Origin: Nitrososphaeria archaeon
GTDB lineage: Archaea; Thermoproteota; Nitrososphaeria; Nitrososphaerales; JAAOZN01
DNA length: 64,000 bases
NCBI GenBank assembly: GCA_029775855.1
Contig: JARVJZ010000001.1
Coordinates: 256,001 to 320,000 of the forward strand
Direction of reading: 5' to 3'
Numbering within the stretch: position 1 is the first letter of the stretch; each line of letters starts with the position of its first letter. A program made the translations under genes and the position numbers. Shown one piece after another: positions 1 through 64,000 of the stretch. A model generated the notes under the pieces. That model made no database searches. It saw only the letters and a program-made list of their open reading frames with translations, and was not told where the DNA came from.

Positions 1-252
1 CGTATAGTGAAAGTTCAAAATAATATTAAACTCTTCCGCTTTATCGAATATGGTTCTGGTGTGTCTAGGGACTCTAGGAACATCTAATGGTGCAACTTGC
101 AGTAATTAGTATAGTAATAAGCAGTATCTCTGTAATAACTATGGTAAATGGAGTGATATAAACCACCCTAAAAGTAGGCAAGTTTGACTTACAAATATAA
201 GAGATAAGGTGATGCCACTAATTAAAGTCTGGAAAAACACGGGTGAACGGAA

Positions 253-642
253 CTAGGCGTATGCGTCCTTGATGATTTCGCCATATTCTCTATTCTTCAA
301 TCTGAGAATACGTTCTCCTCGTTTCGGCTTCTTCAATAATATAACATGTTTTGGATACACTCTTACTGCTCCTGTGACTGTATGATAAGCTAAAGTCTCA
401 CCTTTTTTCCTATATCTAGATACAACTATTGCATCACCTACAGCCAACCACGGGACTTCTTCGGCCCACGCAAAGATAAACACGTCTCCCTCTTGCCCTG
501 GACTTTGGTCATATCGGAAGTTGTCACCGTAGTTTCGCACCCATTCCTTGAAATCCTCAACATTTTTCACTGAGAACTGCATATACTCTCCTTCTTCTTG
601 TAGATGCTTCGAGTTGAATGGAAATGCACGAATACGAACCAT
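253..642 (-). CDS. hypothetical protein (start may be the internal Met of MQFSVK)
   Basis: 129-aa ORF with globular composition in an AT-rich stretch; no family recognised. Confidence 0.5.
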   Translation of the reverse strand: MVRIRAFPFNSKHLQEEGEYMQFSVKNVEDFKEWVRNYGDNFRYDQSPGQEGDVFIFAWAEEVPWLAVGDAIVVSRYRKKGETLAYHTVTGAVRVYPKHVILLKKPKRGERILRLKNREYGEIIKDAYA

Positions 643-790
643 GGCTAACCTGAGTTCTCATAAGCTTTATGAAGTTTATAAATACATCGCTGACTTCAGC
701 GTTAGATGATCCTAAAACCATTTTTAAGCACTCCAGTTTTATTAATACATAGAAAAGTTATTTTAGATGCTCTACAACCTACGATGTCTG

Positions 791-926
791 GGGACCGTAG
801 CTCAGCTTGGTTAGCAGGCTTGGGCCAAGGAGCGTTCGAGAGCGAAAATGCTCGGCGACGCTGATAACCGAATTGGCGTGCAACATGCCACGGCAGAGGT
901 CCGCGGTTCAAATCCGCGCGGTCCCA
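791..926 (+). tRNA. tRNA-Ile(GAT) with three non-canonical introns (814-829, 839-859, 873-896)
   Basis: Acceptor stem GGGACCG/CGGTCCC-A, T-arm CGCGG-TTCAAAT-CCGCG, anticodon loop CTGATAA (GAT at 863-865). Removing 16-, 21- and 24-nt BHB-like inserts gives a 75-nt cloverleaf. Confidence 0.88.
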
Positions 927-929
927 CAT

Positions 930-2054
930 TCATATATAGGGCATTTTAGCTAGGGTTTCTGCGCTTATGTGAATTGATTCGTCAAGTCTTAAACCTTCTT
1001 CTATCAACTCTAACACGAGTGCCTTTTCCTCTGGAAACTTGTAGCCTTCATAGTCTTGCTTAAATAGGAAGCTGCCGTCTGCTCGACGCCAAGAGTTCAT
1101 AAAGTGGTCGAAGCACACTCTACTAGTTACGTTAAGTTCGCTTATCATCAATTTAAGCTCCTGTAGCCTCTCGTGCGGAGTTGTCAGCTCAAACTCTCCT
1201 CTCAGATATGCTTCATAGAGCGGTGTTCCTCTGCGTGGTGTAAAAGGTCTTGACCTTATGTAGTCTGGGTTTATCTCGTTTAGGACTCTAGCTGTGTTCT
1301 TAGCATGCTGCAACCAAAATCTTCTACCACCAACGCCAGGCATCCAATATTCTGATAACTCAAAGCCAGCCTTCTTTGAGCGATACCCTGCTTCGATCTG
1401 CTCTTCACTTGTTACACCTTTTTTTATGTATGCTAAAACCTCATCGTCTCCGCTCTCTAAGCCAACATGCAGCCTTGTCAATCCAGCTTGCCTTATCTTG
1501 ATTAAGTCGTCCAGAGGCTTGTGGGCCAATGTTTTAGCCCTTGCATATGATGTAATTCTCACAACTGTAGGGAAGCATCTTTTTATGTGCTGTAATATTT
1601 CGACGAGCTCGTTTGTGCGCATTATCGGGGTGTTTGCATCTTGTAAGAAGACGGTGCGGGCTCCAGCTTCTAGCCAGCGGTAAACCAAAGCGATGTTTTC
1701 ATAGTTTCTCATCTCGTCTGCACTTAGCTCCTCAAAACTCTTCCCATAGAGGAATAGTGGGTCAATTATTCTAGCCACCCAATCCATCCCACCTAGTTTG
1801 TTCGAGAGAGTTGTAAGTAGATCGGCTATAGCCTTCGCTGAATCTATATCTCTCTTCACTTCATCGACACTTCTATACACAAACCTTTTTCCCTTATATG
1901 ATGCACAGAATGTGCAAAAGTTCCAGGGGCAATTTACCGTTGCCCTTATTAAGAGTGAGGCGCTTCCGCCTTCAGAAGGAGGCCTAATGGGGCCTAGATC
2001 AAAGGTGTATTTTTTGAGCTCCTCAACCTCTGGTAAGACCATTCTTGCTATCAA
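930..2054 (-). CDS. radical SAM protein
   Basis: Cys triad CPWNFCTFC, GLESG motif, DH near the C-terminus. Confidence 0.85.
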   Translation of the reverse strand: MIARMVLPEVEELKKYTFDLGPIRPPSEGGSASLLIRATVNCPWNFCTFCASYKGKRFVYRSVDEVKRDIDSAKAIADLLTTLSNKLGGMDWVARIIDPLFLYGKSFEELSADEMRNYENIALVYRWLEAGARTVFLQDANTPIMRTNELVEILQHIKRCFPTVVRITSYARAKTLAHKPLDDLIKIRQAGLTRLHVGLESGDDEVLAYIKKGVTSEEQIEAGYRSKKAGFELSEYWMPGVGGRRFWLQHAKNTARVLNEINPDYIRSRPFTPRRGTPLYEAYLRGEFELTTPHERLQELKLMISELNVTSRVCFDHFMNSWRRADGSFLFKQDYEGYKFPEEKALVLELIEEGLRLDESIHISAETLAKMPYI

Positions 2055-2095
2055 AGTTAAGGGTGGTTAAGGCGGCATAAAAAGGTTAGAGTGCT

Positions 2096-2833
2096 TCACG
2101 CTATATAAATCACTTTCCTATACACTTTTTTAAAACCCAATTTTGTGTAGAATCGTATTAGATTCTCGCTTAATAGGGTTTGAAGACATAAATTTCGGTC
2201 TCCCTCCTTATATGCTTCATTAATTAAATGTTTGATTAGCGTGCTTCCTATACCCCTCCCTCTTAGATCAGGTATGGTGCCTAGACAGTAGATCCCGCTT
2301 AGCTTCTCGCTACTAAACCTAGCAGCAACCCCGACAGCCTTGCTCTTATACCGCGCAATATAAAGTGTGCATCCCGGATGCTTTAGCAAGTTAGGTGTTA
2401 TCTCCTTAAGACCATCAACCCACGAGTAAGCTGCAAATGCATCAACAAACACTTTAACCCAGTCTTCTAGGTCATCTTTGCTACAAATTGAAATCTTTAT
2501 GCTAGGATTTGAAGGTGCACAGCTGCGGGTTCCTGTGCTCATAGTGAGCAGCTTATCTAACACTTCAAAATCTGATTCTAAGAGCAGTTCTTGATACTTC
2601 TTTTCAAGTAAGAATAGAGCTGGTCTTACCTTAAGCCGTTCATAAAAGCTTTTTACATATCTAAGATCATCTTGAGTCAAAACCACTTCCATATCTTTTA
2701 AAAGAGCGTGGTTGAATAGTGGATCGTCTGAGAAGATAGGGTTATAAAGTAGGATAAGATTCTCCGTGGTCCACTGCTTCGACCAAAGAGAAAAGAACTG
2801 CAGCTCGTTGCACTCCAGATCTATAATCTCCAA
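2096..2833 (-). CDS. GNAT family N-acetyltransferase
   Basis: Acetyl-CoA motif LGTIPDLRGRGIGS and FYTKLGF. Confidence 0.85.
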   Translation of the reverse strand: MEIIDLECNELQFFSLWSKQWTTENLILLYNPIFSDDPLFNHALLKDMEVVLTQDDLRYVKSFYERLKVRPALFLLEKKYQELLLESDFEVLDKLLTMSTGTRSCAPSNPSIKISICSKDDLEDWVKVFVDAFAAYSWVDGLKEITPNLLKHPGCTLYIARYKSKAVGVAARFSSEKLSGIYCLGTIPDLRGRGIGSTLIKHLINEAYKEGDRNLCLQTLLSENLIRFYTKLGFKKVYRKVIYIA

Positions 2834-4050
2834 CTGTTATCCACAACCAGCCCTATTGTGGAGAGTATGCTCGCTACAGTCTTGTAGGAGTTCTTCAGTA
2901 AGTTTTCGACCTCTGCCACTGTTGCTGTGTTAATGTAGTCTGCTGTGTCAAGGATTGCTTTGATGGCTGCTGGTGTGTTAAAATCTTGGTTCATGTGGCT
3001 TGCAAATCTTCGTGCTAAAATTTTGATCTTTGAATTCACCTCTCCATCTTCATATTTTGATGCGAATTTGCAGCATCTACCCCAAAACTTTTCTATAGAT
3101 TTAACTCTGCTTCTTAACTTAAGCAGCTCATCTTGATTGAAGACCATGCTTCTTCTATATTTTGTTGATAGGAAGTAGATTCTTAGCAGATTCGAGCTAT
3201 ACTTCTCTAAGGCATCTCTTATAGTTATGTAGTTACCAGTTGACTTAGCCATCTTCTCTCCACCTACTTTAAGGAGACCCGTATGTATCCAATATTTCAC
3301 AAAAGGTGTATGGCCGGTATATGCCTCAGCTTGAGCTATTTCAGCCTCATGATGGGGGTAAATGAGCTCAACCGCACCACCGTGCACATCATATGAGTAG
3401 CCAAAATGTGTGATGGATATGGCTGTGTCCTCTATGTGCCAACCCGGTCTACCCCGCCCAAACGGACTATCATACCCTTCCTCTGACTCTGCCACATTAC
3501 GCCAAAGTAGAAAGTCAGCGGGGTTCTTCTTCTCTGGGTCTAGATCTATCTTTCTCAAAGCTAGCTCTGCTCTACTTTGATGTGACAGCGCACCGAAAGC
3601 TGAAAACTTCGATGTATCAAAGAAGATTCCTTTACTTGTTTTATATGCATAATCTTTCTCTAAAAGTGCTTGGATCTGTTGAATCATTTGGGGTAAGTAG
3701 GCTGAAGCTTTTGCGAAGAGCGTTACGGTGTCGACGCCTAAGCGCTTTAAATCCTCTATGCAAGCCTCAGTATATTTAGCAGCGACTTCTTTCCAGCTCT
3801 TCCCCTCCTTTTTAGACTTCTCAAAGATCTTATCATCTATATCTGTAATATTTATGATAAACAAGACCTTATATCCTAATTGTTTTAAGTATCTAGCGAC
3901 CACATCATAAAAGATGTATGTTCTAGCGTGCCCTAGATGCAAGTAGTCATAGACAGTTGGACCGCATACAAACATCTTAACCATACCTTCGGTTATAGGT
4001 GTGAAGACCTCTAATCTGCGGCTGTAGGTGTTGTAAACTTCAAGTGGCAA
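2821..4050 (-). CDS. cysS: cysteinyl-tRNA synthetase
   Basis: CGPTVYDYLHLGHAR, GRPGWHIE, PHHEAE, KMAKS, DFNTPAA. Confidence 0.95.
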   Translation of the reverse strand: MPLEVYNTYSRRLEVFTPITEGMVKMFVCGPTVYDYLHLGHARTYIFYDVVARYLKQLGYKVLFIINITDIDDKIFEKSKKEGKSWKEVAAKYTEACIEDLKRLGVDTVTLFAKASAYLPQMIQQIQALLEKDYAYKTSKGIFFDTSKFSAFGALSHQSRAELALRKIDLDPEKKNPADFLLWRNVAESEEGYDSPFGRGRPGWHIEDTAISITHFGYSYDVHGGAVELIYPHHEAEIAQAEAYTGHTPFVKYWIHTGLLKVGGEKMAKSTGNYITIRDALEKYSSNLLRIYFLSTKYRRSMVFNQDELLKLRSRVKSIEKFWGRCCKFASKYEDGEVNSKIKILARRFASHMNQDFNTPAAIKAILDTADYINTATVAEVENLLKNSYKTVASILSTIGLVVDNSWRL

Positions 4051-4116
4051 CTATCTAAATATGGTAGGTGCAGAAGTATAGTAAATACTTTAAGACACAA
4101 GGAGCATTAGATTAAA

Positions 4117-4425
4117 GTGATGGAAGGGTATAGAGAGAAGGTGTTAAGGACATTCAAGGAGCTTAGAGCTGCGCTTGAACAGCTCGATTCTGATGCCGGC
4201 ATTAGGGTTAAGGGTTCTTTAGCGGAATTTGATGATGGCGGCTTTATTTTCATAAGCAAAGCAGAGGAGGGGTTTATAATCAATATATGTGATAGCACAA
4301 AGGATGATAACGGTGTTCTTATCCCGAGCAGAAAGGAGAAGTGGTTAAACCTTAAAAGCGTAGCAGAGGTTATGGATTTCATCTTGAAGTCTGCCAAACG
4401 CCCTCTTAAAGCATACCTCTATTAA
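4117..4425 (+). CDS. hypothetical protein
   Basis: 102-aa ORF filling the gap between cysS and the LLM gene. Confidence 0.6.
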   Translation: MMEGYREKVLRTFKELRAALEQLDSDAGIRVKGSLAEFDDGGFIFISKAEEGFIINICDSTKDDNGVLIPSRKEKWLNLKSVAEVMDFILKSAKRPLKAYLY

Positions 4426-5366
4426 CCGCTAAACTTTGATATGACGCCTTCATATAATAAGTCTAAGGTTCCTTCATCATAGAAGTCTGGAAGGAAGAAT
4501 ATGAAGCGTTCAAACCCTAGCTCAGCATAAGTGTTTATAGCGGCAACCCAATCTTCGCTGCTCCCACATATATGAGGCTCGACTCCGATGTTAAGCGACT
4601 TAGCCTTAGCAAAAGCTTTCTCTCTTGACTTGTCAAGCACACCTACCCAGTGTAAAGATCTTCTTATGCTCTTAGCATCCCTACCTATGCTTCTACAGTG
4701 CTCATCAAGTATACTATTGAGCTGCTTAACCCTCTCTACGCTACCATTATAATTGCTCCAATCAGCGTATTGAGCCACAACTTTAAGCGTCAGCCTACCA
4801 CTTCCACCAACAGTTATCGGAGGATGAGGATGCTGTATGGGTTTAGGGTAGCAGTAAGCATCCTTTATCGAATAGTATCTTCCTTTAAAGCTAGGTTTTT
4901 CTTCGCACCACATCTTAGTTATTACCTCAAGACTTTCTTTCAGCATCAATATCCGAGTTGAAGCCTTAGGGTAGTCATAGCCGTAGCTTCTATATTCTGC
5001 CTCATACCAGCCGGCACCTATACCAAACTCCAGCCGCCCTTGTGAGATATTATCTAGGGTCGCGGCCATCTTAGCTACCAACGCGGGATTACGGTAAGAG
5101 TTACAAAGCACAAGCATACCAAGCCTAACTTTACGCGTTATAGGTGCAAGGTAGCTTAGCAGCATCCACCCCTCAAAGCACGGTCCGATACTCTCTGCCT
5201 TATATTGAATGAAGTGATCATAGAGCCAGATCGACTCAACCTTAGAGTTCTCACACCACCTCACAAAGTCAAATATCGTTTCTAAATACTTCTCCTTTGG
5301 AAGAGTATTAAGCTCACCATGCCAGCCTTGAGGCACCATCAACCCAAAAAGAACCAACTCTACCAT
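4422..5366 (-). CDS. LLM-class (luciferase-like) oxidoreductase, probably F420-dependent
   Basis: WLYDHF, RNPALVAKMAATLDNISQGRLEFGIGAGW, PKPIQHPHPPITVGGSG. Confidence 0.85.
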   Translation of the reverse strand: MVELVLFGLMVPQGWHGELNTLPKEKYLETIFDFVRWCENSKVESIWLYDHFIQYKAESIGPCFEGWMLLSYLAPITRKVRLGMLVLCNSYRNPALVAKMAATLDNISQGRLEFGIGAGWYEAEYRSYGYDYPKASTRILMLKESLEVITKMWCEEKPSFKGRYYSIKDAYCYPKPIQHPHPPITVGGSGRLTLKVVAQYADWSNYNGSVERVKQLNSILDEHCRSIGRDAKSIRRSLHWVGVLDKSREKAFAKAKSLNIGVEPHICGSSEDWVAAINTYAELGFERFIFFLPDFYDEGTLDLLYEGVISKFSG

Positions 5367-5385
5367 CCATCAACAAACCAGAGAT

Positions 5386-6231
5386 TTAAGAGTTAAGCTG
5401 TTTAGCAGCCTTCACGAGGTTACTTAACAGCATTGTAATCAACATAGGCCCCAAACCACCTGGGACTGGCGTTATGGCTGAAGCTCTCTTCAACATATCG
5501 TCAAAGTCTACGTCGCCTACAACTTTGCCCTCAAGGTAGTTGTTTCCAGCGTCTATTATGACCGCTCCAGGTTTTATATGCACGCTTTTAATCAGCTTTG
5601 GCTTCGCTACATCCACTAAAAGCAGATCTGCTTCAGAGACGCAGCTTGGGACTGATGCTAGATCTTTAGGGTGAAGCCTAACTTTGGCGCCTAGATTCAG
5701 TGAAAGGGCTGCAAACGGTCTGCCTAAGATCACGCTGTCTCCCAAGATGTGTATGGTGTTTCCGTCGAAGTTGAATGATGACTGCTTGGCTAAATCTAGC
5801 GCCGCTAATGCGCCTGCTGAGACAAAACATTCTCTGCCAGCAAGTAGTAGACCGAGGCTTGATGAAGTGATGCCATCTACATCCTTCTCCACTGCGATTT
5901 GATCTATAGCTTTCTGTTCGTTGATATTCTTTGGTAGGGGTAGTTGGATGAGTATGCCGTGCACCTTCGGATCTTCATTTAGAGAGCGTATCATCTCATG
6001 TAATGCGCTCTGCTCTGTCTGCTCTGAAAGTGTAATTACTTTAGCTTCTGCGCCTATCCCTAGGCATGCTTCTGCCTTCCGCTTCACATAGTTTGCTGCG
6101 CCCCCGAGGTCTCCAACATGGATTAAAGCTATGGTGGGCACGATTCCCTTTTCTCTGAGTTTAGCGACTTGTTTAGAAAGCTCGCTTCGAATCTCTTTCG
6201 AACGCTCTCTTCCATCAAGTATCTTAACCAA
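5386..6231 (-). CDS. folD: FolD-family methylenetetrahydrofolate dehydrogenase/cyclohydrolase (atypical NADP site)
   Basis: YVKRK, HGILIQLPLP, KDVDG, GDVDF, ITPVPGGLGPM; GRS replaced by GDS. Confidence 0.88.
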   Translation of the reverse strand: MVKILDGRERSKEIRSELSKQVAKLREKGIVPTIALIHVGDLGGAANYVKRKAEACLGIGAEAKVITLSEQTEQSALHEMIRSLNEDPKVHGILIQLPLPKNINEQKAIDQIAVEKDVDGITSSSLGLLLAGRECFVSAGALAALDLAKQSSFNFDGNTIHILGDSVILGRPFAALSLNLGAKVRLHPKDLASVPSCVSEADLLLVDVAKPKLIKSVHIKPGAVIIDAGNNYLEGKVVGDVDFDDMLKRASAITPVPGGLGPMLITMLLSNLVKAAKQLNS

Positions 6232-6313
6232 AACCCGCTCTCCACTTAGCGGAAGGAAGCTCTATTTTAGCTTTGAAAAACTCTAATAGTGATATGTTGT
6301 AAAGGTAGTTGGT

Positions 6314-7138
6314 TTGCTTAAAGTTGTATTCGCCAAAATAGGCATGATAGGCATAACCCCGATGATCGAAGGCTTGTTCGATGAAAGAGCTGTGCGCACA
6401 GATATTGTTGTTAGGTCGGTCTACTCAGGTTGTAAAATGGAGCCTTTTGACGCTAAAGAAGTGGTTGAAGCGGCTTTAGCTTTTAAACCTAACCTTATAA
6501 TCTTCGTATCCCCTTACTTACAAGGTGAAGGACCTTTAGAAGCGGTTGACCTCCTTTCTAAATGTGGTGTGCCTACTTGTGTTATAACCAATACTGCTTC
6601 AAAGGCAGTCTTAGATAAGTTAGAGATGAACAGTATCGGCTACATAGTTGTAGATGCAGATCCCATGATAGGTGCTAAAAAAGAGTTTCTTGACCCAGTT
6701 GAGATGTGCCTATTCAACAGTGACATAATAAGGGTTCTAGCGCTAACAGGGGTCTACAGAGCCATACAAGTTGAAGTGGATAAGATTATCAACTCCATCA
6801 AAAAAGGTGTTAAACCATATCTTCCTACGCTTATCTTAGATAAAGAGAAAGCTCTCAATTACGCTAACTACCAGAACCCATATGCTGCCGCTAAAGCGAT
6901 GGCTGCTTTCGAAGCCGCTAGGCTCGTCGCTGAACTTTCTACGCGAGGCTGCTACGCTGTCAAAGATGCGGTGAAGGCGCTTTACTATGTCTCAGCTTCA
7001 CACGAAGTTATGCGTTTAGCTTCGCTGCTAGCCGATGAAGCTAGAGAGATAGAAAAGGGCAAAGATAGGGTTGAGAGGCTGATACACTTAGCTGACGGAA
7101 CAGTAATCAGAAGGCTCAAGCTCTTAGATGGGTTATAA
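6314..7138 (+). CDS. mtd: F420-dependent methylene-H4MPT dehydrogenase (Mtd) family, divergent
   Basis: DERA.R, SG.KM.P, DPMIGA..EFLDP.EM..FN.D, NPYA.AKAMAA, A.LADEAREIEK are Mtd signature blocks. Confidence 0.88.
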   Translation: MLKVVFAKIGMIGITPMIEGLFDERAVRTDIVVRSVYSGCKMEPFDAKEVVEAALAFKPNLIIFVSPYLQGEGPLEAVDLLSKCGVPTCVITNTASKAVLDKLEMNSIGYIVVDADPMIGAKKEFLDPVEMCLFNSDIIRVLALTGVYRAIQVEVDKIINSIKKGVKPYLPTLILDKEKALNYANYQNPYAAAKAMAAFEAARLVAELSTRGCYAVKDAVKALYYVSASHEVMRLASLLADEAREIEKGKDRVERLIHLADGTVIRRLKLLDGL

Positions 7139-7357
7139 TATGCAAGGCTCTCATTAGAGGCGCTGCGGAAAAGCAAGTTGTTAGCCTTATAGATAAAGAT
7201 GTATATAGATGTAATTCTCTCGCACGAAGCCAGATGAGGTTATAGAGCGCACACAAATTTTTACCCAACCCGATTGCGTAGGTAGAATTATATGGCACAG
7301 CGTTAGATAAGTTGGAGTATGTGCTACCGGTTAAAAGGGGCGCGTGGCGCTAGTCAG

Positions 7358-8254
7358 CTACCACCATTTACAGCTATGTTTTGGAGTTTTCTCATTCTTA
7401 GCTGGCTTTCTGAATACAAATATGTGTTCGTGCATGATCTTATAGAAGTCGTAGTATCTGCCTCGCCATCTCCCTCGATCTGACATGACATTATGCTGTA
7501 ATTTTATTATATCCTCTTTCAAAACAAACCCAGCGTCTAAAAATTGCTGCATTACTCTGAAGGCTATAGGGATGAAGTGTCTTTGCTTCCGTGTATCACC
7601 TATAAGGATGCCGCAATATTTATTCTCCTTTAGCACTCTGTAGGATTCATCAGCTATCTTTCTCATAGCGCGCAAATACTCTATAAGATTAAGATTAGAG
7701 ATGTCTCCTTCTATTCGTTTCTTGCTGTAAGGTATGATATAAGCGTATGGTGGATGAGTGACTATAAGGTCAATACTTTCATCCTTAATCTCACTAAGTT
7801 TTCTTGCGTCACCCACATAGGTTCGTAGGATCGGTTCTTTGTAGTCTGAATTAAGGGGATTATAAGTGAAGTTTAACCTATCAAGTGTAACCATTATTGC
7901 ATCGGGATTTATATCAACACCTATGCCATTTCTTTGTAATAATTTGCATTCGACTAAAGTGGTGCCGCTGCCAACCATCTGGTCTAAGACCCAGTCACCT
8001 TTGTTTGAATACTTCAGAATCAGGTTACGGGGAATAAATGGTGAGAAGTTCCCCCGGTAGTCACCTATGTGAGTAGCCCAATCACCTCTATCTGGGAAAC
8101 TCCACACGGTCGTGCCTTCTAGCATGTAATCTTGCTTCGGTGCATATCGCCCAATCTTCCAAGAACCGTGAAGCTTGACTCTATGCCCCTCTATCAAGAC
8201 TTCTTTGTTATTCTTTAGGAATGTGATGTAATCTTCGTGTGTTATTTCTTTCAT
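7358..8254 (-). CDS. amino (m4C/m6A) DNA methyltransferase, apparently orphan
   Basis: Motif I VLDQMVGSGTT and motif IV THPPY; VWSFP.RGDWATH, YRGNF.P; start taken at MKEIT (ORF track extends to 8293). Confidence 0.82.
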   Translation of the reverse strand: MKEITHEDYITFLKNNKEVLIEGHRVKLHGSWKIGRYAPKQDYMLEGTTVWSFPDRGDWATHIGDYRGNFSPFIPRNLILKYSNKGDWVLDQMVGSGTTLVECKLLQRNGIGVDINPDAIMVTLDRLNFTYNPLNSDYKEPILRTYVGDARKLSEIKDESIDLIVTHPPYAYIIPYSKKRIEGDISNLNLIEYLRAMRKIADESYRVLKENKYCGILIGDTRKQRHFIPIAFRVMQQFLDAGFVLKEDIIKLQHNVMSDRGRWRGRYYDFYKIMHEHIFVFRKPAKNEKTPKHSCKWW

Positions 8255-8422
8255 ATCTGCTACCCTTCTACACCCATCTTCTTTACTAATCACCTTTTTC
8301 TTCTACATATATCTCTCTTTAAGATAGGCAATTAATGTTGCTCTTTGGCTGCTTTAGCAAAATTGTGATAATAATTAGTATATGAATGTTTATTTCATAC
8401 ACATATAATCAATATAATGCAG

Positions 8423-9472
8423 TTAGGCGATCTTAACACCCTTGACTATGACCCCTCTGCCTCTAACAACTTTACCTATAGGTTTTGCGTCAAAACCGTG
8501 TCTTTTAAAGATCTTCCCAACCTCGTCTACACAATCACCTCTGGTTACTACACAGAAGCCTACCCCCATGTTGAATGTGCGATACATTTCTTCATTACTT
8601 AACTCACCTTCTTTTTGAATCAGCTTAAAGATAGGCTGAGGCTCAGGCGGATCGTCGAGATTAAACCCTAGATTTGAGCCTTTGGTTAAACGAGTAAGTT
8701 TAGAGAAAGCACCTCCAGTGATATGCGCTAACCCTGAGACGTAGATCTTCTTTCTTAGGATTTCGAGCACGGGTTTAACATAGATTAATGTAGGCTCGAG
8801 TAGTTCATCCCCTAGACTACGGTTTAACGGTGGAACTGTCTCATCTAAACTGTATTTGTTTAAGAGAAGCTTCCTAGCAAGGGTTAGACCGTTTGAATGT
8901 ATGCCTGAGCTGTTTACACCAACGACCACTTCACCAACATCTATCTTCTCCCCAGTCACCAAATTATCCTTCTCAACCAAGCCTACTACCGCGCCGGCTA
9001 GATCGAAGGTTCTCTCATCTTCAGCCAAAAGGTCTGGTAGAACAGCGGTTTCACCTCCTACAACCGCTACATCAGCCATAGATGCGCCTTTAGCAACGCC
9101 TTCAGCCACCTCTTTAATCAGATGCTCATCAGGCTTCTTTAAGGCGAGGTAGTCTAGCAATGCTAGCGGCTCAGCACCCACACAGATGATGTCGTTGACG
9201 TTCATAGCTACGCAGTCTATGCCTACGGTGTTGTATCTGTTTAGCTTCTGCGCTATAATTACCTTTGTGCCAACCCCGTCTATGTGCAAGGCAAGGAGCC
9301 TACCATCATTCAAATCTATTAGCCCAGCGTAGTGCCCTATGCCATAATAGACTGAGCCGACTTTCCCTCTTCTGAATTTGAAGGTTGATGAGAATATCTT
9401 CGCAAGCTCGTTTTGTCTACGCTTTATCTCATTTACATCCACTCCAGCCTCGGCGTAGGATTTGGGCTTCAT
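8423..9472 (-). CDS. purM: phosphoribosylformylglycinamidine cyclo-ligase (AIR synthase)
   Basis: SYAEAGVD, DGVGTK, GGETA, SSGIHSNG, HITGG, TFNMGVG. Confidence 0.96.
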   Translation of the reverse strand: MKPKSYAEAGVDVNEIKRRQNELAKIFSSTFKFRRGKVGSVYYGIGHYAGLIDLNDGRLLALHIDGVGTKVIIAQKLNRYNTVGIDCVAMNVNDIICVGAEPLALLDYLALKKPDEHLIKEVAEGVAKGASMADVAVVGGETAVLPDLLAEDERTFDLAGAVVGLVEKDNLVTGEKIDVGEVVVGVNSSGIHSNGLTLARKLLLNKYSLDETVPPLNRSLGDELLEPTLIYVKPVLEILRKKIYVSGLAHITGGAFSKLTRLTKGSNLGFNLDDPPEPQPIFKLIQKEGELSNEEMYRTFNMGVGFCVVTRGDCVDEVGKIFKRHGFDAKPIGKVVRGRGVIVKGVKIA

Positions 9473-9511
9473 CCCTCTGTTGGTATGCTGCCCTCTTATT
9501 TTACTACTCCG

Positions 9512-10360
9512 CTAAAGGCGTCTTCCAGATATGAGTTCGTAGGCTGTTATGTATCTTCTTAAGGTTTCTTCTACAAGGTCTGGAGGCAGATTTGGTGGTG
9601 TAGGTGGCTGCAGACCAGCCTTCCTAGCCTCCTCTAACTTATCTCTAAATGAAACCTTAATCAGCCAGTCTCTAACGATCTGTTTATCGTAGCTCTTCTG
9701 CTCCTCTCCAACTTTATACTCTGACTTTAGCCAAAGTCTAAATTCGTCTGGACCGAGTGAGTCTGCGAGTATGATCTTGCCTTCTTTATCTCTTCCGAAC
9801 TCAAACTTTACATCAGCGATTATAAAGCCAGCTCTTTCGGCTTGCTTCTTCATCTCAGTGTAGAGTTTGATTGAGTTTTCTTCGAGTTGGTTGTATTCCT
9901 CTGCTGTTAGAAGGCCTTGTGCAACCGCATCTACTTTAGTTATGGGTAGGTCTTTGGTTTCAGACTTTGTCGTTGGGTCGAAGACTGGTTCGGGTAGTTC
10001 TTCTGCAAGCTTCAGATCTTTATCTACCCTAATCAGACCCTTTTTTATTCGCTCGTAGTAGCTTCCGTAATTGTATCCTCTAACCACACACTCTAAAGGT
10101 ATCATATCTAGCTTCTTAGTAATCATTTTGTTTGGATGGATTATTTCGAGCATGTGGTTAGGGTAAGGTAGCACTCTGAACCAAAATTCGCTGAATCTGC
10201 ATAGCACCTCACCCTTTCTGGGTATGGGTGTGGGAAGCACCACATCAAACGCTGAAACTCTATCTGAGAAGACGAACATCAACCTATCTTCGCCATATTG
10301 GTAGACATCCTTAACTTTACCACTTTTTATGAACCTTAAGTTTGATGATGGTGCAGCCAT
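9512..10360 (-). CDS. purC: SAICAR synthetase
   Basis: SGKVKDVY, DRVSAFD, ECVVRGY, DVKFEFG, SYDKQ. Confidence 0.95.
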   Translation of the reverse strand: MAAPSSNLRFIKSGKVKDVYQYGEDRLMFVFSDRVSAFDVVLPTPIPRKGEVLCRFSEFWFRVLPYPNHMLEIIHPNKMITKKLDMIPLECVVRGYNYGSYYERIKKGLIRVDKDLKLAEELPEPVFDPTTKSETKDLPITKVDAVAQGLLTAEEYNQLEENSIKLYTEMKKQAERAGFIIADVKFEFGRDKEGKIILADSLGPDEFRLWLKSEYKVGEEQKSYDKQIVRDWLIKVSFRDKLEEARKAGLQPPTPPNLPPDLVEETLRRYITAYELISGRRL

Positions 10361-10800
10361 TAAAGCTTCCCTCTTCTGTAAAGCATAACCTTCTCCTGTA
10401 TGCTTGGATCCTTTAACCCTAAGATCTCAGCTGCAAGCAGAGCCCCATTCTCTGGGTTATCAACCCCTACACATGCTACTGGCACTCCTCTGGGCATCTG
10501 AACGATGGAGAGCAGTGAATCAAGACCAGCAAGTGCTTTATTAATTGGGACACCTATTACAGGCTTAACGGTTCTTGATGCTATGTAGCCTGGCAAGTGA
10601 GCTGATAATCCAGCGATGGCTACGAACACCTCAGCCTTAGAGTTTGAGATGTATATGTCTAAATCCTCGGGGTTTCTGTGCGCTGATAAATAGGCTACAT
10701 CATACTTTAGGTTTAGCTTACTTAGAACATCCTCTGCTCTCTTGACATATTCAGCATCACTTTTAGAGCCTGCGATGATGCAGATGGGTGCTTCACCCAT
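10360..10800 (-). CDS. purE: N5-CAIR mutase / AIR carboxylase
   Basis: GSKSD, SAHRNP, AGLSAHLPG, PVIGVP, QMPRGVPVA. Confidence 0.95.
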   Translation of the reverse strand: MGEAPICIIAGSKSDAEYVKRAEDVLSKLNLKYDVAYLSAHRNPEDLDIYISNSKAEVFVAIAGLSAHLPGYIASRTVKPVIGVPINKALAGLDSLLSIVQMPRGVPVACVGVDNPENGALLAAEILGLKDPSIQEKVMLYRRGKL

Positions 10801-10873
10801 ACAAGGAATGTCTTAGACTCTGTTTAAAAAATGTTTGCAATCCTTAAATTGCACTTTCTAACCTAAATTCAGT

Positions 10874-11338
10874 ATGCAATCTATAGGTCCTGAGGTTTAC
10901 AGATGTGAAGCATCTATAAGCTGGGACGGAAAGACTGGGGGTTCTGTTAAGAGTAGGAGGTTTGAGTTGCTCTTTGATATGCCTGAGGAGTTTGGGGGCT
11001 TGGGCAGAAGTTTCTGCCCAGATGAGCTCTTTTTATCTGCTGTTGGCTGCTGCTTGATAACCACCTTCCTAAGTTTTAAGAGACGATTTAACCTTACTAT
11101 AAATAGGTTGAACGCGAAGGTAGAAGGCGAAATTAAGCTCTTGGGCAGCGAAGGCTACCGTATAAAATCCATAAAAGTCAAGTTGGAAGCATCGGCATCT
11201 GAAGATGAGGTTAATAGGGTTAGAAGATACCTTGAGCTCGCAAAAGAATACTGCCACATCACACGCTCAATAGAAGGATGCATACCGATAGATGTCCAGA
11301 TAGAAGTCTCAAGCGAACAGACGCCTAAGAAAGATTAA
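10874..11338 (+). CDS. OsmC/Ohr family protein
   Basis: P.EFGG, PDELFLSAVGCC, second Cys in EYCHITRSI. Confidence 0.85.
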   Translation: MQSIGPEVYRCEASISWDGKTGGSVKSRRFELLFDMPEEFGGLGRSFCPDELFLSAVGCCLITTFLSFKRRFNLTINRLNAKVEGEIKLLGSEGYRIKSIKVKLEASASEDEVNRVRRYLELAKEYCHITRSIEGCIPIDVQIEVSSEQTPKKD

Positions 11339-12163
11339 TCCAGCCTCAGCCAACCGATCTTGTGAATCAGACTTAGGAGACCAAATACGCATAGCAGCTG
11401 CGAAAGCCTGATCCTTTGGAGTAAACGATTCTATCACACACATCCCATTGTAGCCTATGCCCTTTACAGCATCAGCAACCTCCCTCCAGTTTACTGTACC
11501 TGTGCCCGGTGCACCTCGATTTGACTCTGAGGTGTGTAAGTGGTATAATTTTTTACCAGCAGATCTTATGGCTTCGCCTAGACTTCTCTCCTCTATATTC
11601 ATGTGGAACGTGTCAAGTAGTAGCCCCACGTTTTCTTCTCCTATCTTATTCACAAGGTTTAGCCCGTCTGATGCTGTGTTAATCAGAGTTATATCGTATC
11701 TGTTGAGGGGTTCAAGTGCCACTTTCACTCCTAAATCTTTAGCCTTCTTCACAACCGGCTTTAACGCTTCAGTGGCAGATGCGATAAGCTCAATCTTCTC
11801 TTCATTGGTTAAGAATCTTAGATCGCCTACAGCTGCATAAATAGGGCCTGCGACCACCTCAGCTCCAAGTTTTGAAGCGGCTTCAACAACATACTCAAGA
11901 TACCTTAAAGCGTTGACCTTTACACTTTGATCTACACTCAGAGGGTTTGTATGTGGGAAGCAACCTGCTGTTACAGCAACACTTAGATTGGTTGTAGTTA
12001 GGTGTTGCTTAACACATTCGATTGGGAAGTTGGTGTCTAAGATTGGTAGTTCAACAGCATCGAAACCCATCTTGCTTATCTTCTCTATTAGGCTTGCATT
12101 CTCTACAGATACTGCTGGTTCCCATATCCAGAAGTGTGCGCCTATCCTCATATCCAAAAGCAT
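11309..12163 (-). CDS. D-tagatose/D-psicose 3-epimerase family sugar epimerase
   Basis: EPLNRYD, LDTFHMNIEE, HTSESNRGAPG, IESF. Confidence 0.85.
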   Translation of the reverse strand: MLLDMRIGAHFWIWEPAVSVENASLIEKISKMGFDAVELPILDTNFPIECVKQHLTTTNLSVAVTAGCFPHTNPLSVDQSVKVNALRYLEYVVEAASKLGAEVVAGPIYAAVGDLRFLTNEEKIELIASATEALKPVVKKAKDLGVKVALEPLNRYDITLINTASDGLNLVNKIGEENVGLLLDTFHMNIEERSLGEAIRSAGKKLYHLHTSESNRGAPGTGTVNWREVADAVKGIGYNGMCVIESFTPKDQAFAAAMRIWSPKSDSQDRLAEAGLIFLRRLFA

Positions 12164-12285
12164 TTACCATATGTTCTAAATAAGCATTTTATAACTTACT
12201 AAACATATATATCGTAAGATTTATATCTGAAATCTGCCTACTTATACCCAAGCTTCCAGTATAAATATTATATTATGAAGGTGGG

Positions 12286-13782
12286 TTGGGTTTGAATGGC
12301 GTCGAGTACATAAATAGAGCTTTAAACCTTTCATCACTTGGAATATATATTCACGCAATCACGATAGCTATAGTGTTAGGCTTCTCCTTAGCACTACTCA
12401 TATTAGAGTTAATAGGTATAAGGCGAAAAGACGCCCTTCTCTTAAAAGCCGCTAAAACAATATCCTTGGTTATTCTCATCGTCTTCGTCTACGGAGCAGC
12501 CACTGGCACACTTGTCGAATTTGGGCTACTACAAGTTTGGAGTGGTGTGCTTTTGGTGGCTGGGAGCTTTGCCTTCATACCCTTCTACCTCGAGCTCATA
12601 GCATTCGTTTTAGAGGCTGCTACACTTATAGCCCTCTACTACACCTGGGGTAAGTTTCGCAACCCTTGGTCCCATTGGATGTTAACACTCACATACACCT
12701 TCGCAGCCTTCCTCTCAGGAGCTCTTATAACATCTGTTAACTCTTGGATGCAAGCACCTTGGGGTGTTGGAGATGTTGTTAAAATGATCTATCCTTGGGC
12801 ACCTACTTATGGTCCTCTGGTTGTTAATGTCGATTTCCTCATAAGTTTGAAGGATGCTTTAGTTTCAGCAAGTGGTAGTGTAGGCGGAGGAGTTGCGTTG
12901 GTAAATCCAGAGATTCTAAGCACATTATCCGCTAAATTCGGTGAGCTACTTAACGACCCTTGGATAGCTTTGAAGAGCCCCTACTCTAATCAAAGCATAC
13001 TTCACCAGCTTTTAGCATCATCTTCAGTAGGCGTATTCTGGGCTGCTTCAGGCTTCGCTCTTCTAATACTTAGAAAAAAGGGAGAGAGCGAATACTACTT
13101 CAAGGCTGTAAAGACGCTTGCTGCCATAGGTGCGGTTCTGGTCTTGGCTCAAGGAGCAACAGCCCATTGGATGGGTGCCGTTGTGTATGAATATCAACCA
13201 ACAAAATTTGCTTTAATAGCTGGCTTAGATGTCTCAAAACCAGATCCAATAGTTGGGCTTACAATGTTTGGTGACCCAAATTACATCTTTGACGGCTTTG
13301 ATAAATTAGTTGAAGCGGCTAAGAATCATCCTAACCCTAATCTTATTATAGGCGGTGTTTCTGCTGCTGAAATCGCAGTAGCTGATACTGTTGCAGCATC
13401 TAAAAACATGAATCTTGTTTACCCGATGTATACGACTAAGGTTGCTGTAGCTGGTTTAAGCCTACTTATTTCCCTTGCAATCCTTTCAATCTTCGTCTTC
13501 AGGAGATTCTGGGAGGGGAGAAGAAGTCTTCTAGTTTATCTGGCTTTGACTATGGGGTTGTTCACGCCGCTTATGTCTGGTTTAGGTTGGGCTGTAAGAG
13601 AGATCGGGAGAAAGCCTTGGACAGTATATGGACTCGTCTATCCTCATGAGATCATTACACCACTAGGAGGCTCAACATGGGTTGCTACCGTTGTCATAGG
13701 AGGCTTAGTTGTTGGCTTCATATTGATGTGCTTAACGATCTACCTAGCCTTAACTAGGAGGTTAAAGATAGGAGGTAAATAA
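12286..13782 (+). CDS. cydA: cytochrome bd-type quinol oxidase subunit I (CydA)
   Basis: N-terminal heme His (YIHAI), NSWMQAP, LHQ, QPTKFA, GWAVREIGRKPWTVYG. Confidence 0.9.
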   Translation: MGLNGVEYINRALNLSSLGIYIHAITIAIVLGFSLALLILELIGIRRKDALLLKAAKTISLVILIVFVYGAATGTLVEFGLLQVWSGVLLVAGSFAFIPFYLELIAFVLEAATLIALYYTWGKFRNPWSHWMLTLTYTFAAFLSGALITSVNSWMQAPWGVGDVVKMIYPWAPTYGPLVVNVDFLISLKDALVSASGSVGGGVALVNPEILSTLSAKFGELLNDPWIALKSPYSNQSILHQLLASSSVGVFWAASGFALLILRKKGESEYYFKAVKTLAAIGAVLVLAQGATAHWMGAVVYEYQPTKFALIAGLDVSKPDPIVGLTMFGDPNYIFDGFDKLVEAAKNHPNPNLIIGGVSAAEIAVADTVAASKNMNLVYPMYTTKVAVAGLSLLISLAILSIFVFRRFWEGRRSLLVYLALTMGLFTPLMSGLGWAVREIGRKPWTVYGLVYPHEIITPLGGSTWVATVVIGGLVVGFILMCLTIYLALTRRLKIGGK

Positions 13783-13783
13783 G

Positions 13784-14893
13784 ATGGACCCGCTACCCGC
13801 GCTACTGGTTTTAGCTTTCGTGTTGTTGGTGCACCTAACATTTGTAAACATAAACATAGGCTTAGGCTTCCTTAGCGTTGCAGCAAGATGGAGATCTAAA
13901 AGCGACCCAAAGGCTGAAGAATTATCAAAGCACTCGGTTAAATTTGTCGCAGCGAACGAAGTGGTCTCAGGAGTCTACGGCACACTCATCACTGTAATCC
14001 TATTCGGATTCTGGACAGGTTTTGTCAACGTTGTGGTGCAGGTACTCTTCTTCGCTTTACTTATCAGCGTGATAGCTATAATCATTAGGTTGACATCCAT
14101 CGCGGCATACTGGTATACTTGGGGCAGAATCGGGGTTAATGCACACCTTATTATAGGCTTGATCATGGCTATTTCTGGTCTCTTCATACCAGCAGGCTTC
14201 AGATACATCTTCGCATTCATGAATAACCCTGCTGGACTTATGCGTATATCTCCTTTGGAGGGGGATGTGGCTGCTGCTCTCTCTAACCCCCTTTATCCGC
14301 CACTGCTACTACATACTTGGGTCGGCGCTCTGTCAATAGGCTTCTTAGCTGCTGCCACTGGATTCGCTTGGGCTTCTAAGCGCAGCGAGTATCTCAGAGG
14401 CTGGGCTGCTAAAACAGCTCTAGTCGGGGCGCTTCTAATAATTCCACAGGGAATTGTGGGCTTCTGGTATTGGTCAAGCCTCAGCAGCCACTCACCAATC
14501 TTGTTCAACGCGCTCAACATTGGGTTGATAAGCGGAGTTTCTGCGCAGACGAATGTCTCACACTCTTTTCTCGCGATGGTTTTGATCGGCCTTTACTTAC
14601 TAACAGCTGGTCTCATCTACTATGCTGAGCCAAGTAGGATACGGTTAGCCTACACACTAGCACCTTTATCCATACTATCACTATACTTCGGTGAAATAAC
14701 TCAAAACTGGGGTAGGATGCCCTATCTCATATTGCAAGGAGACACAGGTTTAGATGTGAATCTTTTCGTGAATAAGTTGGTGTATATAGATGCAGCGACT
14801 ATAATGATAGCCATAGCACCTATTGCTGTGATAACTATAGGGTTTGTTGCTCTCCTCTACCACTACCTAGTTAAAGGCTTCATGGAGAGTTAA
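13784..14893 (+). CDS. CydA-homologous second subunit (CydA') of archaeal cydAA' oxidase
   Basis: Polytopic, VHLTFVN, FMNNPAG, LLHTW, WGRMPY echo CydA motifs; follows cydA directly. Confidence 0.8.
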   Translation: MDPLPALLVLAFVLLVHLTFVNINIGLGFLSVAARWRSKSDPKAEELSKHSVKFVAANEVVSGVYGTLITVILFGFWTGFVNVVVQVLFFALLISVIAIIIRLTSIAAYWYTWGRIGVNAHLIIGLIMAISGLFIPAGFRYIFAFMNNPAGLMRISPLEGDVAAALSNPLYPPLLLHTWVGALSIGFLAAATGFAWASKRSEYLRGWAAKTALVGALLIIPQGIVGFWYWSSLSSHSPILFNALNIGLISGVSAQTNVSHSFLAMVLIGLYLLTAGLIYYAEPSRIRLAYTLAPLSILSLYFGEITQNWGRMPYLILQGDTGLDVNLFVNKLVYIDAATIMIAIAPIAVITIGFVALLYHYLVKGFMES

Positions 14894-14896
14894 AGT

Positions 14897-15658
14897 GTGT
14901 ATTTAGCTGAGAGTCTGCTACTAGGTTTCATCCAAGGCTTAACCGAGTGGCTACCTATATCGAGCTCAGGACACTTAGCAGTTGTGGAGACCATATTTGG
15001 TGTTGAGGAGCCGCTGCTCTTTAATGTTGCTTTACACACAGCTACATTGATAGTTCTAATTGTATACTTTAGAAGAGATCTTGTTCAGTTGGCTTTAGCC
15101 GCTATTTCACTCGATTTTAGTTCAAAGCAGGGGAAGCTCATACCGAGTCTAGTAGCAGGAACTATACCAACAGCTATAGTAGGTCTGATACTCTATGAGC
15201 ACTACACCACACTATTTAACTTTGAACTTTTAGGGTTTAGCTTCTCTGCATCTGGGATGCTCGTTTTAGCCTCAAAAATTAGAGAAGGATACAATCCTGT
15301 ATCAACTAAAACAGCTTTGTTGATAGGTTTAGCTCAAGCGTTATCAATAGCCCCTGGGTTTTCAAGAAGTGGGTTAACGATAAGTATAGCGCTCTTGGCT
15401 GGTGTTGAGCGTGATGAAGCCTTTAGGTTCTCTTTTCTACTATCTATACCGGCTGTGCTAGGCGCATTAACAATCACTTTAATGAAGAGCGCATTTGACT
15501 CAACTATTCTCCCCCATATTTTATTAGGCGTGGTTTCTGCTGCATTAGTTGGGTATCTATCGCTTGCCACGCTACGAAAGCTGCTGATGAGAGGCTTCTT
15601 TCACTGGCTAGGAATATACACTATAGCCCTAGGGTTGACATTACTTTTCGTCTTCTAG
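14897..15658 (+). CDS. uppP: undecaprenyl/dolichyl-diphosphate phosphatase (BacA family)
   Basis: QGLTEWLPISSSGHL, PGFSRSG, FSFLLSIP. Confidence 0.93.
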   Translation: MYLAESLLLGFIQGLTEWLPISSSGHLAVVETIFGVEEPLLFNVALHTATLIVLIVYFRRDLVQLALAAISLDFSSKQGKLIPSLVAGTIPTAIVGLILYEHYTTLFNFELLGFSFSASGMLVLASKIREGYNPVSTKTALLIGLAQALSIAPGFSRSGLTISIALLAGVERDEAFRFSFLLSIPAVLGALTITLMKSAFDSTILPHILLGVVSAALVGYLSLATLRKLLMRGFFHWLGIYTIALGLTLLFVF

Positions 15659-15970
15659 TTGAACAAAGATTATACCTTCTTCAACTTTAACCGGATACCT
15701 CTTTAAACCTCGTGTATCTGAGTCAACAGGCTTCGCTAACACGCTACCATCTTCGATGTTGAATTCTGCGTAATGGAAGCCGCAGCGTAAGACCTTACCT
15801 GAAAGAGAGCCGAATCTAAGAGGGTAGCCCATATGAGGGCAGCTGGCTTCAAGAGCGTAAAGCTGGTCTTGAGTGTTAATTAAGAGAATCTTGTCCCTCT
15901 CTACCTGAAACTCCTTTATTGAATTAGGTTGAATATCTTTAAACTCAGCGACCTTACACCAACGGCACAT
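15641..15970 (-). CDS. soluble Rieske [2Fe-2S] ferredoxin
   Basis: CPHMG...CGFH, no TM segment. Confidence 0.88.
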   Translation of the reverse strand: MCRWCKVAEFKDIQPNSIKEFQVERDKILLINTQDQLYALEASCPHMGYPLRFGSLSGKVLRCGFHYAEFNIEDGSVLAKPVDSDTRGLKRYPVKVEEGIIFVQLEDEK

Positions 15971-16002
15971 ACCAAAAAATAGAGAGGAGGGTTTAAAAAG
16001 AT

Positions 16003-16587
16003 CTACTCAATATGCCTGAATCTCTGTGTATATGGGCCTTCTCCAGGCTTTCTTCTTCTGAAGTGGCCTGATGGGCGCCCCTCTAGTATCTCTTGGAACC
16101 AAGCTTCGTGCTCGACTTCCTCGTGTAGTATTGCTAGTGATATGTCATAGGTTCGGTGATCCTTACCGTATGTCATGTTGCATATTTCAGTGTAAACTCT
16201 TACTGCGCATCTTTCTGCTTCAAGTAGAACTTTAAGTATCTCGGTTAGGTCTGAGGGGTCGCTGGGTAGGTAGGCTGCTGCGCACGCTGCATCGTCGTGC
16301 AGTTCCTTTAGATCTCGGTAGAGTTCTCCGCCTAGCTCATATATTCTGGGCACTAATGTCTCAAAGTGTAATCGATCTTCTAACCTAGCATCTTCAACTA
16401 TCTCTTTTATTCCCTCGCCTTCTAAACCTGAGCAGTGCATCCTCAATATTGTGTAATAGTAGTAGGTTGTAAACTCAGCTGCAGCAGCCCTCTTTAACTT
16501 CGTTATAAGAAGGTTTACATCTACACCAGCCTTCTCCACCATCTCTCTACCGACATTATTAGTAGTCTGAAATTTAGATATCTTCAT
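16003..16587 (-). CDS. DPS-like (DPSL/thioferritin) antioxidant protein
   Basis: [53 protein letters not shown]. Confidence 0.92.
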
Positions 16588-16643
16588 TTAATTAAATATT
16601 CGATTAAGCTCCTTATATGTCTTTTCGAATTACAAACACGTTA

Positions 16644-17300
16644 TTATGGTTGCTCTATGCTTGCTGACCAAATTTTACTAAACTCTTCTTCATAGAGTGA
16701 AGCCAACTTAGGGTCTCGGAGCACAATAAGGTTCTCACGATTGCTCTCCTCAGCAGCTCTAGACCAGTTGTAGCTTCCAGTAACCAAAACTAACCTATCA
16801 ATTATAGCAACTTTGTTATGCATTAGAGATGAGCGGGCATCCACTCTAACCTCTACACCAGCATCCTTCAACTTAACATATTCACTACCAGAAACATCTA
16901 CCTGCTGGTCGTCAAACACAACCTTCACATCCACACCCCTCTGCTTAGCCGTTATTAACGCAGCCGAGATAGCATCGCTTGTGAAGCTGTAAATCAAGAC
17001 GTGTATACTCTCATTCGCTCTATCTATCCAGGAAATCAGCAAAGAGGCGGCGCCACCTTTAGGTGAGAACCTTACATCCCAAGGTATGGTTGCGTTTACT
17101 GTGGATATTGTGGTTAAGGTTTCTGTTTTGGTTATAGTTGAAGTTATGGTTTCAGCTTTGGTTACTACTAAGGTGACTGGTTGGGTCAAGGTTATAGTAG
17201 AGGTTAAATCACTTACACTCCACACACAACCCACTACCACACCCCCAAGAAAAGCAACAAACAGCACTGAAGCCAGCTTAACCCTCAGCGGAATAGTCAT
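16644..17300 (-). CDS. membrane-anchored phospholipase D/Nuc-like nuclease
   Basis: N-terminal TM, Thr-rich linker, FSPKGG, single HKD (MHNKVAIID), TGSYNWS..A...N.EN; start taken at MTIPL. Confidence 0.85.
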   Translation of the reverse strand: MTIPLRVKLASVLFVAFLGGVVVGCVWSVSDLTSTITLTQPVTLVVTKAETITSTITKTETLTTISTVNATIPWDVRFSPKGGAASLLISWIDRANESIHVLIYSFTSDAISAALITAKQRGVDVKVVFDDQQVDVSGSEYVKLKDAGVEVRVDARSSLMHNKVAIIDRLVLVTGSYNWSRAAEESNRENLIVLRDPKLASLYEEEFSKIWSASIEQP

Positions 17301-17403
17301 ATAAAACAAGAAAAGCCCTTTTTGAGATTTAAGCTTATCCTGGGAGTGCACCGCTATACAGCAAAGCAAGCTTTAAACCACTGTGGGTGAGAGTGGTTTA
17401 TGC

Positions 17404-18456
17404 TTGGACCTCGAAGAGCGCATCAGCTTGGTGTTAAAAGAGCCGACACAAGAAGTGGTGACCAAAGGTGAACTAAAGCAGCTGCTTCAAACAGTTGAGC
17501 ACCCTAAGCATTACATAGGGCTTGAAATATCGGGTCCACTACACATAGGCAGCCTTGTGGTTGTAGGATATAAGATTAGAGACTTCTTGAAAGCGGGAAT
17601 AAGATGCCTCGTCTTCTTAGCGGATTGGCACAGCTACCTTAACAACAAGTTTAATGGAGACTGGAGTAAAATACGCGCAGCATCCAAATACTACGATGAG
17701 GCATTCAAGTTCTTCTGCCCAGGTGTTAACACGCTACTAGGCTCTGACCTCTACAAGAATACACCAGACTACTGGGAGAATTATGTTCGTTTCAGCAAGC
17801 AGATAACCTTAGCAAGAAATATAAGGTGTCTAACCATCATGGGTAGGAGCAAGAAAGAGAAACTTGACTTCGGGCAGTACCTATACCCACCTATGCAGGC
17901 TGTAGACATTAAAGCAATGGATCTAGATATTGTGCACGCGGGGATGGATCAACGTAAAGTTCACATGCTTGTAAGAGAAGTCTTCCCTAAACTAGGTTGG
18001 AAGAAGCCTGTGGCTGTGCACCACACAATATTATCCAGCTTATCTGGTCCTGAGATGAAGATGAGTAAGTCTAAGCCTTGGACAGCAATATTCATCCACG
18101 ATAATGAAGATGAAATTAAGGAGAAGTTGATGAAGGCTTGGTGTCCGCCTAAAGTTGCTACACAGAACCCAGTGCTCGACATAGTTAGATACATAATATT
18201 CCACGAAGCCGATACCTTTGAGATAGATAGGCCTGCTAAATATGGTGGAAGGATAACCTTCAGCAGCTACAGCGAATTAGAGGAAGCCTATGTTAAAGGT
18301 GAGGTGCATCCAGCAGATCTAAAATTAGCGGTGGCAGAGGCGTTGAACAAAGTAATCGAGCCCATAAGAAGACACTTTGAAGATAAACAAGAACTGCTTG
18401 AAGTGTTTAAAGAGGAAAAGATAGATGATTCCAATAAACAGACCTATACTCGATAA
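17404..18456 (+). CDS. tyrS: tyrosyl-tRNA synthetase (archaeal type)
   Basis: YIGLEISGPLHIGS, LADWH, YPPMQAVD, GMDQRKVH, KMSKS, HPADLK. Confidence 0.95.
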   Translation: MDLEERISLVLKEPTQEVVTKGELKQLLQTVEHPKHYIGLEISGPLHIGSLVVVGYKIRDFLKAGIRCLVFLADWHSYLNNKFNGDWSKIRAASKYYDEAFKFFCPGVNTLLGSDLYKNTPDYWENYVRFSKQITLARNIRCLTIMGRSKKEKLDFGQYLYPPMQAVDIKAMDLDIVHAGMDQRKVHMLVREVFPKLGWKKPVAVHHTILSSLSGPEMKMSKSKPWTAIFIHDNEDEIKEKLMKAWCPPKVATQNPVLDIVRYIIFHEADTFEIDRPAKYGGRITFSSYSELEEAYVKGEVHPADLKLAVAEALNKVIEPIRRHFEDKQELLEVFKEEKIDDSNKQTYTR

Positions 18457-19519
18457 AAAAGAAGAGGAAGCGGTCCTAAATACTCTAAGAAGCGGCGAAC
18501 TAACAAACCCAACATACCAAGGAGGGAAGAATGTAGCGTTTGCTGAAAGAGCCCTAGCTGAGTATCTTGGCGTCAAGCACGTCGTCCTTGTGAACTCAGG
18601 GACTGCGGCGCTACAAGCCGCGCTTTTAGCGCTTGATATAGGCGAAGGGGATGAGGTGCTCTTACCCTCGTTTACCTTTGTAGCTACTGCAAACGCCGTT
18701 CTTTCGGTAAACGCTAAACCTATATTTGTTGACATTCGGTTAGATGACTACTGTATAGATCCAGAGGATTTAGAGCGTAAGATTACCAAAAGATGTAAGG
18801 CTGTTATACCTGTCCACCTTTACGGCTACCCTGCAAACATGCAAAGGATCTTGGAGGTGGCGAGTAAGCACAACCTTTTCATAATAGAGGACGCTGCTCA
18901 GTCTCTTGGCGCGACCTACAGATCTAAACAGACTGGTTCATTTGGAGATTTGGGGTGCTTTAGCTTCTACCCCTCTAAGGTTATAACGTGCGGTGAAGGG
19001 GGCGCAGTAGCAACAAACAGTGATGAGTTGGCTAATAGACTTAGAATGCTTAGAAACCACGGTTTTGATGCAGGAGGATTGGTTAAGAGGATGGGGTTAA
19101 ATCTGAGGCTAAATGAGGTTTCAGCAGCAATCTTGTCTTCACAGCTTAAAAAACTCAACTACTTCCTTGAACAGAGAAGGAAGAATGCTGAAGAGCTGAG
19201 CAGAATGCTTGATGGCTGTGGAGCTGTATTGCCTTCAGAGCTTGAGGGAAGAAGGTCTAACTGGTATCTTTACACGATAAGAGTTATGAGTAGAGATAAA
19301 GTGTTAGAGCGTCTACATAAATCTGAGGTTGGCGCAGCAATATACTATAAGACACCTATACACCTATACCCCCACTATCATAGTCTATTAGGTGATGTAA
19401 AGCTACCAAACACAGAGCAAGCAGCCGCTGAAGTGCTCTCTCTACCCGTACACCCAGCGCTCACAAAAGCTGAGTTGAGGCATATCGCAGCAGCTGTGAA
19501 GTCAGCCCTTTCCAAGTAA
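18425..19519 (+). CDS. DegT/DnrJ/EryC1/StrS PLP-dependent aminotransferase
   Basis: NSGTAAL, PVHLYG, IEDAAQSLG, SFYPSKVIT.GEGG. Confidence 0.92.
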   Translation: MIPINRPILDKKEEEAVLNTLRSGELTNPTYQGGKNVAFAERALAEYLGVKHVVLVNSGTAALQAALLALDIGEGDEVLLPSFTFVATANAVLSVNAKPIFVDIRLDDYCIDPEDLERKITKRCKAVIPVHLYGYPANMQRILEVASKHNLFIIEDAAQSLGATYRSKQTGSFGDLGCFSFYPSKVITCGEGGAVATNSDELANRLRMLRNHGFDAGGLVKRMGLNLRLNEVSAAILSSQLKKLNYFLEQRRKNAEELSRMLDGCGAVLPSELEGRRSNWYLYTIRVMSRDKVLERLHKSEVGAAIYYKTPIHLYPHYHSLLGDVKLPNTEQAAAEVLSLPVHPALTKAELRHIAAAVKSALSK

Positions 19520-20197
19520 GTCCTTTAGAAGCCTAAGGTAGTTTAAGATCTCCTTCTGTCCAAGCTTACTCTCACCTCTTAGCCTACGCCTAAAGATCAT
19601 AGGCACCTCTTTGACAACAGTTAACTTTGCTTTCGCTAAGATCGAGAGGAGGATCTTATATCCCATATTAGAATCCAGATGCAATCCTTCAAGAACACTT
19701 CGCTTCAAAGCAAAGTATCCAGACATAGGATCCTTAACAACTCTTGACCTGGGGATTAGAAGATGCGCTAAAATTGTAGCACACCTTGAGATAAAATATC
19801 TGAAGATGGACCATCCAACAACTCCTCCGCCACGCACATACCTACTCGCTACTACAAGGTCAGCACCAGAGTCAAGAAGGTTAACCATAGACGGAAGGAG
19901 ATTGGGTGGATGTTGAAGGTCTGCATCCATAACCGCCACATAAGGTGCTGAAGCCTTCTGAAGCCCGTCTAAGACTGCTGAGGCAAGCCCTAACTTTTTG
20001 GGTCTGTGAACGACTTTAATCAAGGGATCTGTTGATGCTAATCTCTCTGCAAGTTCACCTGTGCCGTCTGGGCTGTTATCATCCACAACTACACATTCAA
20101 CCTCTATGGGTAGTTGTCTGATTTGCTTAATTATCACGGGTAGGTTGGCACGCTCGTTATATGTTGGTAGTATCACAGAGATCCTTGCCTTAACCAA
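19502..20197 (-). CDS. GT2 dolichol-phosphate mannosyltransferase-like glycosyltransferase
   Basis: LPTYNE, VDDNSPDGT, MDADLQHPP, DPMSGYF, GESKL. Confidence 0.9.
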   Translation of the reverse strand: MVKARISVILPTYNERANLPVIIKQIRQLPIEVECVVVDDNSPDGTGELAERLASTDPLIKVVHRPKKLGLASAVLDGLQKASAPYVAVMDADLQHPPNLLPSMVNLLDSGADLVVASRYVRGGGVVGWSIFRYFISRCATILAHLLIPRSRVVKDPMSGYFALKRSVLEGLHLDSNMGYKILLSILAKAKLTVVKEVPMIFRRRLRGESKLGQKEILNYLRLLKDLLGKG

Positions 20198-20287
20198 GAT
20201 GATGATAAGAGAAGCAAAGCGGCATATAAGGATTCAACCGTTTAGAGCAAAACATTCATATATTGTTAATCTAACCGACTATAATCT

Positions 20288-20458
20288 ATGGGGCAGAGTG
20301 AAACTAAATTCGGCGGAGTCGTATATGAATGTGTCCGATGTGGAACCAAGGTGACTGCAGAAGAGCTAGCTACGCTACCCGAAATTAAATGCATATGTGG
20401 CTATAGGGTGCTTAGAAAGGCTAGACCACCTGTCGTTAAGCAGCTTAAAGCGCTTTAG
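20288..20458 (+). CDS. rpo12: DNA-directed RNA polymerase subunit Rpo12 (P)
   Basis: Manual translation MGQSETKFGGVVYECVRCG...IKCICGYRVLRKARPPVVKQLKAL (56 aa); not in ORF track. Confidence 0.92.
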   Translation: MGQSETKFGGVVYECVRCGTKVTAEELATLPEIKCICGYRVLRKARPPVVKQLKAL

Positions 20459-20550
20459 TTTCTTCCGTTTCAACATTTGACGAATAAATACCTAAACACT
20501 TGCCATTAAACAATAGTTTAATACCCTTTAAGGGCTGGGTCAACTTCGGA

Positions 20551-21588
20551 TTGAAGACACCAAAGAATGCTGCAATAGCCGGATATGGGGTTTACATACC
20601 ACGATATAGGCTTCCAAGTGTAGAGGTTGCTAGAATTTGGAGAGGCGGAGAAGAAGCACCTTTAATAAAGAAGGCGGTAGCCTCATTAGATGAAGACATA
20701 ACGACGATGGCTGTAGAAGCTGCCAGAAGAGCGATAAAGATGGCAGAGACCAAAGAGCTAGGGGCAATCTTTGTAGGCACAGAAACTAAACCCTATGCAG
20801 TCAAACCAACAAGCACCATAGTAGCCCAAGCACTAAATCAGCATAAGGTTCTCGCCTCAGACCTTGAATTCGCCTGCAAGGCTGGTACAGAAGCCCTCCA
20901 GCTTATCTTAGCGCTTATAGGCTCTGGGATGATAGAGAGCGGGCTTGCTATAGGTGTTGACACCGCCCAAGGCAGACCCGGCGACGACTTGGAGTTCACA
21001 GCAGCGAGCGCTGCAGCCGCGTACATCCTATCTAAGAGGGATGTTGGTTCAATAGCGGTTGTAGAAGGAGCCTCATCATATGTTTCTGATACCACAGACT
21101 TCTGGAGGCGGGCTGGGCAGCAGTATCCGAGGCACCTTTCGAGGTTCACTGGTGAGCCTGCATATTTCTACCATATTCAGCACGCTGTAAAGAACTTGTT
21201 TGATGAGTTCGGCTATAAGCCCTCTGACTTTAAGTACGCTGTGTTTCATCAACCTAACCCGAGGTTTCCAGTTGAGGTGGCTTTGAGGCTTGGATTTAAC
21301 TTAGAGCAGATCAAGCCTAGTCTACTTAATCCATATATTGGTAATCCCTACGCTGCTAACTCGCTCCTTGGGCTAGCGGTGGTCTTGGATGAAGCTTCGC
21401 CGAACGATTTGATCTTGGTCTGCTCTTTTGGCTCAGGTGCTGGAAGCGATGCGTTGAGCATCAGAGTTTTAGATGGTGTTGAAGAGAAGCGTAGGAAAGC
21501 GCAGAATAAGGTTAGGGATATGATTGAGGCTTCGGTTGAAATAGACTACGCCACATACGCTAAGCTGAGGGGGAAGATCGTAGCGTAA
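20551..21588 (+). CDS. hydroxymethylglutaryl-CoA synthase (archaeal)
   Basis: DEDITTMAVEA, ETKPYAVKP, DLEFACKAGT, DFWRR, FHQPN, SFGSGAGSDA; TTG start chosen. Confidence 0.94.
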   Translation: MKTPKNAAIAGYGVYIPRYRLPSVEVARIWRGGEEAPLIKKAVASLDEDITTMAVEAARRAIKMAETKELGAIFVGTETKPYAVKPTSTIVAQALNQHKVLASDLEFACKAGTEALQLILALIGSGMIESGLAIGVDTAQGRPGDDLEFTAASAAAAYILSKRDVGSIAVVEGASSYVSDTTDFWRRAGQQYPRHLSRFTGEPAYFYHIQHAVKNLFDEFGYKPSDFKYAVFHQPNPRFPVEVALRLGFNLEQIKPSLLNPYIGNPYAANSLLGLAVVLDEASPNDLILVCSFGSGAGSDALSIRVLDGVEEKRRKAQNKVRDMIEASVEIDYATYAKLRGKIVA

Positions 21589-21611
21589 AGATAAGTGAGT
21601 TGAAGGCGTAA

Positions 21612-22763
21612 ATGGCTAAGGTTATAGTTGCTTCAGTAGGATACACAAGAGTAGGTGACCACTGGGATAAATCAATCTTAGACCTAGCTGTTGAAGCGTC
21701 GAAAAAGGCGCTTAAACCATACCCTAACATAAGACCAGAGGTAATAATAGTAGGAAACATGTTTTCAAGCCAATCCTCAAGACAAGAGCACTTAGGAGCA
21801 CTGTTAGCTAGCGCATTAAACCTAACAAGGACACCAGCTTTCAAAGTCGAAGCGGCATGCGCTTCAGGCGGCGTAGCATTCAACATAGCCTACAACAAAA
21901 TACGCTCAGGCGAAGTCTCATCAGCCTTAGTCGTTGGTGTTGAAAAGATGCGCGACCTAGACACACCAGAGGCATCCTTAGCGCTCAGCATGGCTGAATC
22001 AGCAGAATATACTCAATTTATTGGTGCATCATTTCTATCGTTAAATGCTATGTTAGCCAGACTCTACAGTGAAACATATAATGTGTCAAGAGACGAATTA
22101 TCAGCCTTCCCAGTCATAGCGCACAGCAATGCTGCTACAGCTGAGCACGCACAGTTCAGAAAGGCGATAAGTGTAGAAGATGTTTCTAGGTCACCTCTTG
22201 TTTCAGACCCTCTTAGACTATTAGATTGCGCTCCAGTTGGCGATGGAGCTGCGGCTGTGCTTCTAGCCTCTGATGCTTTTGACGAAGATGATGGGGCGAG
22301 AGTTGATGTGCTCTCTTCTAAGATCTCTACAAACATCTTCAGCGTCTATGAAAGGGACGATATGCTCAAGTTCGATGCAACAAGAGATGCTGCAAGTAAA
22401 GCGTTTTCTGAAGCTGGTATAAGTGTAGAGGATGTGGATGTGCTTGAAGTACACGATGCATTTTCAGTTACAGCAGCTTTGAGCGTTGAGGCTATGGGTT
22501 TCTCTAGAGAAGGCGAGGGTGCTAAAGATGCTGCAAAAGGGATCTATGCTTTAAGAGGAAGATACCCCGCTCTAACCTTCGGCGGGCTTAAGGGAAGAGG
22601 ACATCCTGTTGGTGCAACTGGAATCTACCAGATCATTGAGCTGTGGCTTCAGCTAAAAGGAAGGGGTAATGCAAACCAAGTAAAAGGGTGCAGAATAGGT
22701 GTAGCGCAAAACATAGGTGGAGTAGATACAACAAGCGTTGTAAGCGTTTTGGCGAGGCGATGA
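21612..22763 (+). CDS. acetoacetyl-CoA thiolase (SCP2-type)
   Basis: EAACASGG, GVEKM, EVHDAF, GGLKGRGHPVGATG, QNIGG. Confidence 0.92.
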   Translation: MAKVIVASVGYTRVGDHWDKSILDLAVEASKKALKPYPNIRPEVIIVGNMFSSQSSRQEHLGALLASALNLTRTPAFKVEAACASGGVAFNIAYNKIRSGEVSSALVVGVEKMRDLDTPEASLALSMAESAEYTQFIGASFLSLNAMLARLYSETYNVSRDELSAFPVIAHSNAATAEHAQFRKAISVEDVSRSPLVSDPLRLLDCAPVGDGAAAVLLASDAFDEDDGARVDVLSSKISTNIFSVYERDDMLKFDATRDAASKAFSEAGISVEDVDVLEVHDAFSVTAALSVEAMGFSREGEGAKDAAKGIYALRGRYPALTFGGLKGRGHPVGATGIYQIIELWLQLKGRGNANQVKGCRIGVAQNIGGVDTTSVVSVLARR

Positions 22764-22766
22764 TAA

Positions 22767-23156
22767 TTGGCTATATCTTACTGGCGGCGGCGTGACAGAT
22801 ACTATAGGCTTTTAGGCAATAAATGCACCAGATGCAACGCAGAATATTACCCACCAGTCTACATATGTAGGAGATGCGGCTCTGAATCTCTTATAGATGC
22901 GGAAATGCCGGGCACAGGTAAAATATTAACCTACACTATTCTGCGTGAAGTCATGTCTGGCTTTGAAGGACAACAGCCTATAATAATAGGCATAGTTCAG
23001 TTAGATAACGGAGTGAAGGTCTTAGGGCAGATAGTCGACACACCAATCGATGCCCTCAAAATAGGGTGCAAGGTAAGAACGGTCTTCCGTAAAATAAGAG
23101 AGGAAAGCAGCGCCGGACAGATCTATTACGGATACAAATTTACAGTCCTCTGCTGA
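22767..23156 (+). CDS. DUF35 Zn-ribbon/OB-fold scaffold protein of the thiolase-HMGCS complex
   Basis: C..C...YPP...C..C, YYGYKF; canonical gene trio. Confidence 0.9.
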   Translation: MAISYWRRRDRYYRLLGNKCTRCNAEYYPPVYICRRCGSESLIDAEMPGTGKILTYTILREVMSGFEGQQPIIIGIVQLDNGVKVLGQIVDTPIDALKIGCKVRTVFRKIREESSAGQIYYGYKFTVLC

Positions 23157-23248
23157 AAAACGACATTAAACCATATGACATCAGAACTGTACTTTCAGTT
23201 GAACAAACTAATCTAAAAATATATTGCATACCCTTAGAAATGCCAGAA

Positions 23249-23298
23249 GTGCTGGGGGAGAAAAATAGAAGAACCGGGTCCTCCTTCTCTCCCAGCAC
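23249..23298. repeat. 14-bp inverted repeat (one G-T pair), 22-nt loop
   Basis: GTGCTGGGGGAGAA ... TTCTCTCCCAGCAC in the intergenic region between convergent genes. Confidence 0.6.
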
Positions 23299-23391
23299 AT
23301 TATTCTACTTCTAAATCATAATAAATAGGGGTAGGCTTGGCTTAACCAAGCCCTATCAAAAGAAGAGATGTGATGATTTGGGGCGTCTTAC

Positions 23392-23658
23392 TTATTCATT
23401 ACCCTTTTCAGACACGCCTTCAACTATCTGAGCCTTCGCGAATCTGTTCGCTACCTCAATAACCTTTATCCGCACCTTTTGACCAGTTTTAGTCCCTGGT
23501 ACGAATATTATGAAGCCTTCGATCTTTGCTATGCCGTCGCCGCGTCTGCTTATGTCTGATATGTTCACATCGTATTCTTCTCCTACAGTGACAGGCTTAG
23601 GGCCTGCTGGTGTTCGGCTGCCGTAGCTTCTGTAGCCGTGTCCTTTTTTATAGCTCGT
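23392..23658 (-). CDS. single TRAM-domain RNA-binding protein (probable ACG start)
   Basis: Manual translation (M)SYKKGHGYRSYGSRTPAGPKPVTVGEEYDVNISDISRRGDGIAKIEGFIIFVPGTKTGQKVRIKVIEVANRFAKAQIVE...; not in ORF track. Confidence 0.88.
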   Translation of the reverse strand, partial: TSYKKGHGYRSYGSRTPAGPKPVTVGEEYDVNISDISRRGDGIAKIEGFIIFVPGTKTGQKVRIKVIEVANRFAKAQIVEGVSEKGNE

Positions 23659-23792
23659 ATCCTTTTTCCCTCCTAGCGTTGCTAAACGCTGCTCTCCTCA
23701 CAGATGCCCACTATTTAACAGTATGGGTTACTTGCTAACATTTATTTGAATGGTAGACAAAATTATATAGGTTTGATTAGGAGTGTTAGGTA

Positions 23793-24167
23793 ATGAATCT
23801 ATGCGAGGAAATATTAAATCTGGATAGAGGAATAAGGTTCGTAGCAATTTTAAGTAAGGCTGGCAAGGTTCTCGACTCAAAAGTTAGGTCCGATGTAAAG
23901 GGGCAGGAGCTTATGCCTCTAAATGTCCTCGAGGCTGTTGGTGCAACGATGTCGCGAACAGTTTGGAGTGTAGCTAAATCTTTCAGCAAATACTTCGGAG
24001 AGAATCTTCGAGTAGTGTTTCACCACGAGAAGCTAGACTTTGTTGTAATGGAGATCAAAGGAAACATAATTGCTTTCACCACAGACAAGGATGTTGCCAC
24101 AGATAGCATAGCTAGGAGAATTAGAGAACTCTACAAGAAGAATTCAGAATTACTGCAGAAGGGCTAA
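23793..24167 (+). CDS. small roadblock/profilin-like hypothetical protein
   Basis: LCEEILNLDRGIRFVAIL...GK pattern recalled from Nitrososphaerota small proteins. Confidence 0.6.
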   Translation: MNLCEEILNLDRGIRFVAILSKAGKVLDSKVRSDVKGQELMPLNVLEAVGATMSRTVWSVAKSFSKYFGENLRVVFHHEKLDFVVMEIKGNIIAFTTDKDVATDSIARRIRELYKKNSELLQKG

Positions 24168-24743
24168 CTCTAAACCACTAATCCCTTCGAAGAGCAAGAT
24201 CAAGCCTCCAAAGACATACGCTGCTACAGTTAACCGCCTCACCATATGTAGGGGGAGATGTTCAATGATCTTCTTACCGATGGTAATCGTCAAACCTACT
24301 ATGAGCATGAGGGCTAAAAGAACTCCAACTATCACAGATAAACCGTCGCCGAACCTTGCTGAAAGTAGAGCTGTTGTTAGCTGGGTCTTATCGCCAAGCT
24401 CAAGCAGCATTATTGTGAGCATAGATGTTAGAACTGGAGTAAAAATGCCTCTCTCCTTAACATTGACCTTGGCTTCAGCTTTTTGTGACGCAATAACGAA
24501 CGCTAACACAAAAAAGATAGCGGAAGATATGAACCTTAAAATCCTACGATCTAAAATATAGTAGAGTACTTCCCCTAGATACGCTGAAAAACCGTCTACG
24601 ACTAGGAAGCCTAAAAAGCATCCAGCGAGCACCATTATGGGTTGCTTAAAGTGTGCCACTAAAGCTAGTGAGGCAAATTGGGTCTTATCGCCTAGTTCTG
24701 AGATGGCTGTAAGTGCCAGAGCTAGGATGAAAGCTTCATGCAA
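24150..24743 (-). CDS. GDT1/TMEM165 (UPF0016) Ca2+/Mn2+ transporter
   Basis: Two ELGDKTQ motifs, polytopic. Confidence 0.92.
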   Translation of the reverse strand: MHEAFILALALTAISELGDKTQFASLALVAHFKQPIMVLAGCFLGFLVVDGFSAYLGEVLYYILDRRILRFISSAIFFVLAFVIASQKAEAKVNVKERGIFTPVLTSMLTIMLLELGDKTQLTTALLSARFGDGLSVIVGVLLALMLIVGLTITIGKKIIEHLPLHMVRRLTVAAYVFGGLILLFEGISGLELALLQ

Positions 24744-24855
24744 CAGAGTCAGCTCTATTGGTTAAAATATTAATATTTTTTGTTCTAAACATCTTCTTTG
24801 CTTACAGTTAGGTTTAATTAAGGGTTAGAAGATTAGTGATGAGGGTAGATGGTGT

Positions 24856-25086
24856 ATGCCGAGGGCGTTTGTCCTCATAAATGCCAACTTGGGTAGTGAA
24901 TCTAATCTAGTTAGTAAGTTGAAGAAGATGCCTAATGTTAAGCAAGCCTACTTTGTGTACGGAGTGTATGATGTTATCGCTGAAGTTGAAGCAGATACTA
25001 TGGAGCAGCTAAAGGAATGCATCGCAGGAAACATACGTGGTCTAGATGAAGTCAGATCTACTTTGACGATGGTCGTCATAGAATAA
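24856..25086 (+). CDS. Lrp/AsnC ligand-binding-domain-only protein
   Basis: AFVLIN, VYGVYDVIAEVEA, IR..DEVRSTLTM; no HTH. Confidence 0.88.
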   Translation: MPRAFVLINANLGSESNLVSKLKKMPNVKQAYFVYGVYDVIAEVEADTMEQLKECIAGNIRGLDEVRSTLTMVVIE

Positions 25087-25131
25087 TCTCAGATAAACAA
25101 TGCTTTTTTAACTGATTAATCTGTAAGGGTT

Positions 25132-25172
25132 TCTAAATATTATTTTAACTAAACTATTTATCAATATTTAGA
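25132..25172. promoter_or_regulatory. candidate operator upstream of ttrBCA
   Basis: Perfect 10-bp inverted repeat TCTAAATATT-N21-AATATTTAGA in AT-rich promoter DNA; could be chance. Confidence 0.3.
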
Positions 25173-25216
25173 GTATTGTCAATCAACATAAATAGAATAG
25201 TCGAATAAAAGTTTGT

Positions 25217-25849
25217 ATGCGGCGTAGAGACCTTCTTAAACTAACCTTTACAGCCGCTCCCATATTACTTCTACCAGCATCATCTGCACTACCCCAGCGG
25301 AAACGCTACGCTATGTTGATTGACGTCGAAAGATGCTATGGTTGTATGGCTTGTGTTGCTGCATGCGCAGCTGAGAATAATGTGCCTATTGGCGTCTTTA
25401 GAACTTGGGTTGAAAGGTACGTTAGAAAGGATGGAAATGTAGTATTTGTACCTAAGCAGTGTAATCACTGCGAGAATCCTCCTTGTGTTAAACCTTGTCC
25501 TACTGGCGCCACTTTCAAGAGGGAAGACGGTCTTGTGCTCATTAACGACGAAATATGTATAGGTTGTGGAGCCTGCATCCAAGCTTGCCCTTATGGTGCC
25601 AGATTCCCGAACCCTGTAAAGGGTGTTGCTGATAAATGCACTTTTTGCGAACATAGGTTGGCAAACGGGTTGTTACCAGCTTGCGTAGAAGCTTGCCCAA
25701 CGACCGCCAGAATCTTTGGAGACCTTAATGACTCAGAAAGTGAGATAAGTAAGATAGTTGAGTCATCTAATGTGCAAGTTTTGAAGGTATGGGCTCACAC
25801 TGAGCCTAAGATCTACTACAAGAGTCTACCTACGGAGGCTGATCTCTGA
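25217..25849 (+). CDS. ttrB: Tat-exported 4x[4Fe-4S] subunit (TtrB-like)
   Basis: RRRDLLK Tat motif; CYGCMACVAAC, CNHCENPPC..PC, CIGCGACIQACP, CTFC. Confidence 0.85.
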   Translation: MRRRDLLKLTFTAAPILLLPASSALPQRKRYAMLIDVERCYGCMACVAACAAENNVPIGVFRTWVERYVRKDGNVVFVPKQCNHCENPPCVKPCPTGATFKREDGLVLINDEICIGCGACIQACPYGARFPNPVKGVADKCTFCEHRLANGLLPACVEACPTTARIFGDLNDSESEISKIVESSNVQVLKVWAHTEPKIYYKSLPTEADL

Positions 25850-26964
25850 TGAGCCTGAGTGCACCTCTATTTCCCAACGAGCTCGCTGAACCTATCCTTT
25901 GGCACCCAGTCATTTTTGCATATGCCCTCGTCATCTCCGGTGCTGATCTAATCATACTAGCTTCGCTGGCATACATCTCAAGAAGGATGATGAAGGCGAT
26001 ACCTTTACTCCTTGTGCTCGGAGTCTCATTCTTTTCAGCGGCGCTGTTAGGTCCTCTTGCAGACCTGCGACAACCTTCACGTGCCTCGCTAATATACTCG
26101 TTAGCGCACCTATTCCCAACAGCGACAAATCCTGGATTCTCATTTATAGCATTGTACGCCAACCTTTGGCTGCTACTGTTAATCCTAAGTATAGCCTTTC
26201 TGCTCATTTACCAGTCGTATCCCATGCACCTCAAGTCGTTGGAGGGTGGTAGGTTGAAAAGCCTCTACAAGGTGTTTTCTCTCGGTGTTAGTGATGGGGA
26301 GAGATACAGGAGGCTCGCTTCCCTCATCACTGTAATCGCTATCTTAACGATCATACCAGCTGTGCTGTGGGGAGTTTATCCATCTGTGTTACTGGTCTTT
26401 CAGACTTGGATCTTCCTTTGGCGAAGCTGGGTTATTTTACCAGTGATCTTCTTTGCCGACACCTTCGTTGCATCTACAGCTGCAGCTCTTCTAGTCTACT
26501 TCATCATCAAGTTGGGTAAGCTGGATCAAGAGGTGGTAAGCCCTCTACTTAAGATACACTCTGCTGGCTGCGTTTCGGTCACAGGGCTGTTAGGTGTGCA
26601 GCTTCTGCTCTGGAACCAGTGGTTTGAAGAATCAGCATTATACCCAGCATTCAATGTCGTTGTACCTATAATCTACTTTGTTATAGCGACTCTACTACTC
26701 TCATTCCTTTTGGCTTTAGCTTCATTGAAAGTTCCTAGGTTAAGTATAATAGTTTCAATAGTTGCTCTGGTAGGCGTCGTAATGAATAAGTGGAACACGT
26801 TAGTGAATGGTCAGCTCATTTCAAGAACAGGCATGGGTTTGTTTGATCTACATCTGCCAACAGACTGGCTTCTGACAACAATTTCACCTATAGCTGCGGC
26901 TATATTGATCTTCGTTATTCTCTCATCACTCTTCCCATTGGAGGTGAAAGAAGTTGGTAAGTAG
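25849..26964 (+). CDS. ttrC: NrfD/PsrC-type membrane anchor (TtrC-like)
   Basis: Polytopic, GPLADLRQPSRA; lies between the B and A subunits. Confidence 0.8.
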   Translation: MSLSAPLFPNELAEPILWHPVIFAYALVISGADLIILASLAYISRRMMKAIPLLLVLGVSFFSAALLGPLADLRQPSRASLIYSLAHLFPTATNPGFSFIALYANLWLLLLILSIAFLLIYQSYPMHLKSLEGGRLKSLYKVFSLGVSDGERYRRLASLITVIAILTIIPAVLWGVYPSVLLVFQTWIFLWRSWVILPVIFFADTFVASTAAALLVYFIIKLGKLDQEVVSPLLKIHSAGCVSVTGLLGVQLLLWNQWFEESALYPAFNVVVPIIYFVIATLLLSFLLALASLKVPRLSIIVSIVALVGVVMNKWNTLVNGQLISRTGMGLFDLHLPTDWLLTTISPIAAAILIFVILSSLFPLEVKEVGK

Positions 26965-29900
26965 AAGAGGGTTCGTTAAAGGTATTATTGGCTTAGCCGC
27001 TGCAGGCACATTCGCGGCTGGCTACGCTCGAATAGTGGAGGAGATGGTAAAACCCACATACACACCCATACAGCCAGACCCAACTATCGGTGATAAGGTG
27101 AAATACGTTTACAGCTCTTGCCTCGGATGCAATGTGAGGTGTGGCATAAGAGCGAAGGTTGTTGAGCGAGAGGGTGTTAGTGTTGTTGAGCGAATAGAGG
27201 GGAACCCCTATCACCCATATAATAGGCTTGTAAACCCGTCTTCACAGTACACCAGATTTGACCCACTACCATACAGCACACCCGCTGTTAAGAGCTTAAA
27301 ATACGCTGGCACACTATGCGCAAGGGGGCAAGACGGCATACACTACCTTTATGACCCTTATCGTATTAAATCGCCTTTAAAGAGGGCTGGAGCAAGAGGA
27401 AGTGGTAAGTGGAAAAAGATAAGCTGGAGCCAACTTATCAAGGAGGTAGTTGGAGGCGGTGTAGTGGAGGAGACGGGTGAGAGAATACCAGGCCTAAAAG
27501 AGATCTTTGTATACGGCATACTTAGAGACGCTGGCATACAAGATCCTAACAAGATATTAAGCGAAATTAAAAAGGACATAGACTCAATAGTTCAGAACGC
27601 ACCAAAGCTTACAGCAGACGAGTTAAAAGACGAAATACAAAAGTTCAAAGACAAGTGGTCAAAGCAGCTGAGCGAAAATAGTGTAAAACTAGAGCAGATA
27701 CTCATCAACCCAGACATGCCAGATTTGGGATTTAAATCAAACCAACTAGTTTTCGTCAGAGGTAGGGGGCAAGCCCACGCGGACGACTTCTATCAACGCT
27801 GGACCTACGCCTTTGGAAGTGTAAACTGGCTTAGGCACACTTCAGCCTGCCAACTAGGCTTCTACTGCGGAAACAGAATATGGGCTGGCACAACAGACCT
27901 GAGCCCAGATGTCAGAGGAGCTAAGGTCTTGATTATGGCTGGAGCTCAAATAGGTAGACTACACCCTGGCGCTACTGGCCAAGGTTTGATTATTGAGCGT
28001 GCAGCAAAAGGCGAGTTGAAGGTCTTCTATGTTAATCCAGTGTCGCCACGTGGGGATTGTGGCGGCAATTTCGAGTGGGTGCCTATAAAGCCGGGTAGTG
28101 ATGCAGCCTTAGCCTTGGCTATAGTGAGGTGGATCTTTGATAATAAGAGGTTCAATAAAGCCTTTCTTGAATCTCCAAACGAGGAGGCTGCAAAATCTAA
28201 AGGTGAGGTAGTATATACTAATGCTACTTGGCTTGTGGTAACAGAGCCTAACCATGCTAAAGAAGGTGTATTCCTTAGGGCAAGCGACTTGGGCATAGGT
28301 GATAGCAGTAAGTACGTTGTATATGCTGATGGTTTTAAGGCGCATACAGATGTGAAGGCAGCTGAGATACTCTATAAGGGTAGAGTAAAGCTCGCCTCAG
28401 GCGAAGAGGTTGAAGTTAAGACAGCCCTTCAGATACTCAACGATGAAGCTGCAAGCAGGAGCCTGGATGAATGGAGCGCAATATGTGGCGTGCCTGTTCA
28501 AACCATCATACGTATGGCAGAGGCTTTCACAAGTGTAGGTAGAGCAGCCTCAACATACATACACCGAGGCATAGCGATGCACCCTCAAGCAGAATATAGT
28601 GTGTGGGCATATAGAGCGCTAGATCTGCTTATCGGAAACTACTTCGCTAAAGGAGGTGTCATGGGAAGAGCGTCAACAACCAACTTCAACGGATACCTTT
28701 ACAACGTCGGCACGTCTAGCTTCGGTGAGCCTGTTAGATTTGGCCCATATATAGATCGCCACGGCGTGGTTTATGAAAGTACGTTAGAGTATTGGTTAAA
28801 GAGCAAGTCTGGTTTATCACCATATCCAGCTAAAAGGCCCTGGTATCCTCTTACCCCAGAAGAGAGCTATACCGAGTTGTTTGCAGGAATCAGCGAGGAA
28901 TATCCATACCCTATACGAGCACTATTCCTCTACTATGCGAACCCAGTTATATCAGCCAACTATGGGTTAAAGTTCATCGAAGTTCTTAAGGATACACAGA
29001 AGCTGCCCCTCTTTGTTGCTATAACTACATCCATAAATGAGACATACTTGTACGCTGACTACATTGTGCCAGACACAACCTATCTTGAGACTGGAACATT
29101 AGGCTGCCAATACCTTTACGCATCTAGCGGTGGGGTATCTTTAGCTGAGAGCTGGAGGACAATGGTCATACCACCTCTAACCGATGAAATTGGCAGAGAC
29201 CCTGCTGGCAGAGTCAGATACGCTTCAATGTGGGAGTTTCTAATCGACATAGCCAAGGCTTTAGGTATGCCTGGGTTTGGTGAAAACGGGATTAAAGGCG
29301 CTACCGGAGGTAAATACGAAGGGAAGAGCTTTCCGCTAAACAGCCTCTGGGACTACATTATGCGTGTGTACGCTAATGGAGCTATGGATGCGGTGCGCAG
29401 AAAGATCGTGCCTAGCGAAGTGCCTAAGGAAGATGTAGAGTTTGTAGAAAGTAATTATCCCATAGCGGAATATAGAGACATAATACCAGACGAGTGGCCT
29501 TATGTAGCCTATGTCCTAGCAAGAGGAGGAGTATTCACAAGCTACAAAGACTCTTACGATGAAAAAGGCTTCGTAAAACGAACCCCCCCTCGAACTTTAT
29601 TAGAATTCTGGGATGAAAGGCTTGCACAAACAAGAAACAGCATCACAGGTAAACGCTTCTACGGTGGGCCAAAATACTTCGAACCCTCAACCTACGCACC
29701 TATAGCTGAAGAGGCTGGTGAGAGATGGCAGCCAGGCACTCCGCTGAGGAGGATATGGAGTGAAGCAGAGTATCCGATGCTTATAGTGCCTAATGGTAGC
29801 CCACTCTTCACTAAGCATCGCAGCCAATTCTACTATTGGCTTAAGCAGATCATGCCCAGAAACTTCGCTGTTATACATCCAGACGACGCATCAAAGATAA

Positions 29901-30388
29901 ATGTAGCCACTGGAGACATCATTAAGATAGAGACGCCAAATGGCTCTCTTGAAACACCAGTGTTGGTGGAGCCTACAGTAGCTAGAGGTGTTATAGCTAT
30001 TCCAGTGGGAATGGGCAGGTGGGTTGAAAATGTTGTAAGCAAGCCTAAGTACTTCCAAAGTTCAAATCTGCAGAAGCACATTGATGAGTTGCCTAATACT
30101 GTGGTGATACCGGAGGAAGCTGTGAATCCTGTTAAGAAGCTGCCTAAGGTTGTTAAGAAGCTACTCTTTACAAAGTCGCAAGCATCTTATTATGATAATG
30201 GGCTTTCATACGATGAGTGGAGGTTTAATGGTATCACACCAACACCAATCTCTTCAAACGATCCTTCACTAGGTGGTTGGCCTCTGCTGTCTTGGCTAGG
30301 TGCTTCACAAGTCTACTTCTATACTCCAGCTAGAATATCTAAGACTGGTAGATCTGAGAAGATCTGGTTTACAGAAGCAGTTTGGTAG
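26954..30388 (+). CDS. ttrA: Tat-exported molybdopterin oxidoreductase, TtrA/SrdA clade
   Basis: SRRGFVK Tat, CLGCNVRC...GNPYHP...LCARG, HTSAC (Cys ligand), ADYIVPDTTYLE; BCA gene order. Confidence 0.8.
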   Translation: MVSRRGFVKGIIGLAAAGTFAAGYARIVEEMVKPTYTPIQPDPTIGDKVKYVYSSCLGCNVRCGIRAKVVEREGVSVVERIEGNPYHPYNRLVNPSSQYTRFDPLPYSTPAVKSLKYAGTLCARGQDGIHYLYDPYRIKSPLKRAGARGSGKWKKISWSQLIKEVVGGGVVEETGERIPGLKEIFVYGILRDAGIQDPNKILSEIKKDIDSIVQNAPKLTADELKDEIQKFKDKWSKQLSENSVKLEQILINPDMPDLGFKSNQLVFVRGRGQAHADDFYQRWTYAFGSVNWLRHTSACQLGFYCGNRIWAGTTDLSPDVRGAKVLIMAGAQIGRLHPGATGQGLIIERAAKGELKVFYVNPVSPRGDCGGNFEWVPIKPGSDAALALAIVRWIFDNKRFNKAFLESPNEEAAKSKGEVVYTNATWLVVTEPNHAKEGVFLRASDLGIGDSSKYVVYADGFKAHTDVKAAEILYKGRVKLASGEEVEVKTALQILNDEAASRSLDEWSAICGVPVQTIIRMAEAFTSVGRAASTYIHRGIAMHPQAEYSVWAYRALDLLIGNYFAKGGVMGRASTTNFNGYLYNVGTSSFGEPVRFGPYIDRHGVVYESTLEYWLKSKSGLSPYPAKRPWYPLTPEESYTELFAGISEEYPYPIRALFLYYANPVISANYGLKFIEVLKDTQKLPLFVAITTSINETYLYADYIVPDTTYLETGTLGCQYLYASSGGVSLAESWRTMVIPPLTDEIGRDPAGRVRYASMWEFLIDIAKALGMPGFGENGIKGATGGKYEGKSFPLNSLWDYIMRVYANGAMDAVRRKIVPSEVPKEDVEFVESNYPIAEYRDIIPDEWPYVAYVLARGGVFTSYKDSYDEKGFVKRTPPRTLLEFWDERLAQTRNSITGKRFYGGPKYFEPSTYAPIAEEAGERWQPGTPLRRIWSEAEYPMLIVPNGSPLFTKHRSQFYYWLKQIMPRNFAVIHPDDASKINVATGDIIKIETPNGSLETPVLVEPTVARGVIAIPVGMGRWVENVVSKPKYFQSSNLQKHIDELPNTVVIPEEAVNPVKKLPKVVKKLLFTKSQASYYDNGLSYDEWRFNGITPTPISSNDPSLGGWPLLSWLGASQVYFYTPARISKTGRSEKIWFTEAVW

Positions 30389-30391
30389 GAG

Positions 30392-30931
30392 ATGCTGAGA
30401 GAGGCTGCGGTTGGTAGGTTCAAGTTTTATTCAGCTCTTTCATATGTGCTTTGGGCCAAGGAGAATGGTCAGAGTGAGAGCTTAATAGATGTTGAGAGAG
30501 ACCTAGCCGCAGTTGAGATAACTTCCCAAAGTATAAAGGAGTTCCTAGTCAAGGATAGAAAGATACCTCTGGTTAGAGAATGCGTTAGCCGCTTTCCTGA
30601 AGACTATGCTAAGATGCTCACCAACTTCTATTCAGAGAACGGTTTTGAAGCGTCAACAATACAACCCGACCATCCCGCTGCGATGTTAGCCTTCACCGCC
30701 AGCCTAATATTTAAGGAGGTTGAGGACTCAAAAAATGTTGTGAAGTATTGGCGGGTTGAGCATAGGTTCATAAAGACATATTTGATGGAGGCGCTTCTCT
30801 GCTTGAGAAGTCGGATACCCTCTACTTTCACACAAGCTATAGTGGAGGCTGTTAGTATAGATCTCTCTCTCCTTTACGAGGCTTTGAAGAATGTTTCAAG
30901 CGATTCCGATGATGCCTCTATGGTACATTAA
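30392..30931 (+). CDS. TorD/DmsD-like redox enzyme maturation chaperone
   Basis: FY..NGF...QPDH motif; directly after the Mo subunit. Confidence 0.7.
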   Translation: MLREAAVGRFKFYSALSYVLWAKENGQSESLIDVERDLAAVEITSQSIKEFLVKDRKIPLVRECVSRFPEDYAKMLTNFYSENGFEASTIQPDHPAAMLAFTASLIFKEVEDSKNVVKYWRVEHRFIKTYLMEALLCLRSRIPSTFTQAIVEAVSIDLSLLYEALKNVSSDSDDASMVH

Positions 30932-31088
30932 GCCAATTCTGTCCCGGCTGCCTCTTTAGCATATATCTCTTGATGTATGTCCTTCTATTTCGATACTTTG
31001 GTATAGGTGATGTTCTCGGCCTGGCTTCTAGCTTGGGTGTCTGAGACCTAACCTTCCCAGCTTTTGTGAGAGAGCCGTGTGTTGGCAT
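30918..31088 (-). CDS. rps30e: 30S ribosomal protein S30e
   Basis: Manual translation MPTHGSLTKAGKVRSQTPKLEARPRTSPIPKYRNRRTYIKR...; not in ORF track. Confidence 0.95.
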   Translation of the reverse strand: MPTHGSLTKAGKVRSQTPKLEARPRTSPIPKYRNRRTYIKRYMLKRQPGQNWLNVP

Positions 31089-31136
31089 ACTACATCCGGG
31101 GTTAAGCTACTCTTTGGTTCATTAAATACCTTGCGG

Positions 31137-31958
31137 TTAAACTATCTTCTTTAAAAGACCAGAGGGTGCTCTTTTAAATCTACCTAACTCCTCTTTAACT
31201 TCCTTCAACATAGTGGTATCGAACACAGGGCCGTCTCTGCATACAAGGTATCTACCTATCACACAGGAGCCACAGAGGTTTATGCCGCACTTTATATAAC
31301 GCTCCAGACTCGCTTGGATAGGTATATTGTATGCTGATGCTATGTCGTAGACCTTCTTTATCATCAACTCAGGTCCGCACGTGTAGATTTGGTCAAATCG
31401 GCGTTCTTTTAATAGATGATTTAGAAGGTCTGTTGCTACACCTTTGAAACCTAAGGTTCCGTCTTCAGTCGCATAAACCACTTTAACACCAACTTTCTTT
31501 AAATTTTTAGCTCTTGTGAGTAGGGGTATTGAATCTGATGAATCCCCGGCTAGGAGAAGCGTAACATCTCTACCGCTTAAAGCGCTTTTTTCTGCCAAGG
31601 GTATTAGAGGGGCTATCCCGGTTCCTCCGCCTACAAGTAAGTTTGTGTTTCCTTGAATGGTGAAGCCTCTGCCGTAAGGGCCTCTAATCCATATCTTTTC
31701 ACCAGCTTTCATGCTGCATAGCTTTTTGGTGCCTCTTCCTACTGCTCTGACAGTTACTGCTGCGTAGCGTCGGCTGATTTCTGATAGGCTCATTGGGCAT
31801 TCGTTTTCAGATGGGACCCAGAGCATTATGAACTGTCCAGGCTCGGCTCTTGAGCATGCTTTGTCTCTGAACCTTAGGGTGTATGTTATCTTCGAGTCTT
31901 TTTGCTTCGATACTATCTCTACTGCTCTTAGAATGTCAAGGTTTATGCGCGAGTCCAA
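31137..31958 (-). CDS. pyrK: dihydroorotate dehydrogenase electron-transfer subunit
   Basis: PGQFIMLW, RGPYGRGF, GGGTGIAP, CGPE, CGINLCGSC...CRDGPVF. Confidence 0.93.
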   Translation of the reverse strand: MDSRINLDILRAVEIVSKQKDSKITYTLRFRDKACSRAEPGQFIMLWVPSENECPMSLSEISRRYAAVTVRAVGRGTKKLCSMKAGEKIWIRGPYGRGFTIQGNTNLLVGGGTGIAPLIPLAEKSALSGRDVTLLLAGDSSDSIPLLTRAKNLKKVGVKVVYATEDGTLGFKGVATDLLNHLLKERRFDQIYTCGPELMIKKVYDIASAYNIPIQASLERYIKCGINLCGSCVIGRYLVCRDGPVFDTTMLKEVKEELGRFKRAPSGLLKKIV

Positions 31959-32859
31959 CTATTTCACCCACACTCTTATATCCTCTTGCCTTAAGGTAAG
32001 ATGTTAAGCCTTCTGATATCTTTTTGAATACCTCTAATCCTTCGTATGCTATTGCTGAGCCTATCTGTAGGGCTGAGGCGCCGGCTAAAAGGTATTCTAC
32101 AGCGTCTCGCCAAGTAGCTATGCCGCCTGAGCCTATGAGAGGTATCTTAACATATTCGAAGATTTCATACACACATCTTAGAGATATTGGCTTCAGAGCC
32201 TTCCCTGATAGACCACCTACTTTATTTGAAAGGATGGGTTTTGCTGCATCAACATCTATAGCCATCGCTCTGATTGTGTTGGTTGCGGTTATAGCGTCTG
32301 CACCGGCCTTCTCAGCGGCCACTGCTACTTCAACGATGTTAGGTAGGTTTGGTGAAAGCTTAACATATACGGGTTTCTTGGAGACCTCTTTTACCCGCTT
32401 AACTATCTTCTTAACCAACTTAGGGTCATGCCCAACCTCTAAACCTACACCTTTAACGTGTGGGCATGATAAGTTCAGCTCATAGGCTTTTACGTGGCTG
32501 TGCTCAAAGATTTGAGCGAGTTTTGCAAATTCTTCTTCATTCTCAGCGAATAAGCTTACAACTATAGGTGTGCTCTGCTCTTTGATTCTCTTTAACTCTT
32601 TTAGAAACGCTCTAGCGCCTTGGTTCGCCAAGCCTATTGCGTTAATATATCCGCATTCAACAGCTACTATAGTTGGGTTTCGATAGCCTTCTCTAGGTTT
32701 TAGGCTTATCGACTTCGTCACAACCGCTCCGGCGCCAGCCTCTAGAGCCTTCATAATCAGCTCAGCCGATACGCCAAGTATTCCAGATGCGAGCATCAAA
32801 GGGTTCTTTATCTTTAACCCCCTTAGATTTACTGTTATGTCAACCTCTACACTATTCAA
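31936..32859 (-). CDS. pyrD: dihydroorotate dehydrogenase class 1B catalytic subunit
   Basis: NPLMLASG, ELNLSCPHV, KLSPN, GGLSG, GSGGI. Confidence 0.95.
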   Translation of the reverse strand: MNSVEVDITVNLRGLKIKNPLMLASGILGVSAELIMKALEAGAGAVVTKSISLKPREGYRNPTIVAVECGYINAIGLANQGARAFLKELKRIKEQSTPIVVSLFAENEEEFAKLAQIFEHSHVKAYELNLSCPHVKGVGLEVGHDPKLVKKIVKRVKEVSKKPVYVKLSPNLPNIVEVAVAAEKAGADAITATNTIRAMAIDVDAAKPILSNKVGGLSGKALKPISLRCVYEIFEYVKIPLIGSGGIATWRDAVEYLLAGASALQIGSAIAYEGLEVFKKISEGLTSYLKARGYKSVGEIVGLAHKP

Positions 32860-32901
32860 ATAGGTTCACCGTAGGTTTTTAACTACACATGTATAAGGAT
32901 T

Positions 32902-34113
32902 GTGTGCAAGTGGTTGGATGTGGAGTCAACAATATTAGTAAGCGAAGCTGGATTGGTGCTGCTTGACGATAAGTTAAACCCCATATTTGCCAAACCCTAC
33001 AAAGAGGAGCCTCTTAACGCGTATAGGATGCTTCTCTTAGGGGAGACAAGCCCCACTCTAGAAGAGTTTTTGAAGGAGGCTACTGGTATCGGTGTGAGCA
33101 AGTTTAAGGTGGGAGAAGAAGGGTTAAGGGCCGCAATCGAATCATTAGGATACTCCTGTGTTGCATTAGATGAGTATGTAGCTGCCGAGCTCAAGGAGAA
33201 GAGACTCGAGCTGATGGTTAGCGCGGGGCTTGTGGAGAATGTTGCGAAGGCTGAGGAGCTTGTGCGCCAAGCAGCTATATATTTGGCTGAAGCGAAGATC
33301 AGAGAAGCCTCGGCTAAACCAGATCTACAGATAATTCAATCTATACAGACGCTAGATGAAGTGGATAAGGCAGTGAACATATTCACATCACGCCTAAAGG
33401 AGTGGTTTGGTCTACACTTTCCAGAGTTATCAGATATCTTAACCGAACCTGAAAGCTACATAGACTACATACTAACGGTAGGCTATAGACATCTAACAAA
33501 AGAGTTGGCTAGGAACCTAAAGTTGGCTGAAAAGAAGATTGAGATTATATTAGAAGCCTCAGAAAAGTCGAAAGGCGCAGACATTAGAGAAGAAGACTTG
33601 AATAGAATAAAGATGCTAGCCAAAGAAGTCAAAGACCTATACGCCCTAAGAAAATCCCTACAACGACACATAGAAGTAACTATGACAAGAATAGCACCAA
33701 ACCTAACAGCTTTAGCAGGCGCTACAATAGCAGCAAGGCTCATAGCGAAAGCAGGCGGCTTAGAGAAGTTAGCTAGGCTTCCAGCCAGCACCATTCAAGT
33801 TTTAGGGGCTGAAAAAGCACTTTTCAGAGCGCTGCGCACAGGCGCACCCCCACCTAAACACGGGCTCTTATTTCAGCATAAGCTAGTTCACTCAGCTCCA
33901 GCGTGGCAAAGAGGAAAGGTTGCTAGATCTCTTGCAGCAAAGATAGCGTTAGCAGCTAGAGTCGATGTTTATAGAGGGGAGAGGGATAAGAGGATCGACA
34001 CACACCTTGAAAAAAGGATAGAAGAGATCAAAGCAAAGTATCCAAAGGCTCCTAAATTCTCTAAACCAAAGGGAGCAAAGTATGGAGAGAAAAAGCATAG
34101 GAGAAGGAAGTAG
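32902..34113 (+). CDS. nop5: C/D box sRNP protein Nop5 (Nop56/58)
   Basis: EWFGLHFPEL, APNL, LPASTIQVLGAEKALF, PKHG. Confidence 0.95.
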   Translation: MCKWLDVESTILVSEAGLVLLDDKLNPIFAKPYKEEPLNAYRMLLLGETSPTLEEFLKEATGIGVSKFKVGEEGLRAAIESLGYSCVALDEYVAAELKEKRLELMVSAGLVENVAKAEELVRQAAIYLAEAKIREASAKPDLQIIQSIQTLDEVDKAVNIFTSRLKEWFGLHFPELSDILTEPESYIDYILTVGYRHLTKELARNLKLAEKKIEIILEASEKSKGADIREEDLNRIKMLAKEVKDLYALRKSLQRHIEVTMTRIAPNLTALAGATIAARLIAKAGGLEKLARLPASTIQVLGAEKALFRALRTGAPPPKHGLLFQHKLVHSAPAWQRGKVARSLAAKIALAARVDVYRGERDKRIDTHLEKRIEEIKAKYPKAPKFSKPKGAKYGEKKHRRRK

Positions 34114-34765
34114 AATCATAAGATTAGAAGTCGATGGGCAGATTAGACTAGCAACCCAAAACTTAGCCCCAAACATAAGCGTCTACGGAGAGAAGCTCAT
34201 AGTGGTTGATGGGCAAGAATATAGAGTCTGGGACCCCTTTAGAAGCAAGTTGGCAGCAGCCATACTTAAGGGCCTTAAGGATATCGGCTTAAAAGAAGGG
34301 TACCGCGTCCTCTACCTAGGTGCGTCAACAGGCACAACCCTAAGCCACATATCAGACATAGTAGGTGAAAGAGGAGTAGTTTTTGGTGTTGAATTCTCAG
34401 CTAGAGTAGCACGAGAGCTTATAGAGCATGTAGCTAAATATAGGAAAAATGTTGTGCCTATAGTGGCTGATGCTAGGCACCCAAGATCATATCCTTCAAT
34501 ATATGGTAAAGTCGACTTAGTATATTGTGATATAGCTCAGCCAGACCAGACAAATATAGCGGTTGAAAACTGCAGAGTTCACCTCAAAAAGGAGGGAAGC
34601 CTTATGCTGATAGTAAAGTGTAGAAGCATAGATGTAGCCATGGAGCCTTCGCTCATAGTGAAGCAAGAGGTAGCCAAACTTAAGGAAAACGGATTTAAGA
34701 TCAACCAAGTCATTGAGCTAGAGCCTTTCGACAAAGATCACGCATTGATACACGCAACTCAATAA
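34082..34765 (+). CDS. flpA: fibrillarin-like rRNA/tRNA 2'-O-methyltransferase
   Basis: WDPFRSKLAA, VLYLGASTGTTLSH, DIAQPDQ, LEPFDKDH. Confidence 0.95.
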   Translation: MERKSIGEGSRIIRLEVDGQIRLATQNLAPNISVYGEKLIVVDGQEYRVWDPFRSKLAAAILKGLKDIGLKEGYRVLYLGASTGTTLSHISDIVGERGVVFGVEFSARVARELIEHVAKYRKNVVPIVADARHPRSYPSIYGKVDLVYCDIAQPDQTNIAVENCRVHLKKEGSLMLIVKCRSIDVAMEPSLIVKQEVAKLKENGFKINQVIELEPFDKDHALIHATQ

Positions 34766-34784
34766 ACAAAGAAAAAGTCTTAAG

Positions 34785-35207
34785 GTGAGTGAATATACTC
34801 TCTTAGGAGATAGGAATTTGATTAAAGTTAGAGAAATTATGGTCTCACCCGTAATAACAATCGACTCAGAGGCGACCGTTGAAGAAGCTTGCAGAATAAT
34901 GGGTGAAAAACACATAGGCAGCGTAATCATAACAGAAGCCGGAAAGCCATCTGGAATCTTCACTGAAAGAGACCTCTTAACAAAGATCCTACTAAACGAC
35001 CACAGCCTAATGAAGGAGAAAGTTAAGAAATTCATGAGCAGCCCACTAACAGTCATCACACCAGACTTCGACTTAAGAGAGGCTGCTAGGATTATGACAC
35101 AGCTCAAGATAAGAAGGCTGCCGGTTGTGCACATGGATCAGCTCGTCGGTATAATAACCTCAGCAGACATAACCCGCGCAATAGGAGAGAACCCCTTAAA
35201 CATATAG
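34785..35207 (+). CDS. CBS-pair protein
   Basis: GIFTERDL, MSSPL, IRRLPVV, GIITSADI. Confidence 0.9.
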   Translation: MSEYTLLGDRNLIKVREIMVSPVITIDSEATVEEACRIMGEKHIGSVIITEAGKPSGIFTERDLLTKILLNDHSLMKEKVKKFMSSPLTVITPDFDLREAARIMTQLKIRRLPVVHMDQLVGIITSADITRAIGENPLNI

Positions 35208-35219
35208 GGAGAGTCAACA

Positions 35220-35417
35220 TTGAGCAAAGAATTAAAGATTGCTAGATGTGTCGAATGCGGACGCATTATACCAAGTGATGAAGCATCTTGGAGAGTCTGC
35301 TCTATGTGCGGAGACAGCATATGCCTCGAACACACATATTATATGCGTGTAAAGCGCACGGGGCTCTACGACATCTATTATGATGTTGTTAGGGTCTGCA
35401 AGAAGTGTAAGATCTAA
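35220..35417 (+). CDS. small Cys-rich Zn-finger protein
   Basis: CVEC, CSMC, CLEH, CKKC in 65 aa; co-oriented with the CBS gene. Confidence 0.7.
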   Translation: MSKELKIARCVECGRIIPSDEASWRVCSMCGDSICLEHTYYMRVKRTGLYDIYYDVVRVCKKCKI

Positions 35418-36175
35418 GGCTTCTTAGATAAGAATGCTCTTAAACCCTCTTGAGCCTCTGGGCTACTTACCACTAAGTTAAAGGCAGCCCGCTCTAAAGT
35501 TTGAAGTGTTTCCCTATCAGAGTCCATGGATTGGTTTACAACCTGCTTTATTAGGCGAAGTGCAAAGCCGCTCTTTGTAGCGATCTTCTGAGCCAACCCC
35601 ATAGCTGCTTCTTCAAGCTTCTCAGGCGGCACAACGGTATTCACAAGCCCAGCTTCAAGAGCACGCTTAGCATCCCACCTATCTCCAGTATACAGAAGCT
35701 CCTTAGCACGCCTCAACCCAATAACACGAGGCAGCCTCATAGTGGAGCCGCCACCAGGCATAAGACCACGGTTGATATGCTCATCACCAAAGATAGCCTG
35801 CTCCGAAGCGACTACAAGGTCACAACATAGCGTCAATTCAAGCCCGCCAGCAAGAGCATAGCCATTCACAGCAGCAATAACAGGTTTATCGCAACACTCA
35901 AGCCTAAACAAAAACTCATCTAAGCTTTGAATGTAATCATATAGATCTTTTTGACTCGCTTGAGCCATAAACTTTAGGTCAGCACCAGCGCAAAAGGCTC
36001 TACCGGAACCAGTCAAAACAAGAACCTTGATCTGCGGATCCTGCTCTATATCTTTTAATGCTTGCCTCAATTCGTTGATTAATGTTGGGCTTAGAGCATT
36101 CAATGCTTCAGGTCTATTCAGCGTGATCTTAGCAACTGGAGGCTTCTTCTCTAGAATTATCTGTGTAAATGACAT
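35414..36175 (-). CDS. enoyl-CoA hydratase/isomerase
   Basis: LNRPEALNAL, FCAGADL, PVIAAVNGYALAGGLEL, PGGG. Confidence 0.92.
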   Translation of the reverse strand: MSFTQIILEKKPPVAKITLNRPEALNALSPTLINELRQALKDIEQDPQIKVLVLTGSGRAFCAGADLKFMAQASQKDLYDYIQSLDEFLFRLECCDKPVIAAVNGYALAGGLELTLCCDLVVASEQAIFGDEHINRGLMPGGGSTMRLPRVIGLRRAKELLYTGDRWDAKRALEAGLVNTVVPPEKLEEAAMGLAQKIATKSGFALRLIKQVVNQSMDSDRETLQTLERAAFNLVVSSPEAQEGLRAFLSKKP

Positions 36176-36258
36176 AATTATCTGCTTCGCTTAACGCTCT
36201 CTTAAGGTTTTTGTAAACCACTCTTTTAATATATCTGAAGATAAACCATAGGTGAGCG

Positions 36259-37356
36259 TTGCCTGAGCGGGTAATAATGCAAGTTGACTTAGATTACTTT
36301 TATGCCCAATGTGAAGAAGTTAGGGATCCTTCTCTTAAGAACAAACCTGTAGTCGTCTGCATCTACTCTGGAAGAGGAGAAGACAGCGGCGCAGTCTCAA
36401 CATCTAACTATGTAGCGAGAAGATACGGGGTTCGCTCAGGCATGCCTATTACGAAGGCTAAGCAGCTACTCAAAAACGCTGAAGCGGTCTTCTTAAAAGC
36501 AGACTTAGACTACTACGACGAAGTTTCCAGAAGAGTGATGAATATACTCAGAAAATACGCTGACAAATTCGAAGAAGTAAGTGTAGACGAAGCATACCTA
36601 GATGTAACGGAGAGGGCAAAAGGGGACTATGAAGCCGCAAGAGAGTTAGCGTCAAAGATAAAAAATGAGATAAAAGAAACTGAAAATCTAACATGCTCAA
36701 TAGGCATAGGGCCAAACAAGGTTATAGCAAAGATGGCTTCAGACTACCAGAAGCCAAACGGGCTTACAGTAGTCAAACCTACTGAAGCTTTTGAATTCAT
36801 ATCTAAGATGGCTGTCGACAAACTCCCTGGGGTAGGCGCTAAAACTAGGAAGATACTTGAGGAGATGGGTGTAAAGACGATAGGAGAACTCGCTAAGCAA
36901 GACCCTCAGAAACTTGTCTCAAGATTCGGCAGAAAACTTGGAAACTACCTTTACAACGCTGCAAACGGTAGGGATGATGAGCCAGTGAAAGAGAGGCTTG
37001 AACCCACCCAATTCAGCAGAATCGTAACCTTAAAGCAAGACCTCCAGAAGGTTGATGAAATCGAGAAGTATATTGATGAGATCTGCCGAGACCTTTACAC
37101 TCGAGTTTCATCCCAAGGATACATCTTTAAGAGTGTTGGGGTAATGTGTGTCAGTGACACACTTGCGGCATATACGCGCAGCGAAACATACGAGCATCCT
37201 TTAGACAGCTACGAAGCACTAAGATCGGCATCCACTACACTCTTATCTAGATTACTTGAAGAAGAAAAGATAAAGATAAGGAGGGTTGGGGTTAAGGTTT
37301 CAGATCTTGTGAAGAAGAGTGGTCAGAAGACACTTTACGACTTCATAACACCTTAG
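36259..37356 (+). CDS. dbh: Y-family DNA polymerase IV (Dpo4/DinB)
   Basis: DLDYFYAQ, SNYVARRYGVRSGMP, SVDEAYLD, AKMASDYQKPNG, LPGVG. Confidence 0.94.
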   Translation: MPERVIMQVDLDYFYAQCEEVRDPSLKNKPVVVCIYSGRGEDSGAVSTSNYVARRYGVRSGMPITKAKQLLKNAEAVFLKADLDYYDEVSRRVMNILRKYADKFEEVSVDEAYLDVTERAKGDYEAARELASKIKNEIKETENLTCSIGIGPNKVIAKMASDYQKPNGLTVVKPTEAFEFISKMAVDKLPGVGAKTRKILEEMGVKTIGELAKQDPQKLVSRFGRKLGNYLYNAANGRDDEPVKERLEPTQFSRIVTLKQDLQKVDEIEKYIDEICRDLYTRVSSQGYIFKSVGVMCVSDTLAAYTRSETYEHPLDSYEALRSASTTLLSRLLEEEKIKIRRVGVKVSDLVKKSGQKTLYDFITP

Positions 37357-37778
37357 GGCTGAGTAATCTTTATCGCTTGAACTGGGCACTGCACTTCACA
37401 AGCCATGCAGAAGATGCAGTCTTGCTCTCTCACCGGGTCGGACTTATCTGTCCTAAATTTTGCATGAAGTTCACCTTCTAGAGGCCATTTATCTTTTCCT
37501 GTACCAGCTTGCCCTTCGTTTAGAGCCCATTCGAAGACGTTGACTGGGCAAACATCCATACATATACCATCTGCGATGCAGCAGTCCCAGTCTACTGCTA
37601 CTTGTGTGCCGTGTATTCCGAGCTTTGTCGGGTAGGGGTTGCCGTCTCCATCTACTCTCTGTTTACCTTCAGCCCTAACCTTATGCCCTTTATGCTCGCC
37701 AGTAATGGGATACTCGTCACTCTTCTTGAGGAAGTCAGCATCTATTGGCTTGGGTTTGAAGTCAACTTCTCTTACCAT
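37353..37778 (-). CDS. zinc-containing dicluster ferredoxin (Zfx-like)
   Basis: N-terminal H.GH extension, LGIHGT.VAVDWDCCIADGICMDVCP, DK.DP..E.DCIFCMACEVQCP; start taken at MVREV. Confidence 0.88.
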   Translation of the reverse strand: MVREVDFKPKPIDADFLKKSDEYPITGEHKGHKVRAEGKQRVDGDGNPYPTKLGIHGTQVAVDWDCCIADGICMDVCPVNVFEWALNEGQAGTGKDKWPLEGELHAKFRTDKSDPVREQDCIFCMACEVQCPVQAIKITQP

Positions 37779-37929
37779 TCCTATCTCGAATAAAGATTCA
37801 ACGAAGATGTGTAAATATTTTTCTGCTAATCTGTTAGAGAAAATGCATAAACAGAAGGAGACTATGCATCTCAACGAGCACGAACTTAAGCGGTAAACGC
37901 TTATACTAAATCCCTCATATGCTAAGGGT

Positions 37930-38778
37930 GTGCAGAGCCTTAAAATAGGTTTCCACGTCTCAATATCCGGCTCAATAGATCTGGCTGTGGATAGGGCTAA
38001 GGAGGCGGGATGCACAGCCTTCCAGATCTTCTTAAAGAATCCAAGAGGATGGTCTTACAAACCGCTTCGCGAAGAAGAAGCGGCGCTTTTCGTAAAGAAG
38101 TGTGAAAAGTTTGGATACAGCGAGCTTTTGGCTCATATGCCTTATCTGCCTAACTTAGCATCACCTAATGATGGGATATACAAAAAATCTTTTAACTGTT
38201 TAGTTGAGGATCTTGTGAGGGCGGGTAGGCTTAGAATTCCATATCTTGTGCTGCATCTTGGAAGCCACATGGGTTCAGGAGAAGAGGCTGGTGTAAAGAG
38301 GATTGTAGAGGCTTGTAGAACCGCTCTTAATACCGTGGGTAACAAGGTTATGTTGCTGCTTGAGAACACAGCTGGGCAAAAGAATAGCATAGGTTCAAGG
38401 TTTAAGGATCTTAGAAGGATAATGGATGAGATAGGTGAGTATAGTAGGGTAGGGATATGCTTCGACACTTGCCACGCTTATGCTGCTGGTTATGACCTTA
38501 GAACAGAGAAAGCTGTGTCTGAGACATTACATCAACTTGACAAAGAGGTAGGCTTCGAACACGTAAAAAGCATACACTTAAACGACTCTGTAGGCGAACT
38601 CGGCTCACATCTAGATAGGCACGAGCATATAGGCTTAGGCAAGATAGGGGAGAATGGGATGAAAGCCATACTACACACACCAGAAATCAGAAAACTACCA
38701 ATAGTGATGGAGACACCAGTCGATAAAAGAAGAGACGATAGAGGAAACCTAATGAAAGCACTTGAACTAGCAACTTAA
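37930..38778 (+). CDS. nfo: endonuclease IV (AP endonuclease)
   Basis: GFHVSISG, HMPYLPNLAS, LENTAG, CFDTCH, HLNDS, DRHEHIG, METP. Confidence 0.95.
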   Translation: MQSLKIGFHVSISGSIDLAVDRAKEAGCTAFQIFLKNPRGWSYKPLREEEAALFVKKCEKFGYSELLAHMPYLPNLASPNDGIYKKSFNCLVEDLVRAGRLRIPYLVLHLGSHMGSGEEAGVKRIVEACRTALNTVGNKVMLLLENTAGQKNSIGSRFKDLRRIMDEIGEYSRVGICFDTCHAYAAGYDLRTEKAVSETLHQLDKEVGFEHVKSIHLNDSVGELGSHLDRHEHIGLGKIGENGMKAILHTPEIRKLPIVMETPVDKRRDDRGNLMKALELAT

Positions 38779-38823
38779 AAACTACACTTATGTATCCCTC
38801 AGATAAACCTAAGTGTAGAGCGC

Positions 38824-38908
38824 GCGGGGGTTGCCAAGCCAGGTCAAAGGCGCGAGGCTTAGAACCTCGTCCCATAGGGGTTCGTGGGTTCAAATCCCAC
38901 CCCCCGCA
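38824..38908 (+). tRNA. tRNA-Leu(TAG), intronless
   Basis: GCGGGGG/CCCCCGC-A acceptor, anticodon arm CGAGG-CTTAGAA-CCTCG, long variable arm, GGTTCAAATCC. Confidence 0.95.
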
Positions 38909-39048
38909 CTTTACAAGTAGTTTTAGTAGTAGAGGCTAATGCTACTATCCAGCAGAAAATCTGATAATGTAAACCCATCTTAACATCATAGTTAATGCTG
39001 GATAAATGCTTATATTCTGTCTTAAGGTTGGTCTGTCAAGGGAAATCG

Positions 39049-40428
39049 GTGCCGAAAGAGAAGTATGATGTAATCATCGTTGGTGCGAGCCCAGCTGGCA
39101 TATTTGCAGCACTCGAGTTAACAAGAAAGTCAGATCTAAGTGTGCTTATAATCGATAAGGGCAGAGATATCTCTCAACGCCAACACCAAGGCGAAGCGCT
39201 GATATCAGGTTGGGGCGGCGCAGGCGCATTCAGCGACGGTAAACTTAACTTCTCCACAACTTCAGGAGGCTGGCTTAGAGAATATGTTGGGGTTGAGCGG
39301 CTGAAGGCTCTTATGAATGAAGTGGACAAGATCTATCTTGAATTCGGCGCATCAAACCAAGTATATGGCTTGGATATGGATGAGATAGGGCATATTGCGA
39401 GAAAAGCAGCTTTCGCAGGCTTAAAGCTACTCCCGTTCAAGATACGCCACTTAGGCTCAGATATGGCGCCACTTATACTGCAGAGGATGAAGAAGGCTTT
39501 AGAGGAGAGAGCCGACATAATGCTTGAAACTGAAGTAACCAAGATTCTGACTTCAAACAGCGTTGTAAGCGGTGTCGAGTTAAAAAGCGGCGAAAAGATC
39601 TACGCTGACTATGTTATCGTAGCCGCTGGGAGGGCTGGTGCAAGCTGGCTTAGGCAAGAAGCAGCTAGGCTTGGGATAAAGTTGATGGCTAACCCAGTAG
39701 ATATAGGGGTGAGGGTCGAGGTTCCAGCAGCGATCATGCAGGAGATTACAGATGTTCTCTACGAACCTAAGTTCCTCTTCTACTCAAAGTCTTTTGATGA
39801 TCGAGTTAGGACTTTCTGCGTCTGCCCAAACGGCTTCGTCGTCCCAGAGTATACCGATGATCTTATAACTGTAAACGGGCATAGCTATCTAAATAAGAAG
39901 AGCGACAACACAAACTTCGCCCTTCTCGTAAGCACCAAGTTCACAGAACCATTCAACGACCCAATAGCGTATGGCAAATACATAGCGAAGCTCGCCAACC
40001 TCCTAGTAGGAGGCGTTATGGTTCAGAGGTTAGCAGACCTAGATGAAGGTCGAAGATCGACCGCTGAAAGGCTGGCGAAGAGCATAGTAGAACCAACATA
40101 CAAGGACGCGAAGCCAGGAGATTTGAGCTTCGTCTTACCAGCAAGATACCTAATAGGCATAAAGGAGATGCTCCAAGCCCTAGACAAAGTTACGCCCGGA
40201 GTGTATAGTAAGCACACACTATTGTATGGTGTTGAGGTGAAGTTCTACTCCTCAAGGCTTGAGTTGAGCAGCTGCTTAGAAACGAAGATAAAGAACTTCT
40301 TTGCGATAGGAGACGGCGCCGGCATCACACGCGGCTTGGTTCAATCTTCAGCCTCTGGCTTAATAGCTGCAAGAGAAGTTCTTGCTAGACACGGAATAGA
40401 TGCTGAGGGCAAGGGCTTAGGTATTTAA
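39049..40428 (+). CDS. uncharacterised FAD-dependent oxidoreductase
   Basis: DVIIVGASPAG, GWGGAGAFSDGKL, RTFCVCPNG, VNGHS, EVKFYS, GDGAGITRG. Confidence 0.85.
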   Translation: MPKEKYDVIIVGASPAGIFAALELTRKSDLSVLIIDKGRDISQRQHQGEALISGWGGAGAFSDGKLNFSTTSGGWLREYVGVERLKALMNEVDKIYLEFGASNQVYGLDMDEIGHIARKAAFAGLKLLPFKIRHLGSDMAPLILQRMKKALEERADIMLETEVTKILTSNSVVSGVELKSGEKIYADYVIVAAGRAGASWLRQEAARLGIKLMANPVDIGVRVEVPAAIMQEITDVLYEPKFLFYSKSFDDRVRTFCVCPNGFVVPEYTDDLITVNGHSYLNKKSDNTNFALLVSTKFTEPFNDPIAYGKYIAKLANLLVGGVMVQRLADLDEGRRSTAERLAKSIVEPTYKDAKPGDLSFVLPARYLIGIKEMLQALDKVTPGVYSKHTLLYGVEVKFYSSRLELSSCLETKIKNFFAIGDGAGITRGLVQSSASGLIAAREVLARHGIDAEGKGLGI

Positions 40429-40454
40429 ACTCCAAATCTCTACACCTTCAGCTA

Positions 40455-41330
40455 TTGATGCCAGAAGAACTTAGCGTAATAGAAACATCCGATGAAGTAG
40501 TTTACTCAGCATACAGAGCGCGACGCAGAGATTCGAGGAAAGGTGAGAATGGACGAGTTCTTGTAGTAGGCGGGAGCTACCTATACCACGGGGCTCCTCT
40601 ACTCTCAGCATTAGGTGCATCTAAAGTAGGAGTAGATTTAGTCTACCTTGCTGTGCCGAAGGTAATATCTACACCTATAAGAGCGTACTCACCTACATTC
40701 ATAGTCTTACCTCTACCAGACTCAAAGCTCACCGTAGGGTGCGTAAACAAGCTTCTAAAGTGGCTTCCCGAAGTAGATGCTGCAGTAATAGGCCCAGGTT
40801 TAGGTAAGCAGAAGGTCGATGGCGCACAGAAGCTCGTAAGAGAACTTGCCTTCAAGGGTGTAAAGGTTGTGCTAGATGCTGACGCTCTTAGAAGCGAAGT
40901 AACCCAAGAAGTGTCTGGTAGGCTTAGTGTTCTTACACCACACCAAGGAGAATTCAAAAGAATCTTCAACAAAGATTTAGAACAAGAATTGGAGAAGAGA
41001 GCTTTAACCCTAAAAGAAGCTGCGTCGCAATCTAAGACAACCATCCTCCTAAAAGGGGCGGTAGATGTGATCTCAGACGGATCTAAAGTCGCCTTCAACA
41101 AAACAGGCACACCAGCCATGACCGTAGGAGGCACAGGAGATGTATTAGCTGGTGTGGTAGCGGCGTTCCTTGCTTTAGGAGCAGAGCCTTTTGCTGCTGC
41201 TGCAGCCGGAGCGTATATCAATGGTTTAGCTGGTGAACTTGCGGCTCAAGAACTTGGTCTTCATATCTCAGCTATTGATGTTGCTGAGAAGATACCGTAT
41301 GTGCTTAAACGCTTCGACCGAGTAAGATGA
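40455..41330 (+). CDS. nnrD: ADP-dependent NAD(P)HX dehydratase
   Basis: KGENGRVLVVGGS..YHGAP, GPGLG, VLDADAL, LTPHQGEF, GGTGDVLAG. Confidence 0.92.
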   Translation: MMPEELSVIETSDEVVYSAYRARRRDSRKGENGRVLVVGGSYLYHGAPLLSALGASKVGVDLVYLAVPKVISTPIRAYSPTFIVLPLPDSKLTVGCVNKLLKWLPEVDAAVIGPGLGKQKVDGAQKLVRELAFKGVKVVLDADALRSEVTQEVSGRLSVLTPHQGEFKRIFNKDLEQELEKRALTLKEAASQSKTTILLKGAVDVISDGSKVAFNKTGTPAMTVGGTGDVLAGVVAAFLALGAEPFAAAAAGAYINGLAGELAAQELGLHISAIDVAEKIPYVLKRFDRVR

Positions 41331-41336
41331 TTTGGT

Positions 41337-42044
41337 TTGCCCAGATATGGGCTAGGCTTATTTTGGCATAAAATAGAGGATGCACTTAAGAGTCTGATAC
41401 CAGTTTACGATAAGGTGAATAGAGTAATCTCCTTAGGGCAGGATATTAGGTTTAGGCGCTTGGGTGTAATTAAGGCAATACGCGGTGAGGATCTTATAGT
41501 GCTTGACGCTGGCTGTGGACCCGGCACACTGACTGACCTTATCCTTAAGCAAACCGATTATATAAAGCAGATTATACTTCTTGACCCTATTAGAGCGATG
41601 CTTAATCAGTCAAAGCGTAGGCTAAATGATGAGAGAACATACTTTGTGCAAGCGGTCTTTGAATACCTTCCCTTCAAAAACGAAGTTTTCGATGCGGTTG
41701 TTAGCGCCTTTGCATTAAGAGATGCCTTCGACCTCTCTTCAGCCATCTCTGAGATTAGCCGTGTTGTTAAAACTGTTGGCGGTAGGCTGCTCATAGTGGA
41801 TCTAGGTAAACCCGAAAATATGCTGCTTCAGGCTGCCATAGGTGTTTATTGGAGAATATTTGCACCACTTTTGGCTTTAGCGTACATCGGCAGATACGGG
41901 AGCATTTACCGTCTCCTCTATTTAACATATGTTAAGCTGCCTACTAACCCAGCTTTGAAGAGGATGATTAAAAGATTCTTTAAATATGTTGACCTAGAAG
42001 AGAAGTTAGTAGGCGGAGTAGTCATTCTTATAGCAAAGAATTAA
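41337..42044 (+). CDS. UbiE/MenG-like SAM-dependent methyltransferase
   Basis: YDKVNRVISLGQD, LDAGCGPG, LPF, FALRD. Confidence 0.8.
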   Translation: MPRYGLGLFWHKIEDALKSLIPVYDKVNRVISLGQDIRFRRLGVIKAIRGEDLIVLDAGCGPGTLTDLILKQTDYIKQIILLDPIRAMLNQSKRRLNDERTYFVQAVFEYLPFKNEVFDAVVSAFALRDAFDLSSAISEISRVVKTVGGRLLIVDLGKPENMLLQAAIGVYWRIFAPLLALAYIGRYGSIYRLLYLTYVKLPTNPALKRMIKRFFKYVDLEEKLVGGVVILIAKN

Positions 42045-42147
42045 CCTCAACCTCTAATGAGGATACAAGAAAACTAAAAGAATGGTAGTTAACTACACTA
42101 CCATTCTTCTAAAACTTATTAGTAGGTTCACTGGTAGTAATCTTGGA

Positions 42148-43578
42148 TTGAGCAAAACAGCTTCAGCGGCGGCTGTAATTTCAGTCATAGCTTTAGTTTT
42201 CGCAGCTTTAAGCGGCTATTCAACCTTCACCACTATCCAAGAGCCTAAATCTGAAGCAATCACTGCTGATATAGCTGGGTTAAGAGAGGCGCTGAGTCAG
42301 CTGAATACGAAGATAGTTGGAGTAGAGTCTGAGATTCAAGCATTATCACGGAATGCCTCACAACTATCCAATCAAGTAACTCAGCTTAAGGCTGAAAGCC
42401 TGAGTATGCTGAAAAGCCTCTCTAACCTAAACCAAAGTATATCAACACCAACTATTCTGGAAGCTATCTTAACTCTCAACCAAACACTTACCTCGAAGCT
42501 AACAACCTTAGATCAGAGCCTATCCAGCCTAAAAAAGAGGGTCGACGAGAGTGAGTCAAAGGTTGCTGCGATAAATTCAACCCTGCAGAGCCTAAACTCA
42601 ACTATAACAACATTAAGCAAAGAGTTAGCAGCAGTAAGTAAGCAAACCCCTGGCAGAGTATACGAAAAGGTCTACAAGTCAGTTGTACTCATAAGAACAT
42701 CAATCGGACAAGGCTCAGGCTTCATATACGATGATAACTTGGTCTTAACCAACTGGCATGTGGTAGAAGGTGTTAACAGCGCTGATGTTCAATTCTATGA
42801 CCAAACACGAACCTCCGCTTCAGTGCTAGCTACAGACGCCTATTCTGATGTCGCTGTGCTTAAGATCGATCGCAGACCGCCTGACTCTCTACCTTTGAAG
42901 CTTGCGAACTCCTCTGAAATATGGATAGGTGAAACTGTAGTGGCCATAGGTAATCCGTTAGGGTTAACTGGAAGCCTCTCAGTAGGTGTGATAAGCCAAG
43001 TAAACAGACTTCTAAACTTAGATCCAATTATAGTCCCAGTGCTTCAACTAGACATAACCATAGCCCCAGGCAGCTCGGGAGGACCCCTATTGAACTTGGT
43101 TGGTGAAGTCGTTGGGATAACTAACGCAGGCACAACAGTAGGGTTTAGCTTCGCCATACCCTCGAATATAGTCAAAAGAGTAGCATCAGATTTAGTGTCA
43201 AAAGGCTACTATCAGCACCCCTACTTCGGCTTCTCTGCGATAGCCCTAACACCAGAAAGCGTCAGAGCATATAACATCATGGATGTTGACCCATTCCAAA
43301 ATGGATTACTGGTTACAAGAGTTCTGCCAAATACGCCAGCCGATAACGCAGGATTAAGGGCTGCGACGCAAGTAAGAACAGCTTCAGGCATAGCCTATAG
43401 ACCTGGAGATATCATTTTGGCTGTTGATGGTAAGCAGACCTATACATTTGAGGAGTGGTCTGCGTATGTTTCCCAGAATGTCTCACCTAACCAGAAGGTG
43501 GTGTTGACTATACTTAGAGAGGGGAAGGTCATTTCGCTGCAAATCATACCTACAGCAAGACCGCCTTACCAAGGCTGA
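42148..43578 (+). CDS. membrane-anchored HtrA/DegP-like serine protease with coiled-coil stalk and PDZ
   Basis: TM + heptad region, TNWHVV, SDVAVL, GNPLG, PGSSGGP, PDZ-like GDIILAVDG. Confidence 0.9.
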   Translation: MSKTASAAAVISVIALVFAALSGYSTFTTIQEPKSEAITADIAGLREALSQLNTKIVGVESEIQALSRNASQLSNQVTQLKAESLSMLKSLSNLNQSISTPTILEAILTLNQTLTSKLTTLDQSLSSLKKRVDESESKVAAINSTLQSLNSTITTLSKELAAVSKQTPGRVYEKVYKSVVLIRTSIGQGSGFIYDDNLVLTNWHVVEGVNSADVQFYDQTRTSASVLATDAYSDVAVLKIDRRPPDSLPLKLANSSEIWIGETVVAIGNPLGLTGSLSVGVISQVNRLLNLDPIIVPVLQLDITIAPGSSGGPLLNLVGEVVGITNAGTTVGFSFAIPSNIVKRVASDLVSKGYYQHPYFGFSAIALTPESVRAYNIMDVDPFQNGLLVTRVLPNTPADNAGLRAATQVRTASGIAYRPGDIILAVDGKQTYTFEEWSAYVSQNVSPNQKVVLTILREGKVISLQIIPTARPPYQG

Positions 43579-43645
43579 GTTTAAGGTAACCTACTGCTTA
43601 AATACTTAATCTGATAAACATCCTAGATTGTAGAGGTCATAGGAC

Positions 43646-43789
43646 TTGCCTCAAGCATACTGTGTGAAGTGCAGGAAGAAGGTTGAAATCAAGAACCCTA
43701 CGCAGACCACTTTAAAGAATAAGAAGCCAGCAGTAGTTGGTGTCTGCCCTAACTGTGGAACAAAAGTCTTCAGAATAGGTAAAGCTTAG
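43646..43789 (+). CDS. small basic Zn-ribbon protein (DUF5679/Cren7-like)
   Basis: Manual translation MPQAYCVKCRKKVEIKNPTQTTLKNKKPAVVGVCPNCGTKVFRIGKA; followed by a T-tract; not in ORF track. Confidence 0.85.
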   Translation: MPQAYCVKCRKKVEIKNPTQTTLKNKKPAVVGVCPNCGTKVFRIGKA

Positions 43790-43903
43790 GGTTACTTACC
43801 ACCCACCCCTTTTTTCTTAAGAATCGCATGATAACCAAATGATGAGCTGTTCATTGTTTACCCAAAAAGATAAAAAACGCTAATGCAACTATACTTATAG
43901 TAG

Positions 43904-44386
43904 ATGCGAAATAAAAATCCTAGCAGCATAAAAAAGAGTCGTAGAAACGCCATCAAGAGTATACTAATCTTAGCTGGAGTGGCTGTTTTCAGCGCGCTCA
44001 TCTTTAACAGCTTCTTTGCAAAAGAAAGAAGTGTTGAGCTCAAAAAGCTACGAATCACCAATATAAAAGATGTTCCGAAGGGTACAGCTTACACATTTAA
44101 CGGCAGTTTATTAGATCAAAATCTTAAAGAAATATCTGGGCCTTTCATATTGATTCATCTACATAATGGGGAAATAAAGGCATTCTCCGCTGTATGCACA
44201 CACCTTGGGTGCACGACAAAATATAGTCAAGATACGAATATGATTGAGTGCCCTTGTCATGGTGGAAGATTTAACCCTCAGACTGGTGCTGTCGTCTCAG
44301 GTCCGCCGAATAAACCTCTACCAGAGGTTAATTTGACAGTAGATTCTAATGGTGATGTATATGCCATAGGTGTGAGAACACAATAG
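43904..44386 (+). CDS. membrane-anchored Rieske [2Fe-2S] protein (copy 1)
   Basis: SRRNAIK Tat + TM, CTHLGC...CPCHGGRF, GPP..PL. Confidence 0.9.
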   Translation: MRNKNPSSIKKSRRNAIKSILILAGVAVFSALIFNSFFAKERSVELKKLRITNIKDVPKGTAYTFNGSLLDQNLKEISGPFILIHLHNGEIKAFSAVCTHLGCTTKYSQDTNMIECPCHGGRFNPQTGAVVSGPPNKPLPEVNLTVDSNGDVYAIGVRTQ

Positions 44387-44434
44387 TGAGATTTATTAAT
44401 TATATGCAGAGCGCTTAAACTCTTTTGTGGAGTG

Positions 44435-45439
44435 TTAGTCTTCAAATCGTTCAAGTATTCTTTGCTTTTTTAAAGCGAATATATCTGTGTAAAGCGGCGT
44501 TCCTCCCCTTTTACGCTGCAAGTGGTTGTATGCGCTTAACGCTGCTCTAGCACCATCTCCAGCCGAGATTACTATCTGTTTATATCTGCTGTCTGTTATA
44601 TCGCCGGCTGCGAAAACTCCTGCTCTGCTCGTGCAGCAGTCTCGATCTGTCTTTACTTTACCATTTTCGTCGAGTTCAACAAATCCTTTAAGGAAATCTG
44701 TCTTGGCTTCAAAGCCTAGCTCAATAAAGAGATAGTCAACCTTGATTTCACGTTGAGCTTCTCCAAATGGTCCTTGGACGATGATGGATTCTAGTCTATC
44801 TGAGCCTTTAACCTCTGATACAGATGAGAGAGTTATTAATTCAACGTTTTTCTTATCTTCTAAGAATCTTGTCAGATCTATTGGCTCACCTATTCCACCC
44901 CACCAATAAATCAAATATACCTTTTCAGCAACTCTAGAAAGTAATGATGTAGATAGGAGAACCCTTTCTCCGAAGCCTACTACAGCAACAACTTTACCTT
45001 TGCATTCCTCGAGATCACAATAGGCACAGTAAGATATACCTCTACCTTCATATTTCTCCTCATCTTTAACCTCTAAGCGCTTAGGAGTTTCGCCGAATGC
45101 CAATATGAGTGTATAGCTCTCTATTTCCCCACGTGTAGTCAGTATGTGGAAAATGCTGTTTCCATCCTCCCATACTTTAAGCACTTCTGCAAACACAAAA
45201 TTAGCACCATAGCTTCTAGCCTGCTGCTCAAATCTGCTCATTAGCTCTAACCCTGTTATCGATAGAAAACCAGGGTAGTTTTCGATGCTTCTACGTGAAT
45301 AAGGTGAGTTGATTAGCGCTCTCCCTCCTATCTCTCTTGTTATTATAATTGTGCTTAATCCGAGCCTTGAGGTGAAGATTGCTGCAGAGAGCCCAGCGCT
45401 ACCTCCGCCTACCACCGCAACATCATATATCTCCACCAT
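44435..45439 (-). CDS. thioredoxin reductase-like flavoprotein (NADPH motifs degenerate)
   Basis: GGGSAG, IENYPG, GISYCAYCD, GVFAAGD, KQIVISAGDG. Confidence 0.85.
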   Translation of the reverse strand: MVEIYDVAVVGGGSAGLSAAIFTSRLGLSTIIITREIGGRALINSPYSRRSIENYPGFLSITGLELMSRFEQQARSYGANFVFAEVLKVWEDGNSIFHILTTRGEIESYTLILAFGETPKRLEVKDEEKYEGRGISYCAYCDLEECKGKVVAVVGFGERVLLSTSLLSRVAEKVYLIYWWGGIGEPIDLTRFLEDKKNVELITLSSVSEVKGSDRLESIIVQGPFGEAQREIKVDYLFIELGFEAKTDFLKGFVELDENGKVKTDRDCCTSRAGVFAAGDITDSRYKQIVISAGDGARAALSAYNHLQRKRGGTPLYTDIFALKKQRILERFED

Positions 45440-45563
45440 TTTCTATACCCAACTAATCAGAAATAAAAAAAGTAAAAAGGTTACTATTAAACTTTATATT
45501 AAAAATTCAATGAAATATAGTTAACATTAAATACTCCTCAAGCAAAGAGAATAATAGATATCT

Positions 45564-48146
45564 ATGCACACACTTGAAAAGATCAAAAAAGATGAGATAT
45601 GGCAAGACGAATGGATACCAACCGTATGCAGCATGTGTCTACATCATTGCGGAGTGCTTGTACACGTTGTAAATGGTGTCGCTATCAAAGTTGACCCAGA
45701 CCCAGATTGCCCAGATAACGAAGGGCATAACTGCGCAAAAGCACAAGGTCTTTTACTTAAGCAGTATGATCCGCATAGGATTACGAAGCCTCTTATGCGC
45801 ACAAACTCTGAAAAGGGTGTCGGTGTAGATCCGAAGTGGAAGGAGATAACTTGGGATGAAGCTTGGTCGATAATAGTTGAGAAGTTCAAGAGGATCTTAA
45901 AGGAGGATCCACGTAAACTACTATATGCGGGTACAGACTTCAGAAGAAGCTGGATTTGGGCTTGGGGCGGCGCGGTCTTCGGCACACCTAACGGCTTCTT
46001 TAGCGATGTAGGAACTACTTGTGGTGGAGGCTACCATCCAGTGAACGGGATAATGTTCGGCTCCTTCGCAACACAGCCAGACTGGTACCGCTGCAACTAT
46101 CTTCTTCAGATTGGGGGTGGTGATGGGTTTGAGTCGCATCTACATTTAGCGGGTAATGCGAAGAGGTGTGCTGACGCTAGAATGAGGGGTATGAAGGTTG
46201 TCTCAGTAGATCCGAGGATGGCTACCGTATCCGTGAAGGCTGATGAGTGGATACCGATAAGGCCTGGAACAGACGGATGCTTTGTTCTATCACTCATGTA
46301 CGTGATGGTGCACGAGCTTGGAAAGTATGATAAGGAGTTTCTTAAGAAGCGTACAAATGCGCCATACCTCATAGGAGCAGATGGCTATTACGTCAGAGAT
46401 AGGGATAGTAAGAAGCCTCTAATATGGGATCCAATAGATCAGAAGCCTAAGCCCTTCAACGACAAGTCGATAAAAGACTTCGCACTCCTAGGAACATATT
46501 TTGTTGATGGCGTAGAATGCAAACCAGCCTTCCAACTTCTATTTGATAAACTCAAAGAATACCCACCTGAAAAGGCTGAGAAGATAACCACAGTACCAGC
46601 GTCCACAATAAGGAGAATCGCAAAAGAGTTTGTTGAAGCGGCGAGAATAGGTGAAACCATAGTCATAGATGGGGTGGAATACCCGTATAGACCAGCTTGT
46701 CTACAGTGGTATCGAGGAGCACACGCACACGAGCACTCATGGCTCGACAACCTCGCGTTCAAAACCTTGAACCTACTCGTAGGAAACACAGATATGCCAG
46801 GTGGGCACCTAAACATACCCCTAGGTTGGGACCCACATATAGATGCTTGGAGCTTGAAGTATCTTGGTAGACCGGGTCCGTCTTGGAACTTTGTCGAGCC
46901 TGATGAGGATGGTGTAACTAAGCCTTGGCTCTACGAGCTTAGACCACCTGTGCCATTCAAGTATCCTCCAGATCATCTGGATCTGCTTGAATATCTGCCT
47001 GTTGCTGTTGAGCCAGGGCACATATACCCTGAGGCTATTCTTAACCCCGATAGGTTTGGCATCACATATAGGCCTGAGGCTGCGCTCTTCATACACGCTA
47101 ATCCCGTGTGGAACATACCCGAGTCGTTCAAGACCATAGAAGCCATCAAAAAGCTCGACTTAGTGGTTGCTATGGATGTTCAAGCTGTGAGCGAAACAAC
47201 CTCTTTAGCCGATATCGTGCTACCAGACTACACCTACCTCGAAGCCTGGGGCATAGAGCACTGTGAAACACCCTTCATATGGGGACACATACTCAGACGC
47301 CCAGTGCTTAAACCTCCAGAAACATGCATGGACGCTACGGACTTTCTAACAGAACTCTCAGATAGGCTCGGAATCTTAGATAAGTGGAATGGATTCTTGA
47401 ACTGGCGCTTCATAGCGCCGTTCGGTAAGAATGAGTATCTGCTTGAACCTAATAGGAAGTATAGGGTTGAGGAGTTTCTTGATAGGTGGATGAGGGCGCA
47501 GCACGGCGTCGGCTTAGACTGGTTCATCGAGCATAAGTGGAATATGAGGAAGAAGACCCCTAAGGAGCTCTACTGGCCTTATGGTGATACGAGGATACCT
47601 CTATACGTTATGTGTGTGAAGCAGTATGGTGATGAGCTTAGGAAGCAGTTTGCGGAGCTAGGCTACCCGAAGGATTGGATGAAGAATTGGTGCGACGACT
47701 ACCTACCGCTACCAGAGTGGAAGCCCTCCAAGATACACAACCCAGATTCAGAATACGACCTATACATGATATACTACAAGCTCCCGCATATAACATTCAG
47801 CGACTTGGCTACAGGCGCTTGGATCTCGGAGGTGCTGCAGAAGAGAGCAGACATAGTCAGAGTTCAGATAAACACTCAAACCGCTAGGAAGAAGGGGCTC
47901 AAAGACGGAGACAAAGTGATAATAAGATCCAAAACGGCGCAGATGAAGGCTATAGTGCACGTCACTGAAGGTGTCCATCCAGATGTGGTAGCAGTAAGCA
48001 ACGCAGGCAAATGGGTCAAACACCCTTGGGCGATAAACTATGCACCAACCTCAAGCGCCCTACTACAAGGAGGCGTAGACTTTACATGCAAGGTCTCAGG
48101 ATGCCCAGAAACCGCGACTAGAGTTACAATTGAGAAGGAGGCTTAA
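45564..48146 (+). CDS. cytoplasmic molybdopterin (DMSO reductase family) oxidoreductase catalytic subunit
   Basis: CSMCLHHC...CAKA FeS motif, DPHRITKPL, KADEWIPIRPGTD, ADIVLPDYTYLE; no Tat signal. Confidence 0.88.
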   Translation: MHTLEKIKKDEIWQDEWIPTVCSMCLHHCGVLVHVVNGVAIKVDPDPDCPDNEGHNCAKAQGLLLKQYDPHRITKPLMRTNSEKGVGVDPKWKEITWDEAWSIIVEKFKRILKEDPRKLLYAGTDFRRSWIWAWGGAVFGTPNGFFSDVGTTCGGGYHPVNGIMFGSFATQPDWYRCNYLLQIGGGDGFESHLHLAGNAKRCADARMRGMKVVSVDPRMATVSVKADEWIPIRPGTDGCFVLSLMYVMVHELGKYDKEFLKKRTNAPYLIGADGYYVRDRDSKKPLIWDPIDQKPKPFNDKSIKDFALLGTYFVDGVECKPAFQLLFDKLKEYPPEKAEKITTVPASTIRRIAKEFVEAARIGETIVIDGVEYPYRPACLQWYRGAHAHEHSWLDNLAFKTLNLLVGNTDMPGGHLNIPLGWDPHIDAWSLKYLGRPGPSWNFVEPDEDGVTKPWLYELRPPVPFKYPPDHLDLLEYLPVAVEPGHIYPEAILNPDRFGITYRPEAALFIHANPVWNIPESFKTIEAIKKLDLVVAMDVQAVSETTSLADIVLPDYTYLEAWGIEHCETPFIWGHILRRPVLKPPETCMDATDFLTELSDRLGILDKWNGFLNWRFIAPFGKNEYLLEPNRKYRVEEFLDRWMRAQHGVGLDWFIEHKWNMRKKTPKELYWPYGDTRIPLYVMCVKQYGDELRKQFAELGYPKDWMKNWCDDYLPLPEWKPSKIHNPDSEYDLYMIYYKLPHITFSDLATGAWISEVLQKRADIVRVQINTQTARKKGLKDGDKVIIRSKTAQMKAIVHVTEGVHPDVVAVSNAGKWVKHPWAINYAPTSSALLQGGVDFTCKVSGCPETATRVTIEKEA

Positions 48147-48149
48147 ACC

Positions 48150-48761
48150 TTGGTTAGGCTTGGGATGATAATCGACCTAAAGAGGTGCATAGGCTGCGAC
48201 AGCTGCACACTAGCCTGCAAAGCAGAGCAAGGCACACCAAAAGGTGTACTCTTTTCACGTGTCTACCGTAAACTTTACGGCGAGTACCCTAGGGTGAAGG
48301 GATTCTTTCTACCAGTGCTATGTAACCATTGTGAGAACCCCTCATGCGAGAAAGCTTGTCCAACAAGAGCGATCTACCGAACAAAGGATGGTGTAGTGCT
48401 CATAGATGAGGAAAAGTGCTCTGGTGTTAGAGCTTGCGTTTCAGCCTGCCCATATGGCGCCATATTCTTCCCTCTTGAAGATGGGTACTTCCCAAATAAG
48501 ATGACAGTATACGAGGAGTTTCATAACAAGTATAGGAAGAAGGATATAGCGTTAAAGTGTAACCTATGCTACCATAGGCTTAAGGAGGGGAAGGAGCCTG
48601 CTTGTGTCGTAGCCTGCCCCACAGAATGCAGAATCTTTGGAGACTTGGATGACCCGAACAGCAAACCCAACAGATATATACGTGAAAGGAAGCCGCAAGT
48701 TAAACCCTTACCTCTCAGACCTGAAACTGGAAATAAACCTAAGGTACTCTACCTACCCTAA
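48150..48761 (+). CDS. 4Fe-4S dicluster electron-transfer subunit (DmsB/PadC-like)
   Basis: CIGCDSCTLAC, CNHCENPSC..AC, CSGVRACVSACP, CNLC. Confidence 0.9.
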   Translation: MVRLGMIIDLKRCIGCDSCTLACKAEQGTPKGVLFSRVYRKLYGEYPRVKGFFLPVLCNHCENPSCEKACPTRAIYRTKDGVVLIDEEKCSGVRACVSACPYGAIFFPLEDGYFPNKMTVYEEFHNKYRKKDIALKCNLCYHRLKEGKEPACVVACPTECRIFGDLDDPNSKPNRYIRERKPQVKPLPLRPETGNKPKVLYLP

Positions 48762-48770
48762 GACCCTCTT

Positions 48771-49544
48771 TTATTCTAATCCTTCTTTAGGTCGAGTTGA
48801 AGCGATCTTCGCTGAGCTAAGGTAAAACGATTCAAGAGCATAATCTGTAAGCTCTTCGCCTTTAAAGTCAATTAATATGTTTCTCTTTTCGAGCTCAACC
48901 CTAAATCTTTCAAAGAACTTTGCGTAAGGCGCGACCGCAACATGCATAAACTTTGTAAAGGGCATCGCTAAGAGCGAAGCCGCTACAGCAATAAGATGCA
49001 GCACATAAATAGTAAAGTCCATAGAGAAGGCTGGCTCCACAGCACCGTAATACTTCATTAGAAAACCTGTTCCAACAGCTGCACATAATAAAGCTAGGAA
49101 TGGGCCGTCAGCGTAAGGGCTTGTCGTCTCACGCTTACCTTGTAGAAAACGTATTAACGCCAGAAGCCCACCTACAAGCACAGCAACTACACCCATAGTA
49201 TTTAGAGACCAAAGAAGGTCTGTAGGTGGTGTTGTGCTGACCTCAGGTCCAAATCCATACATAATTAATGCCGCTATGAAGATTGCTACTGAACCCCAGA
49301 ATATGAGCATATGCTTAAGCCATCTAAGTTTATGGGTTGAGAAGAGAGGCGTTAAAAGGAAGACGTCGAGCACCAATGTTTGGAAGAAGACTTTCACTTT
49401 TAGGCTGAAGCTTAGTTTTTCTATTTCATCCATCATACGTTCAGGAATAGCGTTTCTATGCAACCTATCTATTCTGTAAATCAACCATAAACCAATTATG
49501 ATTGTTAAGAACACGCCTTCCCTGCAGACCAAGCCATTCATCAC
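48771..49544 (-). CDS. NarI/HdrE/QmoC-like membrane cytochrome b
   Basis: ~5 TM helices, RWLKHMLIFWG, VLHLI, PFTKFMH (candidate heme His). Confidence 0.65.
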   Translation of the reverse strand: MMNGLVCREGVFLTIIIGLWLIYRIDRLHRNAIPERMMDEIEKLSFSLKVKVFFQTLVLDVFLLTPLFSTHKLRWLKHMLIFWGSVAIFIAALIMYGFGPEVSTTPPTDLLWSLNTMGVVAVLVGGLLALIRFLQGKRETTSPYADGPFLALLCAAVGTGFLMKYYGAVEPAFSMDFTIYVLHLIAVAASLLAMPFTKFMHVAVAPYAKFFERFRVELEKRNILIDFKGEELTDYALESFYLSSAKIASTRPKEGLE

Positions 49545-49733
49545 AGCTTAAATCTCCTATAAAAGAGTTTTGGCTTAGTAAAAATTGATACATAATATTC
49601 TTCGTAGATTGTATTGGTTATATTGGTGTGTATATTGTAGTATTTTTGAATGTTCTGATATGAATTGACATCCAAGACTAAAAGCAAAAATGTTATATGC
49701 AGAATTTGTAAGAGTAATAAGTTCGGATAGAAT

Positions 49734-50222
49734 ATGTCAGATAGAAACGATGCTTCTGAAGATTTTAAAACTTCACGCAGAAATGCTATAAAAGGTATGC
49801 TAACCATCTCAGGTTTATCCCTACTTAGCGTACTTAGCTTCGGAAGCTATATAGCAAAAGAAAGAAAAGTTGTTTATGAAAAGATCAGAATCGCAAACAT
49901 AAAAGATGTCCCTAAAGGCACAGCTTACACATTCAACTATCCGTTCAGCGACCTAAATCAAGTAGATATATCAGGGCCTTGCATGTTAATTCACCTACCT
50001 AATGGTGAGTTGAAGGCATATTCATCAATATGCACACATCTCCGTTGCATAGTAAGATATAGTGAAGAAAATAATATCATACAATGCTTATGCCACGGTG
50101 GGAAATTTGATCCCCAGACTGGCTCAGTCCTCTCAGGTCCTCCAAAAAGACCTTTGCCAGAGGTTAACTTGATTGTGGATTCTAACGGCGACGTATATGC
50201 TACTGGTGTAAAAATATTGTAG
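49734..50222 (+). CDS. membrane-anchored Rieske [2Fe-2S] protein (copy 2), Rieske/cytb complex
   Basis: SRRNAIK Tat + TM, CTHLRC...CLCHGGKF; directly upstream of cytochrome b. Confidence 0.9.
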   Translation: MSDRNDASEDFKTSRRNAIKGMLTISGLSLLSVLSFGSYIAKERKVVYEKIRIANIKDVPKGTAYTFNYPFSDLNQVDISGPCMLIHLPNGELKAYSSICTHLRCIVRYSEENNIIQCLCHGGKFDPQTGSVLSGPPKRPLPEVNLIVDSNGDVYATGVKIL

Positions 50223-50235
50223 AAGGTGTGTTGGA

Positions 50236-51624
50236 TTGAGTGAAGAGGAGAAGGGTGTTAAAGGGTGGTTTGATCTTCGTCTCCGTCTTAGAAACTTCTT
50301 AGACCGTGATACGCCTAAGTATTCTACTAACCCACTTTACGGCTTAGGCGGCTTAGCCTTAGCTTGTGGAATAATAGTGATAATCACAGGTTGGCTCTTA
50401 TCAATCTATTATGAGCCGTCTCTAGAACACGCTTTCGAGAGTGTCAGAAGAATATCAGAAGAGATTCCTTATGGTAGTGTTATACGCTCTATACATAGAT
50501 ATGGAGCTGATCTTATCATCATATTTGCTATAATGCACTTCCTACGCGTCTTCTTCACAGCCTCCTATAGAAAGCCTAGGGACTTAACCTACATCATAGG
50601 GATCTTAGCCGGTATAGCTATTGTGTTAACATCTTATGCTGGGTACTCTCTTCCATTGAACGAAGTTTCAGTTGCTGCAACATATATAGGTGTAGGTCTA
50701 ATACTGTCTATACCATTTATCGGTAATTGGCTTACGTCAGTCCTTCTTGGAGGTGGCGGATTAAATGACATATTAAGTAGATACTACACCTACCACCTGG
50801 CGGTACTCCCAGCGGTAATTGTGCTCTTGCTTCTAATACACTTCTACCTAGTAAGAACACATCGAGTCTCTGAACCGTATAGCAGCAAACAAGACACAAC
50901 ACCAGTACCGTTCTACCCTAATTTACTCCTAACCGAGATTTCAGCAATATTTCTACTTGTAGGCATATTGATTGTGGTAAGCAGCATCTTCCCAGTACCA
51001 GTAGGAGAAAGGTTTGACCCAACAAAGCCTACAGGTATAATAGAGCCAGAATGGTATCTACTAGCTACTTATGCGCTGATAAAGACTGGACTACCAGTAT
51101 TTGAGTCAGGAATTTTATTCACAGCAGCTATATTACTCATCCTCATCTGCATCCCGTTTATAGATATCGGAGGAAATAGGCATCCTAAGTACAGACCTTT
51201 CTACACAGCATTAGGTATAACTCTAGCTCTTGAGTTCCTAATATTTACAATCTGGGGGTATGTTACGCCGGGTCAAACAATACCGTTAAGCGGCGCAATA
51301 ACAGTAGGCGTCGGGGTGGCTGCAGCAGTTTTCATAGCGTCTCTTATCTTAAGATATAGGGTACCTATGAGCAGCGTTGAGGCAGAGGTAACTCTACCCA
51401 TAACCTCTTCAAGCAGCAATTCTACACCAAGTTGGATTACACCCACAGCCGCTTTGCTAACCGCTGTAAGCATAATACTAGCTGCGGCGGCAGTCTATTA
51501 CCACGTGTCTGGACTTTGGTTGAATACAGCGCTGCTAGTGGGCTTAGATTTCATAGTCTTCTCAGCTTTCCTCTACATCTATAGAGCAGCCTACTACCCC
51601 TACGTAAGCAGAAGAATTGGCTGA
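50236..51624 (+). CDS. cytochrome b (fused b6+subunit IV type) of Rieske/cytb complex
   Basis: RSIHRYGA...MHFLR, YHL...IHF heme His pairs, PFYP, PEWY. Confidence 0.92.
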   Translation: MSEEEKGVKGWFDLRLRLRNFLDRDTPKYSTNPLYGLGGLALACGIIVIITGWLLSIYYEPSLEHAFESVRRISEEIPYGSVIRSIHRYGADLIIIFAIMHFLRVFFTASYRKPRDLTYIIGILAGIAIVLTSYAGYSLPLNEVSVAATYIGVGLILSIPFIGNWLTSVLLGGGGLNDILSRYYTYHLAVLPAVIVLLLLIHFYLVRTHRVSEPYSSKQDTTPVPFYPNLLLTEISAIFLLVGILIVVSSIFPVPVGERFDPTKPTGIIEPEWYLLATYALIKTGLPVFESGILFTAAILLILICIPFIDIGGNRHPKYRPFYTALGITLALEFLIFTIWGYVTPGQTIPLSGAITVGVGVAAAVFIASLILRYRVPMSSVEAEVTLPITSSSSNSTPSWITPTAALLTAVSIILAAAAVYYHVSGLWLNTALLVGLDFIVFSAFLYIYRAAYYPYVSRRIG

Positions 51625-53199
51625 CTATATCTCACCCTTCTTTACATCCTCTAATATAACCTTTACAGCGTTGTGCCCAGGTGCTCCGCTTACACCTCCT
51701 CCTGGATGGGTTGAAGCGCTGCACATGTAGAGACCTTTGATGGGTGTGCGGTAGTTTGACCATCCTGGGAAGGGGCGTAGAGCCATAGATTGATCAAGAG
51801 TTGCGCTTCCTATGCATGGGTCGCCGAGGATTATGTTTGGGGCTATGTTCTGAATGTCTTCTGGTGAGTGAACTACTCTCTTTAGTATGATGTTTTTGAT
51901 GTTTGGTGCGTATTCTGAGATTACATCTATGGCCCTATCTGCAAACCTTTCTTTTACTTCGCTCCACTCGCCTCGAGCTAGTTTCGCTGGCGCTCTCACG
52001 AAAGCCCAAAGAATGTGCTTCCCTTGAGGTGCCCTTGACGGATCATATACGGTTGTGTTATCTATAGTTATAAATGGGCGCTTAGGCGGAATACCGTTAC
52101 TACATTGATTATATGCCTCTGAAATGTAGCGAAGCGATGGCCCTAACTGAACTATTCCAGCCTTCTGTAAATCTTTTGGCTTGTAATCGAGCCAAGCATC
52201 TAGCGCTGCGTGCACCATAACCTCTGTAACTCTAGCGTATCTAAAGCGCTCAACTTTTTTAATAAAGCTCGGTTCAAGATGCTCTTTACCTACTAAGTTA
52301 AAGAATAGGGTCTTAGGTTCAACGTTAGATAAGATGCCACGTTTAGCCTCGATCTCCTGTCCGTTCCTTAGCTTTACACCTTTAGCCGCGGCGTCTTTAA
52401 CCACTATCTCAATGACTTCAGCGTTCTTAGCGATAATACCACCATGAGCTTGGAAGCATAGAGCTAACGCATCTGCTAAAGTTTTGATTCCGCCAACAGG
52501 TATGCCGCAACCCTTTTCTTGTAGAAGCCCATAGAAGACCAAGATTATAGGCACACTACCACTGTCTTCAGGAGCGTAAGGCACGTGATTGCAAGCCCAT
52601 AGAGCTAGAAAAGCCTTAACTTCTTCAGACTCAAAATTCTCATCCAGATAATCTCTTGCAGACATGAACATGAGCCTTATGAATTCTCTTCCCTCTTCAC
52701 TTTCTTCTAGAAGCGTCATAAGCGTGCCTAAAGGCAAAGGAGGGCCATAGAGACCACTAAGGAGCGTGTCCTTGCTATTCAAGTAGAAGTTATAAAGATC
52801 CTCAAGCGCTTTTGCATCCTTCTTAGAATAGCGTTCAACTGTTTTGTAAGTCAGCTTTGGATCCTTATAGATCATTATGGCTGAGCCGCCCTTAAAAGGT
52901 GTTCCAGCAACAGGCTCAGGGTTCAACTCTCTGTAGCCAAATCTTTCGAGCTCGAGTTCCTGCTGTATAGGTCCCGCCTTAAAGATGTTGATAGAGGTTG
53001 CTAAAACGTCGTGCTTGAAACCTGGTAGTGTAATTTCTTCAGTTATTGCGCCTCCTCCAACCGCATCCTTCTTCTCCAAAAGTAGTGTTTTAAAGCCAGC
53101 CTTAGCCAAGTAGCAAGCCGCTGTTAAACCGTTAATGCCTCCTCCTATTACTATGAAGTCAAATAAAGCTGCAGAAGCCATAAACTTCAACACCTTCAA
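51625..53199 (-). CDS. phytoene-desaturase-like FAD oxidoreductase
   Basis: IGGGINGL, GG...TEE.TLPGF.HD, DPSRAP.GKH, RTPIKGLYMC.ASTHPGGGVSG.PG. Confidence 0.85.
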   Translation of the reverse strand: MKVLKFMASAALFDFIVIGGGINGLTAACYLAKAGFKTLLLEKKDAVGGGAITEEITLPGFKHDVLATSINIFKAGPIQQELELERFGYRELNPEPVAGTPFKGGSAIMIYKDPKLTYKTVERYSKKDAKALEDLYNFYLNSKDTLLSGLYGPPLPLGTLMTLLEESEEGREFIRLMFMSARDYLDENFESEEVKAFLALWACNHVPYAPEDSGSVPIILVFYGLLQEKGCGIPVGGIKTLADALALCFQAHGGIIAKNAEVIEIVVKDAAAKGVKLRNGQEIEAKRGILSNVEPKTLFFNLVGKEHLEPSFIKKVERFRYARVTEVMVHAALDAWLDYKPKDLQKAGIVQLGPSLRYISEAYNQCSNGIPPKRPFITIDNTTVYDPSRAPQGKHILWAFVRAPAKLARGEWSEVKERFADRAIDVISEYAPNIKNIILKRVVHSPEDIQNIAPNIILGDPCIGSATLDQSMALRPFPGWSNYRTPIKGLYMCSASTHPGGGVSGAPGHNAVKVILEDVKKGEI

Positions 53200-53252
53200 A
53201 TTACTATATTAATTTTACGAGTCTCAATTAAGCTCTAAACTACATAAGGAAC

Positions 53253-53283
53253 AAAAAGAGAAAAGGTGGAGAGAGACTCCACC
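53253..53283 (-). terminator. hairpin plus U-tract terminator after the SBP gene
   Basis: Minus strand GGTGGAG-TCTCT-CTCCACC followed by TTTTCTCTTTTT. Confidence 0.6.
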
Positions 53284-53293
53284 GCTGAGTAAT

Positions 53294-54745
53294 CTACTCA
53301 AAAGGCGCTGGATAGACGTGCCTACCCGTCCTTATCTCAGGAGGCCAGAGTATGACCCGTTTACCATTCTGCCACTGCACAGGGAAGGCCCTTATCAACC
53401 CAGCACCAACAGCTTTGTATTGTGGATCGTCAAGGAACCATGGGCCTGGTTCGTGCCAAGCTCTATGTGGACCTGCGATAGTCAGTATATGCATCTCGTC
53501 AAGCGCCTTCCTTATCTTCTCCTTGTCAAGTGAGCCAGCTATTTCAATAGCCTTAGCAGCCATCTCCAAGCCGAAGAAAGCGATAGTAACCCAGGGCCAG
53601 TCAAAGTCTGTGTACCCCGCCTCTTTTTGAACCTGCTCGTAGAACCGTTTACTCCAGACTCCTTGATACGGTAGCTCTTCGTGCCAATAGAGGTCTGCTG
53701 TTATCCAGTTTTCAAGCCCACCCATAGCTTTAGCTACAGGTCCTAAGGCTCCAAAGCAGGGATGGAAGTCTTTGGGTTTGAATCCTAATGCTCTAGCTTG
53801 CTTCCAGAATGTAGCTTGAAGTATCCCTGTTGGGTCGCACATCGAGACAACATCTGGGTTCCACTCTTTTAGTTTGGTTATTATTGGTGTGAAGTCTGTT
53901 GTTTCAAAGGTGTACTTTAGCTGCCCGAGTACATTGAAGCCCATTCTCGAGGCTATCTCCATTCCACCGCCATTAACTTCGTTTCCGAATGGTTCGTCGC
54001 TGTTTATGAAAGCAATGCTCTTTGCTTTTCCTTCATCCTTTAACATCTCAAGGTAGTTGAGAAGCCATTTAGGCATTATATCAAGAGAACCAAAGACCCA
54101 TTTCTTATTGAATATAGGTACCTCGGCAGCCTGTAAGTCTATTTCAGGCACACCGTATCTTTCACAGATCGTTGCAGCTGGGAAGGCGTTTACAGCAGTC
54201 ATCGGCCCCATGGCTATATCTATCTTATCTTCGGTGCATAGCTTAGTGTAATATTTCTCGACCGTGGGTGGATCACTCTTGTCGTCGTACCATATCACTT
54301 GCACAGGTAGATGCCTACCATACTCCTCTACATATATGCCACCATATTTTTCGTTAACCAACTTGGCCCAAGCATCATACATCTTACCCTGTACACCAGT
54401 AGAAGATGAGAAGATTCCTGTGACACAGACCGTACCACCTATCTTTATCACTCTTGGCGCTGCTTCTATGCGCGCAGCAGTAACTGTTTGTGTGACTGTG
54501 GTTGCTGGTGCGGTTACTGTGGTGGTTACGGTTTGAGGTGCCGCTGTGGCTGCTGTAACTGTTGTTGTTTTTGTTTCTGTAACGGTGGCTGGTGGTGCAG
54601 CTGATTGACCAGCCAGATATCCTCCTACTGCGCCAACTACAAGTCCTCCTACTATGCCTCCCGCTGCAGCCGCTGTTGAGACGCCGAGAAACTTTCTGCG
54701 TGAGATCTTGTGTTTTTCCTCAAGCTCATCTTTCTTGCTAGGCAT
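53294..54745 (-). CDS. Tat-exported Liv-family ABC substrate-binding protein
   Basis: SRRKFL Tat + TM, Thr-rich linker, IKIGG, VN..GGI, YDDKSDP, QWQNGK. Confidence 0.88.
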   Translation of the reverse strand: MPSKKDELEEKHKISRRKFLGVSTAAAAGGIVGGLVVGAVGGYLAGQSAAPPATVTETKTTTVTAATAAPQTVTTTVTAPATTVTQTVTAARIEAAPRVIKIGGTVCVTGIFSSSTGVQGKMYDAWAKLVNEKYGGIYVEEYGRHLPVQVIWYDDKSDPPTVEKYYTKLCTEDKIDIAMGPMTAVNAFPAATICERYGVPEIDLQAAEVPIFNKKWVFGSLDIMPKWLLNYLEMLKDEGKAKSIAFINSDEPFGNEVNGGGMEIASRMGFNVLGQLKYTFETTDFTPIITKLKEWNPDVVSMCDPTGILQATFWKQARALGFKPKDFHPCFGALGPVAKAMGGLENWITADLYWHEELPYQGVWSKRFYEQVQKEAGYTDFDWPWVTIAFFGLEMAAKAIEIAGSLDKEKIRKALDEMHILTIAGPHRAWHEPGPWFLDDPQYKAVGAGLIRAFPVQWQNGKRVILWPPEIRTGRHVYPAPFE

Positions 54746-54927
54746 ACCTTTATTCGTATCTTGATACTATATATAAACTTACCGTCAAATCGAATAAAGT
54801 TAATGAAAGTTAAGATAACAACCGATTTTCCGTAAATAAATTAAGCGCGAATGCATAAATTTGTTAAATATGTAAAGCGTCGCAGAGCATCAGTTTTTAA
54901 AGAGCCTTTTAACCATACTGTATAGGT

Positions 54928-56685
54928 TTGGTTAAAGAGTTCTACGGATTACGTAGGTTTGCTGCATATTTGCTCTACATAGGGTTTGGAGCTTTTTCAA
55001 CACTCTTCGTTCTAAGTATAATCGCCGCTCTCGCAAACATTCCAAACTATGGAGCAAAGCTAGCGGGACAGAACTGTGCTTGTAGAGTTCCTAATGAGCT
55101 TATTGTGTATATTGATGTTGGAGGGTTGATGCTTGGAGTAGGGTTACTTGTGCCAACACTCCTTTTCTCAGGCGCTACAATCTACCTTTTTGCTAGCCGA
55201 AGGCTCGAGTTGAGTAAGGAGTTCAAAAGATTTTTATCTGTAGGGGTACTCTTAGCCGCTCTAATTGCAGCCACACTGCTACTTACGACTTCTCCTCTAC
55301 CTGAGAAGGGTGAAGCAACGTTCAACTCTATAAACCCTTATCCGTTAACAGTAAGGCTGCTTAATGGCTCTACCCTTACTACAAACGCTTTAACTGGCAA
55401 GGTTGTTGTAGCTCAATTCTTTTTACCTGACTGTCCTATCTGCGAACTGCAGCTGCAGGAATTAAAGAAGATTGTTAATCAGAAAAGTGTGAATGCTGTG
55501 TTTATGCTTGTTGTACCTTCGTGGAGCCACGTTAGTTTGGATGAGTTGAAGATGTTCGCTCAAAATGTACCTGATAAAATTTTAGTTGGTTTTGATGTAG
55601 GTACATCTACAAAAGAATATGAAGTGGATGTTGTGCCTATTATGGTGGTTTTAAGCTCCGATAGGTCGATTGCCTTTATACATATAGGTCTTGCTAAAGA
55701 TGATGAATTGATGGATATGTTGTCAAAATTGGGCGCATTAAGGACCGATGTAAAAGAAGATTTGTTAGAAGAGGTTAAAGAAGGAGTGGTATATGTTTAT
55801 GTTGAAGATCATCTAGAGGTGCCGCTAATTCAACGTTTAGCAGAAGGCTTTAGACAAAAGTATCCTAATATAAGTGTAGTCATACTTTGGCCAAACTGCT
55901 GCGGCTCAGGTAAAACCTTGTGGCCGGTCGACATTATAACAGGTTCAAATATGAGCCTCTTGACGGAGTTAAAAACTATGGGTAAGCTGAGAGTGATCAA
56001 AGAGGCGCCTCTTGACTACTTTCCATCTTGGGCGAAAGATAATGAAGGCTTTTGGGTCGCTCAAGGCATAAAGGTAGATGTTCCAGCATATAATAGGGCT
56101 TTACTTGATAAGCCACCACATTCTTTCTTACATATGGTTCGGCTAAGTGATCTTACTGTACTAGGCAAGCCAGACTACAGCATCAGAAGTTCATCTTTTG
56201 TAGCGTTAACTCAACTCTATGGTATGGATTATTGGTTTAGCTATAGGAATTCATCGATGCTGGTGGTTCCTCTGCTTAGAGTAGCAGATATACTTGCTTC
56301 CGGGGATAGAGCGTTAACACCTTTTATTCCACTTTCTGAATATGTTAGGGCTAGAAGTTTAAACGAAAATGTGCTCTACTTTCTGCCAGAAGAAGGGATC
56401 TTCGTAAGATTAAGCTGGATAGCTTTAGCCGCAGATTCACCACATCCAAACACGGGTGAACTTTGGCTGCGCTATGTTTTATCATATGAGGGGCAAGTGA
56501 TGAGACAGAGTATCTACTTTGACCTATCAGCTAGGCTCGATGTTGGAAGTGAGCCCTACTTTGATGAGATTTTGAAGGCTGTGAAGAGCTATAATGTTGT
56601 TCAGCCTGAATGGTCTTCTTATTCTAGAGATTTAGAGAGATACTTGACGTTTTTTAACGAATTGTTTCCTACAAGTAATTCGTGA
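54928..56685 (+). CDS. membrane protein: TlpA-like thioredoxin domain fused to Fe/thiamine-type ABC substrate-binding domain
   Basis: ~3 TM, F..PDCPIC, cis-Pro-like VVP, then AYN, PEEG, SPHPN...WLRYVLS.EGQ. Confidence 0.65.
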   Translation: MVKEFYGLRRFAAYLLYIGFGAFSTLFVLSIIAALANIPNYGAKLAGQNCACRVPNELIVYIDVGGLMLGVGLLVPTLLFSGATIYLFASRRLELSKEFKRFLSVGVLLAALIAATLLLTTSPLPEKGEATFNSINPYPLTVRLLNGSTLTTNALTGKVVVAQFFLPDCPICELQLQELKKIVNQKSVNAVFMLVVPSWSHVSLDELKMFAQNVPDKILVGFDVGTSTKEYEVDVVPIMVVLSSDRSIAFIHIGLAKDDELMDMLSKLGALRTDVKEDLLEEVKEGVVYVYVEDHLEVPLIQRLAEGFRQKYPNISVVILWPNCCGSGKTLWPVDIITGSNMSLLTELKTMGKLRVIKEAPLDYFPSWAKDNEGFWVAQGIKVDVPAYNRALLDKPPHSFLHMVRLSDLTVLGKPDYSIRSSSFVALTQLYGMDYWFSYRNSSMLVVPLLRVADILASGDRALTPFIPLSEYVRARSLNENVLYFLPEEGIFVRLSWIALAADSPHPNTGELWLRYVLSYEGQVMRQSIYFDLSARLDVGSEPYFDEILKAVKSYNVVQPEWSSYSRDLERYLTFFNELFPTSNS

Positions 56686-56809
56686 AAATTTAACAATAAT
56701 TTTTTGGAAATATGAGTCTTAAATAAAGATACTAGAATAGATGACAAGTTGTGGAATTAAACGAAACTTTTAATATCTGTTTTAGGCGAGGTTTGTTAGT
56801 GAGCCTTCA

Positions 56810-57718
56810 GTGCAAGAGCATATAACCTTGATACTTGGGGGTCTTCTCTTAGGAGGCATTTATTCGATGATAGCTTTTGGTTTAACTCTCACATTCGGCG
56901 TATCAAGGATCCTTAACGTGGCTCACGGCGACTTCCTTATCTTAGGCAGCGTGATAGGATTGATGCTGCTTGATCTATTAGGGTTAAACCCGTTTCTTGG
57001 TCTTGCTATAATAGCGCCAATCTTTTTTGTAGTTGGTATGGCTTTCGATAGAGGTCTTATCAGAACCATTGTAACAAGAACAGCTGAAAAGGCTCTTGCA
57101 GCATCTATAGTAGTTACAGTAGGGCTTTCTATGGCCATAGAAGACTCTACAGCCTACTACCTGGGTCAAGCTGGAGGCTGGGCTGGCGGCTTAGGATACA
57201 TCTCCATACCCTATAATCTACCCGCAGTAGCATTATTCGGCTACTATCTACCAACCGTAAGACTACTAACACTCATCACTATTGTAGCTATAGCGCTTTT
57301 GTTGTGGATTATAATAACGAGAACTTACATCGGTAAAGTGATTAGAGCAACAATACAGGATAGAGAAACAGCTATGGCTCTGGGAGCTGACGTCGGTTTG
57401 ACATCGGCTATAACGTTAGGAATGGGTATAGCCTTAGCAGCTATAGCAGGAGTCTTCTACGCTATGATAACAAGTGTGTCACCATTCGCAGGTCTAGGTT
57501 TAACGGTCAAAGCGCTTACGATAGTAATATTGGGAGGCTTAGGCAGCCTCTTCGGCTCAATCTTAGGAGGACTTATAATAGGATTAATAGAATCCTACGT
57601 CTCATACTACGCAGGCACTATTTGGGCAGCGCCTATGTCGATCTTCATACTTATAGTGGTTTTGCTCGTGAGACCTAGAGGGCTATTTGGGCGAAGAGTT
57701 GAGGAGGTCAGAAAGTAA
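56810..57718 (+). CDS. livH: Liv-family ABC permease (LivH-like)
   Basis: GLTLTFG..RILNVAHG, GKVIRA, VILGGLGS, RPRGLFG. Confidence 0.88.
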   Translation: MQEHITLILGGLLLGGIYSMIAFGLTLTFGVSRILNVAHGDFLILGSVIGLMLLDLLGLNPFLGLAIIAPIFFVVGMAFDRGLIRTIVTRTAEKALAASIVVTVGLSMAIEDSTAYYLGQAGGWAGGLGYISIPYNLPAVALFGYYLPTVRLLTLITIVAIALLLWIIITRTYIGKVIRATIQDRETAMALGADVGLTSAITLGMGIALAAIAGVFYAMITSVSPFAGLGLTVKALTIVILGGLGSLFGSILGGLIIGLIESYVSYYAGTIWAAPMSIFILIVVLLVRPRGLFGRRVEEVRK

Positions 57719-58696
57719 ATGAAGACAAGTAGAAAAAAACTTTCGCTAAGGGCATTAATTCTTCTAGTTGTTACGCTGGCTATATTCGCTACGTTAGCGC
57801 CTATAATATCCCCATATCTTAGAGTTGTCTTTGTCTTTCTTTTCACATACATAATCTTAGCCGAAAGCTATGACGTGTTCAGCGGATACACAGGCTATTA
57901 CAATCTTGGACATGGCGCCTTCTTCGGATTGGGCGCATACATCTTTGGTGTGCTAGTGGGTGGAGTTAGAGGAGGCTATTCGCCCGTTCTAACAAATCCT
58001 TTACCTTTGCCTGTAGCAATAATAGCGGCAGTCGTAGCTGCAGTAGCCTTCGCAGCAGCCATAAGTGTACCATACTTCAGATTAAGAGGTGCATACTTCT
58101 CGGTAGCATCGCTCGGATTAGTGCTGCTGGTTTACTACCTAGCAAACAACCTACGCGCCTTCACAGGAGGACCTGAAGGACTCCACTTACCTGGACACGG
58201 TGAGATGTCTTCGCTTGAAGCCTACTACTTACTACTTCCCGCAGCTCTAGCTTCAATAGTTACGAACTATTTAGTATCTAAGAGTAGGCTTGGTTTAGCC
58301 CTCATCAGCATAAGAGAGGATGAAGATGTTGCTTTAGAATACGGAATAAACACATACAGGATAAAAACCTTAGCAATAATTATTAGTGCAGCCTTCTCAG
58401 GATATGCAGGAGCAGCCTTCGCTCACGCGATAGGCGTCGTTAATCCTACTGGTATGCTTGGGCTTGAAATAGCGTTGGCACCTGTAGTTATGACGCTCTT
58501 TGGCGGGATGGGTAGCTATATAGGTGCGCTTATCGGCGCAGTGACTTTAACAGTTATACAAGAAGCGCTTTATACTCAAATTGCATACTTCCACCTCTTT
58601 ACGTATGGGGTTCTCCTATTGATTGTAGGACTCTTGGCGCCAGGAGGCATAGTTAGGCTGGGAGTGTTAAAGAGAGTATTCAAGCCCCCTGAGTAA
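57719..58696 (+). CDS. livM: Liv-family ABC permease (LivM-like)
   Basis: GYTGYYNLGHGAFFG.GAY, RLRGAYF, TGGPEG, IREDE, PGGI. Confidence 0.88.
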   Translation: MKTSRKKLSLRALILLVVTLAIFATLAPIISPYLRVVFVFLFTYIILAESYDVFSGYTGYYNLGHGAFFGLGAYIFGVLVGGVRGGYSPVLTNPLPLPVAIIAAVVAAVAFAAAISVPYFRLRGAYFSVASLGLVLLVYYLANNLRAFTGGPEGLHLPGHGEMSSLEAYYLLLPAALASIVTNYLVSKSRLGLALISIREDEDVALEYGINTYRIKTLAIIISAAFSGYAGAAFAHAIGVVNPTGMLGLEIALAPVVMTLFGGMGSYIGALIGAVTLTVIQEALYTQIAYFHLFTYGVLLLIVGLLAPGGIVRLGVLKRVFKPPE

Positions 58697-58743
58697 GAGG
58701 TTAGTAAAGCAAATAAGTTAAGGTCCAGTATTAATATTCTGAT

Positions 58744-58974
58744 ATGAGCATTAGAGTGGATTACCACTGGCTAAGCCGAAATCCCTACGCCTTTAGGGAA
58801 TATGCTGGAATGTATATTGCTATTGTTGGCAGAGAAGTTGTTGGCTCAGGGGAGACCGCTGAAGAAGCATATAAGAAAGCATCAGAGAAATGCGAAGGCA
58901 AGACACCGGCGATAGGCTACGTTAGGAAAGGCGATGGTGGACTACATCTTCTCACTGGTCAAGCTGGGGGCTAA
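58744..58974 (+). CDS. small DUF5678-like protein
   Basis: YAGMYIAIVGREVVGSGET...AY..A pattern. Confidence 0.6.
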   Translation: MSIRVDYHWLSRNPYAFREYAGMYIAIVGREVVGSGETAEEAYKKASEKCEGKTPAIGYVRKGDGGLHLLTGQAGG

Positions 58975-58976
58975 AA

Positions 58977-59687
58977 CTATACACCTAAGTATGCTTGCAT
59001 CACATATTTATCTGACATAAGGTCGGCTGAGCGGCCTGACTTTACGATTCTGCCGTTCTCTAGAATAAGGGTTCTATCACTCATCTTTAGTGTCTGCCTT
59101 ACGTTCTGCTCCACTAGAAGTATCGTCACACCTTTCCTGTTTATGTCTTGTATCAGTTGGAAGACTTGCAGCACTATATTAGGCGCCAACCCTAATGAGG
59201 GTTCATCTATCATCATCAGTTTAGGCTCTGACATAAGTGCTCTTGCTATAGCAAGCATCTGCCTCTCACCACCGCTCAAAGTTCCTGCGAGCTGTGCAGC
59301 TCGCTCTTTGAGGATAGGGAAGAGCTCAAAGACAACCCTTATGTTATCTTTCATATTGGCTCTAGCCCTCTTCGGTAAAGCACCTAGCTGAATATTTTCA
59401 AGCACAGTCATATCTGGGAAGACTCGTCTACCTTCTGGAACATAGCAGATACCGTATTCAACTCTTTTCTTAACAGATTCTTCCCCTATATTAAATGAAT
59501 CAAACATAATTTTGCCAGCGCTGTGCGGTACAATTCCAAGTATAGATTTCAGCAAGGTACTCTTTCCCGCGCCATTAGGTCCGATCAGTGAGAGTATTTC
59601 TCCTTTTTCAATGTTAAAACTCACATTCCAAAGCACTTGAGCAACTCCATATTTGACGTTTAGGTCTTCTACGGTTAAGAGTGGCAT
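58977..59687 (-). CDS. livF: Liv-family ABC ATPase (LivF-like)
   Basis: GPNGAGKS, PEGRRVF, LSGGERQM, DEPSLGLAP, VEQN. Confidence 0.92.
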   Translation of the reverse strand: MPLLTVEDLNVKYGVAQVLWNVSFNIEKGEILSLIGPNGAGKSTLLKSILGIVPHSAGKIMFDSFNIGEESVKKRVEYGICYVPEGRRVFPDMTVLENIQLGALPKRARANMKDNIRVVFELFPILKERAAQLAGTLSGGERQMLAIARALMSEPKLMMIDEPSLGLAPNIVLQVFQLIQDINRKGVTILLVEQNVRQTLKMSDRTLILENGRIVKSGRSADLMSDKYVMQAYLGV

Positions 59688-60412
59688 CAGATCGCCTCTC
59701 CTAAGTATGCTTTTATTACGTTGATGTCGCTTGTTACTTCTGATGGAGTTCCTTCAGATATCTTTTCGCCGTGGTGTATCACTACCACTCGATTGCAGAG
59801 TCCTGTTATGACTTTCATAACATGCTCGACTATGCAGATCGTTATGTTTCTTCGGCTTATCTCTTTTATTGTATTCATAAATTGTGATAGTTCGGATGGG
59901 TTTAACCCGCTGGCCGGCTCATCTAGTAGGAGAAGTGAAGGTTTAGTTGCAAGCGCTCGGGCAAGTTCGACGTTTTTACGCTCTAGAATGTTAAGGTTCT
60001 TTACATATTCGTTTCGCTTATCGTATAGGTTGAGAAGTTTCAGGATTGATGATGCTTCTTCAACCGCTTCATCGTCGCTTACCTTGTTTACATGCCCAAA
60101 AAACCTACCTACGAGTGCGTTTTGCAACACAGTTTGGTTTAGGAAGGGTTTGCTTAATTGGTGTGTGCGTGCTATGCCTTTTTTGCAGATCTCGTATGGT
60201 TTATGTTTTGTTATGTCTTCTCCTTTGTATATGATTTTGCCAGAATCTGGTTTTAGTATGCCTGTTAATAGGTTGAAGACGGTGGTCTTTCCTGCTCCGT
60301 TCGGTCCTATTAGTCCCAGTATATCGTTTTCTTCGATTTTGAAAGATAGTTCGTTTACTGCAATTAATCCGCCAAAGCGTTTCGTTAGTCTTTCTGTTTG
60401 CAGAATTGTCAT
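59687..60412 (-). CDS. livG: Liv-family ABC ATPase (LivG-like)
   Basis: FGGL.AV, GPNGAGKTT.FN, LDEPASGLN, VEH, AYLG. Confidence 0.92.
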   Translation of the reverse strand: MTILQTERLTKRFGGLIAVNELSFKIEENDILGLIGPNGAGKTTVFNLLTGILKPDSGKIIYKGEDITKHKPYEICKKGIARTHQLSKPFLNQTVLQNALVGRFFGHVNKVSDDEAVEEASSILKLLNLYDKRNEYVKNLNILERKNVELARALATKPSLLLLDEPASGLNPSELSQFMNTIKEISRRNITICIVEHVMKVITGLCNRVVVIHHGEKISEGTPSEVTSDINVIKAYLGEAI

Positions 60413-60463
60413 ACTGCGCCCTTATAGGTTTGTTTCATAGGTAATATAAGTTTGTTGTATTTT

Positions 60464-63034
60464 CTAAACTATTGGTTTTTCACTAATTGTTTGCGTGATT
60501 TCTATAAGTCTGGTTGCCATCTCTTTCATATTTCTTAGGACTTCTATGGCGCCTTTTTTGAGTAGGAATTCGTTGTTGTTGCCACATTTGTATGAGTAGG
60601 TGCACCTTGGGCAGCCTGATTCTGATGTGCATCTGCAACCCTCAACTATTTCTAACGCTTTTTTATGTGCTTCTTCGAATCTGTCGTAGAGTGCTTTTGT
60701 TGCGCCGTTTCCTCCTACTGCACCATCGTAGATGAAGATGAGTCCTGTTGTGCCTATGCTTATGCCTCCCATTTCTTCTGCTACGCCTCCTGTTATTGGG
60801 TTGGTTGCTTCTATCATTAGGTGTTCGGTTGCGTGGTAGCTGCTCATTAGCGCATATTCTTTTTGGTCTCGGTATTGTTGGAGGATTTGGTGTGGTGTTG
60901 GCGCTTTGAAGACGATACCTTTTGTGTTGAATCTGTAGGTTACTGGTTGGTGTAGCAAGGTTGGTCTTCCTTTCGCTGTTGGGTTATTGATTTCTATGTT
61001 CACATATCCTATCACCTTCTTCTCTATCTCTAACTCGACTCTTTTAATTTCTAAGCCGTAGATCTGTTTTGATTCGATTACGTGTTTGATGTGGGGCCAC
61101 TCTTCTTTTAGAGGCTTTGTGTAGTAGGGGTAGTTTTGAGGTAGGGTTTCTACTTCGGCGTAGCTTTTTGCGCCATTTACTTTCAGTGTTTTGCTTTTGT
61201 ATCTTATGCCTGCGTGTAGATATACGGCTTCTGGGTGGAGCTCTTCTAATGCTTGGGGTAGCGCTCTCTCACCTATCTTTTTGCTGTTGAAGATTATCGC
61301 TACGTTTTCTCCGCTTCCTCTTATGTTGTATGCTGATAGGATTCTTCTGGCAGTTGGTGTGTCAGCTTTAAACACGTCTTTGACTCGGTAAAGTAGTCTT
61401 CTTGCCGTTAGGTTTTCTATGATCTGCTTGTATTCTTGGAACTCTTTTATGTGGATTGGTTTGTCTAGTGCTGCTGCTAGGATCTGTTTTTCTGCTACGG
61501 TTGGGTTAAATGGGTCTGTGTATGCGTGGGGTATGTCTTTGAAGTATTGCTCGGGGTGGTTTCGGTAATATTGGCTTATTGGATCGTTGTCTCTTAGTAG
61601 GAGATAGATTAATGCCTCTTGACCTCTTCTGCCAGCCCTTCCAGCGCGTTGTATGAGTCTGTTTATGGGCACTAGGTCTGAAACTACGGCGTCGACTGAG
61701 CCTATGTCTATGCCTAATTCGAGTGTGGGTGTGGTTGAGATGGCTTTGAGGATACCTCTTCTGAAGTCTTCCTCAACTTTTTTACGCCATTCGTCTGGTA
61801 AGCCGGCTCTGTGCACAGCGATGTTTACACCTTCACGCTTTGCGTAGTATGCGTTCAGCTCGGCGCTGAGGTGTGAGCTCGAGAAGATTAGCGGTTTGTA
61901 TCTTGCTTTGAAGAGTTTTTTGATGGTGTCGACTACTAATGCGCGGTGGCTTCTTAGGGTTGGGAAGAGTATGGTGAAGTGTAATGCGCCGTGTTTTCCT
62001 TTGTCTTCTTTGATGACTTTGAATCTTCTTCTGAATAGTGTTTCGCAGAATTCTGCTGGGTTGGCTATGGTTGCTGATGCTGCTATTATTTGCAGTCTGT
62101 TTGCTATTCTTTCGAGTCTTTTGATTATGAAGTGGATGTTTGAGCCGAAGGTGCCTGTGTAGACGTGAACTTCGTCTACTACTATTATCTTTGTTGTTTT
62201 AAGTAGTCTGCTGAAGGCTGTTCGGTGTATGAGGTGGTGGTGTATGGTGTCGAAGTTTGTTAAGATTATGTGTGGCGGCTTTTGTAGTATTCGCTCTCTT
62301 TCTTTTTTCGGCGTGTCGCCGTCGAAGACACCTATTTCTATTCCTACTGCTTCGGCGAGTCTTTTGATTTTAAGTTGTTGGTCGCGTGCGAGCGCCTTTG
62401 TTGGGTAGATGAAGAGAGCTTTGATCTTTGGTTGCTCGATTCTTAAGCCGCTTAGCTCGTTAGCTTCGGTTGAGAGCATAGTTAGTATTGGTATGGTGAA
62501 GGCTTCTGTTTTGCCGCTGCCTGTTGGTGCTGCTATGACGACGTCTTCTCCTTTAAGTATGTGTTTTATTGCTTCTGCTTGGAAGCTGTAGAGTGTGTTT
62601 ATGCCTATTTTGCTTAGTGTTTCTGTTAGGGGTTTGGGTAGGTTGTGTGTTGAGGTGTCTATTGCTGTTGTTGGTTTTTCTTCTTCTATGAGTTTGTAGT
62701 ATACTAAGTAGTCTTGGTTTGATCTTAGTGATTCTTCTAGGATTGGTGGTATAGGTTGACCTCTGTTTTTGGCTTCGTTGATTATCTGCTCTACTTCGGC
62801 TCTTCTGCGGATGAAGCCTTCAGACTCCAAAATCTCTTCCAGCGGCTTCTTCAGGTTGATTTCACCTTTGTCATAAGCGAGGAGCATTTGCATATACTCC
62901 TCATCTTCGCTCTTGCCTCTTGTTCGAAGGAGATACTTCAAGCCACATTTAACGCAGTGAAATAGTGCTCTACCATCATATGCTCTTTTTAAATCTAGCT
63001 TCGTTTTACATCTTGGGCAGCGATACCTTTGCAC
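60464..63034 (-). CDS. DEAH-box SF2 helicase with C-terminal DUF1998/MZB Cys cluster (Hrq1/YprA/MrfA-like) and N-terminal Zn ribbon
   Basis: PTGSGKT, YPTKALARDQ, DEVH, SAT, TLELGIDIG, QRAGRAGR, YHATEH, YDG..GGNG, C.C..GCP.C....C. Confidence 0.92.
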   Translation of the reverse strand: MQRYRCPRCKTKLDLKRAYDGRALFHCVKCGLKYLLRTRGKSEDEEYMQMLLAYDKGEINLKKPLEEILESEGFIRRRAEVEQIINEAKNRGQPIPPILEESLRSNQDYLVYYKLIEEEKPTTAIDTSTHNLPKPLTETLSKIGINTLYSFQAEAIKHILKGEDVVIAAPTGSGKTEAFTIPILTMLSTEANELSGLRIEQPKIKALFIYPTKALARDQQLKIKRLAEAVGIEIGVFDGDTPKKERERILQKPPHIILTNFDTIHHHLIHRTAFSRLLKTTKIIVVDEVHVYTGTFGSNIHFIIKRLERIANRLQIIAASATIANPAEFCETLFRRRFKVIKEDKGKHGALHFTILFPTLRSHRALVVDTIKKLFKARYKPLIFSSSHLSAELNAYYAKREGVNIAVHRAGLPDEWRKKVEEDFRRGILKAISTTPTLELGIDIGSVDAVVSDLVPINRLIQRAGRAGRRGQEALIYLLLRDNDPISQYYRNHPEQYFKDIPHAYTDPFNPTVAEKQILAAALDKPIHIKEFQEYKQIIENLTARRLLYRVKDVFKADTPTARRILSAYNIRGSGENVAIIFNSKKIGERALPQALEELHPEAVYLHAGIRYKSKTLKVNGAKSYAEVETLPQNYPYYTKPLKEEWPHIKHVIESKQIYGLEIKRVELEIEKKVIGYVNIEINNPTAKGRPTLLHQPVTYRFNTKGIVFKAPTPHQILQQYRDQKEYALMSSYHATEHLMIEATNPITGGVAEEMGGISIGTTGLIFIYDGAVGGNGATKALYDRFEEAHKKALEIVEGCRCTSESGCPRCTYSYKCGNNNEFLLKKGAIEVLRNMKEMATRLIEITQTISEKPIV

Positions 63035-63046
63035 ACAGCTTCTTCT

Positions 63047-63202
63047 TTAGCCGTGGTTAATAAAATTGAAGAGCCTATAGCGTTCACATTTTTCCGCTAC
63101 CCCTTTATATAGTGTGGTGCAAGATGGGGGGTAGCGCCACAACCAACAGCAGAAAGGCTTAAATCGAACCCAAAACCATATAATGGAGCGAGAAAAGGGT
63201 CG
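63047..63202 (+). promoter_or_regulatory. CRISPR leader / divergent promoter region
   Basis: Non-coding DNA before the first repeat with TATA-like TTTATATA (63104-63111) and CATATAAT (~63177); repeat orientation places the leader here. Confidence 0.6.
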
Positions 63203-63993
63203 GAATCTCACATAGAGAATTGAAAGTATGCCATTTATCATTTGCTTGAATTTCGTTGAAACACGAATCTCACATAGAGAATTGAAAGTTTATTTTGCTT
63301 AGAATTGTGGGCAAAAACGGTTTAAGCGGGAATCTCACATAGAGAATTGAAAGATGGTGTAGGCGGTTCAGAGCCTAATATGTCGCTGTATAATGAATCT
63401 CACATAGAGAATTGAAAGTACTGTAGCCACCATGTTAGCGGGTATGCTAACTGTAGCGAATCTCACATAGAGAATTGAAAGTTTGTGGTTGTGATTGTGA
63501 TTGGGGTTGTGGTTGTGATGGAATCTCACATAGAGAATTGAAAGCCATCCGTTGAATGGGTCATACCACTCCCAGCGTGAGTGGAATCTCACATAGAGAA
63601 TTGAAAGCCCTCTACTCGAGGGCGTTTCGGTTTATAAAATGGTGATGGAATCTCACATAGAGAATTGAAAGTCACTACTTCGACTGACGGACGCGGTGGA
63701 CCGATTCGAATGAATCTCACATAGAGAATTGAAAGAGAGACCTATTACATAGCGGTTACCAGAAGCTGGGTCTGGGGAATCTCACATAGAGAATTGAAAG
63801 TTTTTTAGTTGTTCTTTTAATTGTTTAAATTCTTCTGATGGAATCTCACATAGAGAATTGAAAGCTGCTGCTTGTCCTGCTCTCTCCACCGTAAAGTGGA
63901 GAGAATCTCACATAGAGAATTGAAAGCTGACAAAGACAGGGAGTCATTGATTCTCTTACAGAAACTTCTGAATCTCACATAGAGAATTGAAAG
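63203..63993 (+). CRISPR. CRISPR array: 13 identical 24-bp repeats GAATCTCACATAGAGAATTGAAAG, 12 complete spacers of 38-43 bp, runs off the window
   Basis: Repeats start at 63203, 63265, 63330, 63395, 63458, 63521, 63584, 63648, 63712, 63777, 63841, 63903, 63970; 3' ATTGAAAG handle typical of archaeal type I-A/III arrays. Confidence 0.99.
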
Positions 63994-64000
63994 TTCTATT

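Follow-up and report, generated by a model that had tools for sequence, protein, structure and literature searches.

Genome surveys score Mtd, a methanopterin marker, and FolD, a folate marker, separately, and a locus at which the two genes stand head-to-head raises the question of whether the enzymes work together, on which pterin carrier, and with which redox cofactors. The locus considered here lies in a 64-kb stretch of DNA (hereafter, the window) from a host that is labeled Nitrososphaerales and has respiratory genes, and that is therefore not a methanogen. The original prediction held that a retuned Mtd oxidizes methylene-tetrahydrofolate with F420, that FolD acts mainly as a cyclohydrolase or is NAD-specific, and that an LLM-class oxidoreductase supplies a reductive step; as we will argue below, this interpretation is partly supported, as a variant built from known parts. 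The features concerned are the following:

4422–5366, minus strand: LLM-class F420-dependent oxidoreductase of the TIGR03560 (Rv1855c) family, 314 aa, ATG start
5386–6231, minus strand: FolD-family methylene-THF dehydrogenase/methenyl-THF cyclohydrolase of an archaeal non-NADP subtype, 281 aa, TTG start
6232–6313, no strand: divergent intergenic spacer of 82 bp, read directly from the sequence
6314–7138, plus strand: Mtd-family protein (F420-dependent methylene-tetrahydromethanopterin dehydrogenase) of a divergent clade, 274 aa, TTG start
7358–8293, minus strand: DNA methyltransferase gene, between mtd and purM/purC/purE
8423–10800, minus strand: purM, purC, and purE (purine synthesis; TIGR00878, TIGR00081, and TIGR01162, all above cut-off)

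The LLM, FolD, and Mtd open reading frames are all intact, and our reading of them reproduces the gene coordinates, strands, and spacings first reported (19 bp between the LLM gene and folD, 82 bp between folD and mtd), just as Pfam and NCBIfam profile scores agree with the assignments to the Mtd, FolD, and F420-type LLM families. Database proteins of the same length are 99–100% identical to the window proteins (P0241, P0121, P0001–P0003). Within the spacer, two TATA-like A/T-rich octamers lie back to back, TAAAATAG on the minus strand (6262–6269) and TCTAATAG on the plus strand (6282–6289), and may be regarded as putative promoters; the LLM gene, located directly 3′ of folD, is probably co-transcribed with it. 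The purine genes lie 1.3 kb from mtd with the DNA methyltransferase gene intervening, and any link between them and the mtd–folD module would be putative. The original prediction had also proposed a search for mch, ftr, mer, fwd, mptG, and cof genes; a Pfam scan across the whole 64-kb window recovers no mch, ftr, fwd, mer, H4MPT-synthesis, or cof gene.

The linkage of the genes was also sought in other genomes. A profile search of species-representative genome contigs with a clade-only alignment gave 599 pattern matches, of which 0 were confirmed, and the clade is thus absent from the species representatives searched. A second profile search of representative contigs yielded 80 other archaeal mtd loci (best identity 51%), 6 of which have folD within 10 kb of mtd. 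At all six (L002, L003, L007, L023, L067, and L078, labeled Bathyarchaeia/Bathyarchaeota or "uncultured archaeon"), mtd is arranged head-to-head with fhs-folD; L023 sits on a complete Bathyarchaeota chromosome. These loci share with the window the divergent orientation of mtd and folD and the same atypical FolD subtype, but they differ from it in having fhs between mtd and folD and no LLM gene after folD. Of the other 74 loci, 39 (a hand count) have an H4MPT-pathway gene immediately next to mtd, and the folD-linked Mtds lack the Ftr/Fwd neighbors usual for other Mtds.

Among relatives at 73–99% identity, the module genes are apparently carried on shared contigs, as judged by equal longest-contig size; gene order in these clade relatives is likewise deduced from equal sizes rather than read from their DNA. 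By this measure, 6 of 28 Mtd-clade matches fall on contigs equal in size to that of a FolD-clade match (including contigs of 2,020 and 5,048 bp), and 6 of the 9 LLM-clade matches on contigs equal in size to that of a FolD-clade match, an Mtd-clade match, or both. Five cases combine folD and the LLM gene (contig sizes 5008, 9055, 9963, 12031, and 544111), and four equal-sized contigs with Mtd and FolD are missing the LLM (2020, 5048, 19359, and 1085782).

The phylogenies of the two proteins give a consistent picture: all 15 folD-linked Mtds fall on one side of a single branch (UFBoot 96/SH-aLRT 92), and, in the FolD tree, the window's clade together with "near" sequences (97*) is sister (SH-aLRT 91) to an atypical FolD group that contains all 6 mtd-linked FolDs, with canonical FolDs separated at 100*. 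The window's clade is placed beside the Bathyarchaeia genes in both trees. We conclude that the three genes form a real unit and that the mtd–folD link is conserved and ancient, a view supported by the synteny check: the pair turns up again in clade relatives and, at other mtd loci, in a second archaeal class, more than chance would account for.

One might nevertheless suppose that mtd and folD are neighbors by descent without functional meaning and that the LLM, though an F420 enzyme, has nothing to do with them. The rarity of folD near mtd outside the clade fits such a supposition, as do the differences between the genes surrounding the pair in Bathyarchaeia and in the window and the wide distribution of TIGR03560 LLMs, which lack assigned substrates. 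We consider it improbable, however, as the pair has survived across two archaeal classes at approximately 40–50% protein identity while its neighbors changed, the Mtd and FolD trees agree, and both enzymes work on pterin-bound C1 units at one and the same oxidation step.

Which carrier Mtd uses is the next part of the question. The protein matches its family over its full length (PF01993, 311.8 bits, cut-off 25; NF002162, 308.7 bits, cut-off 297), and its predicted structure (pLDDT 92.9) superimposes on 1QV9, its sole strong PDB match, with a TM score of 0.95 and an rmsd of 1.7 Å at 39% identity. Compared with the Methanopyrus kandleri Mtd (1QV9 and its ligand complexes; phmmer E 9.7e-59), it thus has the same full-length Pfam family and the same fold, and it keeps 70 of the 88 positions conserved in the family (at least 85% in 79 other Mtds). 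It differs in carrying 11 positions fixed to another residue, including the SPN loop, in having lost the conserved acid at position 27, in adjoining folD rather than Ftr/Fwd, and in belonging to a host that is no methanogen.

Comparison of 28 clade members with 79 non-clade Mtds allows these changes to be set against the variability of each site. The four methanogen-labeled loci read GNIG or GNIA, DERADR, (S/G/T)PNPxAPGP, and GARREFLDP, so that the methanogen motifs given in the original prediction were essentially right; the change from GNIG to GMIG means little because that position is variable among non-clade Mtds (N 39, C 22, A 10, Y 4). D27V replaces an acid found in 73 of the 79, the YLQGE loop (residues 68–72) replaces N/A/A/L/P (seen in 71, 59, 44, 58, and 64 of 79, respectively), and R122K and R123K replace arginines present in 77/79 and 71/79. 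The non-conservative fixed changes comprise N68Y, R78V, D93N, P95A, Y222A, and P257I, plus D27V. Mapped by secondary structure only, 5 of the 11 altered positions lie in the loops that follow strands β3–β5 in the Rossmann-like domain, a usual location for bound ligands. The clade's stem branch is long (0.85–1.14 substitutions per site), and at 7 of the 11 positions all six Bathyarchaeia sister Mtds retain the canonical residue. These comparisons support the view that the window's Mtd clade has been remodeled at otherwise conserved sites, and the fixed changes would suit a change of substrate.

FolD poses the complementary problem, as its substrate site is conventional and its nucleotide site is not. 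Both domains are present (PF00763, 3.9e-34; PF02882, 1.4e-40), and the protein matches 3L07 at E 2.5e-57, yet its best NCBIfam score is 242.3 bits (cut-off 423), and all 25 models listed score below their equivalog cut-offs. We scored the substrate and catalytic residues Y52, K56, Q100, L101, D125, G273, and G276 (human numbering, from the available part of PMC3368264). All seven are found in the window's FolD (Y48, K52, Q96, L97, D119, G258, and G261), six of them invariant across the clade, and the YxxxK, QLPLP, and KDVDG motifs are present, so that the substrate and cyclohydrolase motifs are kept as originally described.

At the nucleotide site, the NADP 2′-phosphate ligands R173/H196/S197, conserved at 1.00, 1.00, and 0.99 in 70 canonical FolDs, are replaced by D165/P188/K189, leaving 0 of 3. 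The replacements of GRS by GDS and of AVG by DVA are as first noted; that of HSKT by HPKD was one residue out of register, human C195-H196-S197-K198 aligning with window H187-P188-K189-D190 in both HMMER and MAFFT, but the loss of His and Ser stands. At the position of K198, an acidic residue is present in 28/29 clade members, 19/25 atypical FolDs, and 0/70 canonical ones. A further deviation, which the earlier reading had not picked up, is the replacement of PCTP by VSAG (T148 to G140). Overall, the window's FolD matches the human enzyme at 3 of 13 NADP-site residues, as against 9 of 13 for the canonical majority residues (n = 70). Canonical FolD/DHCH proteins (human MTHFD1 D/C domain and bacterial FolD; 1A4I, 3L07, 3P2O) have in common with it both domains, the seven substrate residues, and the GxSxxxG loop, and differ from it in the nucleotide site, the VSAG segment, and the sub-cut-off NCBIfam scores.

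Most of these differences are not peculiar to the locus. T148G, A215D, I238N, the acid at K198, and the absence of Arg at R173 are derived states common to the atypical archaeal FolD subtype (a grouping defined in the present analysis), and at T148, A215, and I238 the most frequent residue in the clade is also that of the atypical group. Most of the altered NADP site is thus common to an archaeal FolD subtype broader than this clade, which weakens its standing as a locus-specific change. The site is also well kept: GDSVILGRP occurs in 28/29 clade members with the GxSxxxG loop retained, and the 13 nucleotide-site positions have a clade conservation of 0.971 against a protein average of 0.908, a value reached by 341 of 10,000 random sets. 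A conserved nucleotide site is better fitted by a switch of nucleotide, probably to NAD, than by a cyclohydrolase-only protein, so that, of the two options first offered for FolD, the NAD-specific one is favored, and the enzyme is probably of NAD type as judged by its residues. That FolD is a dead dehydrogenase we judge less likely, with both the GxSxxxG loop and the remodeled site conserved. NADH-specific FolDs are mentioned for acetogens in the available part of PMC5736913.

The same features invite the suggestion that the FolD-like protein acts on the methanopterin carrier, as a cyclohydrolase for methenyl-H4MPT, whether or not it is a dehydrogenase too, and so replaces or supplements Mch. 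The catalytic Lys, Gln, and Asp are kept beside a remodeled nucleotide site, folD pairs tightly with mtd, a Bathy-6 reconstruction labels one gene "Mtd/FolD" for the step (PMC11697101, in the part available), and methylotroph MtdA is reported to react with H4F or H4MPT (PMC9012536, likewise in part). We find this very improbable, however, given that the Bathyarchaeia folD lies directly downstream of formate–tetrahydrofolate ligase in classical folate order, that all seven human folate-substrate-binding residues are retained, and that purM, purC, and purE are close by, consistent with a folate role.

The LLM protein, encoded by the third gene, scores 2.5e-45 with PF00296 and 238.7 bits with TIGR03560 (cut-off 231.4). 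Like Mer, it has a fold of the luciferase-like TIM-barrel family and probably uses F420, but it reaches only 70.4 bits on TIGR03555 (cut-off 348.7) and 70.8 bits on NF002619 (cut-off 276), and, in a comparison with solved structures, it matches Mer (2.9e-17) no more closely than sulfonate monooxygenases or Adf. The identification of the LLM as Mer is ruled out by these scores and by the lack of preference for Mer among solved structures, and the Mer-like role originally suggested for it finds no specific likeness to rest on. Its database matches form a tight clade (n = 9) at 73–99% identity and then drop to at most 51%.

The folate hypothesis can now be weighed as a whole: Mtd would be retuned to methylene/methenyl-tetrahydrofolate with F420, FolD would serve as cyclohydrolase and at most as an NAD dehydrogenase, and, in the full version, the LLM would reduce methylene-folate with F420H2. 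To our knowledge, every assayed Mtd uses H4MPT, which speaks against it. In its favor, the folD-linked Mtds are one lineage located beside fhs/folD rather than Ftr/Fwd, in the window's clade a mere 82 bp separates the two genes, the Mtd stem is long with 5 of its 11 fixed changes in loops at the ligand edge, every NADP 2′-phosphate ligand of FolD is lost, folD and the LLM gene are linked in the five equal-sized-contig cases, and H4MPT genes are absent from the window. On the other hand, the Bathyarchaeia Mtds have the same folate neighbors and yet keep the canonical residue, in 6/6 sequences, at 7 of those 11 positions, from which it follows that adjacency to folD alone implies no folate use; furthermore, the FolD nucleotide site is conserved rather than decaying, and the LLM lacks Mer likeness and is missing from four contigs with Mtd and FolD. 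We therefore regard this hypothesis as unlikely, although the pairing hints at an F420–folate one-carbon link.

The explanation that we tentatively prefer, with somewhat less than even confidence, is that mtd–folD is an old co-inherited pair operating at the methylene/methenyl/formyl level of pterin-bound C1, with a bifunctional NAD-type FolD, an F420-dependent Mtd on a methanopterin-type carrier, and an LLM added later. FolD would most likely still be a bifunctional folate dehydrogenase/cyclohydrolase, using NAD in place of NADP: its dinucleotide loop is kept and conserved, the 2′-phosphate ligands are all replaced, and an acidic residue follows strand β2. Mtd is predicted most likely to move hydride between F420 and a methylene-pterin, because it retains its fold and the majority of family residues, and we infer by default that this pterin is a methanopterin-type carrier. 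As mtd and folD would be transcribed outward from a single 82-bp region, the cell could tie its C1 pool to the F420 and NAD pools together. The LLM, a TIGR03560 F420 oxidoreductase, would have joined the folD transcript in closer relatives only. Against this explanation we count the lack of any H4MPT-pathway, H4MPT-synthesis, or F420-synthesis gene in the 64-kb window, as well as the long stem and non-conservative fixed changes of Mtd; a paper on Thaumarchaeota discussed below (PMC10640624) stands on the same side. In its favor, Bathyarchaeia orders with a THF branch are reported to also have a complete H4MPT pathway (PMC10321748, in the part available).

Arrangements that cross carriers have been described elsewhere. 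In methylotrophs, MtdA and Fch split dehydrogenase and cyclohydrolase between proteins; MtdA uses NADP and folds like FolD rather than like Mtd. MtdA's use of both H4F and H4MPT and the proposed substitution of MetF for Mer in ANME-1 serve as precedents for a carrier switch (PMC9012536, in the portion available), but neither case involves an F420-dependent enzyme on folate. Our literature search, with subscription journals outside its scope, returned no report of an F420-dependent methylene-tetrahydrofolate enzyme, and the available parts of PMC12296737 and PMC11237513 contain nothing pertinent. The available parts of PMC10640624 name FolD and Fhs gains in mesophilic non-AOA Thaumarchaeota, which may not be the window's group, a placement of the host in Group I.1c/Gagatemarchaeaceae being tentative at best; the word "methanopterin" is absent from its main text, and two of its supplement files hold no mtd, mch, folD, or ftr KEGG numbers and no "methylenetetrahydromethanopterin".

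It is rather unlikely, in our estimation, that the Mtd clade represents an F420-dependent methylene-tetrahydrofolate dehydrogenase recruited to the folate pool of respiring, non-methanogenic Nitrososphaerales, with FolD as cyclohydrolase and NAD valve and the LLM possibly as an F420-dependent methylene-folate reductase, a route that would be undescribed. If the clade's Mtd did use folate, this would make it the first folate dehydrogenase to depend on F420, and pathway calls for many uncultured archaea would need revision. The Mtd–FolD pair ties the methanopterin and folate gene sets together in some lineages, namely Bathyarchaeia and the Nitrososphaerales clade. Either way, the atypical FolD subtype calls for an annotation correction: it is sub-cut-off in NCBIfam, its residues predict that it is unable to bind NADP in the usual way, and NADP use should not be assumed.

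The best-supported reading of this three-gene module, a tentative call that falls a little short of even, is that it forms a co-inherited, divergently transcribed C1 node, in which an F420-dependent Mtd partners a FolD of NAD type from an archaeal subtype, with an LLM oxidoreductase of family TIGR03560 as an addition. The genes concerned, together with those adjoining mtd, are as follows:

Features of the module and its surroundings (window positions)
4422-5366, minus strand: LLM oxidoreductase, 314 aa, intact, TIGR03560
5386-6231, minus strand: FolD, 281 aa, intact, TTG start, PF00763 and PF02882
6314-7138, plus strand: Mtd, 274 aa, intact, TTG start, PF01993
7358-10800, minus strand: purE, purC, purM and an N6/N4 DNA methyltransferase gene, the pur genes lying 1.3 kb from mtd with the methyltransferase gene between

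ORF reading and family scans bear out the original prediction in the coordinates and families of the three genes, the 19-bp gap between the LLM gene and folD, and the 82-bp spacer from which folD and mtd diverge. Mtd is recognized by PF01993 (311.8 bits) and by NF002162 (308.7 bits, cut-off 297), while the best NCBIfam score of FolD, 242 bits, is under all equivalog cut-offs. Proteins of the same length at 99-100% identity are present in the public protein set, where NCBI labels their sources as "Nitrososphaerales archaeon" MAGs. Because purine synthesis uses up formyl-folate, the adjoining purE, purC and purM would fit a role for FolD. Within the 64-kb window, a Pfam scan detected no mch, ftr, fwd or mer, and no genes of H4MPT or F420 synthesis.

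Each of the three proteins belongs to a tight clade of close relatives, beyond which identity falls steeply: 28 matches at 73-99% for Mtd (next best 53% or less), 28 at 74-100% for FolD (next best 50% or less) and 9 at 73-99% for the LLM protein (next best 51% or less). For six of the 28 Mtd matches, the reported longest contig is equal in size to that of a FolD match (2,020; 5,048; 9,055; 19,359; 544,111; and 1,085,782 bp), and six of the nine LLM matches share a contig size with a FolD match, an Mtd match or both (5,008; 9,055; 9,963; 12,031; 15,775; and 544,111 bp). We infer gene order from these equal sizes; on the 2,020-bp contig, both genes would fit only side by side in the case of mtd and folD. 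By the same measure, LLM-folD linkage repeats in closer relatives only. A profile search of a collection of GTDB species representatives found no member of the window's clade in that collection.

A broader scan yielded mtd loci from other archaea, 80 in all, the closest at 51% identity. By tblastn, six of them (L002, L003, L007, L023, L067 and L078) have a folD no more than 10 kb from mtd; all are titled Bathyarchaeia, Bathyarchaeota or "uncultured archaeon", and in all six mtd stands head-to-head with an operon in which the formate-tetrahydrofolate ligase gene (fhs) precedes folD. The mtd-folD synteny that the original prediction proposed to check thus recurs, both by equal contig sizes in relatives and in these 6/80 loci. 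At the other 74 loci, we scanned the nearest ORF on either side of mtd (142 proteins, tallies counted by hand) and found an H4MPT-context neighbor in 39: Ftr at 26 loci, a FwdD/B-like molybdopterin subunit at 19, an MtdA/B-like protein at five, FrhB at four, and an MptA-type cyclohydrolase plus a pterin-binding protein at two. None of these 142 nearest-neighbor proteins was FolD or Fhs. Therefore, mtd typically sits with methanopterin-pathway genes, and in a minority of loci with folate genes. Bathyarchaeia orders with a THF branch are reported to carry a complete H4MPT pathway also (PMC10321748), and a Bathy-6 reconstruction labels one step "Mtd/FolD" with one gene assigned (PMC11697101).

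Some of these loci have features of their own. At five Bathyarchaeia loci (L050, L065, L071, L072 and L076) the neighbor of mtd has a Pfam Mpt_N domain, the N-terminus of MtdA/B-type dehydrogenases; it is approximately 570-590 aa long in four of the five, and at L071 and L076 FrhB lies on the opposite side of mtd. At L004 (a Nitrososphaerales MAG) and L014 (a Methylarchaceae MAG), mtd lies between genes for a pterin-binding protein (approximately 525 aa) and a type-IB GTP cyclohydrolase (GCHY-1), which suggests clustering with pterin-cofactor synthesis.

In a quick Mtd tree of 88 sequences, the window's clade has support of 100 on a stem of 1.14 substitutions per site, with the six fhs-folD-linked Mtds as its sister group (SH-aLRT 85). 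A more careful tree of 53 rows, comprising all 15 folD-linked Mtds and 38 of the 73 others, picked to cover each major branch, places all 15 on one side of a branch with UFBoot 96 and SH-aLRT 92. (The match at L043, a Culexmicrobium MAG, about 10001-10816, has an in-frame stop and was omitted from the trees.) The FolD tree (72 rows, built quickly, with several branches that are long; it samples nine of the 29 clade members and alternate canonical matches) joins the window's clade to three "near" sequences (97*), and makes this group sister (91) to the "atypical" FolDs, an archaeal non-NADP subtype defined in this analysis; all six mtd-linked FolDs fall inside the atypical group, and canonical FolDs are separate (100*). 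With both trees placing the window's clade beside folD-linked genes, the mtd-folD pair looks co-inherited from a single ancestral arrangement. Whereas fhs separates mtd and folD at the six folD-linked loci, it no longer lies between them in the window's clade, and in closer relatives the LLM gene follows folD.

The nucleotide site of FolD was mapped by a HMMER alignment to the human chain and by a MAFFT alignment. A structure paper on the human enzyme lists seven key substrate-binding or catalytic residues and 13 that bind NADP, the 2'-phosphate being held by R173, H196 and S197 (PMC3368264). The window FolD keeps all seven of the former (Y48, K52, Q96, L97, D119, G258 and G261), and has just 3 of the 13 NADP-site residues in common with human. 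The triad is replaced by D165, P188 and K189, as the predicted change of the NADP site would have it; the accompanying reading of HSKT as HPKD was one residue off, since the canonical His stands opposite P188 in both alignments.

Residues at the 2'-phosphate positions (human numbering; the 89 comparison FolDs are those most like the query, a non-random sample)
Canonical FolDs among search matches, n = 70: R173, R 1.00; H196, H 1.00; S197, S 0.99; acid at the K198 position, 0/70
Atypical archaeal FolDs, n = 25 (the FolD tree puts three of these rows, P0152, P0153 and P0189, in or close to the canonical group): R173, L 0.72; H196, R 0.52; S197, A 0.52; acid at the K198 position, 19/25
FolDs of the window's clade, n = 29: R173, D 0.97; H196, P 0.90; S197, K 0.93; acid at the K198 position, 28/29

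T148G, A215D and I238N are common to the window's clade and the atypical group; most of the altered NADP site is therefore a feature of an archaeal FolD subtype broader than this clade. The Asp at R173 is an additional change of the clade itself, present also in one of the three near sequences, and the motif GDSVILGRP is present in 28 of 29 clade members. Within the clade, conservation at the 13 NADP-site positions is 0.971 against a protein average of 0.908, a value reached by only 341 of 10,000 random position sets. Judged from these alignments, the site is not decaying, and we read its loss of NADP residues under continued conservation as a nucleotide switch, most simply to NAD. NADH-specific FolDs are mentioned for acetogens (PMC5736913).

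The predicted Mtd model (pLDDT 92.9) superposes on M. kandleri Mtd with a TM score of 0.95 and an rmsd of 1.7 Å. Of the 88 positions with at least 85% conservation among 79 non-clade Mtds, the window's clade keeps 70; eleven changes are fixed in the clade (N68Y, R78V, D93N, P95A, R122K, R123K, F214Y, Y222A, A229S, P257I and K267R), and position 27, D or E in 73/79 non-clade sequences, is Val in 28/28 clade members. In the model, positions 68, 93, 95, 122 and 123 are predicted to lie in loops that follow strands beta3, beta4 and beta5 in the Rossmann-like domain, which would be the usual ligand edge, as located from secondary structure. This clade-specific remodeling, along with the folate gene neighborhood, speaks for the core of the bolder original prediction, that Mtd works on folate. 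However, the sister Bathyarchaeia Mtds have the same folate neighbors and for the most part keep the canonical residues at these sites (at 7 of the 11 in 6/6 sisters); the remodeling is therefore later than the folD linkage. On balance, action on folate is plausible but less likely than not. An F420 review gives the methanopterin reaction alone for Mtd, which it places in "various TACK and Asgard archaea" (PMC8498797), and an F420-enzyme classification restricts the Mtd type to methanopterin dehydrogenases (PMC8518648). A phrase search of sources other than subscription journals found no mention of an F420-dependent methylene-tetrahydrofolate enzyme. Precedents for a carrier switch exist, namely MetF in ANME-1, GlyA variants and MtdA (PMC9012536), and a study of mesophilic non-AOA Thaumarchaeota describes gains of FolD and Fhs and many F420 enzymes (PMC10640624); the word "methanopterin" is absent from the main text of the latter.

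The appended LLM protein is a TIGR03560 member (238.7 bits, cut-off 231.4). We reject an assignment to Mer, as Mer models score approximately 70 bits, far under their cut-offs of 276-349. Of the solved structures, sulfonate monooxygenases and Adf are at least as near to it as Mer (2.9e-17).

Elsewhere in the window, family scans show archaeal and respiratory genes, among them those for Nop5/fibrillarin, HMG-CoA synthase, cytochrome b and Rieske proteins, two clusters with molybdopterin oxidoreductases and a pair of bd-type subunit I genes. The bd genes (12286-13782 and 13784-14893, plus strand) are adjacent, each with a match to cytochrome bd subunit I (PF01654, 6e-57 and 1.5e-20), and no CydB was seen with them in a Pfam scan of the window; in this the pair is like archaeal bd oxidases of the CydAA' type. 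Four ORFs cluster at 25217-30931 (plus strand): one encodes a TtrB-like 4Fe-4S protein, another a molybdopterin oxidoreductase of 1144 aa that resembles TtrA (485 bits, far under the cut-off of 1750), and two, of 371 and 179 aa, have no family match. A respiratory cluster at 43904-51624 contains two Rieske proteins, an 860-aa PhsA/Psr-like molybdopterin oxidoreductase, an ArrB/DsrO-like FeS subunit and cytochrome b, with a thioredoxin-reductase-like gene on the opposite strand. Finally, a 585-aa ORF with no Pfam or NCBIfam match (54928-56685, plus strand) adjoins branched-chain amino-acid ABC transporter genes.
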